Origin: Escherichia phage ECO340P2
Sequence record: OP172792
Direction: 5' to 3' (one strand)
DNA length: 64,000 nucleotides
Shown: one piece after another, positions 1-64,000 of the stretch
How the letters are laid out: each line of letters opens with the position of its first letter
Position numbering within the stretch: position 1 is the first letter of the stretch
The notes under the pieces: generated by a model
What the model saw: only the letters and a program-made list of their open reading frames with translations
What the model was told of the DNA's origin: nothing
Databases searched by the model: none
Position numbers and translations under genes: made by a program

Positions 1-8339: not shown

Positions 8340-8469
8340 TAAATACTAATATTTAAATTCTTTTTAAAATAGCCAGTGTTCACACCACTAACTATGAGTT
8401 ATCGGTAAAGTGGTTACCGCCACTTGCCGAAGATTTACTCTGCTAAAGTAAGCTATATTAAAAAGAACT

Positions 8470-8555
8470 TGGCGGTAGATGTAGGACTCGAACCTACACG
8501 CCGTTTCCGACTACAGTTTAGCAAACTGTCGTGGCTACCATTTCACCAATCTACC
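8470..8555 (-). tRNA. tRNA-Ser (anticodon GCT), type II
   Basis: acceptor GGTAGAT/ATCTACC, G73, anticodon arm ACAGT-TTGCTAA-ACTGT, long variable arm, T-loop TTCGAGT. Confidence 0.85.
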
Positions 8556-8560
8556 TAATC

Positions 8561-8651
8561 TGGCGGAAGGAGGGAGAGTCGAACTCCCAAGGCTCTTTCA
8601 AGCTCGGCGGTTTTCAAGACCGTTTTCGTCGCCACGTCGATTTGCCCTTCC
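8561..8651 (-). tRNA. tRNA-Ser (anticodon TGA), type II
   Basis: acceptor GGAAGGG/TCCTTCC, G73, anticodon loop CTTGAAA, long variable arm, T-arm GGGAG/TTCGACT/CTCCC. Confidence 0.8.
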
Positions 8652-8660
8652 ATACTTATA

Positions 8661-8689
8661 ATCTAACATAAAATAATGTTAGTTGTCAA
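8661..8689 (-). promoter_or_regulatory. sigma70-like promoter (TTGACA-17-TTAGAT) upstream of the right tRNA sub-cluster
   Basis: reverse complement CTATTGACAA motif about 30 nt upstream of tRNA-Ser 5' end. Confidence 0.3.
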
Positions 8690-8884
8690 TAGTTTTTTAA
8701 AACATTTTACCATGAATGGTGACTCCACCAACCCCGTTCTCCACGAACGGTGCTCTTCGAGCATTTATGTCTTCTAATATAACCGTGGCCTTTGTTTATA
8801 ATGTCTGACATACTTGCCTCATTCTCTGCCACCATGATCAGTAGTGGGTTCAAATCACTTGAGCTAATTCATGTTAAAATGTTC

Positions 8885-8959
8885 TGGTGTCTTTACAAGG
8901 AATCGAACCTTGACTAAGAGTTTAGAAGACTCCTGTGCTATCCATTACACCATAAAGAC
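8885..8959 (-). tRNA. tRNA-Arg (anticodon TCT)
   Basis: acceptor GTCTTTA/TAAAGAC, anticodon arm GGAGT-CTTCTAA-ACTCT, T-arm CAAGG/TTCGATT/CCTTG, CCA. Confidence 0.85.
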
Positions 8960-8961
8960 GT

Positions 8962-9036
8962 TGGTGGCCCTGGCTGGTTTCGATCCAGCTACCTATCGGT
9001 TATGAGCCGACAGCTCTCCCATTGAGCTACAGGGCC
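8962..9036 (-). tRNA. tRNA-Met (anticodon CAT; second copy, possibly a different CAT isoacceptor)
   Basis: acceptor GGCCCTG/CAGGGCC, anticodon loop CTCATAA, T-arm GCTGG/ATCGAAA/CCAGC, CCA. Confidence 0.8.
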
Positions 9037-9282
9037 ATAAATGTGGTAACAGAGACGCTGACGATTGTAGAGAACCGCTACATTCTCTAAGACCAAGCCC
9101 AACTTTCAGCGTAAAAGTTCTTGAGCCGAGACTATTCCTTTTCCTCTTTGGTAGCTAACCTCTGAAGAAGTAGTCTCTAACACTACCGCAGTGCAAGCCC
9201 CTCTTAACAAAAGTCAACGACCCTGTTACCACACTTGATGAACGTATCCTAACATATGAAGGATACGTTTGTCAATAGTTAT

Positions 9283-9531
9283 TTAAGCATATTCTGCTAC
9301 TTCTTCACTATCTTTCTTTTCCAGAAGAGCAACAACCAAAGCTTCTGCGTTAAAAGTATTAATTTCAAGATCCATCTCTCGCATCAGAGCCAAGAAATCA
9401 ATAACTTTAACATCTTTAGTGATTACAATAGAAGTTGTACCATTGTTTTCAGATGTGTATTTTTCTGGATGGAAAAGAAAAACTGCATTGCCGTTACCAT
9501 CTTCAAACACGTGTTTTTCTAATAGAGACAT
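9283..9531 (-). CDS. hypothetical protein
   Basis: ATG preceded by AGGAGG; ORF-track N-terminal extension to 9597 lacks an RBS. Confidence 0.5.
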   Translation of the reverse strand: MSLLEKHVFEDGNGNAVFLFHPEKYTSENNGTTSIVITKDVKVIDFLALMREMDLEINTFNAEALVVALLEKKDSEEVAEYA

Positions 9532-9539
9532 TGTTCCTC

Positions 9540-9791
9540 CTAATCTGTTAGTTGTTCGTCCTCTACCAAGTTTGACACGAGAACGTCTGTTATACATTGA
9601 TGCTGATAAACCCTTTCGGGACTATCATCAAAAGCCAAACCTGTGCAAATAGAACAGAGGTCTGATTCCTTGATGACTCCATTTTTATCACGTCTGGAGT
9701 GGTTTGTCAAATGCCTATTACAAGCACGGCACCTAAAATAAAAGCTATTTTGCATATATCCTTCGAACCCCAAATGGGGAGTGATCGGCAT
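9540..9791 (-). CDS. hypothetical Cys-rich protein (zinc-finger-like CxxC pairs)
   Basis: 83 aa ORF with CRACN and CSIC motifs. Confidence 0.45.
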   Translation of the reverse strand: MPITPHLGFEGYMQNSFYFRCRACNRHLTNHSRRDKNGVIKESDLCSICTGLAFDDSPERVYQHQCITDVLVSNLVEDEQLTD

Positions 9792-9828
9792 CTCCTCACT
9801 TCTAGTTTAGCACGAAGGATATCTTAAG

Positions 9829-10014
9829 TCAACTAGGAATAATTTTATCCTTTTTGGTTTCATAACCAGTCCAATCTAAATCCTCCCAGCCTTCATCATC
9901 GTCTAACACATTGTCATCATCATAAGATGCAATGTTATAAATAGAACGTGGATTACAAGACATACAATCTTTAATAGGCACATGATGCCATTTGCACGGA
10001 TTCTCGCTAATCAT
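9829..10014 (-). CDS. hypothetical acidic small protein
   Basis: 61 aa ORF, last gene before the divergent AT-rich region. Confidence 0.45.
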   Translation of the reverse strand: MISENPCKWHHVPIKDCMSCNPRSIYNIASYDDDNVLDDDEGWEDLDWTGYETKKDKIIPS

Positions 10015-10495
10015 TACACACCTCCATTCTTGTTAAGATGTTCCGTACTGTACTTCATACTGATCTATAGATCAAGTATTATTTATAATAATTTATTATT
10101 TTATTTTTAATTGATAGAAGTTGATCTGTACGTACCAGTTCTGATACACTGTACCTGTTTGTTAGATCTAATAATTATTTATTATTAATATTTAATAATT
10201 ATTAATCTAGTACGGAGTACAGTACTTGAGTACAGAGTACTACATCAACAACCTAAAACCTTAACTCGCTGCGCTCGTTAATAGATTTCTAGGGTAGCAT
10301 ACTTCGAACACAAAAGTCAAGAGTTTTATTAAAAATTATTTTCTGTGTGCAAAAACCTTGCTTAAACAGGTAGCAATAGTATAGCCTATAACATAAGCTT
10401 CATAAGAGGCTCGTAGAGCAAGTTCACTTACTAGGTAAGGTGATTTATCATCTTATATATAAAAAGTGCGTCAGAGACGCGTTTAGGAGGTTAGA

Positions 10496-10819
10496 ATGAG
10501 ATTTACAAGACAAGAGGTAGTTGTGCTGGACGAAGCAATGACAATGATCGTCTTTTACTATGAGGATATCTTCTGTGCAGCATATCATTTAAATGACATT
10601 CAGATTGAATGGCAGCAGATAGCATTCCTGTTGGACAAGAGTAATCATTTGGATGGCTTTGAGTATTTGGAGTGGGATGGTGCAAAGGAAGTTAAAATTG
10701 TAGGGTTAAATCACGATCAGATTGTTGACATGCAATGTAAGTTGTGTCATTATCAGTTCTCAAACAAGGTCAAACTCGAAAGACAATTGGAGGTGGTTAA
10801 AGATGATAGCACTGATTAG
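10496..10819 (+). CDS. hypothetical protein
   Basis: first gene of plus-strand block; GGAGG 8 nt upstream of ATG. Confidence 0.55.
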   Translation: MRFTRQEVVVLDEAMTMIVFYYEDIFCAAYHLNDIQIEWQQIAFLLDKSNHLDGFEYLEWDGAKEVKIVGLNHDQIVDMQCKLCHYQFSNKVKLERQLEVVKDDSTD

Positions 10820-10919
10820 TGAGAATCCAGTCCTGGCAACAATTGTTCTGATTTTTGCCTTATGTGTGGTTCACGATATTCTGGTAAGCTATTTTGACAA
10901 TAAAGGAGGTAAGAAATGA
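10803..10919 (+). CDS. hypothetical small membrane protein
   Basis: GGAGG RBS then ATG; 38 aa with one hydrophobic helix. Confidence 0.4.
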   Translation: MIALISENPVLATIVLIFALCVVHDILVSYFDNKGGKK

Positions 10920-11110
10920 AAGACGTTATTCAAATGGTATTCCGTGTAACTCTAGATGGTATACACGTTGTTAAAGGCACACAGAACTACACAGAAGCGA
11001 AAGAACACTTCTTAGAGTGGATTGATACACTGAAGACACAAGATGTGTCCTACAGCCGTGTTACGCTTACTGGCGACCACACCCCAATCATGGAGTACGT
11101 AAAGAAATGA
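10916..11110 (+). CDS. hypothetical protein
   Basis: 64 aa ORF; start overlaps previous stop (ATGA). Confidence 0.55.
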   Translation: MKDVIQMVFRVTLDGIHVVKGTQNYTEAKEHFLEWIDTLKTQDVSYSRVTLTGDHTPIMEYVKK

Positions 11111-11346
11111 GCAACTATCCAATTACAGGCGTAACCTATTCTTGTGTAGCAAAAGGTGGTTTATATACGGTAGTGGAATTTCCAAAACCTGCCGGAATAT
11201 CTAAAGTGTTTGATCCTGTGGTTATCTATGAAGATCTTAGAACAGGTCAACGTTACTGGAGATTTGTGAATGACTTTTTAGATCGTATGGAGGTAGTAAG
11301 TGGCGAAAACACCGAAGAAGTTATCAAAGCCAAAGAACGTTACTAA
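11107..11346 (+). CDS. hypothetical protein
   Basis: 79 aa ORF; start overlaps previous stop. Confidence 0.55.
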   Translation: MSNYPITGVTYSCVAKGGLYTVVEFPKPAGISKVFDPVVIYEDLRTGQRYWRFVNDFLDRMEVVSGENTEEVIKAKERY

Positions 11347-11653
11347 GAAACCGAAAAACGAGGTTCTCAAAGTAGCTAAATCAGTTCCTAAGAAAGATAA
11401 ATTTGATACGGAGGCATTCGTCTTTGACACACCAATCGAGAAGATTGAAGAAGCGTTGCAACGTCTTGAGGAGCAGGAGGCAGATCCAATGGCTGAACCA
11501 CTCACGGCAGACCAAATTTATTGGTGGGGAATATGGACTTTGCAACTGCCAGAAGCAAAAAGAAGAGGAATGACTTCAGTTCCTACTTGTGCAAAAGAAG
11601 CGGCTGTGTTAGGTTTGTATGAGAAATCTAAAAAGAGGAGCAAAAAGAAATGA
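11300..11653 (+). CDS. hypothetical Lys-rich basic protein (possible nucleic-acid binding), GTG start
   Basis: 117 aa; N-terminus KTPKKLSKPKNVTKKPK; GTG after GGAGG. Confidence 0.45.
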   Translation: MAKTPKKLSKPKNVTKKPKNEVLKVAKSVPKKDKFDTEAFVFDTPIEKIEEALQRLEEQEADPMAEPLTADQIYWWGIWTLQLPEAKRRGMTSVPTCAKEAAVLGLYEKSKKRSKKK

Positions 11654-11931
11654 TCAAGACTTTTCTGAAGTGTGTAAAAGCAACAGATAATGAGTGGTAC
11701 TCTGGATTATTCACTGCTGGCAAGAAATACGAGATCCTCAACGGGACAGGCAAGAAGTTTTCTCTCGTTGTAAACGATGAAGGCACGAAGCAAATGGTAT
11801 TTGCTGAAAGTTCTGTTTATGGTATTTTTGAAGTAGTGCAAGAAGGCTCTCCAATGATTCTGGAGTATCATGGCACTAATAAACCATATACTGCTATGGA
11901 TGTTATCAACAACAAGAGGAATGCAAAATGA
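11650..11931 (+). CDS. hypothetical protein
   Basis: 93 aa ORF, overlapping start/stop. Confidence 0.55.
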   Translation: MIKTFLKCVKATDNEWYSGLFTAGKKYEILNGTGKKFSLVVNDEGTKQMVFAESSVYGIFEVVQEGSPMILEYHGTNKPYTAMDVINNKRNAK

Positions 11932-12110
11932 TTTTACTCTATTCCGGTAAGGCAAAATACATGCAAGGTGTTAAACGTGTAGAGGTTACTAAGACAGTAA
12001 CAATCGGGAAATCTTTTATCGTTTATTATTTCCTTGTTAATGGGAAGGAGTATGCTGTAGCAAAGACCTTGGTTGATAAGGGTAAAACGTGGAAAGTGGA
12101 GGCACTATGA
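11928..12110 (+). CDS. hypothetical protein
   Basis: 60 aa ORF. Confidence 0.5.
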   Translation: MILLYSGKAKYMQGVKRVEVTKTVTIGKSFIVYYFLVNGKEYAVAKTLVDKGKTWKVEAL

Positions 12111-12313
12111 TCCCTGTAGCTGGGTGGGTGGTATTGGCAACACTTAATGGGAATGTTACTGTGGAGACTAAAACCATCTTCAAAGCACCAGAAGATTGCT
12201 ATAACTCCTTGGTAACTTGGCCTCGTGATGAGGATGATAAGGCAGAGTATCAGTGTTTTTACATTGAGGGTAAGCCTGTAGAATTTGAGGTTAAAGTGAA
12301 GGAGGAAAAATGA
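12107..12313 (+). CDS. hypothetical protein
   Basis: ATG after GGAGG; ORF-track start 12089 is probably too far upstream. Confidence 0.45.
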   Translation: MIPVAGWVVLATLNGNVTVETKTIFKAPEDCYNSLVTWPRDEDDKAEYQCFYIEGKPVEFEVKVKEEK

Positions 12314-12780
12314 GAATTAAAGTAAATAAAGCTTACGATGATAACCCGAAGTTTATCTCTTTGAATAAGAGTTATGGTGTCGAAAACGGCGATGAGTTCG
12401 AGGTTATCGATCTTTTTGAGGATCACGGGTATATTGTCAAAGCCCCAATCACAGAGCAGCCTCTTATCATCTTACGCACAGAGGCTGTTGAGGTAGGTTC
12501 TGATGAGCCTCAATATGACAGCCCATACATGACAGAGTGGATTGTGGCTGTAGATGTTGGAGGCAGGGTTTCTGTATTGAAAGCTCCTAATCTCCATCCT
12601 AGTTTTACAGAGAACGGTTTGACAGCTTTGGATTACGGGTTGCCAGAAGATGTTGAGAATACACCGCCAGGTATGTACCGTTGGATTTGCTCTTTCCATG
12701 AAGAGAAGGATTGGGAATCAGGTCTTGTGGAGGATTGGCATTTTGAAGTGGAGAGTTCTTTTTTAATCATGCCAGCTTAG
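12310..12780 (+). CDS. hypothetical protein
   Basis: 156 aa ORF, RBS GGAGG. Confidence 0.55.
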   Translation: MRIKVNKAYDDNPKFISLNKSYGVENGDEFEVIDLFEDHGYIVKAPITEQPLIILRTEAVEVGSDEPQYDSPYMTEWIVAVDVGGRVSVLKAPNLHPSFTENGLTALDYGLPEDVENTPPGMYRWICSFHEEKDWESGLVEDWHFEVESSFLIMPA

Positions 12781-12790
12781 AGGAGGTTAT

Positions 12791-13135
12791 ATGAAAGTTT
12801 GGATAGATGATATGCGTAACCCAGCCGACTATGGACAGGAAGATGCAATTTGGTTTAAAACGTCACAAGAAGCTATGGCTTTTCTCAATGATCCTGCTAA
12901 ACTGTATCGAAGAGTAACCGAGTGGTCTTTTGACAATGATTTAGGTATGGAGTCAGACCAAGATGGGTATGATGTTTTCCTGTACCTGGAAGAACTTCTG
13001 GCGTTTGGTAAACCTTGCTTTGGTTCACCTACCATTTTCGTGCATACTTCTAATCCCGCCGCTGGGGATAAATTCATGCTTGCAAAAGAATCCATGCTGC
13101 GTTATGGTATTAAAATGATTCGTGTGCACTATTAA
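12791..13135 (+). CDS. hypothetical protein
   Basis: 114 aa ORF, RBS GAGGAGG. Confidence 0.55.
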   Translation: MKVWIDDMRNPADYGQEDAIWFKTSQEAMAFLNDPAKLYRRVTEWSFDNDLGMESDQDGYDVFLYLEELLAFGKPCFGSPTIFVHTSNPAAGDKFMLAKESMLRYGIKMIRVHY

Positions 13136-13144
13136 GGAGAGAAC

Positions 13145-13288
13145 ATGCATCATTCGGTTTGGTCGGAACAAGAAGAGGACGAAGGTTACTTTATCTACCG
13201 AGAAGAAGAGGATTGGCCCGACACAAGTAATGATCTTTTACTTCCAGATACTAGTTTTTTCGAGGATAACTTAAGAGAGGAGGGTTAG
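13145..13288 (+). CDS. hypothetical acidic small protein (47 aa)
   Basis: AAGGAGA RBS 5 nt before ATG; fills a gap the ORF track missed (below 60 aa). Confidence 0.4.
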   Translation: MHHSVWSEQEEDEGYFIYREEEDWPDTSNDLLLPDTSFFEDNLREEG

Positions 13289-13294
13289 GAAACA

Positions 13295-13651
13295 ATGAGT
13301 GGTATTGAAAACAATATTTGTTACCAACCTCTTACCTGGATTGGTGAGGGTCATTATGCGCAACGTGTTATCGTCTGTGCTGCAAATAAGTATATTTTGA
13401 ATAATGGTGAAGAGTTAATTATTCCTTGTGTTCGACATGCAAATCCTGTACTATATGCACAGTTAAACGTGTTGAAAGAAGCAGGTGTAATCAACAAAAC
13501 TTTGTGCACACCAGATAATCAAGGCTTTATCGATCAGTATTACAATTGGTGGAGTCGTGCGGATGCTTATATCATCGCGGAAAATGCTGACCAGATCGAC
13601 CATGAGCGTAATGGTCACGACCATGAACTATTTAGCGAGGGATTATACTAA
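13295..13651 (+). CDS. hypothetical protein
   Basis: 118 aa ORF, RBS GAGGAGGG. Confidence 0.55.
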   Translation: MSGIENNICYQPLTWIGEGHYAQRVIVCAANKYILNNGEELIIPCVRHANPVLYAQLNVLKEAGVINKTLCTPDNQGFIDQYYNWWSRADAYIIAENADQIDHERNGHDHELFSEGLY

Positions 13652-14202
13652 TGTTTATTACAAGTGATTTGCATTTTATGCACAAACGTATACGAGAGTT
13701 TGCTCCTGAATATCGACCGTGGGAAGATATGGACCACATGACAGAAGCACTGATCGAAGCATGGAATAAATGCGCTACGAGTCCAGGTGTCAAGATGTGG
13801 CATTTGGGTGACTTCTGTTTCGGGACTGAAGAAGATACCCGTAAGATTGCTTCCCGCCTCCAAGGGGATATCACTTATTGTGTTGGGAACCATGATTACA
13901 GCAAACACCGAGAAGTGCTTGCAGAGTATGGAGAAGTGGTGTATTATGACGAAGTGAAATATCAGAAGCTGTTCTTCGTCTTAAGCCATTACCCTATGGC
14001 CTCCTGGAATAAGCAAGGTCGTGGATCAATCATGCTACACGGGCATTCCCACGGATCTTTCCCTGATGAAGCTTATGGTAAAATGTTAGATGTGGGTTGG
14101 GATGCACACGGAAAAATCTTACATTTTGATGAGATAATTTCTATGATGAGTAAACGAGATATCGTAACTGTAGACCATCACAAAATAATCAAAGGAGAGT
14201 AA
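13651..14202 (+). CDS. calcineurin-like metallophosphoesterase (candidate RNA 2',3'-end phosphatase)
   Basis: motifs DLHFMH, GDFCFG, GNHD, GHSHG; directly upstream of RNA ligase and kinase. Confidence 0.7.
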   Translation: MFITSDLHFMHKRIREFAPEYRPWEDMDHMTEALIEAWNKCATSPGVKMWHLGDFCFGTEEDTRKIASRLQGDITYCVGNHDYSKHREVLAEYGEVVYYDEVKYQKLFFVLSHYPMASWNKQGRGSIMLHGHSHGSFPDEAYGKMLDVGWDAHGKILHFDEIISMMSKRDIVTVDHHKIIKGE

Positions 14203-14203
14203 T

Positions 14204-15136
14204 GTGGCTAAATTTAATTGCGACGATTTAGTTGAAAAAGGTTTAGTTCATAAGAAAACATATAAAGAAGGAGAGTATTCTGGTCTATCTGTTCTTAAGT
14301 ATAAGAACAAAGTTTTCTGGGATAACCTATGGAACATTGATTCTCGTCTTCTAGAATGTCGCGGAATCGTTGTTGACGCTGATGACAATGTTGTTATTTG
14401 GCCTTTCACTAAGATTTTTAATCGTTTTGAGAATGGCACAGATCTACCAGCGGATGAATTTGTAGATGTTGTTCGTAAAGTAAATGGTTTTATGGCCTCT
14501 GTAGGTGTATATAAAGGTCAACTTATCGTATCGACAACAGGAAGCCTTGAATCAGATTTTGCAAGTATTGCAAAGAATCATATTGTTTCAGAGTGTGATG
14601 ACATAGAACACTTCATCAAATGGACAGAAAGTGCAAAAGCAACTTTCCTTTTTGAAATCTGTGATCCTTCTGATCCGCATATTGTCGAAGAAGAACCAGG
14701 TGCATACTTAATTGGTGCCAGAATTCAAAACCCTGATGGGACAAGTTTTATGTTACCTGAAGGTGCTCTTGATGGAATTGCTTCTGTCACCAAATTTAAG
14801 CGTCCTGAAGTTCATCCGATGGTTAAGTTTTCAGATGTTGTTGAAATGTCTAAAGATTGTAAACACGAAGGGTTTGTAGTTCGTGAAACAAACTATCCGT
14901 TTAACTTACTCTTAAAGATTAAGTCACCATACTATCTTACTAAGAAGTTTCTTATGCGCGGTGGAGATAAAAAGTGGGATCTGATTTGGGATAATCCAAA
15001 AAATGCCAAACAAATTGTTGACGAAGAATATTACGCTTTGTTAGAATGGATTCGAAATAATTTTACGAAGACTCAATGGGTTGCTTTAAATCAGCAAGAG
15101 CGACGTGAAAAAATCGAAAACTTCTTTGGAGGATAA
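14204..15136 (+). CDS. rnlA: RNA ligase 1 (T4 RnlA-like)
   Basis: 310 aa; ECRGI, KIFNRFENG, KVNGFMASV (nucleotidyl-lysine motif), TTGSLESDFA match recalled T4 Rnl1 blocks. Confidence 0.75.
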   Translation: MAKFNCDDLVEKGLVHKKTYKEGEYSGLSVLKYKNKVFWDNLWNIDSRLLECRGIVVDADDNVVIWPFTKIFNRFENGTDLPADEFVDVVRKVNGFMASVGVYKGQLIVSTTGSLESDFASIAKNHIVSECDDIEHFIKWTESAKATFLFEICDPSDPHIVEEEPGAYLIGARIQNPDGTSFMLPEGALDGIASVTKFKRPEVHPMVKFSDVVEMSKDCKHEGFVVRETNYPFNLLLKIKSPYYLTKKFLMRGGDKKWDLIWDNPKNAKQIVDEEYYALLEWIRNNFTKTQWVALNQQERREKIENFFGG

Positions 15137-15541
15137 ATGAAACAACTTATCATTTTACGTGGCGTTTCAGGTGCTGGTAAATCTACAGTAGCAGAAATTA
15201 TTTCTGAAGGTTATTGGCCTATCTGTGAGGCAGATCAATATCATTACACAGAAAGTGGTGTTTACGATTGGAAGCCAGAAAATGTAGGTAAAGCACACGC
15301 ATGGTGTCAGAGTATTGTTCGTGATGCTATGGCATCTAATCTTAACAAGATTATTGTTTCTAACACTTCAACCACAGAGAAAGAACTTAAACCTTATCTA
15401 GCTCTTGCTGAAGAGTTTGGTTATCAAGTTATCTCTTTAGTTGTTGAAAATAGGCACGGTAATGATTCAATTCACGAGGTTCCACAATATATCCGTGATC
15501 AGCAAGAGAAACGTCTTCGTGGTTCACTTAAACTTCAATAA
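15137..15541 (+). CDS. P-loop kinase, polynucleotide 5'-kinase-like
   Basis: Walker A GVSGAGKST at N-terminus; 134 aa, size of Pnk kinase domain; adjacent to RNA ligase. Confidence 0.6.
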   Translation: MKQLIILRGVSGAGKSTVAEIISEGYWPICEADQYHYTESGVYDWKPENVGKAHAWCQSIVRDAMASNLNKIIVSNTSTTEKELKPYLALAEEFGYQVISLVVENRHGNDSIHEVPQYIRDQQEKRLRGSLKLQ

Positions 15542-15550
15542 GGAGAAATA

Positions 15551-15877
15551 ATGCAGATTTATACAGATGATCGTAAATATGAGACAATTTTAGATGAAGA
15601 TACTGGACGAATTACCGTTCTCCGTCACGGTGAAGAGTGGCGTGATGAAACGGGAGACAATTATATCTTGTCTCTGATTCATCTTATTGAACAAATGCGT
15701 GATGATTACGCTGAACTGCATTATGAAAATGAGGCTAATAAAGTAAAATTTGAAAATGAATTAGAAGAGAAAGAATCCGAAATGGTATATCTAAAAGAAG
15801 AGATCTCCCGTTTGGAGGAAGAGATTGATGCTCTTCAAGAAGAGATTTACGAACTCAACAACGAACTTAACGCTTAA
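15551..15877 (+). CDS. hypothetical coiled-coil protein
   Basis: 108 aa; Glu-rich heptad repeats at C-terminus. Confidence 0.5.
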   Translation: MQIYTDDRKYETILDEDTGRITVLRHGEEWRDETGDNYILSLIHLIEQMRDDYAELHYENEANKVKFENELEEKESEMVYLKEEISRLEEEIDALQEEIYELNNELNA

Positions 15878-15886
15878 GGAGGGATT

Positions 15887-16078
15887 ATGAAAAAAGATAT
15901 CGTTGTTGTTGGTTGGCTGACTTGCCCTTGTGGTAGTAATGACATAACTGTAAACACAGAGGGTGATAAAAATTATTTATTCTACGGGGATAAAATCACT
16001 TGCAATACCTGCGGACGTGTTGGTATTATAGAAACCGATGATTGTTGTGCTTTTGAATCTTGGGATGAAGAAGAATGA
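15887..16078 (+). CDS. hypothetical zinc-ribbon protein
   Basis: 63 aa; CPCG ... CNTCG cysteine pairs. Confidence 0.5.
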   Translation: MKKDIVVVGWLTCPCGSNDITVNTEGDKNYLFYGDKITCNTCGRVGIIETDDCCAFESWDEEE

Positions 16079-16296
16079 GTACTGCATTTTATGTTCGTAG
16101 CGGAGACGAGGATTTTCTAGCTACTTTTGATGACGGTGATCTTGAAGATATGTATGAAGATATGTTTGACTATGCCAAAGGGCAAGGTTTCACAAGCATT
16201 GATTACATGTTGGCAACATCTACAACGTTACTCGACGCAGATTTGGATGAAGTGTGTAACAGATTGAAAATTTCAGTTTTTAAATGGGAGGACTAA
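16075..16296 (+). CDS. hypothetical acidic protein
   Basis: 73 aa ORF. Confidence 0.5.
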   Translation: MSTAFYVRSGDEDFLATFDDGDLEDMYEDMFDYAKGQGFTSIDYMLATSTTLLDADLDEVCNRLKISVFKWED

Positions 16297-17411
16297 TGCA
16301 ACAAACAAATCAAACGCTGTATGGTAAAGATTCAAAAGGAAAACTTAAACAGTGGACAGTGTATACAGATGGTGCAGTTGTTACTGTAGCTCATGGAAGA
16401 GTAGGTGGAAAAATCACAGAAAAATCTTATACAGCAGAAGCAAAAAACATTGGTCGTTCCAATGAAACAACACCGGAAGAACAAGCTGAACTTGAAGCTT
16501 TTGCCAAATGGACAAAACAGTTAAAGAATGGCTATTATAAAACAAAAGAAGAAGCTGAAAACCATGTTCCTTCCACACCAATGAAATGCCAGGATTATAA
16601 AGATTATCCTGAAAGGGTTGTGTTCCCTGGTTATGCACAATACAAACTGAACGGGTTACGTTCTATGATTAACATGAAAGGAGAGTGTTTATCAAAAGCT
16701 GGGGAAGTGTATAACCTGCCACCTCATTGGAAAGGTATTCCAAACTTTATTAGTGAAGTTGTTGGTCATCCTCTTGATGGTGAAGTGTTTGCTGGGTTAG
16801 GTGTCCTTAGTCTGCAACAAATTAACAGCGCCTGGAAGAAGCATAATGCAAATACACCTTTGCTGAATTATTACGTATACGATATTCCAGTTCCAGATCT
16901 ACCGTTTGAAAAACGTGTTGATGTTCTTGCTGCTCTTAAGGCAGTAGTTGAAGATTATGGTCTTGATGAGCTTATTTGTGTAGTTCATACAGAGTATATT
17001 GAAAACCAAGAACAGTTTGATGCTTTCTATGAAAAAGCTTTACTTGAGAAAGCTGAAGGTGTAGTATATCGTAATGCTCACGGAGTTTACGAATTTGATA
17101 AACGTTCTTATGACGTTATTAAACGTAAGCCTCGCCATACCCTTGAAGTTAAAGTAACAAATTCAAAAAGTGATAAAAATGGCGATGGAGTGTTGACAGG
17201 TGAGATGGAAAATGGTAAAGTAGTCGAATTCTTAATGCGTAAAGATGCTCATGAGACTATCAATTATCGTAAAGCAGAGAATGCTTCTACCTTGATTAAT
17301 CAGTTCGTTGAAATAGAATATGAAGAATTTTCAGATGAAGGTATTCCAACAAAACCTGTTGGTGTTCGTATTCGAGAAATGATCCCAGGCACTTGGGAAC
17401 CAGCAGAGTAA
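16296..17411 (+). CDS. ATP-dependent DNA ligase
   Basis: adenylation motif KLNGLR, motif III PLDGEVF, motif V EGVVYR, motif VI VIKRKP; ATG after GGGAGG (ORF-track start 16284 is 4 codons earlier). Confidence 0.75.
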   Translation: MQQTNQTLYGKDSKGKLKQWTVYTDGAVVTVAHGRVGGKITEKSYTAEAKNIGRSNETTPEEQAELEAFAKWTKQLKNGYYKTKEEAENHVPSTPMKCQDYKDYPERVVFPGYAQYKLNGLRSMINMKGECLSKAGEVYNLPPHWKGIPNFISEVVGHPLDGEVFAGLGVLSLQQINSAWKKHNANTPLLNYYVYDIPVPDLPFEKRVDVLAALKAVVEDYGLDELICVVHTEYIENQEQFDAFYEKALLEKAEGVVYRNAHGVYEFDKRSYDVIKRKPRHTLEVKVTNSKSDKNGDGVLTGEMENGKVVEFLMRKDAHETINYRKAENASTLINQFVEIEYEEFSDEGIPTKPVGVRIREMIPGTWEPAE

Positions 17412-17464
17412 GGAGGAAAAATGTTCTTAGCCTATCATTGTGCAAAATACCTGGAGGCATTTTT

Positions 17465-17647
17465 ATGATAATTTTAGCAACAATTCTTATGATGTTGATA
17501 GCAATTGCTATTGTAATTCTGGCATCTTTTCCGGCTGATAAATGGTATTTCAATATTCCACGTATGCTTGTTTTCGGTTTCGCAGGAATTTACATGGGTG
17601 AGACTGTAGTAAATATTAGCAACTTTCTAGAAAGCTATTTTAAATAA
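17465..17647 (+). CDS. hypothetical small membrane protein
   Basis: 60 aa with two hydrophobic helices; RBS GGAGG. Confidence 0.45.
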   Translation: MIILATILMMLIAIAIVILASFPADKWYFNIPRMLVFGFAGIYMGETVVNISNFLESYFK

Positions 17648-17656
17648 GGAGTTATA

Positions 17657-18382
17657 ATGATCGAGAATTTTTTTAAAGATATTAAATTCGATACTGAATT
17701 TTTCAAAAATGCAGCAAAGCACGTGATTGATTGGAATGCCAAAGCACGAGGTGGTGAACAACCTGAATTCACTCAAGAGCTATTTATGTCTCAAATCGGG
17801 TTCGTTCGTGAAGAGCTTAAAGAGTATGAAACAGCCGCGAAAGTAAACGATCATGTAGAACTCTTGGATGCAGCAGCGGATATTTTTGTAGTATCCAGTT
17901 ATCTGACTTACATGTTCTTTGGTGAAGAACATACGATGAATTTCTTGGACTATGCTGTAGGCGATGTTTTTACTCCAACTGTGTATACCGATTTCGATGC
18001 TTTGGAACAAACATTTACAGAGCCAGTTCAAATGGCGCTAATGGCTGCGGGTATTATGCGTATGTCTCGTGACACTCTAATCCGTTCAAAATATCCAGAA
18101 AAGAAAGTTATTAAAGAGGTATTGAAAAGTAATGATTCCAAGTATCCAACTAAACAACAGTTGCTGAAAACTTGGAAAACTTCAGATATCGATTCAGCCA
18201 TTGCACAAGAATGCGCTGCAATTGAAGAACGAAATGCCAATCGTCCAGAAGGGGCATACACTGGTGTTCATGCCGTTTATAATGAAAAACAGAAAGTGTA
18301 TGTGTTCTTTGATGATAAAGGTAAGATCATGAAACCATCGACCTTTGTCAAACCTAATATTGCAGGTATTATTAACAAGTAA
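17657..18382 (+). CDS. hypothetical protein, possible MazG-like nucleotide pyrophosphohydrolase
   Basis: 241 aa; EELKEYETAAK...ELLDAAADIFVV resembles the MazG EExxE...D pattern; weak. Confidence 0.45.
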   Translation: MIENFFKDIKFDTEFFKNAAKHVIDWNAKARGGEQPEFTQELFMSQIGFVREELKEYETAAKVNDHVELLDAAADIFVVSSYLTYMFFGEEHTMNFLDYAVGDVFTPTVYTDFDALEQTFTEPVQMALMAAGIMRMSRDTLIRSKYPEKKVIKEVLKSNDSKYPTKQQLLKTWKTSDIDSAIAQECAAIEERNANRPEGAYTGVHAVYNEKQKVYVFFDDKGKIMKPSTFVKPNIAGIINK

Positions 18383-18438
18383 TGTTGTAAGCCGCCCTTT
18401 ACGGGCGGTAATGTGAGATGTATTAAATAGGAGGAAAC

Positions 18439-19317
18439 ATGTTTGTAAAATCTTTTAAATCCGCTCTGCCTATGGTTGTTGGTGACGATGCTTCTGTAGC
18501 ATCCCTTAACAGCATTACAGATATTCCTCTGGAATTTGTAACAGCAGAAGGCTCCCAGTCACACACTATCGGTCTTGTTCGTTTCGAAGATGACTCCAAA
18601 TTTGTAAAAGAGTTTTCAGATCTTGAACTGCTTAATGTAGGTCAATCTGTGAAGAAGGTAGATAAAAAGAAAGTTAAACGTATTCTGAATGAACGTCTAG
18701 AAGAAATGCGTCAGGATATGGAGAGCGAGGGTAAAGAGTTTTATGTCGATAAAGAAGTAGTCAAAGCAATGAAGGAAGATATTGAATTTGCACTATTGCC
18801 TGAAACAGAACCTGAAGATTTCTTTAACTATGTTGTCTTGGATAAAACTACGAATCTTCTTTATGTTCTTAATGGAAGTAAAAAGGTCGCAGAAGAGATT
18901 ACTTCTTTCCTCCGTTCCGTTCTGGGGACTTTCCCTTCGGTAGGTTTTAGTGTGCACGAAGAAGCTATTGTAAAAGGTTTTGGTGAATTGCTGGAGAATC
19001 ACGAAGCAGATCGTATTACTCTCGGAAATTATATCAAAATGGAGGATAGCGAGGGCGTTGTTGTTTGGAGTAAAGAATCCCTATACGAGTCTAAAGCTGT
19101 CGAACTAAAAGAAGATGGTAAAGATGTGGTTGCAATCGGTCTTGAATATGACGGTGTTGTAGATTTTGTAGTGGATAAAGAGTTTAAACTTTCTAAACTA
19201 CGTTTTCCGAAATATTTTGCAGACGAAGAAGGCAGTATTGAAGCTTCAGTCCTTCTGTGCTTCAATGAGATTCGAGGTCTGATGGAAGATTTAACCAAAG
19301 CAACAATCCTTAAATAA
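18439..19317 (+). CDS. hypothetical protein
   Basis: 292 aa ORF, strong RBS AGGAGG. Confidence 0.55.
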   Translation: MFVKSFKSALPMVVGDDASVASLNSITDIPLEFVTAEGSQSHTIGLVRFEDDSKFVKEFSDLELLNVGQSVKKVDKKKVKRILNERLEEMRQDMESEGKEFYVDKEVVKAMKEDIEFALLPETEPEDFFNYVVLDKTTNLLYVLNGSKKVAEEITSFLRSVLGTFPSVGFSVHEEAIVKGFGELLENHEADRITLGNYIKMEDSEGVVVWSKESLYESKAVELKEDGKDVVAIGLEYDGVVDFVVDKEFKLSKLRFPKYFADEEGSIEASVLLCFNEIRGLMEDLTKATILK

Positions 19318-19321
19318 GTTC

Positions 19322-19350
19322 TTGACTTGCGGGATTAGTTATGATATTAT
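19322..19350 (+). promoter_or_regulatory. sigma70-like promoter (TTGACT-17-TATTAT)
   Basis: good consensus match; followed by hairpin CCTACCT..AGGTAGG + TTTTTA. Confidence 0.45.
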
Positions 19351-19389
19351 GCCTACCTACTTAATGAGGTAGGCTTTTTAGGAGGCGTT

Positions 19390-19599
19390 ATGAAAAAGAT
19401 TCTGACAGTCGTTCTTTTAGCTTTTAGTTTCACAGTAGCAGCAGGTCAAATTACTTTAATCTTGTCTGATTCTGAAGTTAATGGCAACACAAAATATTGC
19501 TACTATTCTAACGCTAACCAAGATGAAGTTATAGCAATCCCGAAAAGTCGTCAATGTCCGTATACTAAAACATTCTCAACAGAGGATGACGATGAATAA
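19390..19599 (+). CDS. small secreted protein (signal peptide)
   Basis: 69 aa; N-terminal MKKILTVVLLAFSFTVAAG; RBS GGAGG. Confidence 0.55.
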   Translation: MKKILTVVLLAFSFTVAAGQITLILSDSEVNGNTKYCYYSNANQDEVIAIPKSRQCPYTKTFSTEDDDE

Positions 19600-20040
19600 T
19601 TAGGGGGAAATATTAGCGGTTATATTTTAATTAAACCTGAAGATCTTCATTTATATGTCAACGAAGAAACAATAGCTGCAATTGATTATGATCAAATCGC
19701 TTTCCAAGCAGCGTCTGCATTAGAGAAAAGAACAATCATTGCGAAGCACATCCCTTCAGGTGCTCAAAAGGAATTTAAAAATAAGACAGAGTTTTGGGGT
19801 AAAAGCAAGACTAAAATTGGAGGTTGGCTAGGAGATACAAATGCAGAAAGAGCCTCCAAAAACAAACGTCCCTTCACAAAGGAAGAGTTCGAAATCATTG
19901 ATAAGCAATACCCGCCAGAAGATATCGGACACACCTTCCAAGCAGCTAAAACAAAAGTCTTAGGTATTCTAAAACATCTACGTTTAGAAAAATATTGCGG
20001 AGTTATTGGCGTAGGAAAAACTTTCAGACACGCCTTCAAA

Positions 20041-20730
20041 ATGCCTGTAGAATATAAGTCTGAACGATTAGATATCAAACCACTTCAGCTTTCAGAAACC
20101 AAAGATTATCTTGTGGAGTTCCACAATGGTGATGTTGTTACTGTAATAGAGGCTGATGATGAGTTAGAGAAGTATGGTTTCCAAGGTTATAAAGATTATA
20201 AAAGGACGGGTAAATTTTCTTATATCGTAGTGTCTATAGATAAAGATAGTTTACATACTCCTAGTATCCTTTTTAATTTCTACAAAGAGGATGGAGTATT
20301 TAAAAATCCAGATATAATTCTTATTGACGAGTCTATTGGCGATATATGGATCGTAGATAAAGGTAAAAAGAAAGAAGTTAAAGGTTGGGGCAGTTACTGG
20401 TTAGCATATCAGATGCTAATGGGAGATAAAACAGATAGTATCCGACCTTATCAAGATTTTGATATTAAGTTCGGAGATATTACTTGTTTTAATCTTCTTT
20501 CAGCTTGTAAAACTCAAGCAGAACTTTTCCAAACAGTTAAAGATACTTACTACTCATGGTTCCCAGATGGTGTTAATTTTACTTCTTGGGATGGAGAAGA
20601 AGTCCATATGACAACAGATGAATGGATAGAAACAATTTTCCAGTTGGTATACATGAAACGCTGGGATAATGACGATACAACATTTGAGAGTATGCTTCAG
20701 TCATACATCTCGCAACAGGAGGCAGAGTGA
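20041..20730 (+). CDS. hypothetical protein (frame stays open upstream to 19600; true start may be non-canonical)
   Basis: 229 aa from first ATG; 147 in-frame upstream codons have no stop and no ATG/GTG/TTG. Confidence 0.5.
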   Translation: MPVEYKSERLDIKPLQLSETKDYLVEFHNGDVVTVIEADDELEKYGFQGYKDYKRTGKFSYIVVSIDKDSLHTPSILFNFYKEDGVFKNPDIILIDESIGDIWIVDKGKKKEVKGWGSYWLAYQMLMGDKTDSIRPYQDFDIKFGDITCFNLLSACKTQAELFQTVKDTYYSWFPDGVNFTSWDGEEVHMTTDEWIETIFQLVYMKRWDNDDTTFESMLQSYISQQEAE

Positions 20731-21686
20731 GCAGATTAACAGAAGAGCAGAAAGCAGATATCCTTAGTATGAGTGCAGAGGGTATGTCTTCTCGCAATAT
20801 TGCAGCAATTGTTTTAGGTAGTCCAACAAGAAAAAGCACAGTAAATGATTTCCTTGCACGTTTCGGTGCAAGTAAACAAGAGCCAGTTAAAAAGAAACAA
20901 CCAGTTATTAAAATTATTGATGTTGAAACTGCACCAGAGATTGCATATACTTTCCGTCGATTCAAAGCCTTCATTTCTCCAGACCAGGTAATTCGTAGGG
21001 GTTATTTGTTATCTTACTCTTCTGCTGATTTGTATACAGGTGAAGTAGAAGGTAAGAACTTATCTTCTTATCCTCTTTTCGATATCGATCATACAGATGA
21101 TTGGGAACTTTGCCAAGATCTTTGGAATCTTCTGAATGAAGCTGATGTTGTTGTGGCTCACAACGGATATAAGTTTGACCGTGCATACATTAACCAACGA
21201 TTTGCATATCACGATATGGCTCCTCCTTCTAATTATGTAGTTGTTGATACATTGAAGGCAGCTAAGAAGCAATTTGCACTTCCTTCCAACTCCCTTAAAG
21301 AAATGGGAGCATATTTCGAAACAGAAAGTGAAAAACTGGATAACGAGGGGTTCCCTTTATGGAAAGCATGTTGTGAAGGTGATCGTGATGCTTTTGAACG
21401 TATGCAGATTTACAATGATGGTGATGTTGTTTCACTCCGTGATTTGTATATGAAAATCCTTCCGTGGATTCCACAGCATCCTAACTTATCCGCTTATTAC
21501 CCAGATGAGAAGGTCCGTTGTTCTCGTTGTGGCAGTGATCACGTTCACGTTGTTACTGGTAAACAATACCACACTGCGGTAAGTTCTTTCGATATCATTC
21601 GTTGTGAATCTTGCGGAGGTTTGTCACGTAGTAGAGCAAACACCAGATCCAAGGATAAACGAGCAGCAACTATTATTGGAATCTAA
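20727..21686 (+). CDS. DEDD-type 3'-5' exonuclease-like protein with N-terminal HTH and C-terminal zinc ribbon
   Basis: IDVETA (Exo I-like), HNGYKFD (Exo II-like), sigma-like HTH at N-terminus, CSRCGS...CESCGG. Confidence 0.5.
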   Translation: MSRLTEEQKADILSMSAEGMSSRNIAAIVLGSPTRKSTVNDFLARFGASKQEPVKKKQPVIKIIDVETAPEIAYTFRRFKAFISPDQVIRRGYLLSYSSADLYTGEVEGKNLSSYPLFDIDHTDDWELCQDLWNLLNEADVVVAHNGYKFDRAYINQRFAYHDMAPPSNYVVVDTLKAAKKQFALPSNSLKEMGAYFETESEKLDNEGFPLWKACCEGDRDAFERMQIYNDGDVVSLRDLYMKILPWIPQHPNLSAYYPDEKVRCSRCGSDHVHVVTGKQYHTAVSSFDIIRCESCGGLSRSRANTRSKDKRAATIIGI

Positions 21687-21691
21687 TAATC

Positions 21692-21716
21692 AGGGAGCTT
21701 ATTGCTCCCTTTTTTA
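21692..21716 (+). terminator. rho-independent terminator
   Basis: GGGAGC-TTATT-GCTCCC hairpin followed by TTTTTTA. Confidence 0.55.
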
Positions 21717-21745
21717 TTGACAAAAATTTAATATTAGTGTATACT
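21717..21745 (+). promoter_or_regulatory. sigma70-like promoter (TTGACA-17-TATACT)
   Basis: directly abuts the terminator T-tract (TTTTTATTGACA). Confidence 0.45.
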
Positions 21746-21772
21746 CTGCTAACCACAATAAAAGGAGGAAAT

Positions 21773-22000
21773 ATGAGCATTACATTAACAGGTAACGAAA
21801 TTTTCGAACTGTTTGAAATGTTAGGTTTAAACTATACCATCGAGAAAGACCCAGATTTACTTGACGTTGAAATAACAATTCAAGAAGATACAGCAATCTA
21901 CAATGATGATGGTGATGTTATCTATCAAGGTAGGGTAGCTTATTATACAGATTACCCAGAAGAAGGCGCAGTAGGAATTCAGGAGGAAAATTATGTCTAA
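21773..22000 (+). CDS. hypothetical protein
   Basis: ATG after AAGGAGG; ORF-track start 21737 lacks an RBS. Confidence 0.5.
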   Translation: MSITLTGNEIFELFEMLGLNYTIEKDPDLLDVEITIQEDTAIYNDDGDVIYQGRVAYYTDYPEEGAVGIQEENYV

Positions 22001-22394
22001 TGCTTTTGATAATCAGGTTGACGGTGATCACTACACAAAAATGGCAATGCAACCTATTGAACTAGCTTATTTGGTTGGTGGCACACCTTGTTTTTGCAAA
22101 TTGGCAAAATACGCAACACGTATTAAAGGTGAACGTCAGATTAACCTAGATAAAGCTATTCATTGTATTGAACTAGAAAGAACCCTTATGCAAAATAACA
22201 CGTATATGGTTCGTGAAAATTATCCATCTATGACAAATGCAGCTAAACATGATCAAGCTATGCTTCTTATTGATTTCTTCACAAAAGATCCTTTAATCCG
22301 AGTGGCACTGAAACACATGTATAACTCTTCTTATGTAGATGCAATTGAAGCTATTAAACAACTTAAGGAACGTATTAGTGGCGAGCAATACTAA
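21993..22394 (+). CDS. hypothetical protein
   Basis: 133 aa ORF, RBS GGAGG. Confidence 0.5.
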   Translation: MSNAFDNQVDGDHYTKMAMQPIELAYLVGGTPCFCKLAKYATRIKGERQINLDKAIHCIELERTLMQNNTYMVRENYPSMTNAAKHDQAMLLIDFFTKDPLIRVALKHMYNSSYVDAIEAIKQLKERISGEQY

Positions 22395-22484
22395 ACAATA
22401 TGGAGCAGGAGAAGTTTATAAAATATTCAACCGAAAAGGTGATAAACTTTTACTAACTTTGACTATTCCAGAAACAATGTGCAA

Positions 22485-22512
22485 GGCGGGGTTAGACCGC
22501 CTTTTGTTTTTT
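22485..22512 (+). terminator. rho-independent terminator
   Basis: GGCGG-GGTTAGA-CCGCC hairpin followed by TTTTGTTTTTT. Confidence 0.5.
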
Positions 22513-22561
22513 AAACACAATATCCCACCAGGGGAATATACAGCTAAAAAGGTGAGCAATA

Positions 22562-23137
22562 TTGGCAGGTGAACCAAAAATAATGTGGGGTGAAGGAACA
22601 CCCTGGAAAACACAAGCTGAATTTTATACTTATCTTAGGGGATGTTTTAGAAAAGCATGGATGAGACACCCTAATAAAATTAAGGTTATCAATGCAAGGC
22701 GTTTTAAAGTTGATCGAGTAGATAAAGACGGCAATGTGATGATAGACAAGAAAACTGGAAAACCAAAACAAGTTTGGAATTGTGAGTGCGAAATATGTGG
22801 ACATAGAGGAGGAATGAAAGACTTCCAAGTGGATCATATTCACGCAGCAAAACAACTTCAATGTTTTGATGATATTCCTCTTTTTGTTTTCCGTTTAATC
22901 TATGTGAAAGAAGAAGATTTGCGAATGGTTTGTAAATTGTGCAACTCTATTCTTGCTTATGCAGACAAGCAAGGCATATCTTTTGAAGAAGCAAAAGCTG
23001 AAAAAGAAGCAATAGCTTTGTGTAGAGCTAAGAAAGATAAAGCTTGGTTGAAGAAGCGTAAAATAGAACCTGAAAGCACAGTAGCAAAACGCCGTAAACA
23101 AATAGTCAAAATCTTATTGCAGAAAATTGAAAGTTAG
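22562..23137 (+). CDS. HNH endonuclease-like protein
   Basis: CECEICGH ... VDHIHA ... CKLCNS arrangement typical of HNH nucleases; Lys-rich C-terminus. Confidence 0.55.
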   Translation: MAGEPKIMWGEGTPWKTQAEFYTYLRGCFRKAWMRHPNKIKVINARRFKVDRVDKDGNVMIDKKTGKPKQVWNCECEICGHRGGMKDFQVDHIHAAKQLQCFDDIPLFVFRLIYVKEEDLRMVCKLCNSILAYADKQGISFEEAKAEKEAIALCRAKKDKAWLKKRKIEPESTVAKRRKQIVKILLQKIES

Positions 23138-23173
23138 TATAAGATAACTATACTAAAAGAGAGAGGAGGTTTT

Positions 23174-23782
23174 ATGCAGATAGTATGTGATTGGGATTTA
23201 GTTGTGGCTCCATTAGATGTGGCTTGGTTAGAATGGTTGAATAAGATTAGTGGCCTTGGTGTTAAAATCGACACATTCACAAAAAATGCAGATTATGATC
23301 TTACCAACTATTTTCCTGGTTTCAGAGAAGAGTTCAATATAGATCCTTACGGATTTCTGGATAATCCTCATCTCTATGATACAATGGGTTTTGTTCCAGG
23401 TATGCCAGATTTCTTAAAGTATGTTTCAAGGAAAGGTAGCAACCTTTTGATCGCAAGTGTGACAAAAGGTGGTCACTTAAGTTCTAAACATAAGCATGTT
23501 TTAAGAACATTAGATACGATTGATTTTAGCAAAGGATCTGGCAACGGCTTTTTTGCTACGAAAGAAAAATACTTATTGCCTTGTGATATAGCAATAGATG
23601 ACAGGGCTGATAACCTACTATATTTTCCAGATGAAGTGGTTAAAATATATTTTAATACGCCTTATAAAGATAACCATCTAGAAGAACTAAAGAAAAAACC
23701 AAATGTTGTGATCACAGGTTTAGAAGATCAGTGGCTAACATGTTTGGATGTTTTTAACACTTTGAACAATTTTAAAAACTAA
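23174..23782 (+). CDS. 5'(3')-deoxyribonucleotidase (NT5C-like HAD phosphatase)
   Basis: N-terminal VCDWDLV (DxD nucleophile motif) and C-terminal IDDR resemble NT5C family. Confidence 0.55.
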   Translation: MQIVCDWDLVVAPLDVAWLEWLNKISGLGVKIDTFTKNADYDLTNYFPGFREEFNIDPYGFLDNPHLYDTMGFVPGMPDFLKYVSRKGSNLLIASVTKGGHLSSKHKHVLRTLDTIDFSKGSGNGFFATKEKYLLPCDIAIDDRADNLLYFPDEVVKIYFNTPYKDNHLEELKKKPNVVITGLEDQWLTCLDVFNTLNNFKN

Positions 23783-23791
23783 GGAGAAAAA

Positions 23792-24790
23792 ATGACAAAA
23801 CAGATTTCGGCTAGTATTATTGCGCATTCCATCACTGAAGACGGAAAAGAGATTGTAACTTTTGAACTAGAATATCCACGTATTATTCATTCAGAATTGA
23901 TGACTCACCGCCTGTTCAGTCGTAATGCTGCTTCTAGCCGTGCTATACCTGTTAAAACACTGATTGAAATGGTGCGAAATCAACCTGCTCGTCCTTATCG
24001 TTTTGGGGCTAACCAACCTGGTATGCAGGATAAAGGTGTTGATCACGATGCTCTTATTGATGCAGGTTATACTGCTCAAGAGTGGTGGGATCTTGCCGCG
24101 CTTAGTGCAGCACGTTTTGCAGAAGAATTCTCTTTGGCAGGGTACCACAAACAAGTTGCAAACCGTCTTCTGGAACCTTTCCAACGAATTAAAACAGTTC
24201 TGACAGCAACAGAATATGAAAATTTCTGGTGGCTACGTGATGACAAAGAAGCCGATCCTACTATCGAAGCTTTGGCTAAAGAGATGCACAAAGAGTATGA
24301 AGGATCTACACCAGAAGTGCTGAAACCAGGGCAATGGCACACACCTTATGTAGACCATTTCTATGATACTATTGGCACAGAAGGTGACGATCATTTTGTT
24401 TTTGGTGGATACTATGTTCAAGATGAATCTGGAGAAGTTGTTGTGCTTACTTTGGAAGAAGCCAAAGCTATTTCAGCTTCGTGTTGTGCACAGGTTAGTT
24501 ATCGTCGTTTAAATGCAACTAAAGATAAAGCTTTAGATATCTATGGTCGCTTGCTGACTGGGCGCAAGGTTCATGCTTCTCCGTTTGAACATCAAGCCAC
24601 TCCAATGCAAGAAACATACGAACAATATGGAGAGAACTGTTTTGAAGATTTGTTTATCAATGCTCCTTGGGATTTTAACTCTTGGGAACCAGGTATTACC
24701 CATGTAGATCGTAATGGTAAGTTTTGGTCTGGCAATTTCAAAGGTTGGATTCAACATCGTCAACTTTTAACAAATCACACTAAATGGTGA
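23792..24790 (+). CDS. ThyX-like protein (flavin-dependent thymidylate synthase family, atypical)
   Basis: THRLFSRNAASSR closely matches the ThyX signature RHR-x7-S-xR but with Thr for first Arg; PFEH element near C-terminus; 332 aa is long for ThyX. Confidence 0.45.
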   Translation: MTKQISASIIAHSITEDGKEIVTFELEYPRIIHSELMTHRLFSRNAASSRAIPVKTLIEMVRNQPARPYRFGANQPGMQDKGVDHDALIDAGYTAQEWWDLAALSAARFAEEFSLAGYHKQVANRLLEPFQRIKTVLTATEYENFWWLRDDKEADPTIEALAKEMHKEYEGSTPEVLKPGQWHTPYVDHFYDTIGTEGDDHFVFGGYYVQDESGEVVVLTLEEAKAISASCCAQVSYRRLNATKDKALDIYGRLLTGRKVHASPFEHQATPMQETYEQYGENCFEDLFINAPWDFNSWEPGITHVDRNGKFWSGNFKGWIQHRQLLTNHTKW

Positions 24791-24806
24791 TCTGTTTAAA
24801 TAGTTA

Positions 24807-24834
24807 TTGACTTTAGTATTAGTTTTAGTATAAT
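24807..24834 (+). promoter_or_regulatory. sigma70-like promoter (TTGACT-16-TATAAT)
   Basis: near-consensus boxes upstream of the 24889 gene; followed by GGGAGGA..TCCTCCC hairpin. Confidence 0.5.
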
Positions 24835-24888
24835 ATAGCACAATACTGGGAGGAGGTGAGTCCTCCCATTCAAAATGAAGGAGAAAAT

Positions 24889-25299
24889 ATGTCATTAGTA
24901 AATACTACAACTTGGGCTACCGTAAGCATGTCTACTGTAATGTCTACCCCTATCTGGAAACTAGAATCAAATAAACACAATGGTAATATCCCACACGAGA
25001 AACAAAATGCTGTTATTAGAGCGTCGCTTGTAATGCTGGGTATGGCTGAAGATTCACACTATTCTGTTGAGCGTAATGTGAATATCCGAAGCAATAACGA
25101 TAAGCGAGTAGTGTTTGCAAATACAACGCTTTTCACTTTCCCTGTTTCACCTAATTGTGGTTTTAAACGAATCTACCAAGAAAATGATATTTTTCATTTT
25201 GGTGATGAAGAATTTACAGGTTGGGGTGCGTCACATATTAAGATGGATGATTTCGGTAACTCTTATGATCCTGCGAAAGCAGATGATACTAATCAATGA
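24889..25299 (+). CDS. hypothetical protein
   Basis: ATG after AAGGAGA; 136 aa. Confidence 0.5.
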   Translation: MSLVNTTTWATVSMSTVMSTPIWKLESNKHNGNIPHEKQNAVIRASLVMLGMAEDSHYSVERNVNIRSNNDKRVVFANTTLFTFPVSPNCGFKRIYQENDIFHFGDEEFTGWGASHIKMDDFGNSYDPAKADDTNQ

Positions 25300-25550
25300 G
25301 AGGGACAATGACTGATAATAAATATGAAGGCTGTGAAATCGAAGTCTATTTTGATGAAACTGTTGGTTGTAATGTAACTGTAATTCTAGACACTTCAAAA
25401 CGTTTATCTCCTAAAAGACAAGAAGCAGACCGTCGAGCAAAAGCAAAAGGGTTTGATGACATAACTCATTTTGAAGGTTTTCTATATGCTAATGGACTTT
25501 TTAATGAAATGAAGTTCGGTTATGATGTAGATGTTTTGAATATGCATTAA
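25296..25550 (+). CDS. hypothetical protein
   Basis: 84 aa ORF overlapping previous stop. Confidence 0.5.
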   Translation: MRGTMTDNKYEGCEIEVYFDETVGCNVTVILDTSKRLSPKRQEADRRAKAKGFDDITHFEGFLYANGLFNEMKFGYDVDVLNMH

Positions 25551-25566
25551 TAATAGGGAGGAGAAG

Positions 25567-27807
25567 TTGATTCGTTTTGTAACTAAATCTAACGGTAAGA
25601 CAGAGGAGTTTAATCCAGAAAAACTTCGCAAGTGGTCTGAATTTGCAGCAGGTAAACTAAACTGGTCTGAAATTGAATTAGAAGCTGTGAAGCGGTGTTA
25701 TGACGGTGTGTCTACACGTGATCTGCATAAAGCAATGATTGCAGCGTGTATTGACAAGAAAACACAAGCTTACAGTGATATGGCAGGAAGACTTCTTCTG
25801 GGTATGATTTACAAACAGGCTCATGGGGGATACCACAGTATCCCTTCACTGAATACCTTTTATCATGATATGGTAGAACGTGGACATTGGGCTAAAATGG
25901 ATTATACTGATGAAGAGATCAAAGAAATCGGTAAGATTGTAAAGCATAATAAAAATCTAACTTATGGTTATTCTGTTTTACGTCAGATGGTAGATAAATA
26001 TCTTATTCGAGATGCAGTAAACGATGTTGTGCATGAGTCTCCACAGTTTCTTTTCATTGGTATCGCAATGAAGGTTATGGAGATCCAACCAAAAGAACGC
26101 CGTATAGAAGATATTAAAAAACTTTATACTTATGTTAGCGATCTTAAGATTAATCTGCCATCGCCGTATCTGACAACTCTACGAACTCCAATCAAAGGAA
26201 GTGCGTCTTGTTGTTTATTCCGTGCAGACGATACGGCAGAGTCTTTAGCCATTGCTAACTACTTAGCTCATGAGTATACGTTGAATAACGCAGGTATTGG
26301 TGTTAATCTTCAAACCCGTGCCACAGGTCAAGGTGTTAAGAATAATCGTATTATTCATGGTGGTCTTCTTCCGTATCTGAAATGGATGGAAGATAGTGTT
26401 GGAGCTTCGAAGCAAGCAAGCCGTGGAGGTAGTGCTACAGTTACCTTTACCATACTTGAACCAGATTTCGACGATCTGATTCGACTGAAGAATCCAACAA
26501 CACCTATAGATAAACGAGTAGACAAACTGGATTATTCTATTGTTGTTAACCGTTCATTCTTGCGTCGAGCAGCAAAAAACGAAGATTGGATGTTAGTTAG
26601 TTGTGATGATGCTCCTGAACTTTATGAAGCTTTGTATAAAAGTGAAGAAGAGTTTGATGCAGTTTATGACAAAGTAAGCCGTCGTCGCATTAAGAAAAAA
26701 TTTGTTAAGGCTCGTGATCTTCTGACAGAGATTATTGTTCAACGTGCAGAAACAGGACGTATTTACATGTTCTTTGCTGACAACGTTAACAACCATACAC
26801 CTTTCCTGGATACGGTGTATCAATCAAACCTGTGTCAAGAGATTTTCTTACCGACTAAAGCTTTCCACAATATGCCGGATCTCTTTACTGGTGAGAATAC
26901 TGAAGATCAAGAATTGGCTTTATGTTTCTTATCTTCTATTGTTGCTGGTCGTGTATTACCTGAAGAATATGAAGATGTTGCATACTACACTGTATTGACA
27001 ATTGACAACGTTATTGAAACAATGGATTATCCATTTAAACATAACGAAATAACTGCTAAAGCACGTAGATCTATTGGTGTAGGCATTACAAACTTAGCGC
27101 ATTACTTGGCAAGTAATTTTGTAAATTATTCAGATGCTTATGCTAAAAAATTAATGCATGAACTTGCAGAACGTCATTACTTTTGGTTGGCAAAAGCCTC
27201 TCTGCGTCTGGCTAAGGAAAAAGGTAATGCGGAGTGGATCGATAAGACCAAATGGCCTCAAGGTTGGCTACCAATTGACACTTATGTTAAAACAGTAGAT
27301 AGTATCGGTAATTTTGATCTTAAAATGGACTGGGAAGGCTTACGTGCTGAAATCATTGAACAAGGTGGTATCCGTAACAGTGTCTTGGCTGCTATTGCAC
27401 CTAATGAGTCCAGCAGTTTGGTAAGCAATACTACTAACTCTCTGTATCCTGTTCGTGATACCATTATGTATAAACAAAGTCAGAAAGGCAGTGTATTATT
27501 TATTGTTCCAGACTATGAAAAACTGAAAATGTTCTACCAATCTGCCTGGGATACTCCGGCTAAAGATCTTGCAGAAATGTATGGTATCTTTACCAAGTTT
27601 ACGGACCAAGGAATTTCTTGTGATTCTTGGTTAGATTATTCTAAATTGGTAGGGGGACGTTTATCAGTTAAAGAAGAGATGAAATTTATTTTGAACTTTG
27701 CTAGACTGGGTGGTAAGTCATTGTATTACCTTAATAGTAGAACAAAATCAGCAGATTCTTTAGCACAAGAAGATTCTGATGGTGGTTGTGAAGCTTGCAA
27801 GATGTGA
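25567..27807 (+). CDS. nrdA: ribonucleotide reductase large subunit (class Ia NrdA), TTG start
   Basis: 746 aa; N-terminal ATP-cone-like region, active-site NLCQEI, C-terminal tail ending CEACKM; RBS GGGAGGAG. Confidence 0.85.
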   Translation: MIRFVTKSNGKTEEFNPEKLRKWSEFAAGKLNWSEIELEAVKRCYDGVSTRDLHKAMIAACIDKKTQAYSDMAGRLLLGMIYKQAHGGYHSIPSLNTFYHDMVERGHWAKMDYTDEEIKEIGKIVKHNKNLTYGYSVLRQMVDKYLIRDAVNDVVHESPQFLFIGIAMKVMEIQPKERRIEDIKKLYTYVSDLKINLPSPYLTTLRTPIKGSASCCLFRADDTAESLAIANYLAHEYTLNNAGIGVNLQTRATGQGVKNNRIIHGGLLPYLKWMEDSVGASKQASRGGSATVTFTILEPDFDDLIRLKNPTTPIDKRVDKLDYSIVVNRSFLRRAAKNEDWMLVSCDDAPELYEALYKSEEEFDAVYDKVSRRRIKKKFVKARDLLTEIIVQRAETGRIYMFFADNVNNHTPFLDTVYQSNLCQEIFLPTKAFHNMPDLFTGENTEDQELALCFLSSIVAGRVLPEEYEDVAYYTVLTIDNVIETMDYPFKHNEITAKARRSIGVGITNLAHYLASNFVNYSDAYAKKLMHELAERHYFWLAKASLRLAKEKGNAEWIDKTKWPQGWLPIDTYVKTVDSIGNFDLKMDWEGLRAEIIEQGGIRNSVLAAIAPNESSSLVSNTTNSLYPVRDTIMYKQSQKGSVLFIVPDYEKLKMFYQSAWDTPAKDLAEMYGIFTKFTDQGISCDSWLDYSKLVGGRLSVKEEMKFILNFARLGGKSLYYLNSRTKSADSLAQEDSDGGCEACKM

Positions 27808-27814
27808 TAAAACT

Positions 27815-27838
27815 AGGGGCTTCGGCCCCTTTTTATTG
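27815..27838 (+). terminator. rho-independent terminator
   Basis: GGGGC-TTCG-GCCCC hairpin followed by TTTTTATT. Confidence 0.6.
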
Positions 27839-27851
27839 AGGAGAATTTTAA

Positions 27852-28937
27852 ATGGCAGCAATTAATTTACACAATGAAGTTTACAAAACAGGAAAATATC
27901 CAGTATTTTTGGGGGAGCAATTAGGGATCTTTGATTCTGTTAACGTAACTTATCCAGAAATGCACAAACTCTACAAACTTCAAAAAGCACAAGATTGGGA
28001 TGAAAACGAAGTTAATCTGGATCAGACACGTAAAGATTTCGTAGCTTGTTCTAAAAACAACTATGATGTTATGATTAAAAACTTATCGTTCCAATGGGAA
28101 AATGATTCTCTTGCAAAATCAATCATCACTTTGTTCTCTCCATTCTTGAGTAACAATGAAGCCTGTGCTATGATGATGAAGCAGAGTGAAATGGAAGTTC
28201 TCCATGCGTTAACGTATTCTGAAATAATCCGTCAATGTACTCCAGATCCAATTGAAGTCATCAATCAGATTATGATTAATGATAAAATTTTCAATCGTAT
28301 GGGTATCATTGCTGATATCATGGGTCAGTTGGAAGAAGCTGGTCATAAGTATGCTCTAGGATTGATTGAAGCTAACGATGAACTTCGCTTGCTGATTCTT
28401 AAAGGGATGGTAGCCCTGATTGGATTAGAAGGTATTCAGTTTATATCTTCCTTCTCTGCTACTTTTGCTATGGCAGAACAACAACTGTTTGTTGGGGCTT
28501 GTAAACTGATCCAGAAAATTATGCTAGATGAAATCTTGCATGTTAAGATGGACTATGCTGTAATTGATGCATTGATGCATGACCCAATTTGGCGTAAAAT
28601 TTACGAAGATAATATTGAAGAGTTGACTTTGATCCTCGACACTGTTGTTGAACAAGAGGAACAGTGGTGTGACTACCTGTTTAGTGAAGGTCGTTTTATT
28701 GTAGGTCTTAACGCCGAATTGTCTAAACAGTGGGTTTATTTCAATGCTGCTCCTATTTATCGTCGATTGAAAATGAAAGCCAAGTTTAAAGCACCTAAAC
28801 ATAGTCCTTTAGCTTGGATGGAAAAATGGTTGAATCCTGATTTGATTCAGTCAGCAGCCCAAGAGATTCAGTTAACTAATTACAAATTGAATTCAGCTAA
28901 CAAAGATCTCTCTGATGATGAGGAGCTTGACTTCTAA
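27852..28937 (+). CDS. nrdB: ribonucleotide reductase small subunit (class Ia NrdB)
   Basis: 361 aa; ferritin-like helices with conserved E/H positions; acidic C-terminal tail DDEELDF; next to nrdA. Confidence 0.85.
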   Translation: MAAINLHNEVYKTGKYPVFLGEQLGIFDSVNVTYPEMHKLYKLQKAQDWDENEVNLDQTRKDFVACSKNNYDVMIKNLSFQWENDSLAKSIITLFSPFLSNNEACAMMMKQSEMEVLHALTYSEIIRQCTPDPIEVINQIMINDKIFNRMGIIADIMGQLEEAGHKYALGLIEANDELRLLILKGMVALIGLEGIQFISSFSATFAMAEQQLFVGACKLIQKIMLDEILHVKMDYAVIDALMHDPIWRKIYEDNIEELTLILDTVVEQEEQWCDYLFSEGRFIVGLNAELSKQWVYFNAAPIYRRLKMKAKFKAPKHSPLAWMEKWLNPDLIQSAAQEIQLTNYKLNSANKDLSDDEELDF

Positions 28938-29146
28938 TGATTTTGAGATGTGTTGGTATAATCGACACATTCAAAGACGTTTTTGACAAAGGGGCTTCTT
29001 ATGAAGCCTCCGAAATGAAGAATGGTTTTTGTGATGTATTCGGTAAACGCCTGAAGAAAAACGGCGATCCTTGGCTAGGAGTTATGTCTTGTGGTCATAT
29101 TATTGTAAATGGTGTTGCCAAGTTTGAAATAATTAAGGAGGAATAA
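28937..29146 (+). CDS. hypothetical protein
   Basis: 69 aa ORF overlapping nrdB stop. Confidence 0.5.
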   Translation: MILRCVGIIDTFKDVFDKGASYEASEMKNGFCDVFGKRLKKNGDPWLGVMSCGHIIVNGVAKFEIIKEE

Positions 29147-29298
29147 TGGCTGAAAAACTTATTTTTTGTCCTGTGTGTGGTGGGACTGGACAGATGGAAG
29201 TGGAAATTATGGTAACATTTCCTTGCCTGAATTGTCATGGTGAAGGACGAGTAGTAGTCTTTGAAAAAGAAGGGTTGGAGGTAGAAGATGGAGAGTGA
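29146..29298 (+). CDS. hypothetical zinc-finger mini-protein (DnaJ-type CxxCxGxG repeats)
   Basis: 50 aa; CPVCGGTG and CLNCHGEG; AAGGAGG RBS; start overlaps previous stop (TAATG). Confidence 0.4.
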   Translation: MAEKLIFCPVCGGTGQMEVEIMVTFPCLNCHGEGRVVVFEKEGLEVEDGE

Positions 29299-29452
29299 AA
29301 AAGAGTATGTCCGAATTCCACGAGAATTAACAGATCACATTGCAGAAGCAATAGCTTTCGAAGCTAGATGTTGTGGAGGCATTGCTTACGATATTTATGA
29401 AGCAATTATTAAAGCTGCTCAAGAAGAGGAGGAGATGAAAAATGGGTATTGA
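29288..29452 (+). CDS. hypothetical small protein
   Basis: 54 aa; GGAGG upstream; bridges two annotated genes with overlapping stops. Confidence 0.35.
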   Translation: MESEKEYVRIPRELTDHIAEAIAFEARCCGGIAYDIYEAIIKAAQEEEEMKNGY

Positions 29453-29768
29453 TATCGAATGGCGTATGTTACAGGGTGCACCTTTTAATAAGTGGGAAGA
29501 GGTTGTAGGAGAAGATCCTAGAATTGAAGAAGAATTTGATGGAGATTTTAACTGGTTCTTACAAGAAGGTCTTGATTTAAGTCGTATCTCTCCTTTCTAC
29601 GATGCTGATGAGTCTTATTGCATATATGGTATTTATTTAGAAGGCGGAGAAGGAAGCGTAGCTGTAGATCTTGAGCAAGTAAATGAGAATGCAAAAGAAG
29701 CCTATGCAGAGCTACTTGAAAAATATAACATTAAAACGGAAACTATTATTTCTCAACACGTCTGGTAA
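29442..29768 (+). CDS. hypothetical acidic protein
   Basis: 108 aa ORF. Confidence 0.55.
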   Translation: MGIDIEWRMLQGAPFNKWEEVVGEDPRIEEEFDGDFNWFLQEGLDLSRISPFYDADESYCIYGIYLEGGEGSVAVDLEQVNENAKEAYAELLEKYNIKTETIISQHVW

Positions 29769-29777
29769 GGAGAGAAA

Positions 29778-30344
29778 ATGAAAGTAGAAAAAACAAAAAT
29801 TGAAGGTGCGGTAATTATCAAACCAGACGTTTATAAAGATGATCGTGGTTTCTTTTTAGAAACATACAATGAACAAAAATACGAAGATATCATTGGTAAA
29901 CAAACTTTCGTTCAAGATAATATGTCTAAATCAAACTTCGGTGTTTTGCGAGGAATGCACTTTCAAACAAATAACCCGCAAGGTAAGCTTGTTCGTTGTG
30001 TAAGTGGAGAAGTATTGGATTTCGCTGTAGATTTACGTAAAGATAGTCCAACTTACGGTGCTTGGGACGGTGTTGTTCTTCGTGCACGACACCATACGCA
30101 GTTTTGGCTTCCCCCTGGTTTGGCACATGGTTTTATAGTTTTGAGTATGGACGCTATCTTTGAATACAAATGCACAACTCCATACGACCCTTCTAGCGAA
30201 CAAAGTTTACGTTGGGATGATCCTGACATAGGGATCGATTGGGGCTTCGATATGATTTTTGACGAAGGTTTTAAACCTATCTTATCAACAAAAGATGCAA
30301 TGGCTAAATCTTTTCAACAGTTGCGTAGTGAGGGTGTATGCTAA
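29778..30344 (+). CDS. rmlC: dTDP-4-dehydrorhamnose 3,5-epimerase (RmlC-like cupin)
   Basis: 188 aa; FxETY...GVLRGMHFQ block and size match RmlC/RfbC. Confidence 0.75.
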   Translation: MKVEKTKIEGAVIIKPDVYKDDRGFFLETYNEQKYEDIIGKQTFVQDNMSKSNFGVLRGMHFQTNNPQGKLVRCVSGEVLDFAVDLRKDSPTYGAWDGVVLRARHHTQFWLPPGLAHGFIVLSMDAIFEYKCTTPYDPSSEQSLRWDDPDIGIDWGFDMIFDEGFKPILSTKDAMAKSFQQLRSEGVC

Positions 30345-31180
30345 CATATCTGGTATTGGGTGGTAATGGACAACTGGGACAAGCTTTACGTAAAGTGGTT
30401 CCTTCAAATGTATCTTTAATTTATCCTAAAGAACGTGTAGATATTACAAATTTTGAAGCTGTGCGAAACGCTATTGTTGAAGATTATGTAGACGGTGTTA
30501 TTAACTGCGCTGCTTATACGGCTGTAGATAAAGCAGAACATGATTTTGCTACTGCTTTGGCTGTTAATGCGTATGGACCTGCAAATATTGCGGCAGTGTG
30601 CAGCAAACTTAAAATTGATTTTGTGCATATTTCTACAGACTATATTTTTAATTATTCTCACCCTATTTTTGAAGATACTACACCTAACCCAATAAACAAT
30701 TATGGGTATACGAAAGAACTTGGTGAAAAAATGGTGCGAGGAGTTAACCCAAATGCATATATTATTCGAACAGCCTCGGTATATAGCGAATTTGGAAATA
30801 ACTTTCTAAAAACGATGTTGTCTCGCTATAACGATGGACAACGTGATTTTATTATTGTTGCTGATCAGTTCTCTTGTCCAACATATGCTCCAGATTTAGC
30901 AGAAGCTATTTTTGAAGTATTAAAAACAGGTTGGTCAAGGTCTGTTAAGACTTACCATTTTGCAGGAAGCCATTTTATTTCTTGGGCGGAGTTTGCGGAA
31001 AAGATCTTGACACAGATGCCAGAACCTGTTAAGATATCGGCGGTATCAGCTTCAACCTATAATGCTCCAGCAGCACGTCCGGTGAAGTCACAACTAGTAA
31101 CCAGTCACTACCTTACAAAATCAGATTTAAATAAAGGTATTGAACAGTCTTTAGCAGTATTACTTAATAAGGAGAGGTAA
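30338..31180 (+). CDS. rmlD: dTDP-4-dehydrorhamnose reductase (RmlD-like short-chain reductase)
   Basis: 280 aa; N-terminal Rossmann LVLGGNGQLGQAL; YxxxK-type context; adjacent to rmlC. Confidence 0.7.
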   Translation: MLTYLVLGGNGQLGQALRKVVPSNVSLIYPKERVDITNFEAVRNAIVEDYVDGVINCAAYTAVDKAEHDFATALAVNAYGPANIAAVCSKLKIDFVHISTDYIFNYSHPIFEDTTPNPINNYGYTKELGEKMVRGVNPNAYIIRTASVYSEFGNNFLKTMLSRYNDGQRDFIIVADQFSCPTYAPDLAEAIFEVLKTGWSRSVKTYHFAGSHFISWAEFAEKILTQMPEPVKISAVSASTYNAPAARPVKSQLVTSHYLTKSDLNKGIEQSLAVLLNKER

Positions 31181-31440
31181 TGGAATTTGTAATTTTTGGT
31201 AAACCTAACTGTCAATTTTGCGAAATGTCAAAACAACTATTAACCATGCGCAATAAACAGTTTGAATATTTAAGTCTTGATCAAGACTATGATTTAGAAT
31301 CAATGACTAAAACAGTTGTTGATCTTACCGGAGTTCCTCCACGCACATTTCCACAAATTCTGTCTGAAGTGAACGGGGAGGTAACATACGTAGGCGGTTT
31401 TACCGAACTGCGTGATCTCATGGCTCAAATTGCGGAGTAA
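31180..31440 (+). CDS. glutaredoxin/NrdH-like redoxin
   Basis: 86 aa; N-terminal FGKPNCQFC (CxxC active site) in thioredoxin-fold context. Confidence 0.7.
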   Translation: MEFVIFGKPNCQFCEMSKQLLTMRNKQFEYLSLDQDYDLESMTKTVVDLTGVPPRTFPQILSEVNGEVTYVGGFTELRDLMAQIAE

Positions 31441-31445
31441 CAATT

Positions 31446-31595
31446 ATGAAAAGTAAACAGAAACGTAAGATCTTTTCTCGTGCTTTGGCAAATGAGCTGA
31501 AGTCCAACATAAAGAAAACGAAACCAAAACGTGAAACTTCTCCAGAACATCTGTTGTTTAACGAGTTGGATCACGGAGTAGGAGACGACGAATAG
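31446..31595 (+). CDS. hypothetical small basic protein (49 aa)
   Basis: ATG 5 nt after previous stop; fills gap before lysozyme; weak RBS. Confidence 0.35.
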   Translation: MKSKQKRKIFSRALANELKSNIKKTKPKRETSPEHLLFNELDHGVGDDE

Positions 31596-31602
31596 GAAGT
31601 AA

Positions 31603-32103
31603 ATGGCTAAAGTAGTAGATGAGTTTGATATGCTACGAGTCGATGAAGGACTGAAGCTTACTGTTTATCAAGACCATCTTGGTTATTGGACAGTCGGCAT
31701 AGGACACCTTCTGACTAAAATAAAAGATAAAGCAAAGGCTATTCAAATCTTAGATAATCTTCTTGGTCGTAAGACTAATGGAGTTATTACAGAAAAAGAA
31801 GCCCGTCAAATCTTTGCTGACGATGTTGCAAAAGTGAAGAGAGACATAAAAAACAGTACTATCTTATCACCAATCTATGATAAGGTTAGTGATACTCGTA
31901 AATTGGGAATAATCAACATGGTTTTCCAGTTGGGGTTAAAAGGTGCTGAAGGGTTTCAAAATAGCTTGACTTTAATCAGCAATGCATATTATACTCAAGC
32001 AGGTAAAAACATGCGTAAAAGCCGATGGTATAGCCAGACGCCAAACCGTGCTGAACGAGTAATTAAAGTTCTGACTTCTGGAACTTTAGATGCTTACAAC
32101 TAA
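31603..32103 (+). CDS. endolysin, T4-type lysozyme (GH24)
   Basis: 166 aa; EGLKLTVYQDHLGYWTVGIGHLL matches the T4 lysozyme catalytic region. Confidence 0.85.
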   Translation: MAKVVDEFDMLRVDEGLKLTVYQDHLGYWTVGIGHLLTKIKDKAKAIQILDNLLGRKTNGVITEKEARQIFADDVAKVKRDIKNSTILSPIYDKVSDTRKLGIINMVFQLGLKGAEGFQNSLTLISNAYYTQAGKNMRKSRWYSQTPNRAERVIKVLTSGTLDAYN

Positions 32104-32140
32104 TAAAGGGGCTTCGGCCCCTTCTAAAAGGAGTGCTACT

Positions 32141-32899
32141 ATGGGAAATAAAACCGCAGCTAAAACACAACGGCAGAAACTGGCTAATTCAGCAAAGATT
32201 GAAAGCCGTTATGCAGCAAAAGCGGTAGGTAATGACGATTACCGTTTAGATGAATTTATGCCTGAAGGGGACCAAAATAAGATTGTTCAAAGCATGATTT
32301 GGAATGATCTGACTGTTGTAAATGCTCCGGCAGGGACTGGTAAAACCTCTGTTGCTTTATGGAAAGCTTTGCAGATGCTTCGTTCAGGAGACTTCCGTAA
32401 ACTACTTTTTATCAAGAACCCTACTGAAGTCGGAGATGATCAGATTGGTTTCTTGTCGGGGGATAAAACAGATAAACTAGCAGCACACTATGAATCTACA
32501 AAACGTATTTTCCAGCAATTCATGACAGCCAACAAATTGGAAAACGATATTGGATCAGGTAAGATCGAATTGAATATTCCTAACTATTTGTTAGGGGCTA
32601 CCCTGGATAATACAATTGTCATTATTGACGAAGCACAACTTATGTCAACAGAAACACTTAAACTTCTTATTGAACGTGCAGGTATTAATACGCATGTTAT
32701 TGTATTAGGCGATGTTCGCCAGACATATGCAATTAAAAAACGTAGCAATGGTCTGCATCAAATTTTGGAACTTTTATATCCAGAAAATGAAGAAGGTGTT
32801 CGTGAGCCAATTGTAGATTTTATTGGATACGTTGAACTGACAACGGACGATAATAAACGTGGACGTTTGTCTAAACTGATTACTGAAGTGTTTATTTAA
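32141..32899 (+). CDS. phoH: PhoH-like ATPase
   Basis: Walker A PAGTGKTS, Walker B IIDEAQ; ATG after AAGGAG (ORF-track start 32090 overlaps lysozyme). Confidence 0.75.
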   Translation: MGNKTAAKTQRQKLANSAKIESRYAAKAVGNDDYRLDEFMPEGDQNKIVQSMIWNDLTVVNAPAGTGKTSVALWKALQMLRSGDFRKLLFIKNPTEVGDDQIGFLSGDKTDKLAAHYESTKRIFQQFMTANKLENDIGSGKIELNIPNYLLGATLDNTIVIIDEAQLMSTETLKLLIERAGINTHVIVLGDVRQTYAIKKRSNGLHQILELLYPENEEGVREPIVDFIGYVELTTDDNKRGRLSKLITEVFI

Positions 32900-32931
32900 T
32901 AACATGGCAGGGAAGCCATTTATAAGGAGGA

Positions 32932-33435
32932 TTGATGGGTGTAGCAACAATAGCTATCGGAAGAAGCGGTATAGATGAGTGCTATCAAACGGGACTCGTA
33001 AAACCTAACGAATTTCGTCAAATTTGTGTAAACCATATTGAAAAAGAGATTGCTCTTACTTTAGAGAATATGACCCTCCGAGATAAACTGGAAATGTTTA
33101 AATGTTGGTGTCTAGGAGAAGATTGGCTTTTAAACCATTTTCAAGAACTTTCTGATAGTAAAGAAAGCTTGTTTGATTGTATAATAGGAATAGCTGGCTC
33201 CGATCCTACCCTTCTGCACATAACAGAAGAAGAGGCGAAGTTACTGTTCTTAAGTAATTTGTTTAATAAGAAAGCACTGCTTGTTCGTGATTGCAGTGAT
33301 CTTCTTAATAACCCGCTCGCAACGTCTGATCAAATTTTTGTTGACAAAGAGACACTACGTGCGATAGAATACATCTGCAAATATGTGAATGGCGGGAAAG
33401 CGGTTCTTAAAACATTAACAGAGGAGGAAGAATAG
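32932..33435 (+). CDS. hypothetical protein
   Basis: 167 aa ORF, RBS AGGAGG. Confidence 0.5.
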   Translation: MMGVATIAIGRSGIDECYQTGLVKPNEFRQICVNHIEKEIALTLENMTLRDKLEMFKCWCLGEDWLLNHFQELSDSKESLFDCIIGIAGSDPTLLHITEEEAKLLFLSNLFNKKALLVRDCSDLLNNPLATSDQIFVDKETLRAIEYICKYVNGGKAVLKTLTEEEE

Positions 33436-34127
33436 TGACGACAATTATTGCAACCAAAAATAAGATTTTGAGTGACGGTAAGGTAACTTTTGGTGGACGT
33501 GTAGATTCTATTAATTTCAAAAAGGTCCGAAAAATTGGAGATTACCTTGTAGGTGGTGCTGGTCGTCTGACCTCCGTGCTTTCTTTCTTTCAATGGTTTG
33601 AACAAAATCTACAGTGCGAAGCAGCACGTGATGCTGTCCCTGGTTTGATGATTCACTCTGATCCAGATAAAGAAGATGAAGAGTTTATTGCACTTGTTGT
33701 TCATCCAGACGGACGTATTTTCCTGCACGAAGGTAACAACCCAACACGTGCATATCCGATTGATGAAGAATATTATGCAGTAGGGAGTGGGTCAGATTTT
33801 GCTTTAGCTGCTCTTGATGCAGGGGCAACACCAGAACAGGCTATGGAAGTAGCTAAAAAGCGAGATGCTTTTTCTGGTGGTGAAACATTTATTGAAGAAC
33901 AAGACGAGATTATTGAATTAACAGATGATGATTTAGAAAACTTCTCCAAAGAAGAATTGATCAATCTTTTGAAATTCGGTAATCCCTACGGTGAAGAAGA
34001 ACCTCGTAACGTGGCAGGTAACGAGGCGGATACTGAAGAAAAATCTGTTGCAGAAAACAACTTGACTTCTAAATCTGAAAATATTAATCTCGTAAATGTG
34101 GCGGATTTCGAAGGAACCGCTATTTAA
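33435..34127 (+). CDS. HslV-like N-terminal nucleophile peptidase (proteasome beta-type fold) with acidic C-terminal tail, GTG start
   Basis: mature N-terminus TTIIA, KVRK, VGGAG and AVGSGSDFALAA align with recalled E. coli HslV blocks. Confidence 0.65.
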   Translation: MTTIIATKNKILSDGKVTFGGRVDSINFKKVRKIGDYLVGGAGRLTSVLSFFQWFEQNLQCEAARDAVPGLMIHSDPDKEDEEFIALVVHPDGRIFLHEGNNPTRAYPIDEEYYAVGSGSDFALAALDAGATPEQAMEVAKKRDAFSGGETFIEEQDEIIELTDDDLENFSKEELINLLKFGNPYGEEEPRNVAGNEADTEEKSVAENNLTSKSENINLVNVADFEGTAI

Positions 34128-34172
34128 CAAACTGCCCCTTCGGGGGCATTTCTTAAACATAGGAGATTAATA

Positions 34173-34607
34173 ATGTTACAAGTTCCTGCTAAGTTTGTTG
34201 AAGGCGCTATCCACTCTTACCGTCAAACATGTAAGAGGGCAAGAAACTGTTTAGATGGTCTGGTGGCAAAAACCTATACTGTTGAAAAGAAGAAACGTTG
34301 GTTTGGCAAAGATGTTTATGAAGTTAATATTTTTGGTGAACATAAACTAAACCATGACACTCCTGAAAACATGTTAGAAATATTTCTAAGAGATGACAAA
34401 ATATCTCCTATGGATTACCAACTTTTAAAATTTTATGATTCTTCTTTGGCTATTGATAAGTTTGTTGAAGATATTCTGTCTAGAAAAACAGATAAAAACA
34501 CTTATCCTCTAGAAGCTGATCAAATAGGATTATTAAACGAGATTTCATCCTTTAAAGAGTTGGATAATATTACAAAAGAGGAGATTTTAGATGGCATTAG
34601 ATTATGA
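34173..34607 (+). CDS. hypothetical protein
   Basis: 144 aa ORF. Confidence 0.5.
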   Translation: MLQVPAKFVEGAIHSYRQTCKRARNCLDGLVAKTYTVEKKKRWFGKDVYEVNIFGEHKLNHDTPENMLEIFLRDDKISPMDYQLLKFYDSSLAIDKFVEDILSRKTDKNTYPLEADQIGLLNEISSFKELDNITKEEILDGIRL

Positions 34608-35100
34608 TCGCCCAACGAGCGATTATTATCCGACACCGCAAAAAGCAATCAATAGTTTGTTTAGTGTTATAGATTTCAAAAATCTAAAGGAAGAAGGTTG
34701 GGTTTTTGCAGAACCTTGCAGAGGTGAAGCTGAAGCGATTTATCGCCATTTTCCTGAAGGTTCAGAATATTGCGAACTTGAAGAAGGCAAAGATTATTTT
34801 AGTCATGAATGGGAAAATCGTCCCGACATTATAATCACAAATCCTCCATTTAAGTTAGCAATGGAGTTCTTGGAAAAGAGCTTAAAAGAGGCGGATGTTT
34901 GTGTTTATCTTCTTCGGTTGGGCTTCTTGGAGTCAAAGAAACGACGAGAGTTCCATCAAAAGAATCCACCAACAAACCTTATAGTCCTTTCAGAACGGCC
35001 TTCGTTTGTTGCAGGTGGAACAGATAAGACAGCATACGCTTGGTATGTATACGACCCAAAGAATCGTTTGGGCCTCTCTCAACCATTTTATTTTGTTTAA
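34591..35100 (+). CDS. DNA N6-adenine methyltransferase (small phage Dam-like)
   Basis: 169 aa; YYPTPQ near N-terminus and catalytic NPPF motif. Confidence 0.65.
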   Translation: MALDYDRPTSDYYPTPQKAINSLFSVIDFKNLKEEGWVFAEPCRGEAEAIYRHFPEGSEYCELEEGKDYFSHEWENRPDIIITNPPFKLAMEFLEKSLKEADVCVYLLRLGFLESKKRREFHQKNPPTNLIVLSERPSFVAGGTDKTAYAWYVYDPKNRLGLSQPFYFV

Positions 35101-35112
35101 GGAGTGTGAACT

Positions 35113-35349
35113 ATGGGTAAACTAATTATGACAGTGGCTATTGATTTTGATGAAGTAGATGAGAGCCTCAACCTTTCACTTTCTACTGACGTAGATGGCG
35201 AAATGGATAATATTGAAGCAGCTACTGCTCTTTTCTTCAAAAAAGCCATTGAAGTTTATGCCGAACATGCTGCAAATCAGGCAGTAGATTACGGTGGTAT
35301 CGTGCGAGCTTTAGTTCACTCTACCGAGGGCAATGACTGGGAAGATTAA
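35113..35349 (+). CDS. hypothetical acidic protein
   Basis: 78 aa ORF. Confidence 0.5.
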   Translation: MGKLIMTVAIDFDEVDESLNLSLSTDVDGEMDNIEAATALFFKKAIEVYAEHAANQAVDYGGIVRALVHSTEGNDWED

Positions 35350-35552
35350 TGGCTTACAATTATTACTGCATTTATGCACATGAAAAGAAAAAAGGTGACA
35401 CTGGGACTAACGTTTATGCGGAGTCCGAATCTCATGCAAAAGAGATTGGTGCTATCCTTTTATCACGCTGGACTGGAAATAATTACAGTGCAGAAGATAT
35501 GTTTGCAGAAGTGGATTCTAGTATACAAGAAGACAACATAACAACTACGTGA
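35349..35552 (+). CDS. hypothetical protein
   Basis: 67 aa ORF overlapping previous stop. Confidence 0.5.
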   Translation: MAYNYYCIYAHEKKKGDTGTNVYAESESHAKEIGAILLSRWTGNNYSAEDMFAEVDSSIQEDNITTT

Positions 35553-35561
35553 TATACTTAT

Positions 35562-35586
35562 ACTCCCTTTTCGGAGGGAGTATTTT
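35562..35586 (+). terminator. rho-independent terminator
   Basis: ACTCCC-TTTTCGGA-GGGAGT hairpin followed by ATTTT. Confidence 0.5.
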
Positions 35587-35597
35587 AAGGAGGGATT

Positions 35598-35792
35598 ATG
35601 CAGAGCGGAGAAGAACTTTTAGAGAAACAATTCTCAACGCGTCAACAAGCTTTAAGTTATATGGTTTTTCTAAGCAATCTTGATGTGAATGAGATACTTT
35701 TACGGCGCGAAGGTAATTTCTGGAGCGTTAAATATCATGCAACAAGGTCTGTAATCTACCTAGAAGAGGCGGAATTCTCTTTGGTAGAATGA
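35598..35792 (+). CDS. hypothetical protein
   Basis: 64 aa ORF, RBS AAGGAGGG. Confidence 0.5.
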   Translation: MQSGEELLEKQFSTRQQALSYMVFLSNLDVNEILLRREGNFWSVKYHATRSVIYLEEAEFSLVE

Positions 35793-35806
35793 TCCGAGGA
35801 GTAGTT

Positions 35807-36379
35807 ATGCGTTCAACTTTCACTGGCAAAATAAATGCTGGTTTGATTTTTACAGCAGTAAGCATTCTTAGCAAAAAGTTTAAAGTTGTTAACTTACCTG
35901 TGTGTGTCGATTTCGATCATGTTTTTGATCCTTCGAACCCCACTCGTTGCATAGTAAGGAGTAATGTTGAAAACCCAACAGAAAATCTTTTTTATGTAAC
36001 AAAACCATCTCAAAGCATACTTAACCAGGTTGAGGCGAAATTGATACCTAACGGTAAATATTACTCCTTTTTACCTTGTAAGTCGGTTGAAGTAGAGAAT
36101 AGCAATACTTTCGCTAATAACTTGTCTGTATTCGTTTTCTTTGTTTCACAGGAAGACGAAACAGATGAAATGGTAGCAACAGTGAGATCACTTTATGACT
36201 CTTTAGGGGTTGTTTATAGTCAACAAGTGTGCGAAAATAATAAAGCCTGTGTAGATTTCATTATCAACGGTATTTGTGTTTGTAGAGTAGAATCTTTTTG
36301 GCTGCACGATACATATGTGACTGTAGCAGAGGTTATATCTGAACCAAGATTTAGTCATGCGGTTTCGTTAATAATTTGA
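35807..36379 (+). CDS. hypothetical protein
   Basis: ATG after GAGGAG; ORF-track start 35789 overlaps upstream gene. Confidence 0.5.
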   Translation: MRSTFTGKINAGLIFTAVSILSKKFKVVNLPVCVDFDHVFDPSNPTRCIVRSNVENPTENLFYVTKPSQSILNQVEAKLIPNGKYYSFLPCKSVEVENSNTFANNLSVFVFFVSQEDETDEMVATVRSLYDSLGVVYSQQVCENNKACVDFIINGICVCRVESFWLHDTYVTVAEVISEPRFSHAVSLII

Positions 36380-36389
36380 GGAGGAAGGA

Positions 36390-36719
36390 ATGGAAATTAC
36401 TACAGAACAAGCCCTTATCGACGAGGGTCGTAAAATCTTAGAAAAGTATTTAGGGGAGATTCATAAAACCCCTGGCTATTTGGGTTGGAGAATTGTTGAA
36501 GCTGTAGATTTCCTTCCTCGTAACAGTAAAAACGTCGAAATGCGATCTCTTTTCTTATTAGTAAAGGTGGATGGGGATACGCCTTTTAAAGATGCCGCAG
36601 AACATATTGAAAAAGTTGAAGAGAAAGCTTATGCAGAATTTGCCGATCTTGTTTTAGAACAAGAGATTGAAGGAAAGGTGAATATTTTTATTTTCTTAGA
36701 TTTTGAGGAGGATAAGTGA
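36390..36719 (+). CDS. hypothetical protein
   Basis: 109 aa ORF, RBS GAGGAGG. Confidence 0.5.
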   Translation: MEITTEQALIDEGRKILEKYLGEIHKTPGYLGWRIVEAVDFLPRNSKNVEMRSLFLLVKVDGDTPFKDAAEHIEKVEEKAYAEFADLVLEQEIEGKVNIFIFLDFEEDK

Positions 36720-37459
36720 TCATACACAGAGAAATTACTGTTAAAAGCGATCAAGATCTTTTTATAATTGGAGATCTACACGGTTGTTATAATTTGTATG
36801 AAAAAGGAAAGGCAAAGTTAGGTATCCGAGATACAGATGTGGTTGTATCTCTAGGAGATCTTACTGACCGTGGAAAGCAAAACTTTCGTTGTGTTTTAGA
36901 ATTTACTCGTAAACACAATCGCTACGCTATTCGTGGCAATCATGAAGACATGATGATTAAAGGTATGCTGGAAGGAGATCGTAGCTACTACGAGTGTTGG
37001 TATCAAAATGGAGGATATACGGTCTTTGAAGAATGTGGTGAAGAAGGAGCTACAGCCTTAGCAATGATGACAGAAGATTTACCTGTTGTTCTCATTGTTA
37101 ACTACAGAGGCATGAAACTTGCGTTTATTCATGGTGGGTATCCATCTTCTTTGGAATATCTCCCTGTAACAGATATTCCAGAATACATTTCGAAGATGAC
37201 AAAAACACAGGAAAACCGTTTTGCTGAAGCACTTATGTGGGACAGAGATATGGTAGACTGTGCTAAAGAGGGAATGAAACTTCCTGTTGTGATGGGTGTG
37301 GATTATGTGTTTCATGGACACTCTTATGTAAAAACACCTATTATCAATGCGAATCGTGTTTATATGGATACTGGATCTGTGTTCAATAATAACTTAACAT
37401 TTGCTTATTTCGATATGGACGGTGGTCTTCAATTTTATTCAACTCTTGAGGAGGATTAA
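36716..37459 (+). CDS. Ser/Thr protein phosphatase (PPP-family metallophosphatase, lambda PPase-like)
   Basis: GDLHGC, GDLTDRG, RGNHE motifs in canonical order. Confidence 0.75.
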   Translation: MIIHREITVKSDQDLFIIGDLHGCYNLYEKGKAKLGIRDTDVVVSLGDLTDRGKQNFRCVLEFTRKHNRYAIRGNHEDMMIKGMLEGDRSYYECWYQNGGYTVFEECGEEGATALAMMTEDLPVVLIVNYRGMKLAFIHGGYPSSLEYLPVTDIPEYISKMTKTQENRFAEALMWDRDMVDCAKEGMKLPVVMGVDYVFHGHSYVKTPIINANRVYMDTGSVFNNNLTFAYFDMDGGLQFYSTLEED

Positions 37460-37767
37460 TGTATAAGATTACAATTATTCAAAGTGTAGGTAATATCCGT
37501 AAAGAAGTTATCTTAGAAACAGAAGATGTTAATCTTGTTCGTGAGATTGTTCTTAAGGAAGATAACCTGCAAGCTGTAGAATCAGATGCACCGAATCTTA
37601 TGGTGGATCAAGAATATTCTGAACTTCGTCGTATTTTTGAAGAGATTCAGAAGAAAGAAACACAACCTACCATAAAACCTTTTGGCCCTTATGATCCGAG
37701 CAATCCTAGCAGTCCTTGGATCATGAGAAATACGGAACCCTATACACCTTTTGAAATTACTTGTTGA
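37459..37767 (+). CDS. hypothetical protein
   Basis: 102 aa ORF. Confidence 0.5.
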   Translation: MYKITIIQSVGNIRKEVILETEDVNLVREIVLKEDNLQAVESDAPNLMVDQEYSELRRIFEEIQKKETQPTIKPFGPYDPSNPSSPWIMRNTEPYTPFEITC

Positions 37768-37774
37768 GGTGATT

Positions 37775-38356
37775 ATGGCAGAACTGTTCTATACGGGAGT
37801 TGGAAGTAGAGACATATCCGAAGAAGAGTGGGCTTTGATGGTAGGTATAGGGAAATGGCTTTCAAACCTTGGGTTTAAATTAAGGTCTGGGAAGGCAGAG
37901 GGTAGTGATTCTGCTTTTGAAACAGGTGTCCAAGAGTCTGAAAATCCTACTAACAAGGAGATTTATGTTCCTTGGGAAAATTTCAAAGGTAATCAGATTC
38001 CAGGGGATGTTATTGTTCTTGCAAAACCAGATACAATGAACTATGCTATCTCTGTGCAGTGGATCAAAGATGTTCACCCAGCCTATGAAAAGCTTAAGCA
38101 GGGTGCCAGAAAATTGCACCAACGTAATGTGCATCAAGTGTTAGGTAGAGATTTGGAGAATCCTGCTCCATCATGTTTCTTGTTGGCTTGTGCTAATACT
38201 GATAAACATGGAGATGCAAAAGGTGGAACAGCTACGGCTTGGAAGATAGCTAAAGCCAATAATGTTCCTTGTTTAAACATTCGTGGGAAAACAAAACAAG
38301 AGATTTACGATTTTCTACGACCTTTGGTAATGAGGGCAATAACAAGTGATTCCTAA
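37775..38356 (+). CDS. Rossmann-fold protein, DprA/SLOG-like
   Basis: YTGVGSRD ... LRSGKAEGSDSAFETG resembles DprA/LOG-type nucleotide-binding loops; ATG after GAGGTGA. Confidence 0.4.
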   Translation: MAELFYTGVGSRDISEEEWALMVGIGKWLSNLGFKLRSGKAEGSDSAFETGVQESENPTNKEIYVPWENFKGNQIPGDVIVLAKPDTMNYAISVQWIKDVHPAYEKLKQGARKLHQRNVHQVLGRDLENPAPSCFLLACANTDKHGDAKGGTATAWKIAKANNVPCLNIRGKTKQEIYDFLRPLVMRAITSDS

Positions 38357-38858
38357 ACGTAAACGTGGTGAACAAAGAACAAACTTGGCAGAAATCTTAG
38401 ATTACAACATGGTTAATGATGTGACAAAAGAAATTCTGCCTGTTGTAGAAGATATTCTTCAAAGAGGATTACGATTCTGCTCGGATCGGGTGCATTTCAT
38501 GTGGACACATAAAAGTGACTCCGCTTTGAATTTCTATCCTTTGGATTATACTCTGAACAATACAGAGATGAAAGATATCAACAAATACTTAATGGGATAT
38601 AAAGATATAACCGAAACCGTTCTTGGAGAATTGGCAGAAATCTTGGCTAACGATATCCTTAGAAATATTAATAAGGCTCTTGACAGAAGCCCAGCAGGAG
38701 TAGTAGTATCTTTTGCTGTGCCAGATATGGTTAAATATGAGTCTACAATACCTAATAAAGCTTATGCCTTTCTTCGGAGAGACGTTCGTGGAAATGTGTT
38801 GGAGATGGAGTCAAACTACAAGATTGAGGAGGTTTTATGGCAGAGTTCGGATCAGTAA
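38346..38858 (+). CDS. hypothetical protein
   Basis: 170 aa ORF. Confidence 0.5.
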   Translation: MIPKRKRGEQRTNLAEILDYNMVNDVTKEILPVVEDILQRGLRFCSDRVHFMWTHKSDSALNFYPLDYTLNNTEMKDINKYLMGYKDITETVLGELAEILANDILRNINKALDRSPAGVVVSFAVPDMVKYESTIPNKAYAFLRRDVRGNVLEMESNYKIEEVLWQSSDQ

Positions 38859-39127
38859 CAAGTTTTGAAAGTAACTTCGTTACCGCTTGGGAAGCTTGGG
38901 ATGAAATGGGTGTTGGTGAACTTTATTTTTACAATGTAACACTACGTCCAGAGTATGCTTATCTGGTACCAGAAGGAACAGTTCAAATTGGCATGTATCT
39001 GTCTTCTCAAGACGGTGTTGTTCAATTTGAGTTTTATTCAAACACAACGGACAACGAATTTACATATCGTGCATTTCATGTCAACATGTCTTTAGGAGAG
39101 GAGAAATTTTATGACGACCAAGTTTAA
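38837..39127 (+). CDS. hypothetical protein
   Basis: 96 aa ORF. Confidence 0.5.
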   Translation: MAEFGSVTSFESNFVTAWEAWDEMGVGELYFYNVTLRPEYAYLVPEGTVQIGMYLSSQDGVVQFEFYSNTTDNEFTYRAFHVNMSLGEEKFYDDQV

Positions 39128-39308
39128 AACAGTAGAAGAAGCCGTAAAAGCAGCTTATGAGGCTTTAGCGGAAGCAGAGCAGTTAGCAGATGAGACTGGT
39201 AAAGGTTTCCGTTTCTCCCCTGAATATGGGATGGGTGGCTATTATGATCCAGAAGATGAAAATGAGAATACTGGAACAAATTGGCATCCATCTTCTTTAA
39301 GTTGTTAA
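39111..39308 (+). CDS. small protein, WxSS..C C-terminal family member 1
   Basis: 65 aa; ends GTNWHPSSLSC. Confidence 0.5.
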   Translation: MTTKFKTVEEAVKAAYEALAEAEQLADETGKGFRFSPEYGMGGYYDPEDENENTGTNWHPSSLSC

Positions 39309-39319
39309 TAGGAGGTAAA

Positions 39320-39595
39320 GTGGGAATCGAAGATATCAAAGGTTATAAGGCGCATACTGACGATAAGATTGGCAAGGTTAACGCTATTAAAGATGCAGAA
39401 GAGCGTTTAGGTTTAATCTTCAAAGCTTTAGAGGAAGAGTATTGTGAAGCATATCATGGGTCTTTTGACGGCACAGAAAAAGAATTAGATTTTGCATACG
39501 AACGTATTGATCAAATCCGTTGTGCTATTAAACATTTAAAAGAAGCTAGTATGTGGGCTTGTCGTTCAGTTTTCCAACCAGAGGAGAAATATTAA
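39320..39595 (+). CDS. hypothetical protein, GTG start
   Basis: GTG 4 nt after AGGAGG; ORF-track TTG start at 39281 has no RBS. Confidence 0.4.
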   Translation: MGIEDIKGYKAHTDDKIGKVNAIKDAEERLGLIFKALEEEYCEAYHGSFDGTEKELDFAYERIDQIRCAIKHLKEASMWACRSVFQPEEKY

Positions 39596-39813
39596 TGAGT
39601 GATCGTAATGTTGAAGAATTAACTGAAAAAGCCCAAGCTATTATGGCTTTAGTTGACGAACTTACAAAAGAAGCTGAAGATGCTGGTTTTGGTCTTAGTT
39701 TAGAAGATAATGCAATCTGTTTTGAAGATTGGCAATCCTCTTCTTGTTATGGTGAAGGTGACGATGGTTTCGTTGTTAATTCTCAAGGCGTTTGGCACAG
39801 TAGTAGCTGTTAA
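39595..39813 (+). CDS. small protein, WxSS..C C-terminal family member 2
   Basis: ATG after GAGGAGA; ends GVWHSSSC. Confidence 0.5.
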   Translation: MSDRNVEELTEKAQAIMALVDELTKEAEDAGFGLSLEDNAICFEDWQSSSCYGEGDDGFVVNSQGVWHSSSC

Positions 39814-39822
39814 GGAGAGATT

Positions 39823-40095
39823 GTGGAGTCTGAAGGCGAACTGCTGATAAAAAAGAAAGTTAAAGAGATGGAACAAGCACAAAGAAAGTTTCGTAAAGAG
39901 ATTGAAGAACTTTGTGAACAATTTCAGGAACAAGCTTGGATTGGTGACTATGATAATGGAGAAACTTATTACCCTACCGGAACACCAGCCGCAGACCACT
40001 ATATTGACTTTATTTGTGAAGATTATGGTGTAGAGTTAGATGAAAATGGTTTAACCACAAGAGGTGTTTGGGTCTCTTCTTCATCAATGTGTTAG
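39823..40095 (+). CDS. small protein, WxSS..C C-terminal family member 3, GTG start
   Basis: ends GVWVSSSSMC; RBS AAGGAGAG. Confidence 0.5.
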   Translation: MESEGELLIKKKVKEMEQAQRKFRKEIEELCEQFQEQAWIGDYDNGETYYPTGTPAADHYIDFICEDYGVELDENGLTTRGVWVSSSSMC

Positions 40096-40104
40096 TAAAT
40101 AATA

Positions 40105-40126
40105 ACCCGCTTCGGCGGGTTTTTTA
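40105..40126 (+). terminator. rho-independent terminator
   Basis: ACCCGC-TTCG-GCGGGT hairpin followed by TTTTTTA. Confidence 0.6.
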
Positions 40127-40155
40127 TTGACAGAGATAGGGAAGCTTGATAAACT
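40127..40155 (+). promoter_or_regulatory. sigma70-like promoter (TTGACA-17-TAAACT)
   Basis: abuts terminator T-tract (TTTTTATTGACA), same arrangement as at 21717. Confidence 0.4.
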
Positions 40156-40185
40156 TGATCTATCAACCAATAGAGGAGAAATATT

Positions 40186-41127
40186 ATGGTGTTAATTGGT
40201 AGCCGTGCATTACAAATTCATGCTATGGATATGGGAAAAGACTTGTATCGCCCTTGTGTAGATTTAGATTACCTGTGTACAGAACAAGAGTGGGAAGAAT
40301 TATCAAAAATGTTCTCTCAAGAGGAGTTTGTTGAACTTGTAGAACGTAAAGGGAACAAGGGCCATGTCAAAATGATAGCTGGTGCACATTTGGAATACGA
40401 TATTGCTTCTCAAGGAGATAGCACAGAAGCTTTGATTAGTTATTGTGAAGAGTCTGATGATATTCGTCGAACTTACGCTGGACATGTTGTTGCTCCTTTA
40501 GATGTGCTCTACCTTCTTAAAATGAGTCATCGTTTTAAAAAGGATAGTCCTCACTTCTTTAAAACTATGAAAGATATTCATTTCATGCGATCACTGGGCG
40601 CAAAGATCCCAGAAAATCTTAAGAGTATTTATGAGTTGCGTGAGAAAGAAACATACACTTACTCTCATCCAAACTTAAACGTAAAAAGTAAAGACTTCTT
40701 TAAAGGTGATGAGGTTCCGTATGTTTATGATCATGATTCTATCCACGAAGCCATTGCGGTAATGGATGCTCCAGCATATAAATCTTATATGAAAGATGGA
40801 AGTGAAGTTATGACCAGCAAAGAAAAGTTTTTTGCTCAACCAAAACATGTGCGCCTGTTAGGTGTTTATGAAGAAGCGTGTGTTTTGGCTTTGGAACGTT
40901 CACAAATTCCTTTCGGTGAAGAGATCGGAGGTCCAACACCTAAGCAAAGTTTTATGATGGCTTTATCTAAAGTTTGCACATCCATTACTAGTGGTTGGTT
41001 TAGGGAATATGCCTGGGAGAACTTTTACGTTGTTACTAAACTATATGAAAACATGGGTGAAAACGACTATGTTGAACGTTTTAAAGCTAATCGCCATGTA
41101 GTAAAGCCTTTTGAAGGAGGTTATTAA
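40186..41127 (+). CDS. hypothetical protein
   Basis: 313 aa ORF, RBS AGAGGAG. Confidence 0.55.
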   Translation: MVLIGSRALQIHAMDMGKDLYRPCVDLDYLCTEQEWEELSKMFSQEEFVELVERKGNKGHVKMIAGAHLEYDIASQGDSTEALISYCEESDDIRRTYAGHVVAPLDVLYLLKMSHRFKKDSPHFFKTMKDIHFMRSLGAKIPENLKSIYELREKETYTYSHPNLNVKSKDFFKGDEVPYVYDHDSIHEAIAVMDAPAYKSYMKDGSEVMTSKEKFFAQPKHVRLLGVYEEACVLALERSQIPFGEEIGGPTPKQSFMMALSKVCTSITSGWFREYAWENFYVVTKLYENMGENDYVERFKANRHVVKPFEGGY

Positions 41128-41128
41128 T

Positions 41129-41524
41129 ATGTGTGGATATCTTTCAGAAAGTTATTTCAAAGTGACCCATGAGGATTTAGAAAAAGCACGATTGAAATTG
41201 ACAGCTATTATTGAATACTCTAATACTGTTGATCACAGATTAAAGACTACTAAAGTATCTGTTCCTTGTTGGTTAGGTTTACGGCATAAAACAATGTCTC
41301 AACATGATCATGTTGTTCGAGAGATGCATGGTTGGTGTTGGTTTCACGATGTGGCTCTGCATTTTGGTTATATTACAGAAGAAGAACATAGATTCTGTGA
41401 GCTAACATATCGTATTCCAACCCTTCACGATTTAGATTTGTGGAGGAAAGCAAGTGAGATCTTTCTGACAGAAAGTGATTGGCGTAAAGTTATGGCTTGT
41501 CTTGAATGGAGGGGCAATGAGTAA
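41129..41524 (+). CDS. hypothetical protein
   Basis: ATG after GGAGG; ORF-track start 41111 is inside previous gene. Confidence 0.5.
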   Translation: MCGYLSESYFKVTHEDLEKARLKLTAIIEYSNTVDHRLKTTKVSVPCWLGLRHKTMSQHDHVVREMHGWCWFHDVALHFGYITEEEHRFCELTYRIPTLHDLDLWRKASEIFLTESDWRKVMACLEWRGNE

Positions 41525-42200
41525 AACAGTTTTGTCTATGTTTGACGGATCTGGTATCATGGTGTTACGTTATGCCGAAGCAGGTCACAAGTGTTTTTGT
41601 GTAAACGCTGATGAAGGGGACCACGGTAAATACGAGGTCAGGATGGAGCACCCAAACATAACCTATGTGAATGCTTGGATAGATTCTACATTCAACCCTG
41701 AAGATCACGGAATACCTAAACCCGATATTATTTTTGGATTTCCACCTTGCACTATGTTAGCAGGTAGTGGTAGCAAACACGAACGTAGCACAGAGGAATT
41801 AGATGAAGCTTTAGCTAATATTCGTGTAGTGGAAGCTTTGGGTAACAAATACAATGTTCCTTGGATGATTGAGAACCCAGTAGGTAAACTTTCAACCTTA
41901 TGGCGTAAACCTGATTTTTACTTTGATCCTTATGAGTATGGTGGGTATTTGTTTGAAGAGGAAGGAAGCTTTCATCCTAAAATGCCTACCCGCGATGGAT
42001 ATACAAAGAAAACTTGTATCTGGTACGGAAATGGTTTTGTTCAACCAGTGAAGAAACCAGTAGATCATATAGGCTGTTTCTGGGGTTGGAAAAGCTTGGG
42101 TGGAGCTAGTGCAAAAACAAAACAACTTAGATCGCTAACAGCACGTGGTTTTGCTCGTGCAGTGTTTTTGTCTAACAATCTTCTAGATAAGGAGAAATGA
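41517..42200 (+). CDS. compact DNA (cytosine-5) methyltransferase-like protein
   Basis: motif I-like MFDGSG, motif IV-like FGFPPC, motif VI-like WMIENPVGKL; only ~227 aa, no obvious target-recognition domain. Confidence 0.45.
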   Translation: MSKTVLSMFDGSGIMVLRYAEAGHKCFCVNADEGDHGKYEVRMEHPNITYVNAWIDSTFNPEDHGIPKPDIIFGFPPCTMLAGSGSKHERSTEELDEALANIRVVEALGNKYNVPWMIENPVGKLSTLWRKPDFYFDPYEYGGYLFEEEGSFHPKMPTRDGYTKKTCIWYGNGFVQPVKKPVDHIGCFWGWKSLGGASAKTKQLRSLTARGFARAVFLSNNLLDKEK

Positions 42201-42853
42201 TGTCAAATTCAAAACAATTAGTTGCTTATCAAGTAGATCGTAATGATGGGGAAGGAAGTGTTGTTATTTTCAGTACACACGGTCTTGAGGCTCGTCGAAA
42301 AGGTGCATATCGTTTAGAATGTGAGTTTGAAGACTGCACAAGCCACCGTGTCAAACAATTCGATCAATATGCTGATAAAGGCTTCGTCCCTATCAAAGCC
42401 TTACTGGAAGATGGTTGGTGGGTATATTCTGCTTTTGATTACTCAAAACTGGAGGAGTCAGCTTCGTGCGCCTCCGAGATCGAATATGATGATTACTATG
42501 ACACTCTCTACCTTCCAGAATGGCTTGTCTTTTCTCCTGATGAGAGAAGTGTCTGGAAAACTTGGGAAGAAATGGAGAGACATGCATATAGCATCAATGA
42601 AGCCTTAGATCGTAAAGCTTGGTTTATTGAGGCAGTAAAGGCGGCATACCCTCAATTCTCATTTTGTGATTTCACTGGTGGCCCAGGATACATTACACAT
42701 ACAGCCTCTTTTGAGTTCCCTGGCTCACGTTATAAAGGTAATGTTTATTGGGATTGGGATGAAAATAAACAACCTTCGGCTCAAGACTTCCGTTGCTATG
42801 TTTGCCAAGGTGATCAAGAAGCCCTTGACAAATACCTTCAAAGTCTGATATAG
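42197..42853 (+). CDS. hypothetical protein
   Basis: 218 aa ORF overlapping previous stop. Confidence 0.5.
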   Translation: MMSNSKQLVAYQVDRNDGEGSVVIFSTHGLEARRKGAYRLECEFEDCTSHRVKQFDQYADKGFVPIKALLEDGWWVYSAFDYSKLEESASCASEIEYDDYYDTLYLPEWLVFSPDERSVWKTWEEMERHAYSINEALDRKAWFIEAVKAAYPQFSFCDFTGGPGYITHTASFEFPGSRYKGNVYWDWDENKQPSAQDFRCYVCQGDQEALDKYLQSLI

Positions 42854-42870
42854 TGTCAACATCTGAACAA

Positions 42871-42897
42871 AGCCCCCTGTTTCAGGGGGTTTTTCTT
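42871..42897 (+). terminator. rho-independent terminator
   Basis: CCCCCTG-TTTC-AGGGGG hairpin followed by TTTTTCTTT. Confidence 0.55.
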
Positions 42898-42910
42898 TAT
42901 AGGAGGAAAT

Positions 42911-43396
42911 ATGTTTCAAGTAAATGTCAATGTGCATAATAGTTACTCTGATTGTGAAACGTGTGGCTATAGTTCATCTAATGTTGTTCGTATCAGTGGT
43001 GATTTGGGAGAAGCTTCTTTTGGAGAAGAAGCAAGTTGCTTTAGCGGTATGGATGCAGAATGGAATGATATTGCACATTGGTTGGTGAGCAAACTAAAAG
43101 AAAAAGAGAAACCATTTCCTACTCTGCTTGATCGTTCTCTTGTAGAAGACGCAGGTAAAGCCTATGCAGATTACGCTTATGCAGATGGGAAGTACTTGGA
43201 AGATGACAAGGCTAACCATTTGCTTTATGTTTACTATGAAGCTGAAGCTGCCTATGATAATTATTATAGTATGTCCAATATCTTACGGCTATTTGCAGAG
43301 TTTGATATCTATTTTGAAGTAGAGTTTTCAGAAGATGATACTTACGAGTATGATTCTTATGATCCATTTGAGGAGGAAGAATGCCAAGACGAGTGA
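42911..43396 (+). CDS. hypothetical highly acidic protein
   Basis: 161 aa; Asp/Glu/Tyr-rich C-terminal half; 3' end overlaps the Sir2 gene start. Confidence 0.5.
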   Translation: MFQVNVNVHNSYSDCETCGYSSSNVVRISGDLGEASFGEEASCFSGMDAEWNDIAHWLVSKLKEKEKPFPTLLDRSLVEDAGKAYADYAYADGKYLEDDKANHLLYVYYEAEAAYDNYYSMSNILRLFAEFDIYFEVEFSEDDTYEYDSYDPFEEEECQDE

Positions 43397-44196
43397 TTTT
43401 TGTAAGTGGTGCAGGTTTAAGTGCAGACAGTGGGATTCGAACATTCAGAACAGACACAGATAGCGGTCGTGCTTTATGGGAAGAATACGATTTAGAAGAG
43501 GTCTGCAATATTGGAGCTTTCCAAGCAGGTTATCGTGTGAGAACATCTCCAGATCTTCCGGTGGTTGGAGGTGTAGACGAGAACGGTATAGATTTATATG
43601 CCAAAACACACGAATTTTATAACAAAAGACGTGTTGAGCTTAAAAACGTACAACCTAATGCTGCGCATCTTCAAATAGCCAAATGGTTTAAGGAATATCC
43701 TAACCAGGTAGTAAACTTGACAACAAATGTCGATGATCTACTAGAGCGAGCAGGGGTAGACAGGGACTCGGTTGTTCACGTGCACGGTTATCTTCCTGAA
43801 GTAGTCTGCCGTATGCACCCTGGAGATTACAAAACACTGGTGGATATTGGTTACAATAGTATAAACATAGATGATTATAACTGGGTGAAGCCTAATGTAG
43901 TCTTCTTTGGGGAAGCTGCTCCACTTTACACGGATATGTATCATATTTTTGATACATTGACGTCTCAAGATATGGTGATTGTAGTAGGCTGCTCTAATCA
44001 AGTTATCAATTTTAACTGGGAGCTTTTTCCTGCTCTTAACATCGGGACAAAAATGGTCGTAGTTAATCCAGGAGTTAATTACGAAGAAACACTTCTCTAT
44101 GAAGATCGTGGAGTTTTTGTTTACCGAGAAAAAGCTGTAACAGCCTTCAGTAATGAAGGTTTCATTAAAATGGTCGAAGACCACTTAAACAAATAA
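43381..44196 (+). CDS. Sir2-family (sirtuin-like) NAD-dependent protein
   Basis: N-terminal VIFVSGAGLSADSGIRTFR matches the sirtuin NAD-binding signature GAGxSxxSGIPxFR. Confidence 0.7.
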   Translation: MPRRVIFVSGAGLSADSGIRTFRTDTDSGRALWEEYDLEEVCNIGAFQAGYRVRTSPDLPVVGGVDENGIDLYAKTHEFYNKRRVELKNVQPNAAHLQIAKWFKEYPNQVVNLTTNVDDLLERAGVDRDSVVHVHGYLPEVVCRMHPGDYKTLVDIGYNSINIDDYNWVKPNVVFFGEAAPLYTDMYHIFDTLTSQDMVIVVGCSNQVINFNWELFPALNIGTKMVVVNPGVNYEETLLYEDRGVFVYREKAVTAFSNEGFIKMVEDHLNK

Positions 44197-44207
44197 ACCA
44201 CTCAAGG

Positions 44208-44228
44208 GGCTTCGGCCCCTTTTCTTAT
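44208..44228 (+). terminator. rho-independent terminator
   Basis: GGGGC-TTCG-GCCCC hairpin followed by TTTTCTT. Confidence 0.55.
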
Positions 44229-44240
44229 TAGGAGAACAAA

Positions 44241-44513
44241 ATGACTGAAGAAATCCGTGATTACTACCTTGCACATTACGTTTACTACTTTGCCAATGCT
44301 ACACAAAAAGGGGAAGGTAATCTTTACTTGGCAACAGGACATGGAACAGGTGTTAGGAAATCAAATATTGATAACGCTTTGGCTCAAGTAGCGGCTGGGC
44401 TAGAAGATAAACTTCAAACCCCTGTAGTTGTAGTGATGCAAAATATAAGTTACCTAGCAAGTTGTACTGAAACCGAATTTAACGCGTCTGAAACGCAATC
44501 TAACGAAGAATAA
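44241..44513 (+). CDS. hypothetical protein
   Basis: 90 aa ORF, last gene of the plus-strand block. Confidence 0.5.
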   Translation: MTEEIRDYYLAHYVYYFANATQKGEGNLYLATGHGTGVRKSNIDNALAQVAAGLEDKLQTPVVVVMQNISYLASCTETEFNASETQSNEE

Positions 44514-44548
44514 AACAAAGGCACCCAAGTGGGTGCCTTTTCTGTTTT
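44513..44548. terminator. bidirectional rho-independent terminator between convergent gene blocks
   Basis: 7 bp stem GGCACCC/GGGTGCC, loop AAGT, flanked by AAAACAAA on the left and TTTTCTGTTTT on the right. Confidence 0.6.
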
Positions 44549-44582
44549 AGAGCGTCTCTGTTCGATTTAGGCGGGTTCTAGC

Positions 44583-44813
44583 TTATTTGTGTAGTGCTCT
44601 CTCGTATAACTCAATAATCAATTCATCTTCTACTGTAATACGCGCCATTTGATCCGTCTTAAGGATTGTTGGTTGGTAGTGATGCATTTCACTATTGATA
44701 CTACAATCCCATTCATCATTACCTAAATACTCTCCTACGTGGACCTTAACCATAAACGGAAACGGGTTATCTACCAAAAATGCCATACAACCTTCTTCGA
44801 TTTTATTTAACAC
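44583..44813 (-). CDS. hypothetical protein
   Basis: 76 aa ORF; start codon at 44813 reads GTG (reverse complement); first gene of minus-strand block. Confidence 0.45.
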   Translation of the reverse strand: MLNKIEEGCMAFLVDNPFPFMVKVHVGEYLGNDEWDCSINSEMHHYQPTILKTDQMARITVEDELIIELYERALHK

Positions 44814-44837
44814 ACGACCTCCTATTGCTACAGATAT

Positions 44838-44861
44838 GAAAAAACCCGCCGAAGCGGGTTC
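44838..44861 (-). terminator. rho-independent terminator (leftward)
   Basis: reverse complement AACCCGC-TTCG-GCGGGTT followed by TTTTTT. Confidence 0.5.
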
Positions 44862-44904
44862 TATTGCTACGATAGGATTACTATCCTACAGTATTGTTTC
44901 TGTG

Positions 44905-45186
44905 TCAAGCCTTAGCGTAGAAAAACTTCTCATATTCAGCTTTTGTTACGATTGTGGGGCAATCTTTTGTTCCATATTCAATAACAGGGGCTTCTACCAT
45001 TCTGGTGTTGAATAAGCAATAAGTCCCACGCATGTAAATACCAAATTTTGTTTCTACGATGTATTCTTTACTTAAACTAGAGAACTTAATCTCACCATCG
45101 GAGTCTCTTATAGCAATAAGAGCATGTTCGGGCCAATCTTTTCCTTTTGCGCCTAAAGCATTATACAATTCTTGAACGAGTTCCAT
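44905..45186 (-). CDS. hypothetical protein
   Basis: 93 aa ORF. Confidence 0.5.
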   Translation of the reverse strand: MELVQELYNALGAKGKDWPEHALIAIRDSDGEIKFSSLSKEYIVETKFGIYMRGTYCLFNTRMVEAPVIEYGTKDCPTIVTKAEYEKFFYAKA

Positions 45187-45198
45187 GTGACCTCCTTA

Positions 45199-45399
45199 TT
45201 AAATAACAAATTTTTCTTCTTCTGGCTTATCGTAATCTGGAGAATAAACATGTGCGGGATTAAAACCTTTAAAACTTCCTCGACCTTTACGTGGACAATT
45301 GAATGTGCGAGCTTGATGATCCCCAAAAGATTTCCCACAATGCATACATTTAAAATCAGTGCGTTTAGTCATGCTATATCTCCTTTTAAAAGGCTGCAC
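45199..45399 (-). CDS. hypothetical zinc-ribbon protein
   Basis: 66 aa; CMHCG ... NCPRKG; RBS AAGGAGA. Confidence 0.5.
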   Translation of the reverse strand: MQPFKRRYSMTKRTDFKCMHCGKSFGDHQARTFNCPRKGRGSFKGFNPAHVYSPDYDKPEEEKFVI

Positions 45400-45424
45400 C
45401 TATTGAAGATGCAGCTTTGATAGA

Positions 45425-45526
45425 TTATTTAGATGAGTCTAAAATGTCTTTTACTTTTGCCGTGATAACGTCTTGGTATTTGTTAATGAGATAGCCTACA
45501 ACTACACCTGCGATAAATGAAACCAT
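45425..45526 (-). CDS. hypothetical small membrane protein (33 aa)
   Basis: GGAGAAATA then ATG directly after upstream stop; single hydrophobic helix. Confidence 0.3.
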   Translation of the reverse strand: MVSFIAGVVVGYLINKYQDVITAKVKDILDSSK

Positions 45527-45535
45527 TATTTCTCC

Positions 45536-46144
45536 TTACTTAAGTGGTGAGAGAACAATCTCTCGGTTTTTTAAGAACCAAAGCATGTCATCTTGATCAT
45601 AGTCTGATCCCTCTGTAGTCGAATTTTTGATAGAATCAAAAAACCAACGAGGTATACCAAAACAACTCCCAGATGACTGCACGTCTTTCTGCGACATTTT
45701 AAATGTGATTGGAAAATCACAATTCTCAATCTCTCGGATATCCGCTGAAGATAAGATTGTAACTTCAACCAGTTCGTCGTTAGATGTAGTATCGTTGTCT
45801 TCCTGAATAATGTCAAATGCTTTTTGCACATCTTTTGCATCCAATGTTAAGCCTGTGGCTTTCTGAAAAGCAGAAACAAAAATGAGAGCTTCTTCAGAAC
45901 AAGGGGCTTCCAGCAAATGCGCCATAATAGGTGACAAGCAGATGTTAAGATCTTCGTCATACCAACGAACAATCCACACAGGCGTTGATCCGTTTTGTTT
46001 GTCACGAGCCAAAATTGTAACGTGCTGACCTTCTTCTGGTATATGATACAAACCAGAAAAACCAGGACCTGTAATGGATTTTTTGACACGCACTACATGT
46101 CCCACTTCTAAAGGATCTTTACCATCCCAAATCTTCTCTTCCAT
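45536..46144 (-). CDS. hypothetical protein
   Basis: 202 aa ORF. Confidence 0.55.
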   Translation of the reverse strand: MEEKIWDGKDPLEVGHVVRVKKSITGPGFSGLYHIPEEGQHVTILARDKQNGSTPVWIVRWYDEDLNICLSPIMAHLLEAPCSEEALIFVSAFQKATGLTLDAKDVQKAFDIIQEDNDTTSNDELVEVTILSSADIREIENCDFPITFKMSQKDVQSSGSCFGIPRWFFDSIKNSTTEGSDYDQDDMLWFLKNREIVLSPLK

Positions 46145-46152
46145 ATAACCTC

Positions 46153-46416
46153 CTAAATAACATCTTTGAAATAGTGAATCACTTCAATGTTATGATACAA
46201 AGTGCTTCGCTCTTTTGTGTACTCTGTTTTAGTAACAAACACTTTTGCAATACCATACTTATGTGCAGGTAGGTTTGGATTGGTTTGCATAATCTCTTTC
46301 ACAACACTTATAGTTTCGTGCTCGGATTCCCAATAAGTGAAGTAACCCTCACTATCAACGATTAAAGACTCGTTTTCAAGATCTACAAAACAGAAAAATA
46401 TTGACGGATGGCTCAT
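46153..46416 (-). CDS. hypothetical protein
   Basis: 87 aa ORF. Confidence 0.5.
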   Translation of the reverse strand: MSHPSIFFCFVDLENESLIVDSEGYFTYWESEHETISVVKEIMQTNPNLPAHKYGIAKVFVTKTEYTKERSTLYHNIEVIHYFKDVI

Positions 46417-46580
46417 TCTTTTTCTTCAACCTTCCTCAAAGCTTTTTGATCGAATATGGCGTGTTGTAACTCCCCGTTTTCATCGAACCAAGTTACTTTA
46501 CAAGATTCACCATAACTTTCTATTACTGTCATTTGTTTGTTTGCACCTTTAAGACAAACCACATCACCTACTTGCATCAT
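46413..46580 (-). CDS. hypothetical small protein (55 aa)
   Basis: ATGA overlaps at both ends with neighbouring genes; missed by ORF track (below 60 aa). Confidence 0.4.
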   Translation of the reverse strand: MMQVGDVVCLKGANKQMTVIESYGESCKVTWFDENGELQHAIFDQKALRKVEEKE

Positions 46581-47026
46581 GATTGAGTTCCTTTTTGTTT
46601 TTCAATAGCTGCACGAATTTCTGCTAAAGGCTCTGCTACCAAATCTTCAACTTCTTGGATTTGTTCATTCATTACGTCACGAACCATTTGAATCCGCTCT
46701 TCAAGGGAAACAGCAAGTTCATCTGCATAAGCCATATTAAGAACGTGGTAGAAATTTTCTTGTGCACTTAGAGCACCAGATAACAAGTAATCCTGATCTT
46801 CCTCTGGTAAAAGCATGTGTTGCTCATATTCAGCAAAAGTGTTTTTGTTAATCTCAAGCAAAGCACCCATCATAACATCATACTGATAATCTTTATGATC
46901 GGGATTGTTTAAAACAACATCTTCAAAGATATTAAGAAGAATCTTAGTAACAAAAGCATTGTTTTCAGCACCTTCCATCTGACGGATTACCGTAATTACT
47001 TCTCTTTCTTTAGCGTTTTGGCTCAT
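46577..47026 (-). CDS. hypothetical protein
   Basis: 149 aa ORF. Confidence 0.55.
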   Translation of the reverse strand: MSQNAKEREVITVIRQMEGAENNAFVTKILLNIFEDVVLNNPDHKDYQYDVMMGALLEINKNTFAEYEQHMLLPEEDQDYLLSGALSAQENFYHVLNMAYADELAVSLEERIQMVRDVMNEQIQEVEDLVAEPLAEIRAAIEKQKGTQS

Positions 47027-47216
47027 AGTGTTTCTCCTCTGGCTCTATTTGGATGTAACCCGTGGTTTTGCACGGATTACACTCGTAAATTTGACCTACA
47101 TCCGCCATAACATAGCCTGCACCACCGCAGTAGGGGCAAGGCATAGGAGGACAAGGTATGGACGTAGTAATTGTTACAACATTGTCAATTGCCAACATTT
47201 TCGCCATTATTACCAC
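47010..47216 (-). CDS. hypothetical zinc-finger mini-protein (DnaJ-type CxxCxGxG repeats)
   Basis: 68 aa; CPYCGGAG and CNPCKTTG. Confidence 0.5.
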   Translation of the reverse strand: MVIMAKMLAIDNVVTITTSIPCPPMPCPYCGGAGYVMADVGQIYECNPCKTTGYIQIEPEEKHYEPKR

Positions 47217-47458
47217 TCCGCTATTAATGTTAGACCAAGTGCATCGTTAAAACGTTCAACATTCGAGTATAGGTATGGAGGGGTTATTTGCTCTAAAATT
47301 TGTGCTGCTTCCACTTGGTGTTCTATGTTTTGAGAAGTTCGGGCATAAACTAAGACACCCATTTTATTCAAAATAAAAACAGAATCAGACCCATCCAGCT
47401 TATCAACGGCTGCATACATTTTAGTCATGTTTTCTCCTAGATTACCATTCAGCAACAA
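47210..47458 (-). CDS. hypothetical protein
   Basis: 82 aa ORF. Confidence 0.5.
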   Translation of the reverse strand: MLLNGNLGENMTKMYAAVDKLDGSDSVFILNKMGVLVYARTSQNIEHQVEAAQILEQITPPYLYSNVERFNDALGLTLIAEW

Positions 47459-47657
47459 GATTAGGATTTATAGCAAAAGCTTTGAAAGTTGTTATGTCAT
47501 GACTAACATTAAAACTAACGCCTTTTACTTTCTCTAATATTTGAACTTTCGTCTCTCCGTCCCACGGTAGGATGATAACACCATCTCCTGTGATCAACCA
47601 CCAATGGTTCTCTCCATCTCGTGAATCTTTTGCTTTGTATAGAAAATTGGAACTCAT
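47442..47657 (-). CDS. hypothetical protein
   Basis: 71 aa ORF; RBS GGAGGA. Confidence 0.5.
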   Translation of the reverse strand: MSSNFLYKAKDSRDGENHWWLITGDGVIILPWDGETKVQILEKVKGVSFNVSHDITTFKAFAINPNLVAEW

Positions 47658-48017
47658 TTTTCCTCCTGTTCGGTATTATTCGCCTGTGAGACACAATGTA
47701 ACACAAGCCTTGTGAGTTTGTCAAGGATCTAATTACATTCTACAGAAGAAGGTGATTAATAACCATAGGAATAGTCTCACTATAGGTGTAAGATAAGGTA
47801 AGAGTTAGATTGATAGGTAAGACTTATCTTAAACAGATAATTGATAGGTAAACCAGCATTGACTTTTTCAAAAAAATATGGTACCCTAAACATATGTTTA
47901 CGAGCGATAGCGAGTAGTAGATTTCTATATAATAATGTTTCATGTTACTCACGATAGTGAGGTATGAAACGTAAGTGAAGGTAGATAAACTATGATCATC
48001 TATCTACCATCTATTAA

Positions 48018-48227
48018 TCAATATAGATCTAATGTTAGACTAACAGTTATCCAACAAACAATAGCAGTCCATATAACAAGTAATGATCTACAAACTACAT
48101 CCCATTCAAATACATTGTATGTTAACCATTCTCCCATCACAACAGAAGAACCCAACCAACATCCAACAACAACTATAATCCAATAAAAGAATCCTACAGT
48201 AGAGTATACAGCAAAAGCTTTTAACAT
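48018..48227 (-). CDS. hypothetical small membrane protein (two predicted TM helices)
   Basis: 69 aa, strongly hydrophobic; GGAGG upstream of ATG. Confidence 0.4.
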   Translation of the reverse strand: MLKAFAVYSTVGFFYWIIVVVGCWLGSSVVMGEWLTYNVFEWDVVCRSLLVIWTAIVCWITVSLTLDLY

Positions 48228-48640
48228 CTTTCCTCCAGAAGTTGTTCAACAGTTTGACGAGTATGATTGTCCCAGTAAACCTTAGTGAAGTCAAGAGTTC
48301 CTTGTTCGTTTCTCTTAGTTTCGAAGAAGTATCCGCCTTCTCTTTCTACTCTGTCTCTAATGTGCTCTATGAGGTGCTTTTTAGAAGATGCTGATAAACA
48401 GTAGTCATACTCCCCACGAAGTAACGCTATAGCTGCAAGCCTGTTATCACCAACTTGAGATATTGTCCAAGAAAGCATACTACCTTTTATACCTAAAGGT
48501 GTTTGTCGAATGGAATATCCACCATGCCGACTGATAGAAATTATGGCAAGTGGTTCTCCTGTTAGGGTTCTTCCTAATGCACCTTCTGTTGGACTTCCTT
48601 CGATAATACGTTTGAAAAAGGCTTTGATCTTACCTAACAT
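48221..48640 (-). CDS. hypothetical protein
   Basis: 139 aa ORF; RBS AAGGGGGA. Confidence 0.55.
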   Translation of the reverse strand: MLGKIKAFFKRIIEGSPTEGALGRTLTGEPLAIISISRHGGYSIRQTPLGIKGSMLSWTISQVGDNRLAAIALLRGEYDYCLSASSKKHLIEHIRDRVEREGGYFFETKRNEQGTLDFTKVYWDNHTRQTVEQLLEERC

Positions 48641-48657
48641 AAGTCCCCCTTAAAAAT

Positions 48658-48792
48658 TTACTTGTTTAAAGTATCTCTTACTTGTTCTGCTTGACGTTTA
48701 GTAATAAAAGTCCCAACCGAAACGTTAAACTCATTGACTACAGAGAACGATCCATCACGGTTCTCACGAATATTAAACAATTTCTTACTCAT
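48658..48792 (-). CDS. hypothetical small protein (44 aa)
   Basis: AAGGAGG RBS then ATG overlapping upstream stop; missed by ORF track. Confidence 0.4.
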   Translation of the reverse strand: MSKKLFNIRENRDGSFSVVNEFNVSVGTFITKRQAEQVRDTLNK

Positions 48793-48988
48793 TTCTACCT
48801 CCTTCAATGCTTTGTGCCGTACCATCCCAAGCCATTAGAATGTTTTCCAATAGTTCACGAGGCTCTTTAAACCAAACTTCCATTTCATCAAGGATCTCGT
48901 CCGTGTCGTAAGTATAACCTGGAACACCAAGTTCACATTTCTTAAGATAGCTTTCTAACCAGCGGTGATAATTCTTAACCCCATTCAT
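48785..48988 (-). CDS. hypothetical protein
   Basis: 67 aa ORF. Confidence 0.5.
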   Translation of the reverse strand: MNGVKNYHRWLESYLKKCELGVPGYTYDTDEILDEMEVWFKEPRELLENILMAWDGTAQSIEGGRNE

Positions 48989-49361
48989 ACTGTGCTACCT
49001 TTTCTTTTACCCAATCTACACGATCTTTATCATAATGTTGAGTGCCAAGGAAAAGACCATTGTGGAAACTTTCCTCACCGAAAGGATAAATTGGATCTAA
49101 ACCATCTTCTTCAAACAACATTTTTAATCGATTTGATGTAGATTTCTTAGTTTCTGAATTGTAGTTTGTGGTTATAAGCCAATCTTCCAAACAACGACAC
49201 AAACCTTGACGAGAATCCCAAGGAAAAACACAATCTCCGACAGGAGCTTGTTCAGCCCATTTCAACCAGCCTTTAAAAAAGTTATACAGTATGTAGTCTT
49301 CAGTGTAATACATTAGCGCCTCCTTTACATATACAATAACACCCCGCAGAACGGGGTGCAA
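48975..49361 (-). CDS. paralog family A member (FY..W..GLC..FPF..WV small protein)
   Basis: shares FFKGWL, GLCRCL, YPF and RVDWVKEKV blocks with six other ORFs in this block. Confidence 0.55.
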   Translation of the reverse strand: MHPVLRGVIVYVKEALMYYTEDYILYNFFKGWLKWAEQAPVGDCVFPWDSRQGLCRCLEDWLITTNYNSETKKSTSNRLKMLFEEDGLDPIYPFGEESFHNGLFLGTQHYDKDRVDWVKEKVAQYEWG

Positions 49362-49364
49362 CTA

Positions 49365-49976
49365 TTATTTAATCTGTTTAAAAATTTCGTTTGGAACGGT
49401 ACCGTTTAAAATACCTTCTACGATCTCTTGTGCAGATGTGTAAGAGAGTCCAAAAGAAGCTACGCCTAAAATTGCCTCCTTCAAAGGATCTGGCAGGGGT
49501 TCAAAATTACCTGCAACAAAGCCACCTGCACAAGCAGCGCCTTCATCATCCCAGAAAACAACTGCTACATCGTTACCATGCGAAGTTGTGCGATGTGCAA
49601 TAACTTCAACTTCTGTTCCTTCTTTAGGAACAGAATAAGAACTGTCCCAAGAATATCTTTCCAAATCAGGAACAAAGATAACCTTTTCACCTACTGGCGG
49701 CAGTTCACAACGATAATACCAAGAATTTTTTTCGTTCATTGTTTTATTTTCCTCCACGTCTTCAAAAGTAACGATCCAATCGTAGCCGTAAGAAAACGGA
49801 TATTTTAGATCTAAAGAATAAGTTTGACCTAGATCGTCCTCAACAAGAACCATCCTGTCAAAGTTTGCGATGTTAGGATTATGTTTAATGATAGGGTATG
49901 TTTCCCCTACAGTAAATTGCCCCAAATGGTAAAGGTCATCTCTCCAAGTAATTTGGATATGAGTGCATTGAATCAT
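49365..49976 (-). CDS. hypothetical protein
   Basis: 203 aa ORF. Confidence 0.55.
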   Translation of the reverse strand: MIQCTHIQITWRDDLYHLGQFTVGETYPIIKHNPNIANFDRMVLVEDDLGQTYSLDLKYPFSYGYDWIVTFEDVEENKTMNEKNSWYYRCELPPVGEKVIFVPDLERYSWDSSYSVPKEGTEVEVIAHRTTSHGNDVAVVFWDDEGAACAGGFVAGNFEPLPDPLKEAILGVASFGLSYTSAQEIVEGILNGTVPNEIFKQIK

Positions 49977-49980
49977 AAAA

Positions 49981-50253
49981 TCACCCCCAAGAAATATTTA
50001 TATATCTTACAATGTTTGCACTGTCTAAAGCCATGTTTGCACCACACCCACGCTCGCGCCAGTAACTAACAATACCTTCACAGATACTCTCTTGTATCTT
50101 CTTATCACTTGGCATTTCTAGTATAAGACTTGGGTTGTGGATGTTTATGTTATAATATCCTTCCTCTGCGGCTTGAGCTACCAATTTACTTACTTTTTCA
50201 AAGTACGGGGAATTAGTGGCATCTGCCATTGTTTTTAAGGTTTGTCTATCCAT
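49981..50253 (-). CDS. hypothetical protein
   Basis: 90 aa ORF. Confidence 0.5.
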   Translation of the reverse strand: MDRQTLKTMADATNSPYFEKVSKLVAQAAEEGYYNINIHNPSLILEMPSDKKIQESICEGIVSYWRERGCGANMALDSANIVRYINISWG

Positions 50254-50618
50254 TATTCTGCCTCATCATAGAAGAAATCCAACTCTTGTTCCAGTTGTTT
50301 AACTTGATCCTTAACCCACTGTACACGTTTTTCATTAAACATGCAACGTTTTTCCTTACACTCTTGCTCAAAAGATTTTGCTGTGTTAAATGGGAAAGTT
50401 GTATCTAAGCCAGCGTTTTCAAAACTGGCTAATTGCATACCATAAACAGAATATGCTAAAGAATGCTCTGCCCGAAATTCATCACTTATATACATACGCA
50501 GACCTCGGCATAAGCCAACATCAGCGTAACCACTTTCTCTTGGAAAGAGACGGAGGTGTTCTAACCAATTATTATAGAAATCTAAAAGAATCCTCTTACA
50601 CTTCAAATCGATTGTCAT
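50253..50618 (-). CDS. paralog family A member
   Basis: LDFYNNWL, GLCRGL, FPF, RVQWVKDQV; ATG after GAAGGAG (ORF-track start 50708 overlaps upstream gene). Confidence 0.5.
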   Translation of the reverse strand: MTIDLKCKRILLDFYNNWLEHLRLFPRESGYADVGLCRGLRMYISDEFRAEHSLAYSVYGMQLASFENAGLDTTFPFNTAKSFEQECKEKRCMFNEKRVQWVKDQVKQLEQELDFFYDEAE

Positions 50619-51018
50619 AAAAAGTTTCTCCTTCATCAAACAAGTTGGCAAGATTGTTAACGGCAATCTGGGTGGAAAGAAGACAACTGTTTGCAGACAC
50701 ATAAGCACGAGCTATTTTGTAAACATAAACTTTCGTATTACAATTGTCTAGGATCGGAAGACTTTCGTCGATAGCATCTATAACACTAAACATCACATCT
50801 AAAACTTTAATGGTGAGTGTTGTATTTGTATCTTCGTAACCTTTTTCAATCAGACCTGAATAGAAGGTATAGTCCTCAACAGTTCGTCGTTTAAATTGGC
50901 GCATAAAATCGGAACCATCTGTAGCAGAATTGAACAAATTTTCAAAAAATACGTCCCATCCTGCAAAAAGGGCTGACAGCATGATTAAGTGATCTACAGA
51001 TTCATTTTCTTGTTTCAT
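50596..51018 (-). CDS. hypothetical protein
   Basis: 140 aa ORF. Confidence 0.5.
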   Translation of the reverse strand: MKQENESVDHLIMLSALFAGWDVFFENLFNSATDGSDFMRQFKRRTVEDYTFYSGLIEKGYEDTNTTLTIKVLDVMFSVIDAIDESLPILDNCNTKVYVYKIARAYVSANSCLLSTQIAVNNLANLFDEGETFYDNRFEV

Positions 51019-51026
51019 ATCCTCTC

Positions 51027-51704
51027 CTATTTAATGTTAAGTCTGGCACACAAACGAGAAACAGTTTTAGCATCCCATTTACCACCACGTGCTGTTGCTA
51101 TTTTCTTACTATTGAATTTTTCAGCAATAGTTTTGTAAGGTGTATTTAAATCTCTAAGGATCTCCAAACGTTCACGGAATGTCTCTGCAAAAGCGTCTGC
51201 TTTAACAGAGTTGTATTCCATTTTTCCTTTTCTACGTGCAGCGGCAGTTTTAGGATTAGCACTACCTAATAAAACACCTTTGCTTTTTGCTACAGCAAGA
51301 CCCTTTTTAATACGATCAGCAATACCTCTAACTTCTTGTTCAGCCAGAACAGACAGAAGCTGTATAACCATTTTATCTGCGTCTGGCATAATGGCTATCT
51401 TAACATCGATCATTTCTAGAAGAGTTGCTACGGAGGCGTTGTTACGACCCAAGCGGTCAACTTTAGCTACCAATAAAGTTGCTCCGGTAGCTTTACACAT
51501 TTCAACCGCTTTGACCAGTTCCTTACGTTGCTTCCAATCGCCCTTACCCGAATAGTATTCAGAAAATTGACCAATAACTTCAGCATCAGGCACAGAGTCT
51601 AAGAAGTAACGGATATCGTTCTCTTGGCTCTCCATACCATATTGTGCCTCACCTTTTTTCTGTTTAGAAAGACGACTGTAAACAACAAACTTTTTCATAA
51701 CCAC
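51027..51704 (-). CDS. serine recombinase (resolvase/invertase family)
   Basis: 225 aa; N-terminal YSRLSK catalytic-serine region, VDRLGRN block, C-terminal HTH-like region. Confidence 0.7.
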   Translation of the reverse strand: MVMKKFVVYSRLSKQKKGEAQYGMESQENDIRYFLDSVPDAEVIGQFSEYYSGKGDWKQRKELVKAVEMCKATGATLLVAKVDRLGRNNASVATLLEMIDVKIAIMPDADKMVIQLLSVLAEQEVRGIADRIKKGLAVAKSKGVLLGSANPKTAAARRKGKMEYNSVKADAFAETFRERLEILRDLNTPYKTIAEKFNSKKIATARGGKWDAKTVSRLCARLNIK

Positions 51705-51727
51705 TCCTAAACTATTGCTGTATTCTC

Positions 51728-51756
51728 ACTTTACAAAACGAATAAACACTTGTCAA
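51728..51756 (-). promoter_or_regulatory. sigma70-like promoter (TTGACA-17-TAAAGT) upstream of the recombinase gene
   Basis: reverse complement of the intergenic region gives both boxes with 17 nt spacing. Confidence 0.4.
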
Positions 51757-51768
51757 GGTATTTATTAT

Positions 51769-51981
51769 TTACAGCCATTCTACTCTTAAGCAGTATTCCT
51801 CGACATGTTGTTTACGCTTGTTTTTGTCTATGTAAGTGTATTCAACAAATGTCCCAAGATAGTCCTTGTCTACATTGTGTGGGCTATTGATTGGACATTT
51901 AGTACGACAAACCCGTTGCCACTGACGAAGAATTACGGCTTTGTTTTTAGGATCAAAGGGATGAGGGTAATGTGCCTTCAT
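51769..51981 (-). CDS. hypothetical protein
   Basis: 70 aa ORF. Confidence 0.5.
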   Translation of the reverse strand: MKAHYPHPFDPKNKAVILRQWQRVCRTKCPINSPHNVDKDYLGTFVEYTYIDKNKRKQHVEEYCLRVEWL

Positions 51982-52305
51982 TCACGACTCCTGTTTTAGT
52001 CGAAAAATATTTTGAATAACGAGAGATGTATAATTATCACTTAGTTCCATAAGTTCTACTTCCAAGTTTCGAATATCTTCCACTGTAGGAGGATATGTTG
52101 GTAAAAATGCTTGAGCGTTACCAGACCCCACCTCATTGCTGTAAGCAGTTGTAAAATTGTAAGATACAAAACATGAAACACCTTTTTGTCGGTACCCGAT
52201 TAATCGACGAATACACCAGATAAGAGCCAAACCTATGAGGACACCTCCTAAACCAGCTAACAAGAAGGATAAGTTCATAATAGCTTCGTTAACAACTGCT
52301 TGCAT
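51982..52305 (-). CDS. hypothetical membrane protein
   Basis: 107 aa; N-terminal hydrophobic helix LSFLLAGLGGVLIGLALIW. Confidence 0.5.
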   Translation of the reverse strand: MQAVVNEAIMNLSFLLAGLGGVLIGLALIWCIRRLIGYRQKGVSCFVSYNFTTAYSNEVGSGNAQAFLPTYPPTVEDIRNLEVELMELSDNYTSLVIQNIFRLKQES

Positions 52306-52315
52306 TCTTTTCTCC

Positions 52316-52615
52316 TTAGTTATGTAAACCCAAATGTGCTACAACTTCTCTACGATAAGATAACTGCATAGCGATTTTATAGCCAGGATGAAAACCATTT
52401 ACATCAATGTCATCAAACCAAACCTCAAATGAACCGTGTTTAAGAGTCATTAAGTTAATATACCATTCAATAGTATAATGATCGTCAGCAATACCTTCGA
52501 TGTAAAACTCTCGGCAACAGTGAGATAAATCTTCACTTGTTTCACGTTTCCAATCCTTAATAGCCCCTTTCTCTTTGGCTTGATTCAAAATTTTGATCAG
52601 GTCTTCAACTTGCAT
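52316..52615 (-). CDS. hypothetical protein
   Basis: 99 aa ORF; RBS AAGGAGA. Confidence 0.5.
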   Translation of the reverse strand: MQVEDLIKILNQAKEKGAIKDWKRETSEDLSHCCREFYIEGIADDHYTIEWYINLMTLKHGSFEVWFDDIDVNGFHPGYKIAMQLSYRREVVAHLGLHN

Positions 52616-52643
52616 ATCTATCTCCTTTGTGGTTAATCTTTAT

Positions 52644-52672
52644 ATTTTAAATATTGTACCGTCTTCTGTCAA
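52644..52672 (-). promoter_or_regulatory. sigma70-like promoter (TTGACA-17-TAAAAT)
   Basis: -35 overlaps the stop codon of the upstream gene; drives the 52316-52615 gene. Confidence 0.4.
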
Positions 52673-53082
52673 ATAGCCTCTTTCTCTAAAACAACCCTTT
52701 GGATCACAACATCTTCAATGTTTGCCAAACAATGACCCAAAGTCAATCCTGCCTTGAAAGGTGCTTGTAGTTTGGATTCAGCTTCTACGCGAACAGAATG
52801 TTCCGCTCCGCACATGGTGTAATCTACACGGTAAACGTTTAAACCTAAGAACATAGATTCTTCTTCCTCACAACAAGGATTGAGTTCAGCCCAGTCCCAA
52901 GCATCTCCTTCTAAAGCAAATGGAGTATTGTAATTGAAGAAAGTGCAGCGCGGATATTCCCCGTTGAAAGAATCTTTCAGCAGAATATATTTCTTACCGT
53001 TTGCATGGAAGAGTTCTCCTTTGATAACTTTACCTACAAGGATATCACTGTTAGTGGAACGGGTGCAAATAAACTTTTTCAT
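52669..53082 (-). CDS. hypothetical protein
   Basis: 137 aa ORF; RBS GAGAGGAGAA. Confidence 0.55.
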   Translation of the reverse strand: MKKFICTRSTNSDILVGKVIKGELFHANGKKYILLKDSFNGEYPRCTFFNYNTPFALEGDAWDWAELNPCCEEEESMFLGLNVYRVDYTMCGAEHSVRVEAESKLQAPFKAGLTLGHCLANIEDVVIQRVVLEKEAI

Positions 53083-53111
53083 GATTTTCTCCTCTCTGTT
53101 TCGATGAGATG

Positions 53112-53140
53112 ATTATGACAAAGACAGATCCTTCTGTCAA
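53112..53140 (-). promoter_or_regulatory. sigma70-like promoter (TTGACA-17-CATAAT)
   Basis: -35 overlaps stop codon of upstream gene, same arrangement as at 52644. Confidence 0.4.
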
Positions 53141-53463
53141 CCAATTATTTCTTCTGCTACACGTTCTTTTACCCAGTTCACACGATCCACATTCAAATGA
53201 CAACGGCTTTTTTCCGCTTCTAAGGTGTACTTTCCAAAATTACTGTTGAAAGGCAACACCATAACCAAATCTTTGAGGTAGAACTGCTCATGCATTTCAT
53301 CCAGTACATGTTGGTATCGTTCGCTTTCTCCCATGTCGTAAAAATCATAGAGGTTCGTGCACAAACCTGTGCAACGGGTGAACGGTTCACCTTCAGGAGC
53401 ACCAGCTTCCAACCATGCCAAATACGTGCGGTAAAATGTTAATAGTTCTTCGCTCATTTCCAT
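53137..53463 (-). CDS. paralog family A member
   Basis: FYRTYLAWL, GAPEGEPF, GLCTNL, LPFN, CHLNVDRVNWVKERV. Confidence 0.55.
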   Translation of the reverse strand: MEMSEELLTFYRTYLAWLEAGAPEGEPFTRCTGLCTNLYDFYDMGESERYQHVLDEMHEQFYLKDLVMVLPFNSNFGKYTLEAEKSRCHLNVDRVNWVKERVAEEIIG

Positions 53464-53666
53464 TCTCCTTCGTGATAGTAAACCTCAAAAGAATAGTAAG
53501 TGAACATGCTCATTGTAACACCTGCCATTTCTGGATCAAAGGGGGTGTTGTTATACATGTCAACTACTGCCTGACCCGCTGCTTTGGCATGTGCTGCTGA
53601 ATCACAGGCACAAACATCTTTCTCCCACGGAAACTTACCATCATACTTAAGACGGACAATCCACAT
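53454..53666 (-). CDS. hypothetical protein
   Basis: 70 aa ORF. Confidence 0.5.
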   Translation of the reverse strand: MWIVRLKYDGKFPWEKDVCACDSAAHAKAAGQAVVDMYNNTPFDPEMAGVTMSMFTYYSFEVYYHEGEWK

Positions 53667-53668
53667 GC

Positions 53669-53896
53669 TTATTCCTCCATCTCAAACCATTCAGGGAACA
53701 CTTTATGGAAGACACGGGTTGTTTCCAAAAGGAATTCCAATTCTTTTTCCAGGTCTGCGTTCCAATCGTGCACTTTAACATTGATTGCCAATGCACTTGC
53801 ACGGCGACTTAATTCTTGACAGATTGGATCACACAGAACTATTGAGTCGTAAAACTGACAAACGGCCTCAAGTTCATACCAGTTATAATCCGACAT
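53669..53896 (-). CDS. hypothetical protein
   Basis: 75 aa ORF. Confidence 0.5.
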   Translation of the reverse strand: MSDYNWYELEAVCQFYDSIVLCDPICQELSRRASALAINVKVHDWNADLEKELEFLLETTRVFHKVFPEWFEMEE

Positions 53897-54222
53897 TATT
53901 CATCCTCCTCTGCAATACGATCTCTTACCCAATTAATCCTGTCCACGTTCAGGTGACATACCTCTGCATCTGATTCTAAGACATATGCATCGTAGTTCTC
54001 ATTGAAAGGGAGTTCTTGACTCAACCCTTTGTAGTAAAACTGTGAGTGCATTTCGTCTGACAAGGTTGTTATAAGGAGATTGTAGCCATCTGCGTGCACA
54101 TAATCGAACAAGTTGGCACACAAACCGCAATCTCGCCGAAAAGGTTTACCATCAGGAGCACCAACATCAATCCATGCTAGATAAATTTTATAAAACTCCA
54201 TCAACCCTGCGCTTGTTTTCAT
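53896..54222 (-). CDS. paralog family A member
   Basis: FYKIYLAWI, GAPDGKPF, GLCANL, LPFN, CHLNVDRINWVRDRI; closest to the 53137 member. Confidence 0.55.
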   Translation of the reverse strand: MKTSAGLMEFYKIYLAWIDVGAPDGKPFRRDCGLCANLFDYVHADGYNLLITTLSDEMHSQFYYKGLSQELPFNENYDAYVLESDAEVCHLNVDRINWVRDRIAEEDE

Positions 54223-54460
54223 TTAGCCACCTCGTTAGTTTTTCTTGCTCTTTGTTTGCGCGTTCTAAGCTTCTAAACTTTAAACAAAGGGAACGAGAAT
54301 CCCTACCCATGCACAAGCTTTCATCTAAGCTGTGCTCCCCAACCAACCAAAGAGAATATGTTTGAACATCTAACCCATAGTTTCTGTCTTTCCATAATCT
54401 CACCCCAAGAACATCAAAAGGCGCTTCCGCGACTAAAGAAAGAAACCGATCTTTATTCAT
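54188..54460 (-). CDS. hypothetical protein
   Basis: 90 aa ORF; RBS AAGGTGG. Confidence 0.45.
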   Translation of the reverse strand: MNKDRFLSLVAEAPFDVLGVRLWKDRNYGLDVQTYSLWLVGEHSLDESLCMGRDSRSLCLKFRSLERANKEQEKLTRWLNENKRRVDGVL

Positions 54461-54522
54461 ATTACACCACCTTGCTCACGTTGATAATGTATGTATACCA
54501 TACATAAAATAAATGTCAAGGC

Positions 54523-54723
54523 TTATCGACACAGATAGTTGTAACGATCTGCTTTATCCTCTGCTTCAGCAAAGTCAGCAATCAAGGAAGTTTTGAGTTC
54601 TTCCAACTCTTTCACCCAAGAGTCGTAATCGTCCTGTGTTTCTCCAATAGTTTGGAGAAAACAATCGTCGTAGCCAATAGACATGGCTAACTCGATAATA
54701 CGTTCCAGTTTTTCTTCCATCAT
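54523..54723 (-). CDS. hypothetical acidic protein
   Basis: 66 aa ORF. Confidence 0.5.
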   Translation of the reverse strand: MMEEKLERIIELAMSIGYDDCFLQTIGETQDDYDSWVKELEELKTSLIADFAEAEDKADRYNYLCR

Positions 54724-55082
54724 TTCTCTCCTTCTACAGGCTTCTGTTTAACATAAAAGTAAGCACCACGAGCAAGATACAAATCATGTTCAATATCGCT
54801 CACAGGAAAACCATCTGGATTTTTAAAACCATCTTCTACAGCCAAAATGAGAGATCGTAAACTGATAGCTAACAACTCCATTTGATCTTGTAGTTTTCTA
54901 TTTTCTGCGTAAAGGTTTTTGCATTTTTGTTCTGCATTTTTCCATTGTTCTAATGCATGATCATAGCGGTGCATAAGAATAGCTTTTTCTTGTTCACGCT
55001 TAAAAGTTTCTTCGCAAATGAAACCTGTGCCTAAACCAGTTTCTTCGTCTTTGACAAACACTTCAACAAAATCTTTAGACAT
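54720..55082 (-). CDS. hypothetical coiled-coil protein
   Basis: ATG after AGGAGA; ORF-track start 55202 overlaps upstream gene. Confidence 0.5.
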   Translation of the reverse strand: MSKDFVEVFVKDEETGLGTGFICEETFKREQEKAILMHRYDHALEQWKNAEQKCKNLYAENRKLQDQMELLAISLRSLILAVEDGFKNPDGFPVSDIEHDLYLARGAYFYVKQKPVEGEK

Positions 55083-55083
55083 A

Positions 55084-55347
55084 TTATCTCCTATTTGCTT
55101 TCGGATACTCCCAACCCTCTGGGAGATCTTCTTTACACATCCACTCAAAAGGCCAGCGACAATAACTGTGCCACTTTCCATTGAGATACAAACAATCTTC
55201 ATCTACTGGTCCACAAGGGTTGATAACTACAACACACCCTTTTGCTCGCCAATATTGAACTATTTCAGGGTAAAAACAAGAAACGTCGGTCCACTCCCAA
55301 ATACGTTCATCATTCAAACGGTATGCTGCTGGCAATGTCTCTTTCAT
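55084..55347 (-). CDS. hypothetical Trp/Cys-rich protein
   Basis: 87 aa ORF. Confidence 0.5.
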   Translation of the reverse strand: MKETLPAAYRLNDERIWEWTDVSCFYPEIVQYWRAKGCVVVINPCGPVDEDCLYLNGKWHSYCRWPFEWMCKEDLPEGWEYPKANRR

Positions 55348-55351
55348 ATTA

Positions 55352-55798
55352 TTAAACCTCTGTCAAAGAGAAACGCCAATCCTTACTACTACCTACGCCA
55401 AGGAAGATATAGTCTCCGGTACTAACGGAAATACGCCAAGCGGGAATCCAATCAGGAATCTCTGGCTTATGGCTGTAACCATAACGATCACCATCCGAGT
55501 CTGTTGCAATATAATTAACAAATTCAGGAACATCTAAAGTTTCACCTTGATACTCTACACGCTTGAAGCCATCTTTCACTTCTTTCTCACCTTCTACCAG
55601 ACAAGCAAGAAGTTTGATGTGAGGGCAAGTGAAATCTTGTCCTGGATAACGTGAACGGATATCAGTTAACAATGCGATCACAGCATCCGATAACTCTTTA
55701 TAATCCTCATATCTTACAAATGTGCCTTCTGTCGGATCATCAGGACACAAACGCCAAGCATCGTTGCAGTTTACAGCATAATGTCGCACTTTAGTCAT
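55352..55798 (-). CDS. hypothetical protein
   Basis: 148 aa ORF. Confidence 0.55.
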   Translation of the reverse strand: MTKVRHYAVNCNDAWRLCPDDPTEGTFVRYEDYKELSDAVIALLTDIRSRYPGQDFTCPHIKLLACLVEGEKEVKDGFKRVEYQGETLDVPEFVNYIATDSDGDRYGYSHKPEIPDWIPAWRISVSTGDYIFLGVGSSKDWRFSLTEV

Positions 55799-55808
55799 AA
55801 ATACCCCC

Positions 55809-56207
55809 TTATCGTTGCGTACAATCGGCTTCTAGAGTAAGAACATTCGTTATTGTTTTATCATTTTTTAGAAATGCAAACCAAGCTAAAGTGTCTCGAT
55901 ACTCTGTGCGCATCATCACAACTTCAGTAGTGCCAATAAATTGTTGTGAACCGTACATAGCACTACCATCTTTACTTTTTTCTCCTGTGTGTTGCAGAAT
56001 GCCACTCATCAAAGCACCACCTGAATTTTTAAGGATAAAGGAGTTATCTTTATTAATGACAACAGAAGCCATTTTCTTAGGACCAGAAATCACTTCACCT
56101 TTCAGATTTTTAACAACCACATCTGACACACACTCATAAACTTGAGACGCATTTGCTGTTCCAAGTGATGCAATGAGTAACAAGAAACCTACAATGATCT
56201 TTTTCAT
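55809..56207 (-). CDS. secreted protein (signal peptide)
   Basis: 132 aa; N-terminal MKKIIVGFLLLIASLGTANA. Confidence 0.55.
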   Translation of the reverse strand: MKKIIVGFLLLIASLGTANASQVYECVSDVVVKNLKGEVISGPKKMASVVINKDNSFILKNSGGALMSGILQHTGEKSKDGSAMYGSQQFIGTTEVVMMRTEYRDTLAWFAFLKNDKTITNVLTLEADCTQR

Positions 56208-56303
56208 ATAAACTCTCCTCTTTATTTACCCGACGCGCCCCCTGTTGGGCGGAAAGGGTTGTACGCAAAATTTTTAGCTCCAATCGTCGGGTGTCCCGAC
56301 TCC

Positions 56304-56510
56304 TTACGCTTTTAATGTTTTAACAGAATGACAAGCTTTGCAAACCATAACCGGAACAAGTTCGTCTCCATTATCCGCATAAATCACTGTTTTCTTCATT
56401 CTGCCACCACATGAACAATACTCTGTATGATCCACTGGAATATTAAATATTCCGTAATCACTTTCATATTGTTTCTTACATATGGACACTGCTTTTGTAA
56501 AACAAGACAT
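56304..56510 (-). CDS. hypothetical zinc-ribbon protein
   Basis: 68 aa; CSCGG ... CKAC. Confidence 0.5.
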   Translation of the reverse strand: MSCFTKAVSICKKQYESDYGIFNIPVDHTEYCSCGGRMKKTVIYADNGDELVPVMVCKACHSVKTLKA

Positions 56511-56512
56511 AC

Positions 56513-56734
56513 CTACTCCGAAAGAACATTCACTTCATCAGAGAAAAATACGTAATCACAACCTTCCCAAACATCTTCTTCAAACCACTCCCATCCCTCA
56601 ACTTTGGACATTTCTTCTATCGTAACAAAGAATGTTGTCATATCATCGCTAACAAGATGTGCTTCAACAACAAAAGGAATCTGAACATTCTCAAAACCAA
56701 CATAACCCAATACATCGCAAACTCTAATTTTCAT
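56513..56734 (-). CDS. small acidic protein, EWF..DYVFF pair member
   Basis: VEGWEWFEEDVWEGCDYVFFSDE resembles the 62019-62249 product. Confidence 0.5.
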   Translation of the reverse strand: MKIRVCDVLGYVGFENVQIPFVVEAHLVSDDMTTFFVTIEEMSKVEGWEWFEEDVWEGCDYVFFSDEVNVLSE

Positions 56735-56735
56735 A

Positions 56736-56936
56736 TTATGCTCCTTTGTAGATTATGTTGGTGCGTTCACACTCTGCCACCAGCAAGCGATTAGCAATGT
56801 TGTCCATAGGAACATCAATCTCTACGCTCCAGGCATTGATATACACTTCTTCAATCTTTGCTCCAAGCGTTTGTGCGATCAGAGCAACAGCCCCAGCATA
56901 TTCAAGTTTAATCTCAATTACCATTTTGCACCTCAA
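56736..56936 (-). CDS. hypothetical protein
   Basis: 66 aa ORF. Confidence 0.5.
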   Translation of the reverse strand: MRCKMVIEIKLEYAGAVALIAQTLGAKIEEVYINAWSVEIDVPMDNIANRLLVAECERTNIIYKGA

Positions 56937-56938
56937 GG

Positions 56939-57139
56939 TTATTTATCTTGCTTGTATCTTACAAGGCGATCACACTCTAGGTCAAGAAATTTCTCCGCAT
57001 TTCGTTCATGTTTGAGCACAATACATTGTTCTTTCCAGTCTGTAGCTCTTTGCTGCGCTGCTCCTGGGTCAAAATCCCAAAGCCATGCCGCGAAAAGAAC
57101 AACCATAACAATTATCAAGAAACTAAACACTATTGGCAT
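56939..57139 (-). CDS. hypothetical small membrane protein
   Basis: ATG after AGGAGGA; hydrophobic helix IVFSFLIIVMVVLFAAWLW. Confidence 0.45.
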   Translation of the reverse strand: MPIVFSFLIIVMVVLFAAWLWDFDPGAAQQRATDWKEQCIVLKHERNAEKFLDLECDRLVRYKQDK

Positions 57140-57444
57140 TGCACATCCTCCTGTGTAGCATGATCTTTTACCCATTTTATACGGGCAGCATTCAAATGCA
57201 ATAGCCCGTTTCTTTGTGCAAAATCATATTTAAACCAGTCTCCGTCATCAAACGGGTATTCTTCAGACAACCCTGCTTCTCGAAATTGCATTTGCATTTC
57301 ATAATTTAGATCATCGTAACCACCAGTCCAAAGGTAGAGGCAACTACATAATCCTTTATCATGCCAGAAAGGATTATTATCTGGAGCACCAGTTAATAGC
57401 CAGTTATGATATGCCTGATAAAATTCTTTAAGTTCTTCTGACAT
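57130..57444 (-). CDS. paralog family A member
   Basis: FYQAYHNWL, GAPDNNPF, GLCSCL, YPF, RIKWVKDH. Confidence 0.55.
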   Translation of the reverse strand: MSEELKEFYQAYHNWLLTGAPDNNPFWHDKGLCSCLYLWTGGYDDLNYEMQMQFREAGLSEEYPFDDGDWFKYDFAQRNGLLHLNAARIKWVKDHATQEDVQCQ

Positions 57445-57621
57445 TTAACCTCCTGTATACAGTGTTGAAAGATACACAGCAAAAGCATTCTCGGCTGTTT
57501 TCACCTCCTCTTCAAGATCTTCACGCTCTGCTGGCGTTAATGCATTCCGCACAGCAGCGTCTGCTTCTCGGATTTTTCTTACTAAACGTGAAACATCTTT
57601 CAATTGTTGAAAAGTAGCCAT
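57445..57621 (-). CDS. hypothetical small protein (58 aa)
   Basis: AGGAGA RBS; stop TAA immediately abuts the next ATG; missed by ORF track. Confidence 0.4.
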   Translation of the reverse strand: MATFQQLKDVSRLVRKIREADAAVRNALTPAEREDLEEEVKTAENAFAVYLSTLYTGG

Positions 57622-57636
57622 AATCTTTCTCCTGTT

Positions 57637-57921
57637 TTAGTTAGTGTCACGCCATTCGGCAATCTCTTCGGCTAAACGATCACAAGAATCGAAAGCCACT
57701 TTACCTTTAGTCTGATTTTCATATCGCACTTCCTTCAATGCGAGTAATGCATTCACCAGATTATCAACACCTTGATCATCCAGTGCAATAACATCAAAGT
57801 TAAACCCTGTATCAGTTGGGACTTTACGTTTTATAGTGTAATAGTCTCCTTCATGACGTTCAACATCCGCGTATGGGTAACTGCTGTTTGGATCATGTTT
57901 TACGCGAATAGATGTTTTCAT
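57637..57921 (-). CDS. hypothetical protein
   Basis: 94 aa ORF. Confidence 0.5.
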   Translation of the reverse strand: MKTSIRVKHDPNSSYPYADVERHEGDYYTIKRKVPTDTGFNFDVIALDDQGVDNLVNALLALKEVRYENQTKGKVAFDSCDRLAEEIAEWRDTN

Positions 57922-58391
57922 GTTTTGTTCTCCTCTTTAATTGCAACACGGAACTTATTAGCTTCTCTCACCTGGTGCATGAAGTCTTTCTTCTTCATAA
58001 TCCCGATGGACATTTCATCCAGTTCTTCTGGGTGAATCTGAAGATTACGGCGATCAGACAGGAACCAAGTTTTCTCCCACCAGAAGCGTTGATCCTCCTC
58101 TTCGTGATATTTATATGTCTCTTTTTCTTCTTCTGTGAGAAGTTTGAATCGGTTTTTCGCTTCGTACCTCATTGGGGTATGAAAAGGAATGCCATTATCA
58201 CCATTATACACCGCAGACGTACCCAGACAATAACCAGTTTCTGCGTCGATCATTTGGTAGTGAAACTCACACTCCAGTTCAACATACTCTAAATCCCCAT
58301 AAAAATCACTAATCAAGAAAGCAATGTAAGTTTCACCGTGTTCGGGAACAAATTCTTGCTTTGTCAACATCTCCAGTTTCAAACCTGCCAT
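57918..58391 (-). CDS. hypothetical protein
   Basis: 157 aa ORF. Confidence 0.55.
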   Translation of the reverse strand: MAGLKLEMLTKQEFVPEHGETYIAFLISDFYGDLEYVELECEFHYQMIDAETGYCLGTSAVYNGDNGIPFHTPMRYEAKNRFKLLTEEEKETYKYHEEEDQRFWWEKTWFLSDRRNLQIHPEELDEMSIGIMKKKDFMHQVREANKFRVAIKEENKT

Positions 58392-58403
58392 TGCTTTCTC
58401 CTT

Positions 58404-58655
58404 TTAGTCAAACCAGTTGTATTCAGAAGGGTAACGAGCGTAGTTTGGCTTGTACCCCAGCCTTTTCATCTTGACAGACATACGAGTGAAGCCAAAGGTT
58501 GTTTTGCCCTTAGACATAAACTTCTTCCCACTCTTCATTGGCTTCTTAGGGTCTTTGATCGTCTGGTGTAACGCTCGCGCAAGCCATAAAGTGTATGCGC
58601 TCGGCACTTGATTAACTTTCATCTTGTTACCTTTCATCATTTCACCTCGGACCAA
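58404..58655 (-). CDS. hypothetical basic protein
   Basis: 83 aa; Lys-rich. Confidence 0.5.
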   Translation of the reverse strand: MVRGEMMKGNKMKVNQVPSAYTLWLARALHQTIKDPKKPMKSGKKFMSKGKTTFGFTRMSVKMKRLGYKPNYARYPSEYNWFD

Positions 58656-58936
58656 TCAATAGTGATCCACTCGTATGCCCCGTTCAGATCCATTTCTTTA
58701 TAAACAACAAGCCCACGCTCACGAAGAATTGCTACTGCTTCATCCATCCATTTCACCTGATTGTAGATTTCCCCTGGGTGAGTAGGAGAATTATCCAAAC
58801 CAAAATCAGATGGTGTGAAATTTCTTGAAGAGTTCCCCGCTCGTGCTTCAGCAAAACATGTCTCGATCACTTCTTCAACAGGGAAGTTGAAGGAAGCTTC
58901 TTTTGCAATACGGCGTAACTGTTCAGTCAGATTCAT
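58637..58936 (-). CDS. hypothetical protein
   Basis: 99 aa ORF. Confidence 0.5.
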   Translation of the reverse strand: MNLTEQLRRIAKEASFNFPVEEVIETCFAEARAGNSSRNFTPSDFGLDNSPTHPGEIYNQVKWMDEAVAILRERGLVVYKEMDLNGAYEWITIDWSEVK

Positions 58937-58963
58937 CTTATTCTCCTTTCGTTGTGTGAAACA

Positions 58964-59401
58964 TTACAGCAGATCTAATGCTTTCAACTCTTCTTTCAAT
59001 GATTCAGGCAGGTCACATTCAATGTCAATCAGAGATAACAAGTGACCAACAATGCCTTCCAGATGTTGATACTCACTATAACTTATAAATTCAGAATTGT
59101 AAACAGAAACATCCTTAGTTTCTTTCACAACTTCCCCCGCAGACACGCACATAAAAAAGTTACGCTCTCCGCGAGCTAACAATATCTCCCAACTCCTGAA
59201 CGGATACTGTCCAGCTTCAATAATATCCCCGCTGTCCAATAAAGTCAATGAGCAAACAGACCCTGATTCACTAACATCTTCGACGCGGAAACAAGACCCT
59301 TCAATCAAAGCTGCCATTTTGAAATTTTCATCAGAGATCATAGAGTAAGCTTCACATGCAGCTTTGCTTTTGAAACAGTAAACAGCATTAGCTTTGAACA
59401 T
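58964..59401 (-). CDS. paralog family B member (MFKxG..Y.FKS N-terminus)
   Basis: MFKANAVYCFKS; tandem with three related ORFs. Confidence 0.55.
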   Translation of the reverse strand: MFKANAVYCFKSKAACEAYSMISDENFKMAALIEGSCFRVEDVSESGSVCSLTLLDSGDIIEAGQYPFRSWEILLARGERNFFMCVSAGEVVKETKDVSVYNSEFISYSEYQHLEGIVGHLLSLIDIECDLPESLKEELKALDLL

Positions 59402-59410
59402 AATAACTCC

Positions 59411-60196
59411 TTATTTTATTACCGCAGTAGGCTCAATACTAACAACACCAATACGCTCATAGATCTCAACAGTAGAAACTGGGTATTCTTCCTTCATCTT
59501 TTTTGCTTCTGTGGCGATCTCTTCGTAAGAATGTGACACCAGTTGGACATTCATACCTTTAACAATAGCATAGTGTTTAAAATTCGCTGCGGGTTCCTCT
59601 TGTTTAGGCTCAACAACATCTTTAATATTTTTAAAATAAGGGTTATCACTTTTGATTAGCAGCGCACAAGCTTCCTTGAACCAACCTTCACCTGCTACAT
59701 GATTTGTATTACATACAAGCCTACGGATTGCTGTTACATCTTGTCCAACCATCTTTGTGATCACGAAAGGATCATCACCAATAAGATCGGAAATTTTTCG
59801 GTTTACATTGTTTGTCGTTTGTCCGCCGTCAATATAATTGGCGAAAAGCTTACGATCTTGTTCACTTGCAAACTTATAGACACCACCTTCTACAAAGACA
59901 CAGCCCCCTGTAGGAGAATCTTCATAATCTTCAGGGGTATGTTCTTCAAAACGAGCATAATCCATGCAACTTACAAGCTTATAACCTTCAGGGAAAAGCC
60001 CAGAACCACCTTCGATGATTTTATTTGTGTCTAATACCTTCACCTTGGACACAGAACCAAGAAAATCAACATCCAAAACTTTAAATTTACTGTCTTGAAT
60101 GCAACCTACAAAGAAAGCGTTACGAATACTAGCTTTACCAAAATTGTTTTTGGTATCCTTTGATTTGAAATTGTAAACAAAACCTACTTTAAACAT
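59411..60196 (-). CDS. paralog family B member
   Basis: MFKVGFVYNFKS ... VSTVEIYERIGVVSIE. Confidence 0.55.
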   Translation of the reverse strand: MFKVGFVYNFKSKDTKNNFGKASIRNAFFVGCIQDSKFKVLDVDFLGSVSKVKVLDTNKIIEGGSGLFPEGYKLVSCMDYARFEEHTPEDYEDSPTGGCVFVEGGVYKFASEQDRKLFANYIDGGQTTNNVNRKISDLIGDDPFVITKMVGQDVTAIRRLVCNTNHVAGEGWFKEACALLIKSDNPYFKNIKDVVEPKQEEPAANFKHYAIVKGMNVQLVSHSYEEIATEAKKMKEEYPVSTVEIYERIGVVSIEPTAVIK

Positions 60197-60208
60197 AACA
60201 TTCCCCTT

Positions 60209-60667
60209 TTAAACAAAAGATACGCCGATGGTAGCAACAACCAAACGTTTATAAACTTCAACCTCTTCTGTAGGATTAGCCATTTTATGCTCTGCTGCTT
60301 CTTTCAAAGCTTCTTCATAACTTTCAAATCCAGAGATACAGGTGTCATCAGTCATTACAACATACCACTCTTCTTTTGTTGTATCAACAGGTTCTTCTTG
60401 AGGTTTTCCACGACCACCACGAACACCACCGTCAACAAAATAATCTATATGAGCAGAATTGATTATGTAACGATCCCCATCGCCAGCAGTGATAATACCG
60501 TCTCTCATACCTATCACAACCATTGACAAGATATTACCATTTGCATCAGTGCTCAACACCTCGAAAAAATTCTCTCCAATGATAGCAGCAATACTGTTAT
60601 CAAAGGTAGAATATAGTCGCATATAATCTTCATCCTGGAAACGGTAAACATGACCTTCTTTGAACAT
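60209..60667 (-). CDS. paralog family B member
   Basis: MFKEGHVYRFQD ... EVEVYKRLVVATIG. Confidence 0.55.
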   Translation of the reverse strand: MFKEGHVYRFQDEDYMRLYSTFDNSIAAIIGENFFEVLSTDANGNILSMVVIGMRDGIITAGDGDRYIINSAHIDYFVDGGVRGGRGKPQEEPVDTTKEEWYVVMTDDTCISGFESYEEALKEAAEHKMANPTEEVEVYKRLVVATIGVSFV

Positions 60668-60673
60668 TTGGCT

Positions 60674-61129
60674 TTACTCCTTATCAATAGTGATTGTGGC
60701 GTTTGCTACTGCAACACGAGCGTAAATCTCAACCGTCTTCGACGGATAATCCTTCTTAGCTTTTGTAGCGACTTCAGAAGCTTTTTCAAAACTAGAACAA
60801 ACATCTACACACTCTGATCCTACGATCACAACATGCCATTGTGGTTCTGCTTTACCCATTGTTTCCTCCTTTACTTCTTCAAAATATTTAAATTCTTCGT
60901 TATCAATCAAATAAGTATACGAATTAAATCCTGGGGTAACACCTGCTGTATAGAGGGTACCATTGACATAAAACTCAAGAACATGACCATACTTATCATC
61001 TGTATTCATAACTTTGAAAACTTCGTTTCCAATCGCTTGGCAAACAGCAATATTTGCTTTGTCATGTGTTGCCATATCTCCTTGGTCAGCAACGCTTTTG
61101 AATTTATAAGTAAGCCCTACTTTAAACAT
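60674..61129 (-). CDS. paralog family B member
   Basis: MFKVGLTYKFKS ... KTVEIYARVAVAN; ATG after AGGAG (ORF-track start 61210 overlaps upstream gene). Confidence 0.55.
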   Translation of the reverse strand: MFKVGLTYKFKSVADQGDMATHDKANIAVCQAIGNEVFKVMNTDDKYGHVLEFYVNGTLYTAGVTPGFNSYTYLIDNEEFKYFEEVKEETMGKAEPQWHVVIVGSECVDVCSSFEKASEVATKAKKDYPSKTVEIYARVAVANATITIDKE

Positions 61130-61316
61130 GATGTGCTCCTTCTTGTTCAAGAGTAAAAGGAATGATCTCACCATAGCTGTATTGCATGGCATCCACTTCT
61201 GCTTCTGCACGTTGTGCTAGTTCTAATGTTGCACAGATCTTGTAAGGGACAGTGCTGCATTGGCTCCAGCCTGGGGTATTCTTTGTTACTAAATATACAG
61301 TAGTTCCTTTATTCAT
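61122..61316 (-). CDS. hypothetical protein
   Basis: 64 aa ORF. Confidence 0.5.
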   Translation of the reverse strand: MNKGTTVYLVTKNTPGWSQCSTVPYKICATLELAQRAEAEVDAMQYSYGEIIPFTLEQEGAHHV

Positions 61317-61770
61317 AACTTTCTCCTCCTAGTTCATCATACCATTTCAAAGCGTCTTTTGGAAGCATACCAAAATCTTCTTTCAGTTCTTTTTCAATCT
61401 CTTCTTGCATTTCCATCAGTGTTTTCAGTTGACGGACTTTTTTATGCATAGCCACATTCCTTTCATTAAGGTTTGTCACTACATTATTTGCACGACTCGG
61501 TGGAAATGACAAAGGTTTCACGGGAAGATAATCTTCGATATTATCTAGTGCGTTACGAAAATTATGATCCAAGAAACGCACATCTACACGATTGTAATCG
61601 GCAGCTACAACAGTGAACACTTTAAACGGCACATTGGATAAAGTATGTTGCACATAGACAGTACCCATATTACCTTCAATTTTACTATTAACTTCCAGCA
61701 AACCTGTATGAGCACTAACATAATCGTGAACACATTGCACATAAGCTGCCAGTATAGTGAATTGTCTCAT
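61309..61770 (-). CDS. hypothetical protein
   Basis: 153 aa ORF. Confidence 0.55.
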   Translation of the reverse strand: MRQFTILAAYVQCVHDYVSAHTGLLEVNSKIEGNMGTVYVQHTLSNVPFKVFTVVAADYNRVDVRFLDHNFRNALDNIEDYLPVKPLSFPPSRANNVVTNLNERNVAMHKKVRQLKTLMEMQEEIEKELKEDFGMLPKDALKWYDELGGESYE

Positions 61771-62015
61771 TTTCTACCTCCCCATAATGCTAACATTTTA
61801 TTGAAAATGGAAACGCGTCGTGCGCGAGATGCCATATCATAATTCATTCTTTCCGTCTCTGCAAGAAATTGATCTACTGTAATCAACGCTTTTGTCTTCT
61901 CTTTCAGAGTTTGCATATTCATCCATTCACATTCAGAATACCAATTATCGAAATACAAACTATCAAGAAGATCCATTGCTGCTTCGTTCTGTTGTGGTGT
62001 GATCATTGCACACAA
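61767..62015 (-). CDS. hypothetical protein
   Basis: 82 aa ORF. Confidence 0.5.
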   Translation of the reverse strand: MCAMITPQQNEAAMDLLDSLYFDNWYSECEWMNMQTLKEKTKALITVDQFLAETERMNYDMASRARRVSIFNKMLALWGGRK

Positions 62016-62018
62016 CCT

Positions 62019-62249
62019 TTAATAGACAATTTCATATTCGTGAGGAAAGAAAACATAATCTTCCCCTTCTCGTGCATCTATCTCGTCCCAAAACCATTCC
62101 TGCACTTCCATCATCTTCGAGAATCGCACATGAGCAAGCCCACTGTATTCCACCGTAGCTTCCAGCACAAGTGGAAATTTTGCATGTGCCAATCCTTTAT
62201 AACCACCATCATTCTCAATACGAATTTTCATGCGTTTCATATTATGCAT
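62019..62249 (-). CDS. small acidic protein, EWF..DYVFF pair member
   Basis: EVQEWFWDEIDAREGEDYVFFPHE. Confidence 0.5.
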   Translation of the reverse strand: MHNMKRMKIRIENDGGYKGLAHAKFPLVLEATVEYSGLAHVRFSKMMEVQEWFWDEIDAREGEDYVFFPHEYEIVY

Positions 62250-62451
62250 CCTTCAGACTCTTAATGAAGTGACGAGCAACAGGGTTCCCGTAGAAATATT
62301 CATTAATGAAATCGATAACACACGTTTCACTGCCTGTCACAACGGATGGTGCAAAGTTTTGGAACTGCACAGTTACACGACTTGCTTTAGCAAGGGTGTG
62401 CACACGATCAGTGTTAGCTAAATACAAAGATACAGTTTTCATATTTGACAT
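62242..62451 (-). CDS. hypothetical protein
   Basis: 69 aa ORF. Confidence 0.5.
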   Translation of the reverse strand: MSNMKTVSLYLANTDRVHTLAKASRVTVQFQNFAPSVVTGSETCVIDFINEYFYGNPVARHFIKSLKDA

Positions 62452-62510
62452 TTCAATCTCCTCATTGGCTATCTGTTATGCGCGGTATGCAAACCACTAT
62501 ACAGACATTT

Positions 62511-62879
62511 TTATTCAATGCAAGCATTATTTGCATCTTCAATGCGATCTTTCACCCATTGAAGACGTAACGTGTTGGTATGACACGCCAAGTTTATACA
62601 CTCTGAAAGGTAATCCATGCAATCTGCATTGAACGGAAGATTGTAGTCCAGCCCTGCACATGTAAATTGTTTCCTCATTTCATATTTCAAACGGTCCAAC
62701 AAACTATCCCGCCATCTTCTATCTTCTTCTCTAGTTGTCTCACCAACAAAATCATCTACATAATCCACCAGACAACCACATAAGCCACTCGTTGTGCGAT
62801 TCATTGCAGGATAGTTGGCAATCCATGCTTTATAGAAGCGAAGCAATGTTGCACTGCTCAACGGAATACTATTTGTCAT
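62511..62879 (-). CDS. paralog family A member
   Basis: FYKAWIANY, SGLCGCL, LPFN, RLQWVKDRI; ATG after AAGGAGA (ORF-track start 62894). Confidence 0.5.
   Translation of the reverse strand: MTNSIPLSSATLLRFYKAWIANYPAMNRTTSGLCGCLVDYVDDFVGETTREEDRRWRDSLLDRLKYEMRKQFTCAGLDYNLPFNADCMDYLSECINLACHTNTLRLQWVKDRIEDANNACIE

Positions 62880-64000: not shown

Follow-up and report, generated by a model that had tools for sequence, protein, structure and literature searches.

Operator arrays for ribbon-helix-helix proteins include those of omega of pSM19035 (WATCACW heptads) and of MetJ (metboxes), and a promoter combined with A+T-rich DNA is found at T4 oriF/oriG, the T7 primary origin and ColE1. For the large coliphage rV5, which is related to the phage studied here, bidirectional promoters have likewise been predicted as a requirement wherever gene polarity switches (PMC3606486). 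At the level of DNA structure, a sequence rule has been described for mini-hairpin DNA, GCGNAGC/GCGNNAGC with N free, and the stability of these hairpins is not captured by nearest-neighbour folding (PMC13037366).

Phages of the genus Phapecoctavirus and their phi92-like relatives have been isolated widely and serve as therapeutic or biocontrol coliphages, yet for none of them is there a promoter map, a defined origin or a known regulatory circuit. In the present study we examined a 64,000-nt stretch of Escherichia phage ECO340P2 (OP172792; hereafter the window), in particular the gap between two oppositely oriented gene blocks at 10,015 to 10,495. We consider this gap to be, more probably than not, the principal divergent transcription-control region, with predicted promoters and operator-like GTAC sites. 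It is an ordinary kind of element with two unreported oddities, a cluster of GTAC sites and a module composed of a promoter and a hairpin.

Genomic context of the divergent gap

ECO340P2 is a Phapecoctavirus (Stephanstirmvirinae), a phAPEC8-like myophage with a genome of ~150 kb, and many Phapecoctavirus genomes match the window at 99% identity. The gene layout was taken from the annotated genome of phage Schickermooser. As originally predicted, the ~480-bp gap separates a leftward from a rightward block with exact coordinates, being bounded by a leftward 61-aa ORF (start 10014) and a rightward 107-aa ORF (start 10496). The leftward unit comprises three small ORFs and an array of 10-11 tRNA genes with a terminator after it at 6998->6980, and lies upstream of the structural genes, while the rightward unit consists of nucleotide-metabolism genes of early/middle type. 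The other divergent junction of the phage is only 118 bp long and has simple back-to-back predicted promoters. Features of the gap and its borders are as follows.

9829-10014, minus strand: first gene of the leftward unit, 61 aa, with a Cys/His-rich N-terminus and an acidic middle; PHROG without known function
10018-10026, minus strand: Shine-Dalgarno sequence of the 61-aa ORF, GGAGGTGTG
10047-10075, minus strand: predicted promoter P_L1, -35 TTGATC (10075->10070), 17-nt spacer, -10 TACAGT (10052->10047), PWM score 10.5
10076-10120, unstranded: A+T block 1, 45 bp between back-to-back -35 hexamers, ~11% GC
10121-10150, plus strand: predicted promoter P_R1, -35 TTGATC, 18-nt spacer, extended -10 TGaTACACT, PWM score 11.0
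10160-10168, plus strand: short motif TGTTAGATC, recurring 3' of P_R1 in phi92 and Tr1, with a variant in phiWec
10165-10208, unstranded: A+T block 2, a 7%-GC palindrome holding both copies of AATAATTATT
10207-10241, plus strand: GTAC array, five AGTAC units at spacings of 7, 5, 8 and 7 nt
10261-10281, minus strand: mini-hairpin TTAA-CGAGC-GCA-GCGAG-TTAA, whose core GCGCAGC fits GCGNAGC
10291-10320, minus strand: predicted promoter P_L2, -35 TTGACT (10320->10315), 18-nt spacer, extended -10 TGcTACCCT (10296->10291), PWM score 11.2
10423-10451, plus strand: predicted promoter P_R2, TTCACT-N17-TATCAT, the closest to the rightward gene
10468-10495, plus strand: 5' leader of the rightward gene, with hairpin GCGTCAGAGACGC (10468-10480), Shine-Dalgarno AGGAGG (10484-10489) and ATG at 10496

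Ten small ORFs near the gap matched only PHROGs of unknown function, and no DNA-binding domain was found in the eight of these that were scanned with Pfam; the 61-aa leftward ORF had no Pfam match. Rfam covariance models run against 9800-10700 gave chance-level matches only (E > 1) and no known RNA family. The leader stem of the rightward gene carries a C-G to U-G change in phiWec188 that retains pairing on the plus strand only.

Other explanations of the gap as a genomic landmark were discarded. It is not the direct terminal repeat or packaging site, as the counterpart of the exact 329-bp terminal repeat found in Schickermooser lies at ~63643-63971 of the window (~63.6-64.0 kb). Some records begin near the gap or annotate a 'repeat_region', the latter being a 55-nt automatic feature. 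In phage nieznany a 62-bp 'deletion' falls at a record junction between the two A+T repeats and is therefore probably attributable to assembly.

Predicted promoters

A PWM scan of six sequences from five lineages (the window, phiWec179, phi92, FKP3, L013 and Tr1) indicated four sigma70-like promoters in the gap, scoring 9.0-11.2 bits with hexamers 17-18 nt apart. P_L1, P_R1 and P_L2 ranked with the best-scoring sites of each of the six sequences, at orthologous positions, and scored 10.9-12.9, 8.9-11.3 and 11.2-12.9, respectively, in the five relatives. P_R2 was clear in the window, FKP3, L013 and Tr1 (11.6-13.8 bits in the latter three), the orthologues reading TTGACA-N17-TATCAT in FKP3, TTGACT-N17-TATCTT in L013 and TTGACT-N17-TACCAT in Tr1. 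The hexamers stand out as conserved islands of an otherwise poorly alignable cross-genus alignment, in which TCAA of the P_L1 -35 is invariant, and P_L2, itself conserved across genera, is nearly invariant in 11 close relatives. A generic consensus scan of the region found promoter-like sites no commoner than in shuffled sequence, so the support for these promoters is their positional conservation. No transcription-start mapping for any member of this phage group was found in the literature, and every promoter described here is therefore a prediction.

The original prediction placed divergent early promoters in the gap. Divergence is supported by comparison, through the orthologous positions in the six sequences, but 'early' is only half right, applying to the rightward early/middle genes and not to the leftward tRNA operon. 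Under the layout that we propose, host sigma70 RNA polymerase would read the gap; P_L1 and the upstream tandem P_L2 would drive the three small ORFs and the tRNA array as far as the terminator, and P_R1 together with the gene-proximal P_R2 would drive the rightward nucleotide-metabolism block. For a simple promoter P_L2 is unusually placed, being 270 nt upstream of its first gene and oriented towards P_R1.

A+T-rich blocks

The gap had been described as extremely AT-rich. This is accurate for two sub-blocks, 10061-10120 (13% GC) and 10165-10208 (7% GC), whereas the gap as a whole is only moderately so (31.4% GC compared with 38.4% for the 64-kb window). The lowest-GC 150-nt windows of the 64 kb fall in its two A+T blocks, which are direct repeats of one another with 72% identity, 103 nt apart.

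Relative to P_L1 as well as to P_R1, block 1 spans -36 to -80, a placement that suggests a role as an UP-element or curved-DNA activator, which the two back-to-back promoters would share. Its length differs among close relatives through AATAATTTAT-type indels, pointing to a compositional rather than a sequence-specific role, and a comparable A+T block lies between the orthologous -35 hexamers in every lineage compared.

Block 2 is a near-perfect palindrome whose arms (10169-10186 and 10187-10204) are 89% complementary (DNA fold z = -3.6), and it contains the only two copies of AATAATTATT in the window, at 10170 and 10194. It is almost invariant in 11 genomes, whereas the coding flanks vary. 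Block 2 and the GTAC array are absent from sister genera (phiWec, phi92, and Tr1 for the array), which suggests that they are dispensable for the core function. The conservation anticipated for these repeats is thus seen within the genus but not in sister genera, and on sequence comparison block 2 and the GTAC heptad array appear as a genus-specific insert between the predicted convergent promoters P_R1 and P_L2.

We also considered that the A+T blocks and GTAC repeats could be functionless, slippage-prone filler separating the promoters. The unit indels in block 1, the differences between close relatives in array copy number and at one point position (dw-ec, phAPEC8) and the lack of block 2 and the GTAC repeats in sister genera are all of the kind that filler would produce. 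Against this, the tetramer that is avoided most strongly is unlikely to have expanded neutrally, block 2 has hardly changed across the 11 genomes next to variable coding flanks, and the A+T block between the -35 hexamers has been retained in every lineage. Overall, we regard filler as very unlikely.

GTAC cluster

GTAC has the lowest observed/expected ratio of the 16 palindromic 4-mers in the 64-kb window (0.29; 51 sites compared with 177.9 expected under an order-2 Markov model), and this depletion is specific to the genus. Yet ten of the 51 sites lie within the 196 nt from 10045 to 10240 (Poisson probability ~3e-16), and none of 20,000 simulations placed more than six sites in 250 nt. The tetramer is ~80-fold concentrated at the control hub though purged genome-wide. 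Only 2-3 non-coding GTAC sites occur elsewhere in the 64 kb, and in a complete relative genome (150 kb) the gap is the single top GTAC cluster. Other palindromes are also depleted (observed/expected 0.33 for CCGG, 0.38 for GGCC and 0.56 for CTAG), and neither these three nor GATC cluster in the window. The repeated units and clustered GTAC repeats that had been noted for this region were accordingly recovered, with AATAATTATT present twice, ten GTAC sites in total, and the quoted GTAC string located at 10207-10241.

Five of the ten sites form the tandem array, which lies outside every conserved promoter hexamer and can be read as approximately five contiguous heptads, one of them inverted, with an irregular period. 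Its AGTACAGTAC recurs inverted at 10045-10054, and the array varies within the genus in copy number and by point changes. The sites outside the array fall at the P_L1 -10 hexamer or, in P_R1, within the spacer and the start region: GTAC at 10045 and 10050 overlaps the P_L1 -10 hexamer and predicted start region, the P_R1 spacer contains GTACGTAC at 10128-10135, and a further site at 10151 falls in the predicted P_R1 start region. In total, three of the ten overlap predicted promoter -10 or start positions. In the FKP3 lineage, too, some GTAC sites coincide with the P_L1 -10 hexamer or directly follow that of P_R1.

Because GTAC is purged elsewhere and the remaining gap sites sit on elements of P_L1 and P_R1, the sites are most likely putative operator-like sites for one sequence-specific factor. 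Such a factor would control both back-to-back promoters; it may be a protein of the phage, or the mechanism may involve GTAC methylation. The regulator-binding array of the original prediction is plausible in view of these overlaps; no candidate GTAC-binding protein emerged from the neighbouring small ORFs (ten searched against PHROG, eight against Pfam).

Alternative readings of the array were examined and set aside. An intrinsic terminator was rejected, there being no G+C-rich stem or U-tract and no hit there in a terminator scan; a leftward RNA across the array is predicted to form a long A-U/G-U-rich hairpin (z = -3.2 relative to shuffled sequence). Readings of TACTGTAC, GAGTAC and GCTCGTTAATAG as LexA, SlmA or boxA-like sites were partial matches by eye and are unconserved in other genera.

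The cluster could instead be a 'GTAC island' and not a protein operator, with GTAC lost genome-wide through restriction avoidance or deamination of methylated cytosine and surviving here through a methylation-sensing switch or promoter constraint. Depletion of several 4-bp palindromes is typical of restriction avoidance, and the three sites on promoter -10 or start positions are consistent with promoter constraint, but the five of the tandem array lie outside every conserved hexamer. The excess of GTAT (1.03) and ATAC (1.11) is so slight that it is weak evidence for deamination decay. Motifs I, IV and VI of C5-cytosine methyltransferases (FDGSG, PPC, ENPVG) occur in a small phage-encoded protein of 227 aa (41517-42200), but a link between this Dcm-like enzyme and the depletion could not be established because its homologues, found in ~1,500 phage records, apparently include sister lineages in which GTAC is not depleted. 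A further, indirect, indication comes from the BI-EHEC assembly, in which 20 of 34 aligned GTAC sites read as GTAT or ATAC or carry small indels, the changes being biased 17:2 to one strand in a manner resembling systematic miscalling of a modified motif. The assembly is nanopore-only (PMC8686590). Given this, the strand bias and the accompanying indels, we read the changes as miscalling and rejected them as real evolution of the array; the likely artefact in turn hints at GTAC modification. In our assessment the island is distinctly improbable, and the operator-like reading is retained.

A conserved promoter-hairpin module

The P_L2 -10 block and the adjoining hairpin box are the most conserved non-coding sequence of the gap. 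Counted from the predicted start of P_L2, the mini-hairpin occupies approximately +8 to +28, and it belongs to the non-template (RNA-like) strand. Its box is invariant across the subfamily apart from the loop letters (GCA, GAA, GATA or GGGA), and its outer stem covaries (A-T, C-G, T-A). With invariant flanks, the core reads GCGCAGC in the gap and GCGATAGC, GCGAAGC or GCGGGAGC in other copies and genera. P_L2 belongs to a promoter class present in three copies per genome and conserved across genera, whose initial transcribed region would encode the GCGNAGC/GCGNNAGC mini-hairpin; this promoter-plus-hairpin module has so far been annotated by nobody. The other two copies are the following.

47861-47915, plus strand: P_L2-type module within the window, TTGACT-N18-TGgTACCCTAA-N11-CGAGCGATAGCGAG, antisense to local early genes
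~128.6 kb of phage Schickermooser: P_L2-type module outside the window

Besides the subfamily copies, a scan of IMG/VR for the module yielded ~26 contigs, nearly identical to one another, from a single unrelated lineage. These contigs were set aside as possibly due to chance, since by a rough estimate tens of random matches are expected for an 18-base pattern.

The module may act in RNA, either as a 5'-end stabiliser or as a nut/put-like site that makes polymerase resist downstream terminators. In all three copies the hairpin occupies about the same +8 to +28 position behind a predicted strong sigma70-like promoter, and two of them, including the gap copy, point into long operons with several predicted terminators. 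The outer-stem covariation and the better-than-shuffled folding of the leftward RNA are further points in its favour. Conversely, the remaining copy is antisense to local genes, the sequence 3' of the box is unconserved between copies, a GAUA loop is not a GNRA tetraloop, Rfam gave no match, and no antiterminator gene, whether N-like, Q-like or of another type, was recognised. We regard an RNA-level role as rather unlikely.

A possible replication origin

The A+T-rich DNA of the gap had raised the possibility of a replication origin. That DNA is present, but clusters of DnaA boxes or GATC are not, and GC skew tracks transcription direction. In its most developed form, this explanation takes the region or its right half as a transcription-activated origin, in which P_L2 transcripts would extend leftward into the 44-bp, 7%-GC palindrome, the site of DNA unwinding in this scheme. 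On the displaced non-template strand, the mini-hairpin would either hold an R-loop in place or signal single-strand initiation to the phage primase-helicase, and the AGTAC repeats would serve as iterons.

The required order of promoter, hairpin, repeats and extreme A+T palindrome is present, as it is in part at T4 oriF/oriG, the T7 primary origin and ColE1 with their promoters and A+T-rich DNA. The lowest 40-nt GC content 3' of the gap copy of the module is 2.5%, the 0.14% quantile of the genome, and the loops GCA, GAA, GATA and GGGA agree more closely with the DNA rule (any N) than with the GNRA rule for RNA. Mini-hairpins of the GCGNAGC/GCGNNAGC type have been reported at the complementary-strand origins of G4, St-1 and alpha3, and a related CCGAAGG mini-hairpin in ssiA of RSF1010 (PMC13037366). 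However, only the gap copy of the P_L2 module is aimed into a putative unwinding element of this kind (10165-10208, palindromic); the other two have no A+T-rich DNA downstream (quantile 0.33). The repeats, spaced at 5-8 bp, are not iteron-like (helical spacing would be ~11 or 22 bp), and sister genera with the replication genes in common lack both block 2 and the array. The gap contains one DnaA box with one mismatch, window-wide counts being at chance level, and four GATC sites that form no significant cluster. No initiator gene adjoins the region according to PHROG/Pfam scans of the neighbouring ORFs.

Cumulative GC skew has a local minimum at ~10 kb, but in the complete relative genome the skew turns coincide with the four switches in transcription direction, and the global minimum falls at ~131 kb, in the other divergent region. 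Skew turns in rV5 were likewise attributed to transcription direction by the authors (PMC3606486). Since skew follows transcription direction genome-wide, the minimum should not be read as an origin and was discarded as evidence for one. Taken together, an origin at the gap is neither supported nor excluded by these data, and its transcription-activated form appears unlikely to us.

Implications

Exact coordinates for four conserved predicted promoters, including the likely promoter of the tRNA operon, are useful for annotation, engineering and reporter insertion, and the GTAC hub cluster and the three-copy promoter-hairpin module conserved across the subfamily could expose new biology. We tentatively raise, as a possibility more doubtful than probable, that a GTAC-specific factor acts only at the hub, having driven or exploited the GTAC purge, and that the three-copy 'TGnTACCCTAA + GCGNAGC mini-hairpin' is a new class of phage initiation signal. 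If so, the factor would be a DNA-binding protein or methylation reader, and the module an R-loop or single-strand initiation origin or a cis-acting antitermination element, its gap copy being aimed at a cruciform-prone unwinding element.

Comparison with known systems

The hub most resembles the divergent junctions of rV5-like coliphages (Kropinski et al. 2013, PMC3606486), which are likewise large lytic myophages with four transcription blocks, predicted sigma70-consensus promoters at divergent junctions (some with an extended -10), GC/AT skew turns coinciding with changes of transcription direction, and an undefined origin. In contrast to these, the hub described here spans 481 bp, has four conserved predicted promoters instead of two, and adds two extreme A+T blocks, the GTAC array and the mini-hairpin module.

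Its strong predicted -35/-10 elements, A+T-rich DNA at -40 to -60, tandem promoters and downstream tRNA operon are shared with the UP-element-dependent stable-RNA promoters of E. coli (rrn P1/P2, tRNA operons), the difference being that a single A+T block would serve two divergent promoters. With the origins T4 oriF/oriG, T7 primary and ColE1 it has in common a (here predicted) promoter aimed at an A+T-rich, here putative, unwinding element and a possible displaced-strand structure, but two of the three modules lack the unwinding element and the A+T palindrome is genus-specific. The contiguous ~7-bp repeats, direct and inverted, beside or overlapping predicted promoters recall the omega and MetJ arrays, from which they differ in their irregular spacing (7, 5, 8, 7) and in that no ribbon-helix-helix gene was found in the neighbouring ORFs scanned. 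Finally, the module matches the mini-hairpin DNA of the G4/St-1/alpha3 origins and N4 early promoters exactly in its sequence rule, only the loop N varying, and in its placement at a (here predicted) initiation region (PMC13037366). Unlike in those systems, the mini-hairpin is embedded in a longer conserved hairpin (a C-G pair, tandem G.A pairs and a covarying outer stem) and is located 3' of a sigma70-like promoter in a dsDNA phage without an N4-type virion RNA polymerase.

Genomic context of the gap

The 481-bp gap (10015-10495), whose predicted borders proved exact on re-check, lies between a leftward 61-aa ORF (start 10014) and a rightward 107-aa ORF (start 10496). A 3-kb query around it matched best to Escherichia phages of the genus Phapecoctavirus (98.8-99.4% identity), phAPEC8-like members of the subfamily Stephanstirmvirinae with genomes of about 150 kb. 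The annotated complete genome of one relative, Schickermooser, comprises four transcription blocks. There are two divergent junctions per genome, the gap sitting at one and the second spanning only 118 bp with simple back-to-back promoters. The leftward unit contains ten tRNA genes identified by ARAGORN and one more identified by Rfam.

Minus strand: leftward unit of three small ORFs, tRNA genes, then an intrinsic terminator (6998->6980), beyond which lie terminase and the structural genes
8255-8339, minus strand: eleventh tRNA-like gene, between tRNA-Asn and tRNA-Ser (Rfam, 39 bits; missed by ARAGORN)
Plus strand: rightward unit of small ORFs, RNA ligase, polynucleotide kinase, DNA ligase, exonucleases, ThyX, ribonucleotide reductase, dTDP-rhamnose genes and a Sir2 protein

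The 114-aa product of 12791-13135 (plus strand) has a Pfam hit to the cyclic-phosphate-processing receiver domain cREC_REC (E = 4e-17). RNA ligase and polynucleotide kinase are encoded ~1 kb downstream of it, a placement that suggests an RNA-repair module.

Phapecoctavirus genomes end in short direct terminal repeats (PMC6563267, PMC12695924). The gap was ruled out as such a repeat: that of Schickermooser, an exact one of 329 bp, maps to about 63643-63971, the physical genome end. Two Fur-box-like sequences are present in this repeat (63700-63718 and 63882-63897; e.g. AATGATAATTATTCTC), and Schickermooser has similar boxes at about 136.7-137.2 kb (L018 35480-36060), in a 570-bp repeat region that is A+T-rich and non-coding.

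Conserved predicted divergent promoters and a genus-specific insert

The observation underlying the original prediction is confirmed. Of its interpretation, divergent promoters, predicted here, are well supported by conservation and a regulator-binding role of the GTAC sites is plausible, but "early" is true of one arm only and a replication origin is unsupported. As a kind of element the gap is ordinary; its GTAC island and a three-copy promoter and mini-hairpin module, both of which appear to have been undescribed until now, are directly testable.

10061-10120: block 1 region, 13% GC
10165-10208: block 2, 7% GC
10075->10047, minus strand: predicted promoter P_L1, TTGATC-N17-TACAGT
10121-10150, plus strand: predicted promoter P_R1, TTGATC-N18-TGaTACACT
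10320->10291, minus strand: predicted promoter P_L2, TTGACT-N18-TGcTACCCT
10423-10451, plus strand: predicted promoter P_R2, TTCACT-N17-TATCAT
Downstream of P_R2: hairpin GCGTCAGAGACGC, then Shine-Dalgarno AGGAGG, then ATG at 10496

The description "extremely AT-rich" does not suit the whole gap (31% GC versus 38% for the window) but does suit blocks 1 and 2, which account for the lowest-GC 150-nt windows anywhere in the 64 kb. The two are direct repeats, 72% identical and 103 nt apart. Block 2 is itself a palindrome (arms 10169-10186 and 10187-10204; DNA fold z = -3.6) and holds both copies of the repeated unit AATAATTATT, present only twice in the window.

Orthologous gaps were found via the flanking 107-aa protein in phiWec179 and phiWec188 (a diverged lineage), phi92 and two phi92-like contigs, FKP3 and an FKP3-like contig, and Citrobacter phage Tr1. 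Outside the genus, DNA similarity persists only in the right half of the gap, and short conserved islands remain in the cross-genus alignment. A sigma70 PWM scan placed four sites among the top scorers at orthologous positions, with P_L1, P_R1 and P_L2 in all six sequences and P_R2 clear in the window, FKP3, L013 and Tr1. We infer promoter activity, because the literature yields no transcript mapping for this phage group.

The stretch that separates the -35 hexamers of P_L1 and P_R1 is an A+T block in each of the lineages; in the window it occupies 10076-10120, or -36 to -80 of both promoters, which is the UP-element position. Block 1 differs in length among close relatives through AATAATTTAT-type indels, and therefore a compositional role fits better than a sequence-specific one. 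A UP element here would assist a strong promoter, with which the downstream tRNA operon fits. Block 2 and the array of AGTAC repeats (10207-10241) are placed between P_R1 and P_L2, two promoters facing each other. Conservation of the repeats was borne out within the genus, where block 2 is near-invariant and the array has lost 15 nt in dw-ec and has one changed base in phAPEC8, but both elements are absent from phiWec, phi92 and Tr1.

A GTAC island around the predicted back-to-back promoters

No palindromic tetramer is more strongly depleted in the window than GTAC (51 observed against 177.9 expected, ratio 0.29), yet ten copies lie in 10045-10240. The GTAC-containing repeats originally noted correspond to the array, and the clustering is stronger than had been stated: 0 of 20,000 random placements gave >6 in 250 nt (Poisson probability ~3e-16 at the background rate). 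Only two or three further non-coding sites occur in the window, and the orthologous cluster is the single top GTAC cluster in the 150 kb of Schickermooser. No clustering was found for CCGG, GGCC, CTAG or GATC. The second-ranked Schickermooser cluster (34,526-34,800, L016; 6 in 250 nt) falls in a dTDP-sugar gene region whose matching window position has no GTAC, and could belong to another allele of that region, perhaps one acquired recently.

Only Phapecoctavirus shows strong depletion of GTAC (ratio ~0.3, versus about 0.5-0.9 in sister-lineage loci). Across the whole window CCGG (0.33), GGCC (0.38) and CTAG (0.56) are also depleted but not GATC (0.95), a pattern which suggests restriction avoidance.

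One reading of the array is a run of about five contiguous heptads (spacings 7, 5, 8 and 7 nt), and AGTACAGTAC is present again, inverted, across the P_L1 -10 hexamer (10045-10054). The P_R1 spacer holds GTACGTAC, with a further GTAC after the -10 hexamer; in FKP3-like phages, too, GTAC falls on the -10 hexamer of P_L1 and directly after that of P_R1. The simplest reading is that these sites would be operator-like, bound by one putative sequence-specific factor controlling both promoters, for which the array may be an auxiliary site. No recognisable domains were found in the neighbouring small proteins.

A further clue comes from phage BI-EHEC (OL505078), in which 20 of 34 GTAC sites aligned to 5505-53153 differ, mostly to GTAT, also to ATAC, with some small indels and a 17:2 strand bias. 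The assembly used only nanopore reads (PMC8686590), and the pattern is therefore probably the result of a modified motif being miscalled systematically; real evolution is disfavoured by the nanopore-only assembly, strand bias and small indels. The pattern is a hint of GTAC methylation in virion DNA. One gene product carries methyltransferase-like motifs:

41517-42200, plus strand: 227-aa protein with C5-cytosine methyltransferase motifs FDGSG, GFPPC and ENPVG

It had no match in Pfam or NCBIfam, and its best PDB similarity, to M.HaeIII, is sub-threshold (E = 0.09). Homologues occur in ~1,500 phage records, several annotated Dcm-like. A link to GTAC is unproven because these apparently include non-depleted sister lineages.

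A three-copy module of predicted promoter and mini-hairpin

The most conserved non-coding sequence of the gap is TGcTACCCTA(A/G)-N11-CGAGCGCAGCGAG on the minus strand. Together with the P_L2 -35 hexamer TTGACT it forms a module with three copies per genome, copy 1 being that in the gap, and is kept in phi92, FKP3, Tr1 and phiWec-like genomes.

47861-47915, plus strand: copy 2, antisense to surrounding early genes
Schickermooser about 128,594-128,650 (L018 about 27400-27456, minus strand): copy 3, co-directional with replication genes

Copies 2 and 3 fit TTGACT-N17/18-TG(C/G)TACCCTAA-N11-CGAGCG(AT)AGCGAG.

The order promoter, mini-hairpin, repeats and extreme A+T palindrome resembles transcription-primed origins, such as T4 oriF/oriG, T7 and ColE1, and the A+T minimum downstream of copy 1 is at the 0.14% quantile of the genome. 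An origin is nevertheless unlikely: copies 2 and 3 have no A+T-rich element downstream, the repeat spacing is unlike that of iterons, and the insert is restricted to the genus, yet replication genes are common to the subfamily. DnaA boxes are at chance level, GATC sites are unclustered, and the gap matched no Rfam family. The cumulative GC-skew minimum near 10 kb is not independent evidence, because the skew turns of Schickermooser (about 18, 55, 95 and 131 kb) coincide exactly with gene-orientation changes; its global minimum falls at the second of the two divergent junctions. The rV5 genome authors reached the same conclusion on skew for their phage (PMC3606486).

In the hairpin box a C-G pair is followed by tandem G.A/A.G pairs and then G-C and C-G pairs, closed by a GCA, GAA, GATA or GGGA loop depending on the copy. 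The outer stem covaries among copies (A-T, C-G, T-A), with TTAA/TTAA in the gap copy. In IMG/VR, TACCCTATCCCCCCCAACGAGCGAAGCGAGTGGG is carried by about 26 small viral contigs that are nearly identical and belong to an unrelated lineage; TACCCTA + CGAGCGAAGCGAG are arranged as in the module, and the stem, CCCA/TGGG, is extended. This may be a signal common to both, or a chance match whose number is inflated by redundancy. The stability of the mini-hairpin motif is not reflected by standard folding energies. The hairpin core of the P_L2 module follows the GCGNAGC/GCGNNAGC rule of mini-hairpin DNA, a motif known from G4, St-1 and alpha3, where it lies at the primase origins, and from N4 early promoters; RSF1010 ssiA has a related CCGAAGG mini-hairpin (PMC13037366).

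Follow-up and report, generated by a model that had tools for sequence, protein, structure and literature searches.

Gene organization of the locus

The window, that is, the whole stretch of 64,000 nucleotides analyzed here, comes from Escherichia phage ECO340P2 (OP172792), a Phapecoctavirus and phAPEC8/ESCO13-like coliphage. According to the ORF listing of the window, three consecutive ORFs on the + strand occupy positions 13651-15541 and are assigned to a metallophosphoesterase, an RNA ligase and a P-loop kinase, as a preliminary description of this DNA had stated. These genes and the neighbors that enter the argument are the following:

7114-9036, - strand: cluster of 10 phage tRNA genes (ARAGORN), 4.6 kb upstream of the module and divergent from it
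12791-13135, + strand: gene of a cREC (cyclic-phosphate-processing receiver-like) protein, 114 aa (PF20274, 63.1 bits against a cut-off of 27)
13295-13651, + strand: T4_Y16D family protein gene (PF26092), 118 aa, co-transcribed with and translationally coupled to the phosphoesterase gene
13651-14202, + strand: metallophosphoesterase gene, 183 aa, ATG start; core of the module
14204-15136, + strand: RNA ligase gene, 310 aa, GTG start; core of the module
15137-15541, + strand: P-loop kinase gene, 134 aa, ATG start; core of the module
16284-17411: ATP-dependent DNA ligase gene, 750 bp downstream of the module
17657-18382, + strand: MazG-like nucleotide pyrophosphohydrolase gene (PF01503, 28.2 bits; phrog_671, 7.5e-29)
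43381-44196, + strand: Sir2-family gene, 271 aa (PF02146, 87.2 bits)

The core genes are separated by gaps of only 0-1 nt, and Shine-Dalgarno sequences are placed within the preceding gene (AAGGAG..TAAtGTG and GGAGGATAAATG). The phosphoesterase gene overlaps its upstream neighbor through TAATG; the T4_Y16D family protein encoded there is unlikely to share in the function of the module. Sequence alignments showed that the catalytic motifs are complete in phosphoesterase, ligase and kinase alike, and the module genes already carry labels in GenBank. A promoter and terminator scan was uninformative about the transcription unit (it gave 34 promoter-like and 9 terminator-like sites, where 28 and 5 were expected). 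A PADLOC scan returned one weak P-loop match and gave no sign that the module genes are defence genes.

Predicted end-healing enzymes

The product of the first core gene matched the Metallophos family PF00149 (25.4 bits, cut-off 21.5) and the phosphoesterase group phrog_547 (8.7e-56). Its binuclear metal motifs (DxH, GD, GNH[DE], H and GHxH) are complete: in an alignment of 34 sequences H8, G53-D54, G79-N80-H81, H113 and G131-H132-x-H134 are invariant, and D6 is at least 90% conserved. The identification of a calcineurin-like metallophosphoesterase in the preliminary description is thus borne out. The nearest solved relative in a profile search was aq_1665/COG4186 (1xm7, E 3.5e-23); at 1.6e-3 or weaker came GpdQ-like and YfcE-like proteins, and neither CthPnkp (4j6o) nor lambda phosphatase was among the matches of that search. 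Based on these profiles we assign the phosphoesterase to the uncharacterized aq_1665/COG4186 branch, apart from the lambda-phosphatase-like branch that contains the phosphatase of bacterial Pnkp and for which 2',3'-cyclic phosphodiesterase and phosphatase activity on RNA has been demonstrated. The comparison "as in bacterial Pnkp" made earlier therefore stands as an analogy of fold class and fails as orthology, since the two enzymes belong to different branches of the superfamily. The phosphoesterase is predicted to heal 3' ends, whether as a 2',3'-cyclic phosphodiesterase, as a 2'/3'-phosphomonoesterase or as both, and there is biochemical precedent for a binuclear metallophosphoesterase with both cyclic phosphodiesterase and phosphatase activity in RNA repair (PMC2190708). 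A DNA-repair reading suggested by a PdeM-like match (TIGR04123, E 0.0044) was dropped, as the match reached 16 bits against a cut-off of 150.

The kinase is a member of a family of more than 9,000 representative clusters. It matched PF13671 (AAA_33) at 41.3 bits, over a cut-off of 27, and phrog_2071 (ATPase) at 2e-56, with a weaker match to the polynucleotide kinases of phrog_505 (2.7e-8). Its best solved relatives are all RNA or DNA 5'-OH kinases: Pnkp1 (4xrp, the best), the stand-alone RNA kinases of Mucorales (9d8a/9drz), T4 Pnk (1ly1/1ltq) and the kinase domain of CthPnkp (4gp7). NMP kinases were not found among them, just as the best relative of the phosphoesterase was 1xm7 and not a protein phosphatase. 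The P-loop G9-VSGAG-K15-S16, of the form GxxxxGK[ST], is invariant, including G12-x-G14-K15, and so is D33, which is aligned to its Pnkp1 counterpart and to Asp35 of T4 Pnk, the catalytic residue that activates the 5'-OH. Two further residues, R106 (within ENRHG) and H113, are invariant in the family; R106 falls outside the region aligned to T4 Pnk, in which Arg126 is the lid arginine. At the position of T4 Arg38, which contacts the 3' phosphate of the acceptor, the family has the nearly invariant H36. A stand-alone Walker-A kinase of 134 aa, as first described, is confirmed by these features, and it is most likely a P-loop polynucleotide 5'-OH kinase serving as the 5'-end healing enzyme.

RNA ligase

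The ligase matched PF09511 (RNA_lig_T4_1), the adenylyltransferase domain common to T4 Rnl1 and Trl1-LIG, over the full model (residues 51-244; 59.3 bits, cut-off 28.3), and phrog_562 (RNA ligase) at 1.1e-69. Nucleotidyltransferase motifs I, III, IV and V are intact (K92-V-N94-G95, E151, E222-G223 and K238-x-K240), with invariance judged over 29 sequences and over 9 diverse sequences. Essential residues of T4 Rnl1 have counterparts in the window protein (R53=R54, K70=K75, K92=K99, E151=E159, E222/G223=E227/G228 and K238/K240=K240/K242, the T4 residue second). In the N-terminal subdomain specific to Rnl1 enzymes, R53, K70 and F72 are invariant and aligned to T4 Arg54, Lys75 and Phe77, whose role is described in PMC6379707.

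The earlier T4 Rnl1-like assignment holds, with differences from T4 Rnl1 itself. The T4 RnlA equivalog model TIGR02308 was not matched (24.9 against a cut-off of 242). The motif Ia lysine (Lys119 in T4, Lys169 in Chaetomium Trl1) is absent from the ligase, which has an invariant T112 at that position; Wang et al. reportedly found in 2003 that Lys119 of T4 Rnl1 is essential for RNA adenylylation. The C-terminal domain of about 120 aa that confers tRNA specificity on T4 Rnl1 is also missing, and the ligase ends in a short helical module of its own (~65 aa) that is conserved and carries, among other motifs, DEE[FY]Y and QERR.

Some of the motifs are closer to Trl1. Motif I reads K-x-N-G and motif IV EGFVxR, as in Trl1, whereas T4 has KEDG and EGYVA. 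Motif III is followed at +8 by an invariant H159 (Trl1 His227 at +9), and motif V at +8 and +12 by the invariant K248 and R252 (Trl1 Arg334 and Arg337 at +9 and +12). In Chaetomium Trl1 the 2'-PO4 is bound at a site made up of Asn150, His227, Arg334 and Arg337. By their similar offsets from the motifs, N94, H159, K248 and R252 may correspond to that site; ligases that carry a fused Pnkp-type phosphatase also have all four without variation. No sequence-profile link between the ligase and Trl1 was detected even at E up to 10. Fold searches assigned the ligase to the Rnl1/Trl1 clade, with Rnl3, Rnl2, Rnl5 and DNA ligases ranked behind; in Foldseek Trl1-LIG ranked first, with longer alignments. 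Judged by motifs and fold, then, the protein is an ATP-dependent ligase of the Rnl1/Trl1 adenylyltransferase clade and the predicted sealing enzyme. With an E threshold of 1e-5 its homologues make up 2,678 clusters. The ligase clade is almost confined to viral sequence, with 4 matches in 185,579 species genomes.

Conservation of the module among viruses

We surveyed 55 non-redundant viral loci with this ligase clade and scored neighbors within 6 kb. The phosphoesterase was present in 49 of the 55 (median gap 154 bp) and adjoined the ligase in 30. The kinase was found within the same distance in 45 loci and fused to the ligase in 2 more (median gap 43 bp); it adjoins or is fused to the ligase in 33/55. 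The association of both genes with the ligase is far above chance, and the next-commonest neighbors were adjacent to it in none of the 55 loci. A DNA ligase gene lay within 6 kb in 22/55 (median gap 1856 bp), never adjacent, and a MazG-like gene in 7/55, also never adjacent, which makes for a weak linkage. The order of the module genes is shuffled, with at least 5 arrangements, and linkage is kept down to 30% ligase identity. tRNA genes occurred within 6 kb in 12/55 loci, a count that has no proper baseline, and we rejected them as a consistent neighbor of the module; their link to it is weak because so few loci have them nearby. In seven diverse loci the 6-kb range included a cluster of at least three tRNA genes.

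Gene fusions point in the same direction as synteny. Kinase and ligase are joined kinase-first in about 10 contigs and in P0425, and ligase-first in P0388. The kinase is also fused to an HD domain (P0401, P0446 and P0477) and to a 2H cyclic phosphodiesterase (2H CNPase; P0472). In two loci (L089 and L090) kinase, Metallophos and Rnl1-like ligase domains form a single polypeptide; one fusion of this make-up is 737 aa long. Their ligase domain is 33-35% identical to the window ligase, and their kinase and phosphatase domains resemble CthPnkp (4j6o, 1.3e-21; 4gp6, 5.5e-7). A kinase-phosphatase of the CthPnkp type is here joined to a ligase of the window clade; the fused phosphoesterase of L089, unlike that of the window, matches CthPnkp 4j6o at 1.3e-21. 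Because of this conserved though shuffled synteny over 55 loci and the independent fusions, the heal-and-seal reading already offered for the three genes is well supported computationally.

cREC and Sir2

The module appears to be wider than first delimited: 13651-15541 holds for the core triad, to which cREC (12791-13135) and a displaced Sir2 (43381-44196) may be added. The receiver-type acidic, Thr/Ser and Lys active-site residues of cREC are conserved in 11 sequences as D6-D7, D48/D50 (FDNDLG), a T/S within HTSNP and a K further downstream. Of the 7 non-redundant loci with cREC, 4 have it next to the ligase. It is a probable accessory of the module, with 2',3'-cyclic phosphate ends or ADP-ribose 1''-2'' cyclic phosphate as the predicted substrates that it would open, and a role in cyclic-phosphate processing had been predicted before (PMC7824862 and PMC9503650). 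In 11 loci (L005-L013, L015 and L017) a Sir2 gene follows the kinase at a distance of at most 1 kb, and an HMM of this Sir2 cluster matched the window Sir2 ORF at 7.4e-127. The window gene lies 28 kb from the module, while rV5-like relatives carry the orthologous Sir2 directly after the kinase; it is possibly a displaced partner of the module. Read by eye, the window Sir2 sequence looks zinc-less. In the survey neither Sir2 nor cREC occurred outside a subclade. Recurrent neighbors of the conflict type comprise Sir2, Macro, NAD+ salvage-like and Lar-like proteins; no Tpt1/KptA or 2H enzyme was found among the recurrent neighbors of the module. The occurrence of cREC, metallophosphoesterase and Sir2 together hints at a more complex chemistry.

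Proposed pathway and alternative explanations

We favor, with a probability of about 0.6, a three-enzyme RNA heal-and-seal pathway of the T4 type, split over separate polypeptides. The module would be expressed from a translationally coupled gene block of the early region. The metallophosphoesterase would remove a cyclic or terminal phosphate and leave a 3'-OH, possibly assisted by the upstream cREC as an opener of cyclic phosphates, and the 134-aa kinase would move an NTP phosphate onto the 5'-OH. The ligase, adenylylated on K92, would then transfer AMP to the 5'-phosphate and seal the break. Together the enzymes most likely mend RNA, probably tRNA, that nucleases of host defence have cut. 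Presence of the genes, complete catalytic motifs, fold and family, conserved linkage and fusions are observed, and the RNA substrates (tRNA or other), the division of labor between phosphoesterase and cREC, and a role in counter-defence are inferred. Since the ligase lacks the tRNA-specificity domain of T4 Rnl1, a tRNA target and a counter-defence role are put forward here as plausible. The phage tRNAs are candidate substrates, or they may represent a parallel anti-tRNase strategy.

The Trl1-like traits of the ligase would fit another chemistry, which we regard as unlikely. The fungal Trl1 ligase requires a 2'-PO4; here cREC, or the phosphoesterase as a mere cyclic phosphodiesterase, would produce 3'-OH,2'-PO4 ends for a ligase with the same requirement. 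Sir2 would then strip the junction 2'-phosphate with NAD+, and cREC, the phosphoesterase or Macro would clear the resulting ADP-ribose cyclic phosphate. The K-x-N-G and EGFVxR motifs, the invariant H159, K248 and R252 and the first rank of Trl1-LIG in Foldseek speak for such a pathway, together with the Sir2 gene found right after the kinase in 11 loci and present in the window, and the recurrence of Macro and NAD+-salvage-like genes nearby. In a further reading, the ligase would be a third, phage-specific Rnl1/Trl1 subtype, set apart by its conserved ~65-aa C-terminal module and working on 3'-OH,2'-PO4 ends, with a zinc-less Sir2 replacing Tpt1/KptA, a doubtful proposal. If true, it would be a viral counterpart of eukaryotic tRNA-splicing ligation chemistry and would make a sirtuin an NAD+-dependent 2'-phosphotransferase, a reaction never shown for the sirtuin family. 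A KptA/Tpt1-like role for the phage Sir2 and the corresponding pathway had already been proposed in PMC9503650.

The remaining readings place the substrate elsewhere. The enzymes might mature, circularize or join phage tRNAs or other transcripts instead of repairing damage, as could be suspected from the 10-tRNA cluster 4.6 kb away, from the seven diverse loci with tRNA clusters and from the RNA processing carried out by Rnl-family ligases in archaea and eukaryotes. However, tRNA genes are missing from the vicinity of most loci with the triad, the tRNAs of the window are ordinary continuous genes (ARAGORN) and the recurrent neighbors are of the conflict type, so we consider this very improbable. 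No more credible is a counter-defence against NAD+ or nucleotide signals, in which the phosphoesterase and cREC would degrade signals derived from cyclic nucleotides or ADP-ribose and the P-loop protein would phosphorylate nucleotides or small molecules. The AAA_33 family is broad, the literature terms the P-loop protein a "nucleotide kinase" and puts cREC in NAD+/ADPr networks, and NAPRTase-like, PRPP-synthetase-like, Macro and Sir2 genes recur nearby. Yet fusions tie the kinase to RNA ligase in either order and to end-healing domains of the HD and 2H types, polynucleotide kinases are its best relatives of solved structure, and phosphoesterase and kinase are far tighter around the ligase than any NAD+-related gene. 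Finally, kinase and phosphoesterase might clean DNA nicks for the DNA ligase at 16284-17411, with the "RNA ligase" acting on DNA or in a gp63-like attachment of tail fibers. This would agree with the GenBank label "tail fiber attachment catalyst", the 22/55 loci with a DNA ligase within 6 kb, the weak PdeM match of the phosphoesterase and the phosphorylation of DNA by T4 Pnk and MciKIN (PMC11571804), but we give it a very slim chance.

Comparison with known RNA repair systems

The heal-and-seal reading draws on T4 Pnkp (PseT) and Rnl1 (gp63), from which the window module departs in several ways. In T4 the kinase is fused to a HAD phosphatase, whereas the window kinase is a separate protein of 134 aa and the phosphatase is a binuclear metallophosphoesterase; the window ligase is without both the C-domain and the motif Ia Lys119 of T4 Rnl1. 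The three window genes are adjacent, while pseT and rnlA are unlinked in T4. With the bacterial systems Pnkp/Hen1 and Pnkp1-Rnl-Hen1 the module shares three chemistries and fold classes (P-loop kinase, calcineurin-like metallophosphoesterase and ATP-dependent ligase), and Pnkp1 (4xrp) tops the PDB matches of the kinase profile. However, bacterial Pnkp is a single polypeptide with a Hen1 2'-O-methyltransferase partner, whereas the window has three separate ORFs and no methyltransferase domain was found in the nine ORFs scanned between 12310 and 18382. Compared with the Trl1 of fungi and plants and the split LIG and KIN of Mucorales, the module lacks a 2H cyclic phosphodiesterase and Tpt1, for which Sir2 is only a hypothetical substitute, and the C-terminal module of the ligase differs from the Trl1 C-domain. 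In Mucorales, RNA kinase and RNA ligase are known as separate proteins (PMC11571804 and PMC10946426).

Another close system is the type 2 sirtuin-centered phage RNA-repair neighborhood of Escherichia phage V5 and Proteus phage Mydo (Iyer et al. 2022, PMC9503650, section 3.7.3). Its gene set matches that of the window (T4-like tRNA ligase, cREC, nucleotide kinase, MazG and calcineurin-like phosphoesterase), the phages are related large coliphages, and a Sir2 of the same family is encoded by the window genome. In that neighborhood Sir2 is adjacent and cREC lies between ligase and kinase, whereas in the window Sir2 is 28 kb from the ligase and cREC is upstream of the phosphoesterase. The phosphoesterase, termed "occasional" in PMC9503650, was in our survey the most constant partner of the ligase clade (49/55). 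The idea itself is already known: in 2021-2022 Iyer et al. described this type of neighborhood (PMC9503650 and PMC7824862), and modules of this kind were predicted by comparative genomics. A literature search found no experimental work on the module in rV5-like or Phapecoctavirus phages.

RNA- and tRNA-cleaving effectors such as PrrC, RloC, PARIS AriB, OLD, Cas13 and HEPN toxins are common anti-phage weapons, and T4 Pnkp/Rnl1 is, to our knowledge, the only phage RNA-repair counter-measure with experimental support. The module described here would represent a different, modular and widespread implementation of phage RNA repair. If active, it would provide stand-alone enzymes for healing and sealing RNA ends in a compact set, and the 2'-PO4/Sir2 chemistry is directly testable with its proteins. 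Phages able to evade RNA-targeting defences would also be predictable from an active module, a matter of importance when therapeutic Phapecoctavirus and rV5-like phages are chosen.

Genome setting and gene layout

The window comes from a Phapecoctavirus, a phAPEC8/ESCO13-like E. coli myovirus with a genome of about 150 kb, and its region 12300-16300 has 97-98% identity to over 50 deposited genomes. Two of the records, MG065650.1 (Campylobacter phage B15) and OP562383.1 (Acinetobacter phage vB_AbaM_ABPW7), match E. coli Phapecoctavirus genomes at 97.7-97.9% identity across 4 kb; their host labels look doubtful, perhaps owing to contamination or mis-assignment. The ORF listing gave exactly the three ORFs that the preliminary description had placed at 13651-15541. 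The main genes considered here are:

12791-13135, cREC, a cyclic-phosphate-processing receiver-like protein (PF20274, 63 bits), upstream of the core genes
13651-14202, + strand, phosphoesterase (MPE), 183 aa
14204-15136, + strand, RNA ligase (RNL), 310 aa, GTG start
15137-15541, + strand, kinase (KIN), 134 aa
17657-18382, MazG-like gene
43381-44196, + strand, Sir2-family protein (locus Sir2 HMM, E 7e-127; PF02146, 87 bits), 28 kb from the core genes

Judging from GC skew and the annotation of a relative, the three core genes are part of an extended + strand block, made up of early replication and nucleotide-metabolism genes. Their intergenic gaps are only 0-1 nt and their ribosome-binding sites lie inside the preceding gene (AAGGAG..TAAtGTG, GGAGGATAAATG and a TAATG overlap with the gene upstream), which suggests translational coupling. 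A scan of the region for consensus promoters and terminators was uninformative.

Protein families

The ligase matches PF09511 (RNA_lig_T4_1) with 59.3 bits (cut-off 28.3), and T4 Rnl1 was the sole match in a PDB search with a 29-sequence ligase profile (E 1.5e-10), residues 48-238 aligning to T4 Rnl1 51-249. The T4 Rnl1 residues that we take to be essential have invariant counterparts at R53, K70, F72, K92-x-x-G95, E151, E222-G223 and K238/K240, with one exception, the motif Ia Lys119, which is replaced by an invariant Thr (T112). The C-terminal 65 or so residues form short helices kept across the clade, with no match to the T4 tRNA-specificity domain and no clear match to the C-domain of the fungal/plant tRNA ligase Trl1. 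Because the ligase also scored only 24.9 with the T4 RnlA equivalog model (242 being needed), it is an Rnl1-clade member, apparently of a distinct sub-type, differing from T4 Rnl1 in both the specificity domain and the motif Ia lysine.

As had been proposed, the third gene encodes a P-loop (Walker-A) kinase (PF13671, 41.3 bits). The solved structures closest to its profile are RNA-end kinases: Pnkp1 of the Pnkp1-Rnl-Hen1 complex, the stand-alone Mucorales RNA kinases, T4 Pnk and the kinase domain of bacterial CthPnkp. The P-loop is invariant, as is the catalytic Asp, D33 (T4 D35), and His36 occupies the position of T4 Arg38. Concerning the phosphoesterase, an end-healing phosphatase "as in bacterial Pnkp" had been suggested. 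It is indeed a metallophosphoesterase with a complete binuclear metal motif set, but it belongs to the uncharacterised family of Aquifex aq_1665 (1xm7, E 3.5e-23) and lies outside the lambda-phosphatase-like branch of Pnkp.

Conserved linkage and fusions

Ligase relatives of 30-86% identity were collected together with their surroundings from 80 viral loci. We labelled the ORFs of these loci with iterated HMMs built from the window proteins and grouped the loci into 55 clusters at 80% ligase identity.

Table. Genes near the ligase in the 55 clusters (within 6 kb; adjacent, <300 bp; median gap)
Phosphoesterase: 49/55; 30; 154 bp
Kinase: 45/55, plus 2 clusters fused; 31; 43 bp
DNA ligase: 22/55; 0; 1.9 kb
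NAPRTase-like: 23/55; 1; 3.3 kb

The constant partners of the ligase clade are thus the phosphoesterase and the kinase, not Sir2 or cREC. Gene order varies (MPE-RNL-KIN, KIN-RNL-MPE, RNL-KIN-MPE, RNL-MPE-KIN and a divergent arrangement), so the linkage is kept by selection and not by inherited synteny.

Fusions support the functional linkage independently of gene neighbourhood. Some ten contigs encode kinase::ligase proteins of about 430 aa, and an exhaustive kinase-profile search (9,189 representative clusters at E <=1e-10) had among its best matches kinase::ligase, ligase::kinase, three HD::kinase and one kinase+2H-CNPase protein. In two genomic loci a single polypeptide carries kinase, Metallophos and Rnl1-like ligase domains: L089:3654-5867 (737 aa; Novimethylophilus kurashikiensis NZ_BDOQ01000007.1) and L090:3570-5945 (791 aa). 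Over the first two domains they match CthPnkp (4j6o, 1.3e-21), whereas the ligase domain, 33-35% identical to the window ligase, is Rnl1-like instead of Rnl4. These proteins are hybrids between the Pnkp lineage and the T4/Trl1 ligase lineage, and probably share the architecture of phrog_8238 (profile length 737 positions). Taken with the shared linkage, the fusions show that ligases of this clade have been paired again and again with a 5' kinase and a 3' phosphoesterase, either in one protein or as linked genes. One phage with a kinase::ligase fusion carries a second, Rnl2-like RNA ligase (PF09414 plus PHA02142 OB domain) 1.7 kb downstream (L043:8518-9597).

Wider neighbourhood

The cREC, a family defined in PMC7824862, keeps the receiver-type acidic residues and is placed between ligase and kinase in rV5-like relatives. 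When every ORF of the loci was clustered without bias, a Sir2 gene emerged directly 3' of the kinase in 11 loci. The window encodes the same Sir2, displaced in Phapecoctavirus to the extreme end of the + strand block, where GC skew flips. It has the motifs GAGxS...GIxxFR, TxNxDxL and HG, and the four-cysteine zinc module usual in Sir2 is absent, as read by eye. The window gene set (cREC, Sir2, MazG-like and core genes) matches the "type 2" sirtuin-centred RNA-repair neighbourhood that PMC9503650 (section 3.7.3) reports from Escherichia phage V5 and Proteus phage Mydo, except that Sir2 lies 28 kb away.

NAPRTase-like (PF04095) and PRPP-synthetase-like (PF00156/PF13793) genes recur as pairs within 6 kb of the ligase (23/55 and 19/55; among loci L004-L083, for example L014:2371-4734 and L065:7326-10164), and the pair resembles the phage two-enzyme NAD+ reconstitution pathway; neither family had an HMM match in the 64-kb window. 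A Macro gene is near the ligase in 10/55 loci.

The 118-aa gene translationally coupled to the phosphoesterase belongs to the T4_Y16D family (PF26092). No structural relatives of its confident model were found, and in distant phages it stands beside genes that have no connection with RNA repair; we leave it out of the module. Between it and cREC lies a 47-aa extremely acidic ORF (13145-13288, + strand; MHHSVWSEQEEDEGYFIYREEEDWPDTSNDLL...), kept in close relatives, that could be a DNA or protein mimic. Downstream of the kinase is a 63-aa Cys-rich, zinc-ribbon-like ORF (15887-16078, + strand) whose counterpart in phage SKA64 is annotated as a Lar-family restriction alleviation protein; with these two ORFs the block takes on a counter-defence character. 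Directly upstream of cREC, Escherichia phage SKA64 carries an inserted 609-bp gene ("putative DNA binding protein"; L001:3492-4100) that the window and other Phapecoctavirus genomes lack.

Proposed repair pathway

The best-supported reading is a T4-type three-step RNA repair pathway. The phosphoesterase would convert 2',3'>p, 3'-p or 2'-p ends to 3'-OH, possibly after cREC opens the cyclic phosphate, the kinase would make 5'-PO4 and the ligase would seal the break via K92-AMP. The same end chemistry by a binuclear metallophosphoesterase was demonstrated for CthPnkp and lambda phosphatase (PMC2190708), and Mucorales have RNA kinases and RNA ligases that are stand-alone enzymes (PMC11571804, PMC10946426).

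The main rival is a Trl1-like route via a 2'-PO4, with Sir2 as an analogue of the 2'-phosphotransferase Tpt1/KptA. It draws on ligase motifs I (KxNG) and IV (EGFVxR), on the invariant H159 and K248/R252 at Trl1-like offsets and on the company of Sir2, Macro and NAD+ salvage-like genes. However, the same residues are equally invariant in ligase domains that share a polypeptide with a phosphatase of the Pnkp type, an enzyme that removes 2' and 3' phosphates; Sir2 and cREC are found with only 7/55 loci as against 49/55 for the phosphoesterase, and the ligase sequence profiles match T4 Rnl1 alone.

RNA target and significance

No experimental work on any module member was found in the literature. 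For the ligase, which lacks the T4 tRNA-specificity domain, tRNA is a candidate target; tRNA genes lie within 6 kb of it in only 12/55 loci scanned, although the window has 10 tRNA genes, 4.6 kb from the module. Some metagenomic phages have odd small RNA genes close to the module, namely a tmRNA-like gene, two amber-suppressor-like tRNA(CUA) genes and one tRNA called with a four-base anticodon (L046:12177-12579, L027:11576-11651, L063:10734-10806 and L015:270-367). A counter-defence role is plausible given the T4 precedent and a ligase clade nearly restricted to viral sequence, with only 4 matches among 185,579 species genomes in a pattern-limited scan.

The ORFs, domain matches and linkage in 55 clusters confirm what the preliminary description had observed, and its heal-and-seal reading is supported by family assignments, conserved linkage and fusions. 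The module is of a predicted kind already described (PMC9503650), and GenBank labels such as "putative RNA ligase", "putative polynucleotide kinase" and "metallophosphatase" are already present. To this we add the phosphoesterase and kinase as constant ligase partners, Rosetta-stone fusions spanning all three activities, an apparently distinct ligase sub-type with its own C-terminal module and no motif Ia lysine, and the displacement of Sir2 in Phapecoctavirus.

Follow-up and report, generated by a model that had tools for sequence, protein, structure and literature searches.

In Escherichia coli, infC and pcnB are the only genes with confirmed non-canonical start codons (Hecht et al., bioRxiv 10.1101/063800). 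The four near-cognate codons AUU, AUC, AUA and CUG initiate translation in this bacterium at 1–2% of the level of AUG (Hecht et al., bioRxiv 10.1101/063800). Expression of infC is sensitive to the discrimination of IF3 against non-canonical codons (PMC3592434, PMC5499595). The product of pcnB, which starts with AUU, is harmful in excess (bioRxiv 10.1101/063800, PMC3592434), and in other bacteria the start codon of this gene alternates with AUG, GUG and UUG (Hecht et al., bioRxiv 10.1101/063800). A rare ATT is also described as the true start of Enterococcus faecalis ebpA, where it attenuates expression (PMC4447247).

The window analyzed here, a 64,000-nucleotide stretch of DNA (record OP172792), comes from Escherichia phage ECO340P2, a phAPEC8-like Phapecoctavirus (Stephanstirmvirinae). 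Within it, positions 19612–20730 very probably constitute one gene for a 372-aa exonuclease, with translation predicted to begin at a near-cognate AUU at position 19612. The features of the locus are as follows.

19322..19374, + strand: putative sigma-70-like promoter TTGACT-17-TATTAT, then a GC-rich hairpin and a T-run (consensus scan only)
19390..19599, + strand: small upstream gene of 69 codons (ORF and translation), TAA stop at 19597–19599
19602..19608, + strand: Shine–Dalgarno sequence AGGGGGA, with AAAT (4 nt) from its GGGGG core to the start codon
19612..19614, + strand: proposed ATT (AUU) start codon of the exonuclease (aligned codons in the clade)
19612..20730, + strand: proposed full-length exonuclease coding sequence, 372 codons plus TGA (PHROG 107, tblastn, AlphaFold2, Foldseek)
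19684..19692, + strand: codons of Asp25-Tyr26-Asp27 (motif IDYDQ), at the first beta strand (residues 21–25 in the model)
20041..20043, + strand: ATG of Met144, an internal codon; the start in public phAPEC8-type annotations, giving a 229-aa product

The open stretch behind the small upstream gene

A first-pass annotation, made from the letters of the window, had reported 147 in-frame codons between the TAA of the small gene and the next canonical start. This was confirmed: the frame at 19600–20040 contains neither a stop codon nor any ATG, GTG or TTG, and in the ORF listing the ATG at 20041 is the first canonical start in frame. Just TTA GGG GGA AAT separates the TAA (19597–19599) from the in-frame ATT at 19612–19614. 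The earlier description of this ATT as lying 4 nt after GGGGGA needs a small correction, since the distance is 4 nt when counted from GGGGG (19603–19607) and 3 nt when counted from GGGGGA. A spacing of 4 nt from GGGGG to the start is among the shorter ones commonly seen.

Such a stretch is improbable by chance, as had been supposed. From the trinucleotide frequencies of the window, the probability of meeting no stop in 147 codons is ~2e-4, and that of meeting neither a stop nor a canonical start is ~3e-8; with codons weighted as they are used in the long ORFs of the window, the absence of ATG, GTG and TTG from 143 sense codons has a probability of ~4e-4. The window has 51 stop-to-stop ORFs of 150 codons or more, and in this set the stretch is the extreme outlier; the runner-up has 55 open codons and apparently lies opposite a gene on the minus strand. 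A scan of the 64 kb for a Shine–Dalgarno sequence followed by a near-cognate codon and a long ORF devoid of a canonical start returned the exonuclease gene as its sole match. A second candidate open stretch, at 56706–57158 on the + strand, was rejected, as it seems to be a frame antisense to a minus-strand gene.

The 69-aa protein encoded upstream has a signal-peptide-like N-terminus, MKKILTVVLLAFSFTVAAGQ, and matches PHROG 4641 (function unknown, E = 7e-27). Its orthologue in phage phi92 carries a signal peptide according to SignalP (probability 1.0, as annotated in the record). Just upstream of the small gene lie the promoter-like sequence, hairpin and T-run at 19322–19374, a possible candidate transcription signal for that gene and for the exonuclease gene, as judged from sequence.

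Two of the explanations put forward in the first-pass annotation, a sequencing error and readthrough of the TAA, are contradicted by comparison with other genomes. An error of sequencing or assembly in a single genome, creating the TAA or removing an ATG, has the oddity of the junction itself as its sole argument. The protein is encoded at ≥99% identity in 64 phage records (in the three examples listed, the match begins at residue 1), the junction DNA is ≥99% identical in 51 records, and IMG/VR and metagenome contigs have the same junction. Since these 64 records and every diverged lineage share the arrangement, an error is virtually inconceivable.

Readthrough of the TAA at 19597, or a frameshift, would join the small secreted protein and the exonuclease into one fusion product. 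In favor of it, both ORFs occupy one frame with a single stop between them in the window and in KP13-26-type phages, and a database protein of 444 aa (P0005) resembles such a product. This protein is, however, a gene-calling artefact, because its DNA has a TAG at the junction and the query sequence is not obtained under table 11; the caller presumably applied a code with TAG = Gln. Readthrough fails because the upstream ORF and the exonuclease occupy different frames in phi92, Tr1 and phiWec179, because two stops stand at the junction in several lineages (TAA TAG in L015 and L016; TAG...TAA in L014, L069, L070 and L072), and because the upstream gene is an unrelated one elsewhere (L023 has a methyltransferase there, L026 an HNH endonuclease). 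A frameshift is likewise opposed by a frame relation of 0 in the window and non-zero in phi92, Tr1 and phiWec179, with no overlap between the ORFs, and a signal peptide on a DNA nuclease would be biologically senseless. We therefore regard a fusion as extremely improbable.

The exonuclease and its N-terminal region

The gene at 19612–20730 most likely encodes a 5'–3' exonuclease of the flap-endonuclease (FEN) family, 372 aa in length, whose N-terminal 143 residues correspond to the open stretch. PHROG 107 ("exonuclease") aligns to residues 10–367 of the full-length protein (E = 1.4e-55), and the N-terminal 143 aa match the same family on their own. In tblastn searches, homology to relatives of 30–80% identity begins at residue 1–7, and at least 80% of the 372-aa query is covered in 900 records; related exonucleases occur in T7-like, rV5-like and ICP1-like phages. 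The Pfam search of the window protein gave no match at E ≤ 0.01, so the family was assigned by PHROGs, fold search and homologues; relatives match PF02739 at 24–28 bits, under the gathering cut-off of 34.3 bits. Searching the PDB by sequence and by profile returned nothing, or a chance arabinofuranosidase match with E = 0.017. The gene sits in a replication/recombination module, adjoining RdgC-like and DnaQ-like genes.

The AlphaFold2 model of the 372-aa protein is one compact domain (pLDDT 94.4) with N-terminal strands at residues 21–25, 39–46, 52–55, 93–100 and 127–137. When it was compared with the PDB by Foldseek, the best 11 matches were all FEN-type 5' nucleases (ExoIX, T5 D15, M. smegmatis Pol1), with E = 4e-5 to 2.5e-3, probability 0.98–1.0 and a TM-score on the target of at most 0.61; the top fold matches, at probability 1.0, were to E. 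coli ExoIX, to the flap endonuclease D15 of T5 and to the 5' nuclease of Pol I. The conserved acidic motifs of the exonuclease are IDYD, IEADD, DKD and GDxTDxI. The acidic residues D25, E180, D182, D183, D210, D212, D272 and D275 never vary among the homologues aligned, and D27 is nearly fixed (conserved at ≥90%, down to 30% identity). By analogy with the FEN active site, D25 would be its first metal-binding carboxylate.

The open stretch is conserved, encodes protein and forms part of the nuclease fold. Within its 147 codons lie 15 invariant residues, D25 among them: the 29-sequence alignment has D25, H46, G50, F55, F61, G63, W72, L73 and N77 invariant, as well as F93, K113, G130, G133, F138 and R139, and of these D25, H46, F55, N77 and R139 are still invariant down to 30% identity. 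When the window gene is set against ten relatives, synonymous differences reach saturation (pS 0.67–0.99), with far fewer non-synonymous differences over codons 2–143 (pN 0.16–0.36); for codons 2–24, pN is 0.15–0.33 in the closer lineages. The serine at residue 2 is encoded alternately by AGC/AGT and by TCT/TCA among relatives, a switch that implies selection at the amino-acid level right behind the start.

These data bear directly on the published gene model, in which the 229-aa protein from ATG 20041 is real and the preceding stretch is a decaying remnant or non-coding. GenBank and RefSeq annotate phAPEC8-type genomes with this product, and its ATG is the earliest canonical start in frame. 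Against it, no Shine–Dalgarno sequence precedes ATG 20041, and Met144 is not conserved, being L, T or A in homologues and encoded by CTG in Tr1. The stretch upstream is under strong purifying selection and has remained stop-free in more than 30 diverged lineages, and the shorter product would miss five strands of the core sheet together with the invariant D25. The published model is thus very improbable.

The start codon across the clade and beyond

The start of the full-length gene was compared in 32 distinct sequences of the clade and in 24 further distinct, more distant sequences. The aligned codon in the clade is ATT in 13 sequences, ATC in 10, ATA in six, CTG in two and TTG in one (L083), so that 31 of the 32 carry a near-cognate codon and none carries ATG. 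The near-cognates found are exactly the four measured in E. coli. All 32 have GGAGG or GGGGG 4–5 nt before the codon. By parsimony, the start codon has changed independently at least nine times, at least eight of these changes being among the four near-cognates and one being to the canonical TTG. In four distinct sequences (five loci: L014/L036, L069, L070 and L072), an in-frame TAA immediately abuts the ATC, which makes a start further upstream impossible there.

At the homologous position, the 24 distant sequences have ATG (11), TTG (8) or GTG (5); the ATG starters read ATG-GGT-TAT, and the named ones sampled are Vequintavirinae. ATG-initiated homologues with an unrelated, stop-containing upstream region had been proposed as potential evidence against an upstream start. 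In the homologues that do begin with ATG, this codon aligns with the ATT at 19612, not with the ATG at 20041, and the evidence favors what had been listed as one alternative among three, a non-canonical ATT start behind the G-run. Within the clade, gene callers choose differing downstream GTG, TTG or ATG codons in each lineage, often into or past the IDYDQ motif, and no canonical start is conserved among lineages. Judged on the window alone, two other in-frame ATT codons (19624 and 19630) stay formally conceivable as starts; they lie 16–22 nt from the Shine–Dalgarno sequence. In three lineages (L023–L025), the ninth codon after the near-cognate one is an ATG that could serve as start instead.

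According to the mechanism we propose, the strong Shine–Dalgarno sequence 4 nt upstream would place the AUU at 19612 in the P site, where the host fMet-tRNA would decode it with a third-position mismatch, so that the AUU would really be used and yield an N-terminal fMet. Such initiation would hold nuclease output low, and possibly IF3-sensitive, because near-cognates initiate at about 1–2% of AUG and IF3 discriminates against them. Judging from how near-cognate codons are known to behave, its purpose is probably to limit production of a nuclease that may be toxic.

Coupling to termination on the ORF just upstream may also play a part. The stronger form of this idea, in which the near-cognate start is used mainly by ribosomes that terminate on that ORF and reinitiate, appears possible though rather unlikely. 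The upstream stop is close to the start codon in every lineage checked (1, 8 and 12 nt in measured cases, up to ~18 nt) and often overlaps the Shine–Dalgarno sequence, as in TAGGAGG. In reporters, the share of reinitiation is similar to that of de novo initiation at such junctions, including the infC-like UAA GGU AUU (PMC3592434). Tight packing is, however, general in phage genomes, so the proximity of stop and start is not specific to the exonuclease gene; the strong Shine–Dalgarno sequence argues for de novo 30S binding as well, and reinitiation is itself lowered by IF3 (PMC2268962).

It is also conceivable, but in our estimate improbable, that the near-cognate start is a regulated switch under clade-wide selection, tied to the state of the initiation machinery in the infected cell (IF3 availability, ppGpp, temperature) or to a phage tRNA(CAU). 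The phage encodes an initiator-like tRNA(CAU) at 7114–7192. It has a 1:72 mismatch and A11:U24, but its anticodon stem is missing the run of three G-C pairs that IF3 and the P site inspect in initiator tRNA. When IMG/VR was scanned for the pattern of this tRNA, many unrelated phages were among the matches listed, which has no bearing on an association with the clade. If true, a phage-supplied initiator tRNA would loosen start-codon choice for selected phage genes. The phage tRNA-Ile(GAU) was considered as a special AUU/AUC initiator and rejected, since its T1:A72 pair is ordinary and it shows none of the features of an initiator. RNA folding near the start codon was neither significant nor conserved in four lineages (z = −0.3 to −1.4), where no structural switch or hairpin sequestering the Shine–Dalgarno sequence was seen, and Rfam gave nothing but sub-threshold chance matches on 19000–21000.

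Comparison with known systems

The exonuclease is mis-annotated in all public Stephanstirmvirinae records examined, whether as the 229-aa fragment, in split form, or from a downstream GTG or TTG that differs between lineages, and callers restricted to ATG, GTG and TTG will reproduce the mistake. Our literature search found no report of the start codon described here in phAPEC8-, phi92- or rV5-like phages.

With the T5 D15, ExoIX, Pol I 5' nuclease domain and T7-like exonucleases, the phage protein shares a common fold and conserved acidic motifs; it differs from the solved FEN structures in an identity of just 11–13% and in an insertion of ~50 residues after the first strand. We know of no non-canonical start in the FEN model enzymes. 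Orthologues in Vequintavirinae and other distant phages (Salmonella phage SSBI34, rV5-like contigs) are the same protein at 37–47% identity with a corresponding N-terminus, M-G-Y-P in these orthologues and I-(S)-G-Y in the clade, but they have ATG, GTG or TTG at the homologous codon.

Among genes with an AUU start, ebpA resembles the phage gene in having been mis-annotated from a downstream ATG, 120 bp away in ebpA as described (PMC4447247). It encodes a pilus tip protein of a Gram-positive bacterium and its start is described as shown by experiment, whereas the phage case is known from comparison alone. Like the exonuclease gene, infC has its AUU soon after the stop of the preceding cistron. 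There the AUU forms an autoregulatory loop with the gene's own product, IF3, whereas the exonuclease has no known IF3 link, so that any IF3 dependence would be passive. A further parallel is pcnB, which codes for E. coli poly(A) polymerase I: its product too is a nucleic-acid enzyme, and an inefficient AUU start restrains its translation. Unlike the phage gene, pcnB is chromosomal.

Together, our results point to the exonuclease start as a new, clade-wide example of the rare mechanism known from infC and pcnB, in a setting where confirmed non-canonical starts are very rare among bacteria. The near-cognate start has been retained through a divergence that saturates synonymous sites. Unlike pcnB, whose start alternates with canonical codons, the phage gene has undergone at least eight changes among near-cognates and just one to a canonical codon (TTG); with ATG in none of the 32 sequences, this pattern is evidence from evolution that a start codon's weakness can itself be the trait under selection.

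The open stretch and the exonuclease reading frame

Window positions 19300-20800 match 51 records of phAPEC8-type phages (genus Phapecoctavirus, subfamily Stephanstirmvirinae) at 99% identity or more, and phi92-like phages (Justusliebigvirus) with related Klebsiella, Citrobacter and Serratia phages at 72-76%. Genes here run in the order nucleotide pyrophosphohydrolase, RdgC-like protein, small signal-peptide protein, 'putative exonuclease' and DnaQ-like exonuclease. The features at the junction are:

19390-19599, small gene for a signal-peptide-like protein, 69 codons, stop TAA
19600-20040, open stretch in the exonuclease frame
19612-20730 (+), flap-endonuclease-type 5'-3' exonuclease gene, proposed ATT start
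20041, ATG (Met144), first canonical start in the exonuclease frame

The first-pass annotation had described the open stretch as 147 in-frame codons without a stop and without ATG, GTG or TTG, which was confirmed, as was its improbability by chance. Given the window's own composition, a run of 147 codons would escape a stop with a probability of ~2e-4, and 143 sense codons would include no canonical start with a probability of ~4e-4. The exonuclease ORF is by far the most extreme among the 51 window ORFs that reach 150 codons; it was also the only gene found in the 64 kb by a scan for an SD, a near-cognate codon and an ORF of at least 80 codons with no early canonical start.

The open stretch encodes the N-terminal third of the exonuclease. 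Translation from ATT 19612 yields 372 aa, with residues 10-367 matching PHROG 107 ('exonuclease', E = 1.4e-55); residues 1-143 alone also match. A tblastn search found 1232 phage records, 900 of them covering 80% or more of the query; even for relatives with only ~30% identity, the alignments begin at residues 1-7. Across 29 aligned homologues, 15 positions in residues 1-143 are invariant (D25, H46, G50, F55, F61, G63, W72, L73, N77, F93, K113, G130, G133, F138 and R139), D25 still at 30% identity. Some relatives match Pfam PF02739 (5'-3' exonuclease N-terminal domain) with scores slightly under threshold. AlphaFold2 modeling from the same alignment produced a single compact domain (pLDDT 94.4, pTM 0.87), to which residues 5-141 supply five strands and three helices; the top PDB matches were E. 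coli ExoIX, T5 D15 flap endonuclease and the Pol I 5' nuclease (probability 1.0).

Comparison with ten relatives shows saturation at synonymous sites (pS ~0.7-0.9), and non-synonymous differences are 0.16-0.36 in codons 2-143 versus 0.07-0.36 in codons 144-372, i.e., similar or at most few-fold higher in the former. Pseudogene decay was ruled out by purifying selection and because over 30 lineages keep the frame intact. A sequencing error in the TAA, one of the explanations initially offered, is excluded, since 64 records encode the protein at 99% identity or more. The ATG at 20041 has no SD in front of it and is not conserved: homologues have L, T or A at this position, and phage Tr1 has CTG. 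According to the model, the 229-aa product starting there would be missing much of the central sheet as well as the first strand, on which the invariant Asp sits.

The proposed start codon across relatives

Junctions were drawn from annotated phage records, IMG/VR and metagenome contigs, and contigs encoding database homologues. This comparison, which the first-pass annotation had proposed, revealed the same layout in all lineages that share 49% or more identity with the window protein: GGAGG or GGGGG, 4-5 nt, and a non-canonical codon followed by Ser, Thr or Gly.

Start region of the exonuclease gene in the window and relatives (L-numbers, relatives' loci or contigs)
Source; SD and spacer; start and next codon(s)
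Window; GGGGGAAAT; ATT AGC GGT TAT
phi92; TAGGAGGTAAT; ATT AGC
phiWec179; GGGGGAATT; ATC AGC
KP13-26; TAGGAGGGTAAT; ATC GGC TAC
L073; TAGGAGGATAAG; ATA GGC
L015; AAGGAGGTAGT; ATA AGT
L016; AAGGAGGTTTA; CTG AGT
L026; TAGGAGGTAAC; CTG AGT
L027; GGAGGGTTT; ATT TCT
L028; GGAGGTTTT; ATT TCT

Within this clade, counted as 32 distinct protein/start-codon combinations, the start codon is ATT in 13, ATC in 10, ATA in 6, CTG in 2 and TTG in 1, and ATG in none. On a neighbour-joining tree ATT is the ancestral codon, and at least nine codon changes are required. Four distinct sequences (L014/L036, L069, L070 and L072) carry an in-frame TAA directly before the ATC, so that no upstream start is possible in them. 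The Ser codon at residue 2 differs by lineage (AGC/AGT vs TCT/TCA), which shows that the codon directly after the proposed start is translated. At the homologous position, 24 distinct more distant sequences (their loci include L049-L051, L056, L057, L062, L065, L083, L093, L096-L101, L108 and L111) have ATG (11), TTG (8) or GTG (5), e.g., GGGGGAGTCAGTA-ATG-GGT-TAT in Salmonella phage SSBI34 (Vequintavirinae); therefore, I-(S)-G-Y of the window's clade aligns with M-G-Y of these relatives. With SD and near-cognate codon kept at the aligned position across the clade, the ATT start at 19612, also among the initial explanations, appears to be the right one.

Readthrough of the TAA, the remaining initial explanation, or a frameshift from the upstream ORF would fit the window and KP13-26, where the two ORFs are in frame. 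However, their frames differ in phi92, Tr1 and phiWec179, two stops occur at the junction in some lineages, and the upstream gene is an unrelated one in L023 (methyltransferase) and L026 (HNH endonuclease); readthrough and frameshift were rejected on these grounds. Near-cognate initiation could also proceed as termination-reinitiation after the preceding ORF, whose stop always lies near the start (separated from it by 1, 8 and 12 nt in measured cases, up to ~18 nt) and frequently overlaps the SD; this route and de novo initiation both remain candidates.

Separately, an apparent 444-aa fusion of small secreted protein and exonuclease (database protein P0005; L022 1501-2835, Logan contig SRR30397360_28145) proved to be a gene-calling artefact: the DNA has TAG at the junction, translated as Gln, presumably under an alternative code (TAG=Gln) applied by the gene caller. 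Two Logan contigs with protein P0035, L026 and L027, encode exonucleases identical from the acidic IDYDQ motif (around Asp25-Tyr26-Asp27) onward and differ in the first 23 codons, the start codon (CTG vs ATT) and the upstream gene. The HNH endonuclease of L026 is inserted upstream, its TAA only 1 nt from the CTG. The difference points to recent recombination or homing-endonuclease insertion exactly at the junction.

Annotation and neighbouring elements

The downstream GTG, TTG or ATG picked by gene callers and annotators varies lineage by lineage (called N-termini MNEDT, MHKYV, MIKPEDL, MKHIA, MAFQA and MEKRS), and several called starts fall within or beyond the IDYDQ motif; thus, no conserved canonical start exists. 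As read from these alignments, the putative ATT start corrects the annotation of the Stephanstirmvirinae public records examined. In Citrobacter phage Tr1 (L006, OR515479.1, 1255-2373) the exonuclease gene, with its putative start at ATT 1255, is annotated as two small hypothetical proteins (1331-1474 and 1612-2373). The start of the DnaQ-like exonuclease gene (20727-21686) is also annotated inconsistently: GenBank phAPEC8 uses GTG 20727, in a GTGA overlap with the exonuclease TGA (319 aa), and RefSeq an ATG 42 nt further downstream (305 aa).

No conserved RNA structure was found around the exonuclease start in the four lineages folded, and no Rfam element at its locus (19000-21000). Positions 19322-19374 hold a good match to a sigma-70 promoter (TTGACT and TATTAT 17 nt apart, plus a TG extension), directly followed by a GC-rich hairpin and T-run that score as an intrinsic terminator, an odd order immediately 5' of the small gene's SD.

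The tRNA cluster at 7114-9036 includes two phage tRNAs with CAT anticodon, one of which, 7114-7192 (-), resembles an initiator tRNA in its A1/C72 mismatch, G2:C71, C3:G70 and A11:T24, and in a T-arm similar to that of E. coli tRNA-fMet; its anticodon stem has only G30:C40 and not three consecutive G-C pairs. RefSeq labels its counterpart in one relative 'tRNA-OTHER'. The tRNA is conserved at 94% or more in Phapecoctavirus and Justusliebigvirus, and since the 106 matching Escherichia records equal the number of Escherichia Stephanstirmvirinae records, there seems to be no close copy in rV5-like phages. Any link between this tRNA and near-cognate initiation is purely speculative. Inspection of the phage tRNA-Ile(GAU) revealed no special features.

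Probable near-cognate initiation and known examples

The clade's four non-canonical codons are exactly the near-cognates AUU, AUC, AUA and CUG, whose initiation in E. coli Hecht et al. put at 1-2% of the AUG level (bioRxiv 10.1101/063800). Translation from AUU is several-fold to many-fold weaker than from AUG and varies with context, IF3, temperature and ppGpp (PMC3592434, PMC5499595). In the most economical reading, the strong SD would position fMet-tRNA over the mismatched codon, and the mismatch would keep the rate of nuclease synthesis low. When over-produced, phage 5' nucleases (e.g., T5 D15) are toxic to E. coli. Synonymous sites are saturated between lineages and third-base changes of the start codon recur, yet ATG is absent from the 32 clade sequences, which suggests that the weak start itself is under selection. 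GTG or TTG starts in 13 of the 24 distinct canonical-codon relatives, a share that seems high, point likewise to such selection and suggest a family-wide tendency to weak initiation.

Literature searches on phAPEC8-, phi92- and rV5-like phages found no published report of this start codon. Judged by sequence comparison, the exonuclease start would be a new, clade-wide case of rare but known near-cognate initiation, the mechanism of which we infer. Confirmed non-canonical starts in E. coli are those of infC and pcnB only, both AUU (bioRxiv 10.1101/063800), and pcnB is the closest analogue of the phage exonuclease start.

Follow-up and report, generated by a model that had tools for sequence, protein, structure and literature searches.

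At positions 21692–21745 of a 64,000-nucleotide stretch of the Escherichia phage ECO340P2 genome (record OP172792; this whole stretch is called the window below), the T-tract of a putative terminator runs directly into the -35 element of a putative promoter. A second junction of this kind lies near position 40127. A sequence-only reading of the window had assigned both sites, together with seven minus-strand promoters, to a uniform class of strong host-polymerase promoters with tightly coupled termination and re-initiation. Does the contact between terminator and promoter mark a special kind of element, or have two ordinary elements come to lie side by side? By megablast, the window belongs to the genus Phapecoctavirus (phAPEC8-like E. 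coli myophages of the Stephanstirmvirinae, ~150 kb). Phage ECO340P1 is 99.9% identical to it over 20–30 kb, and many other phages are 98–99% identical. Gene names were transferred from the annotation of ECO340P1 and Mt1B1_P17. The genes form three blocks. The first, on the minus strand (1–10,015), carries the prohead protease, portal, large terminase and spanin genes and 10–11 tRNAs; the second, on the plus strand (10,496–44,513), carries the DNA metabolism genes; the third, again on the minus strand (44,583–63,416), consists of small genes of unknown function. An Rfam scan of the window found tRNAs and no other RNA family.

At the first site, the stop codon of a DnaQ-like exonuclease gene (21684–21686) is followed on the plus strand by a predicted intrinsic terminator (21692–21715) with stem arms at 21692–21698 and 21704–21710 and a T-tract at 21710–21715. 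Folding against shuffled controls gave -13.1 kcal/mol (z -3.8) for the hairpin 21692–21710, and ARNold had already annotated this terminator in phage Schickermooser (MK373788). A single A separates the T6 tract from TTGACA (21717–21722), which is followed after 17 nt by TATACT (21740–21745). This predicted sigma-70-type promoter (21717–21745, plus strand) matches the consensus at 11 of 12 positions. Its -10 box ends 28 nt 5' of the ATG of a 75-aa ORF (g75, 21773–22000), which overlaps g133 at 21993–22000, with no terminator between the two. At the second site, a 90-aa gene (39823–40095) is followed by a predicted intrinsic terminator on the plus strand (40104–40125) that consists of a CCCGC-UUCG-GCGGG tetraloop hairpin (40104–40121; -11.8 kcal/mol, well below shuffled controls) and a T6 tract (40120–40125). 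Here too, a single A stands before TTGACA (40127–40132), and 17 nt further on lies TAAACT (40150–40155). The resulting sigma-70-type promoter candidate (40127–40155, plus strand) has a TGn extended -10 and precedes a 313-aa DUF7275/DUF7277 gene at 40186. The geometry described earlier, in which the T-tract runs straight into TTGACA with a 17-nt spacer and a TAnnnT box, was exact at both sites. The sequence TTTTTATTGACA occurs twice in the window, while dinucleotide shuffles predict 0.06 occurrences. Such abutment of T-tract and -35 element is found in only 2 of about 17 promoters.

It is possible to regard all promoter-like sites as chance matches to an AT-rich consensus that have no function. 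Loose scans of the window are consistent with this: a loose consensus scan found 57 sites against 54.3 expected, bare TTGACA was found 69 times against 59.6, and TATTGACA alone 8 times against 4.1 (7 of 100 shuffles reach 8), so none of them is enriched. With the strict pattern TTGACA-N16-18-TAnnnT and 300 dinucleotide shuffles as a control, the result was different. We found 18 matches against 3.96±1.9 expected, which is a 4.5-fold enrichment, and 0 of 300 shuffles reached 18. Sequence that is intergenic and co-oriented with genes makes up 4.7% of the search space but contains ten of these 18 matches (binomial P=1.6e-9). In total, 15 of 18 are co-oriented and three are antisense; five lie inside coding 3' ends. 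Thus, the enrichment is visible only in the strict two-box pattern and in the location of the sites. The hexamers are also conserved across genera, next to the portal gene as well as at the second junction (see below). Given the strict enrichment and this conservation, we rejected the chance explanation, which is hardly credible.

All gaps between genes were read along the transcribed strand and the sites tabulated, which gave about 17 credible promoters. Among the 17 aligned intergenic sites, 16 match the consensus at 9–11 of 12 positions, and the 6520 site matches at 8 of 12. A TGn extended -10 is present in about 10 of the 17. From the end of the -10 box, it is in most cases 28–40 nt to a start codon or 12 nt to a tRNA. 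The seven minus-strand coordinates given by the earlier reading turned out to be the -10 ends of TTGACA-N17/18 promoters; the box is TAnnnT in six of them and CATAAT at 53112.

In the first block, all candidates are on the minus strand. Between the portal and the XkdF-like prohead protease genes lies CTATTGACAA-N17-TAGACT (1812–1840). Between the large terminase and portal genes lies TTGACA-N17-TATTAT (3504–3532; 11 of 12), with the stop codon TAA 3 nt upstream of its -35 element and, 3' of the promoter, a leader hairpin that has no T-tract (3465–3495; -18.2 kcal/mol, z -4.9). For the portal and prohead-protease genes, which are late genes, consensus sigma-70 promoters are unexpected. Three candidates lie in the tRNA region: AAAACTATTGACAA-N18-TATAGT (7692–7721), whose -10 box ends 12 nt 5' of tRNA-Gly; AAAAACTATTGACAA-N18-TAGATT with TGn (8660–8689), within the tRNA cluster; and ATAACTATTGACAA-N18-TAGGAT with TGn (9246–9275), at the head of this cluster. 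Further upstream, TTGACT-N17-TAAACT with TGn (9804–9832) carries the TGA stop of the gene 9829–10014 inside its -35 element. On the plus strand, TATTGACT-N16-TATAAT (11 of 12) is followed by a leader hairpin without a T-tract at 24847–24868 (the whole element spans 24807–24868). The conserved leader hairpin of the early region (TAGGGCGG...), seen elsewhere in the genome, is absent from the window.

The candidates of the third block are again on the minus strand. A 360-bp non-coding region ends with TTGACA-N18-TACATT with TGn (47695–47724), and TTGACA-N17-TAAAGT (51728–51756) is located 30 nt upstream of a serine-recombinase gene. In TTGACA-N17-TAAAAT (52644–52672; 11 of 12), the TGA stop of the gene 52669–53082 lies inside the -35 element, and the same is true of TTGACA-N17-CATAAT with TGn (53112–53140) and the stop of the gene 53137–53463. 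The ORF ends thus confirm the earlier observation that two -35 boxes cover the stop codon of the upstream gene, and a TGA inside the -35 element is also found at 9832 (in TTGACT) and at 44908. One more promoter-like site, TTGACA-N16-TATACA with TGn (54492–54519), is located 32 nt upstream of the ORF 54188–54460 (minus strand). This ORF carries no annotation in ECO340P1. The promoter-like sites 42825 and 44908 were dropped as firm promoters: each has a complete terminator within its own predicted leader, so that one of the two elements, promoter or terminator, may be inactive there.

The earlier reading also ascribed the extended -35 form CTATTGACAA to the minus-strand promoters in common. We found it exactly at 1840, 7721 and 8689 and, in addition, at 9275, which had not been listed. 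At 3532, 51756, 52672 and 53140 the form is not shared, and the bases upstream differ (TTGTTGACAA, ACCTTGACAA, CTATTTGACAG and TTGGTTGACAG, respectively). In an information profile of the 17 promoters, the two positions 5' of the -35 element carry 0.17 and 0.32 bit, compared with 0.9–2.4 bit in the hexamer. Apart from the two hexamers and the TG, no position is informative, and the flanks show 31% pairwise identity against 26% for random sequence; this does not fit a uniform class. The tRNA cluster of phage phi92 has AAAAACTAnTTGACAA-type promoters, and the counterpart of the 8689 promoter there reads aaaaactacTTGACAag...tatgtTAGATT. In this cluster, the A-rich segment stands one base further from TTGACAA (AAAAACTAC/G-TTGACAA). 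Thus, TATTGACA as such is not constrained. The information profile and the comparison with phi92 rule out both TATTGACA and CTATTGACAA as a class-wide extended -35 element. We read CTATTGACAA as an A-rich upstream segment (AAAACTA) joined to TTGACAA, a combination found in one local promoter subgroup.

This subgroup (1840, 7721, 8689 and 9275) could nevertheless be a separate class helped by a phage-encoded factor, which would explain the consensus-like promoters 5' of tRNA and head genes. The exact 10-mer occurs four times against 0.24 expected, all within 8 kb. AAAACTA...TTGACAA and ...TATGTTAG are found repeatedly in both the window and phi92, and the entire intergenic region of the 1840 promoter, spacer included, is nearly invariant across genera. 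However, the invariance at 1840 is explained by an overlapping hairpin, and the one-base displacement in phi92 (AAAAACTAnTTGACA) leaves TATTGACA unconstrained. Moreover, the motif matches the -35 consensus of sigma-70 perfectly, and no such factor was found. We therefore consider a factor-dependent class very unlikely. The signal is confined to the hexamers and the TG, with flanks near random, so that the sites appear to be a normal population of sigma-70-type promoters and not a uniform extended class.

Some of these promoters are paired with terminators. Stable GC-rich hairpins with an immediate U-tract were found 3' of stop codons. These hairpins have energies of -11.8 to -17 kcal/mol (z -2.6 to -4.1), and a T-tract follows each of them. 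The geometry of the pairs varies. The gap between terminator and -35 element is 1 nt at 21717 and 40127. It is 11 nt at 6520, where a hairpin with a T-tract (6539–6560) precedes the weaker promoter TTGCAA-N18-TAAGAT with TGn (6491–6560 in all, minus strand). At 6956 the gap is 19 nt, between a hairpin with T5 (6980–6998) and TTGACT-N17-TAAGAT with TGn (6928–6998 in all, minus strand). At 1840, a long hairpin of 12+4 bp followed by U5 (1788–1830, minus strand; -13.7 kcal/mol) encloses the -10 box; its counterpart in the relative L038 has -18.3 kcal/mol. This hairpin looks like a terminator for read-through RNA, with the predicted start site in its 3' arm. At 19322, on the plus strand, the promoter TTGACT-N17-TATTAT with TGn is followed directly after the -10 box by a hairpin with T5 (19351–19374; the whole element spans 19322–19374), which is already annotated as a terminator in Schickermooser. 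Here the predicted start site falls in the 5' stem arm. With the predicted start site within the stem, as at 1840 and 19322, transcripts begun at the module's own promoter would not contain the complete 5' arm and would escape termination. Solitary terminator-like hairpins also stand before an RBS at 27808, 32104, 34128, 35553, 42854 and 44197.

We believe, with a probability of roughly 0.8, that these sites are promoters for the host E. coli RNA polymerase with sigma-70, many of them paired with hairpin and U-tract terminators. Most likely, each terminator–promoter pair is a boundary between transcription units, as its anatomy and conservation suggest. Transcription arriving from the gene upstream would be stopped or attenuated by the hairpin, and the level of expression of the next gene would be set anew by the promoter. 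At the junctions, the terminator tail TTTTTTATTG would supply the TTG of TTGACA, which calls for no distinct mechanism. Of the earlier proposal of strong host-polymerase promoters, the sigma-70 type is borne out by the hexamers, the spacing, the co-orientation with genes and the conservation of the hexamers, and several promoters do have a hairpin and a T-tract upstream. The uniformity and the tight coupling are not borne out.

We compared both junctions with their counterparts in relatives. At the second site, the homologous 313-aa protein is 70–78% identical in L013–L016. In these four genomes the CCCGC-UUCG-GCGGG hairpin is identical and has the same position, and a similar hairpin is present in L017–L019. 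The promoter is kept in L013, L014 and L016 as TTGACA with a TAAACT or TAGACT box. These three genomes have TTTTTTATTG, then 11 nt, then TTGACA, and the window has TTTTTTATTGACA; the difference is a clean 11-nt alignment gap. The more distant L017–L019 have only the hairpin. At the first site, every relative has a hairpin 3' of the exonuclease gene at the same position, and the stem sequences differ. Four stem types (GGGAGC, GGGGC-TTCG, CCCGC-TTCG and GGGGC-GAAA) all still pair, so the structure is kept while the sequence has changed, as is expected of a terminator. In L005–L007 the promoter follows 10–12 nt past the T-tract and is accompanied by one or two accessory ORFs. In phi92-like genomes the hairpin is followed by an RBS, without promoter or extra ORF. 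The promoter at this site is confined to lineages that carry accessory ORFs there.

Other promoters were compared as well. In six relatives from other genera, whose portal proteins are 80–89% identical, the intergenic region of the 1840 promoter has hardly changed. At 3532, other genera also keep the -35 element CTTGACAAAA together with a -10 box, and in place of the leader hairpin 3465–3495 relatives carry a hairpin of different sequence. Both hexamers of the 53140 promoter are conserved in L044; the 52672 promoter is missing there, where the 3' end of the gene differs. In Mt1B1_P17 and ECO340P1 the hexamers are kept where local identity falls to 93%. Conservation of the hexamers during drift of the spacer and flanks points to promoters of the sigma-70 type. 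Relatives are spaced at the second site or lack the promoter at the first, which indicates that the direct contact of T-tract and -35 element is a derived compaction of a spaced pair and is not required. The hairpin appears to be the more stable partner. Tight coupling as a design principle does not agree with this: only two sites abut, and in relatives the elements are 10–12 nt apart or the hairpin stands without a promoter.

It could still be that the abutment itself is functional, either because polymerase released at the terminator is recaptured at the -35 element or because the T-tract acts as an UP-like booster. The T6 tract covers roughly -42 to -37, the region of the proximal UP subsite, and the fused form is present in all close relatives inspected (L004, L011, Mt1B1_P17 and ECO340P1). 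Sliding and re-initiation of E. coli RNA polymerase after termination have been documented in vitro (PMC6978380, PMC10372574). However, sliding covers hundreds of base pairs, which makes abutment unnecessary, and the upstream segment of the other promoters is A-rich, not T-rich. Only 2 of about 17 promoters are fused, the spacing in relatives is 10–12 nt, and phi92-like genomes have no promoter at the first site. A functional role of the abutment is therefore improbable, and derived compaction remains the preferred explanation of the junctions.

The second hairpin is of a widespread type. The 22-mer terminator CGCTTCGGCGGGTTTTTTATTG is present in at least 120 unrelated IMG/VR viral contigs, in most cases with an RBS and ATG behind it. 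A -35 element is built on its ATTG tail in 2 of 120 among the matches listed, which shows how easily such a fusion can arise. The hairpin with TTTTTTATTG is thus a generic terminator, which speaks against its interpretation as a lineage-specific mobile cassette. Terminators of the window share with canonical E. coli UUCG terminators the GC stem of 5–7 bp, the UUCG or GAAA tetraloop and the U6 tract. They differ in what follows: an RBS and start codon in most contigs, and a fused -35 element only in the 2 of 120 just mentioned. The first site also resembles the morons of lambdoid phages, which are promoter–gene–terminator units, in that its promoter accompanies accessory ORFs inserted between conserved genes. 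However, its terminator is that of the conserved gene upstream and is retained where the insert is missing; the inserted ORF, which is oriented as its neighbours are, has no terminator behind it. We rejected the first site as a moron: the terminator precedes the promoter, and g75 and g133 have none between them.

Among known elements, the PeSL (promoter-early stem-loop) cassette of the T4-like phages RB49/phi1, PST and nt-1 comes closest (Arbiol et al. 2010, PMC2839356; Comeau et al. 2014, PMC4122927). In it, a strong sigma-70-like promoter is combined with an AT-rich segment and a stem-loop; five subclasses are distinguished by position, and activity both as promoter and as terminator has been demonstrated (PMC2839356, PMC4122927). 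Like PeSLs, the pairs in the window are intergenic composites of a large virulent myophage, in which a sigma-70-like promoter preceded by AT-rich sequence is combined with a GC stem-loop, presumably a terminator or attenuator, located upstream of the -35 element, overlapping the -10 box or just downstream. In both cases, stop codons lie in or beside the module and an RBS is close behind. The 30 nt upstream of the -35 element are 68% A+T, compared with 62% in the whole window, and in make-up the pairs agree with a PeSL. They do not agree in sequence homology: about 100 bp are common to PeSL copies, which are clustered in hyperplastic regions, whereas those of the window have nothing but the hexamers and the TG in common, with 31% identity upstream and 31% downstream against 26% for random sequence in the 17 promoters. 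The lineages also differ, T4-like in one case and Stephanstirmvirinae in the other. Thus, the likeness appears to be one of composition and does not extend to homology of whole cassettes.

The modules could nonetheless be mobile cassettes of the PeSL type, that is, homologous patches that insert, delete or swap accessory genes besides regulating them. They fall in several PeSL positional subclasses (PMC2839356), and the promoter of the first site is present or absent together with the accessory ORFs (g75, ORF142/152) that can separate the exonuclease gene from g133. The module of L006 at the first site and that of L016 at the second are nearly identical over about 40 nt, and about 17 homologous promoter and hairpin copies are present in the ORFan-rich early region of ECO340P1, outside the window. 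On the other hand, the UUCG-tetraloop terminator is generic (at least 120 unrelated contigs), so the similarity between modules may be convergent, and beyond the hexamers and the TG the copies in the window have no sequence in common. Association of modules with indels is present at the first site and absent at the rmlA/rmlB indel relative to tuntematon (near 29770), which is flanked by no module. We regard a cassette role as unlikely. Equally doubtful is a broader scheme for the Stephanstirmvirinae, in which composite modules would act as selective insulators that stop read-through while their own RNA lacks the hairpin, would recapture polymerase at an abutting -35 element beginning 2 nt downstream, and would promote PeSL-like gene shuffling. 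Ordinary sigma-70 promoters beside ordinary terminators are our preferred reading here as well.

A similar use of host-type promoters has been described for phage rV5, where 33 sigma-70-like promoters, 11 of them with an extended -10, and 20 terminators were found genome-wide (Kropinski et al. 2013, PMC3606486). Neither a phage RNA polymerase nor a late sigma factor of the T4 type was recognised in rV5, and its authors suggested that the host polymerase may serve throughout (PMC3606486). As in the window, TTGACA-N15-20-TATAAT elements occur over the whole genome of rV5, late regions included, and many have an extended -10. In contrast to the window, rV5 belongs to a different subfamily, and the paper lists the sites without an analysis of terminator–promoter geometry. 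Predicted promoters and terminators are also given in routine annotations of Phapecoctavirus genomes (PMC10612097, PMC10698182). In the searched literature we found no transcript mapping for Phapecoctavirus or Stephanstirmvirinae, so we infer initiation, termination efficiency and timing from the DNA.

Thus, the kind of element at 21692–21745 is already known, the window is a further instance of it, and the contact of terminator and promoter is an incidental 11-base compaction. The analysis provides a checked map of promoters and terminators for 64 kb of a genus used in phage-therapy cocktails and flags annotation errors beside promoters. The junctions are possible compact, insulated and probably strong promoter and terminator parts for E. 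coli. The fused and spaced forms of the module in sister genera are a natural experiment on the distance between terminator and promoter. Consensus sigma-70 promoters at the portal and protease genes raise the question of how late timing is achieved in a virulent phage of 150 kb.

Five of the 18 strict matches to the pattern TTGACA-N16-18-TAnnnT in the window lie on the plus strand within the 3' ends of coding regions (17193, 31007, 33341, 38680 and 42825). They fall in the final 30–220 nt of these regions and are co-oriented with the genes, and the next start codon is found 57–172 nt downstream. These matches may be internal promoters.

The minus-strand sigma-70-type promoters are named here by the start of the -35 element. 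The 51756 promoter lies 30 nt upstream of a gene at 51027-51698 (-), whose product was identified as a serine recombinase (Pfam Resolvase N-terminal domain, 5e-18; PHROG DNA invertase). The presence of a serine recombinase in a strictly virulent myophage is unexpected. At 54188-54460 (-), there is a 90-aa open reading frame that is not annotated in the related phage ECO340P1. A promoter-like site (54519) and a ribosome-binding site lie about 32 nt upstream, and therefore this reading frame is probably a real gene.

In the tRNA cluster, a tRNA-like sequence with CCA at its end was found at 8560-8652 (-), directly downstream of the 8689 promoter; it was called neither by ARAGORN nor by Rfam at the gathering score. 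An 11th tRNA, at 8255-8339 (-), was detected by Rfam and missed by ARAGORN. About 210 nt extending from the 9275 promoter to the first tRNA-Met (9037-9245, minus strand) are untranslated. The segment has no match in Rfam and could represent a leader or a small RNA.

Three longer non-coding regions contain repeats. Between the gene blocks that diverge to the left and to the right lie 481 bp (10015-10495), which are strongly AT-rich and carry palindromes together with repeated ATTATT/TAATAA runs. This stretch is a candidate for a control region or an origin. In the 360-bp non-coding region at 47658-48017 (-), a CTTACCTATCAAT-like motif is repeated upstream of the 47724 promoter, and these repeats could be binding sites of a regulator. 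At 63417-64000 (-), at least 584 bp are devoid of open reading frames, and this region, in which ATTCTCAT-type motifs are repeated, continues past the end of the window.

The reading frame of the exonuclease gene, annotated as starting at 20041, is open for a further 147 codons immediately before this position (19600-20040, plus strand). These codons begin immediately after the stop codon of the preceding gene and contain no ATG, GTG or TTG. The homologous gp085 of phage phi92 has a longer annotation, marked 'No RBS identified'. It is probable that the exonuclease gene has been annotated too short and uses a non-canonical start codon. The gene at 1296-1775 (-) has hits to both the XkdF-type phage serine protease (PF14550, 1.4e-11) and PHROGs of head maturation proteases. 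The Mt1B1_P17 homologue in RefSeq is annotated as 'DNA methyltransferase', probably in error. In many Phapecoctavirus genomes, the homologues of 29442-29768 and 29778-30344 flank the genes of dTDP-glucose 4,6-dehydratase and glucose-1-phosphate thymidylyltransferase. Near 29770 the window lacks both genes, in contrast to phage tuntematon (retrieved locus L045, 9773-11652).

The sequence-only reading placed a uniform promoter class in the window. It turned out that a far more uniform promoter module is located outside it, in about 17 copies within positions 1-9000 of ECO340P1 (OP172791.1, retrieved locus L036); we found no copies of this module in the window. Each copy has TTGACA and TAAnnT separated by 16 nt, together with an A-rich segment and the conserved leader hairpin GTAGGGCGG...CCGCC, and one copy precedes nearly every small early gene of the region. 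In this genome, the early module is the real 'uniform promoter class', and it looks closer to PeSL, the promoter-early stem-loop cassette of T4-like phages, than any element of the window.
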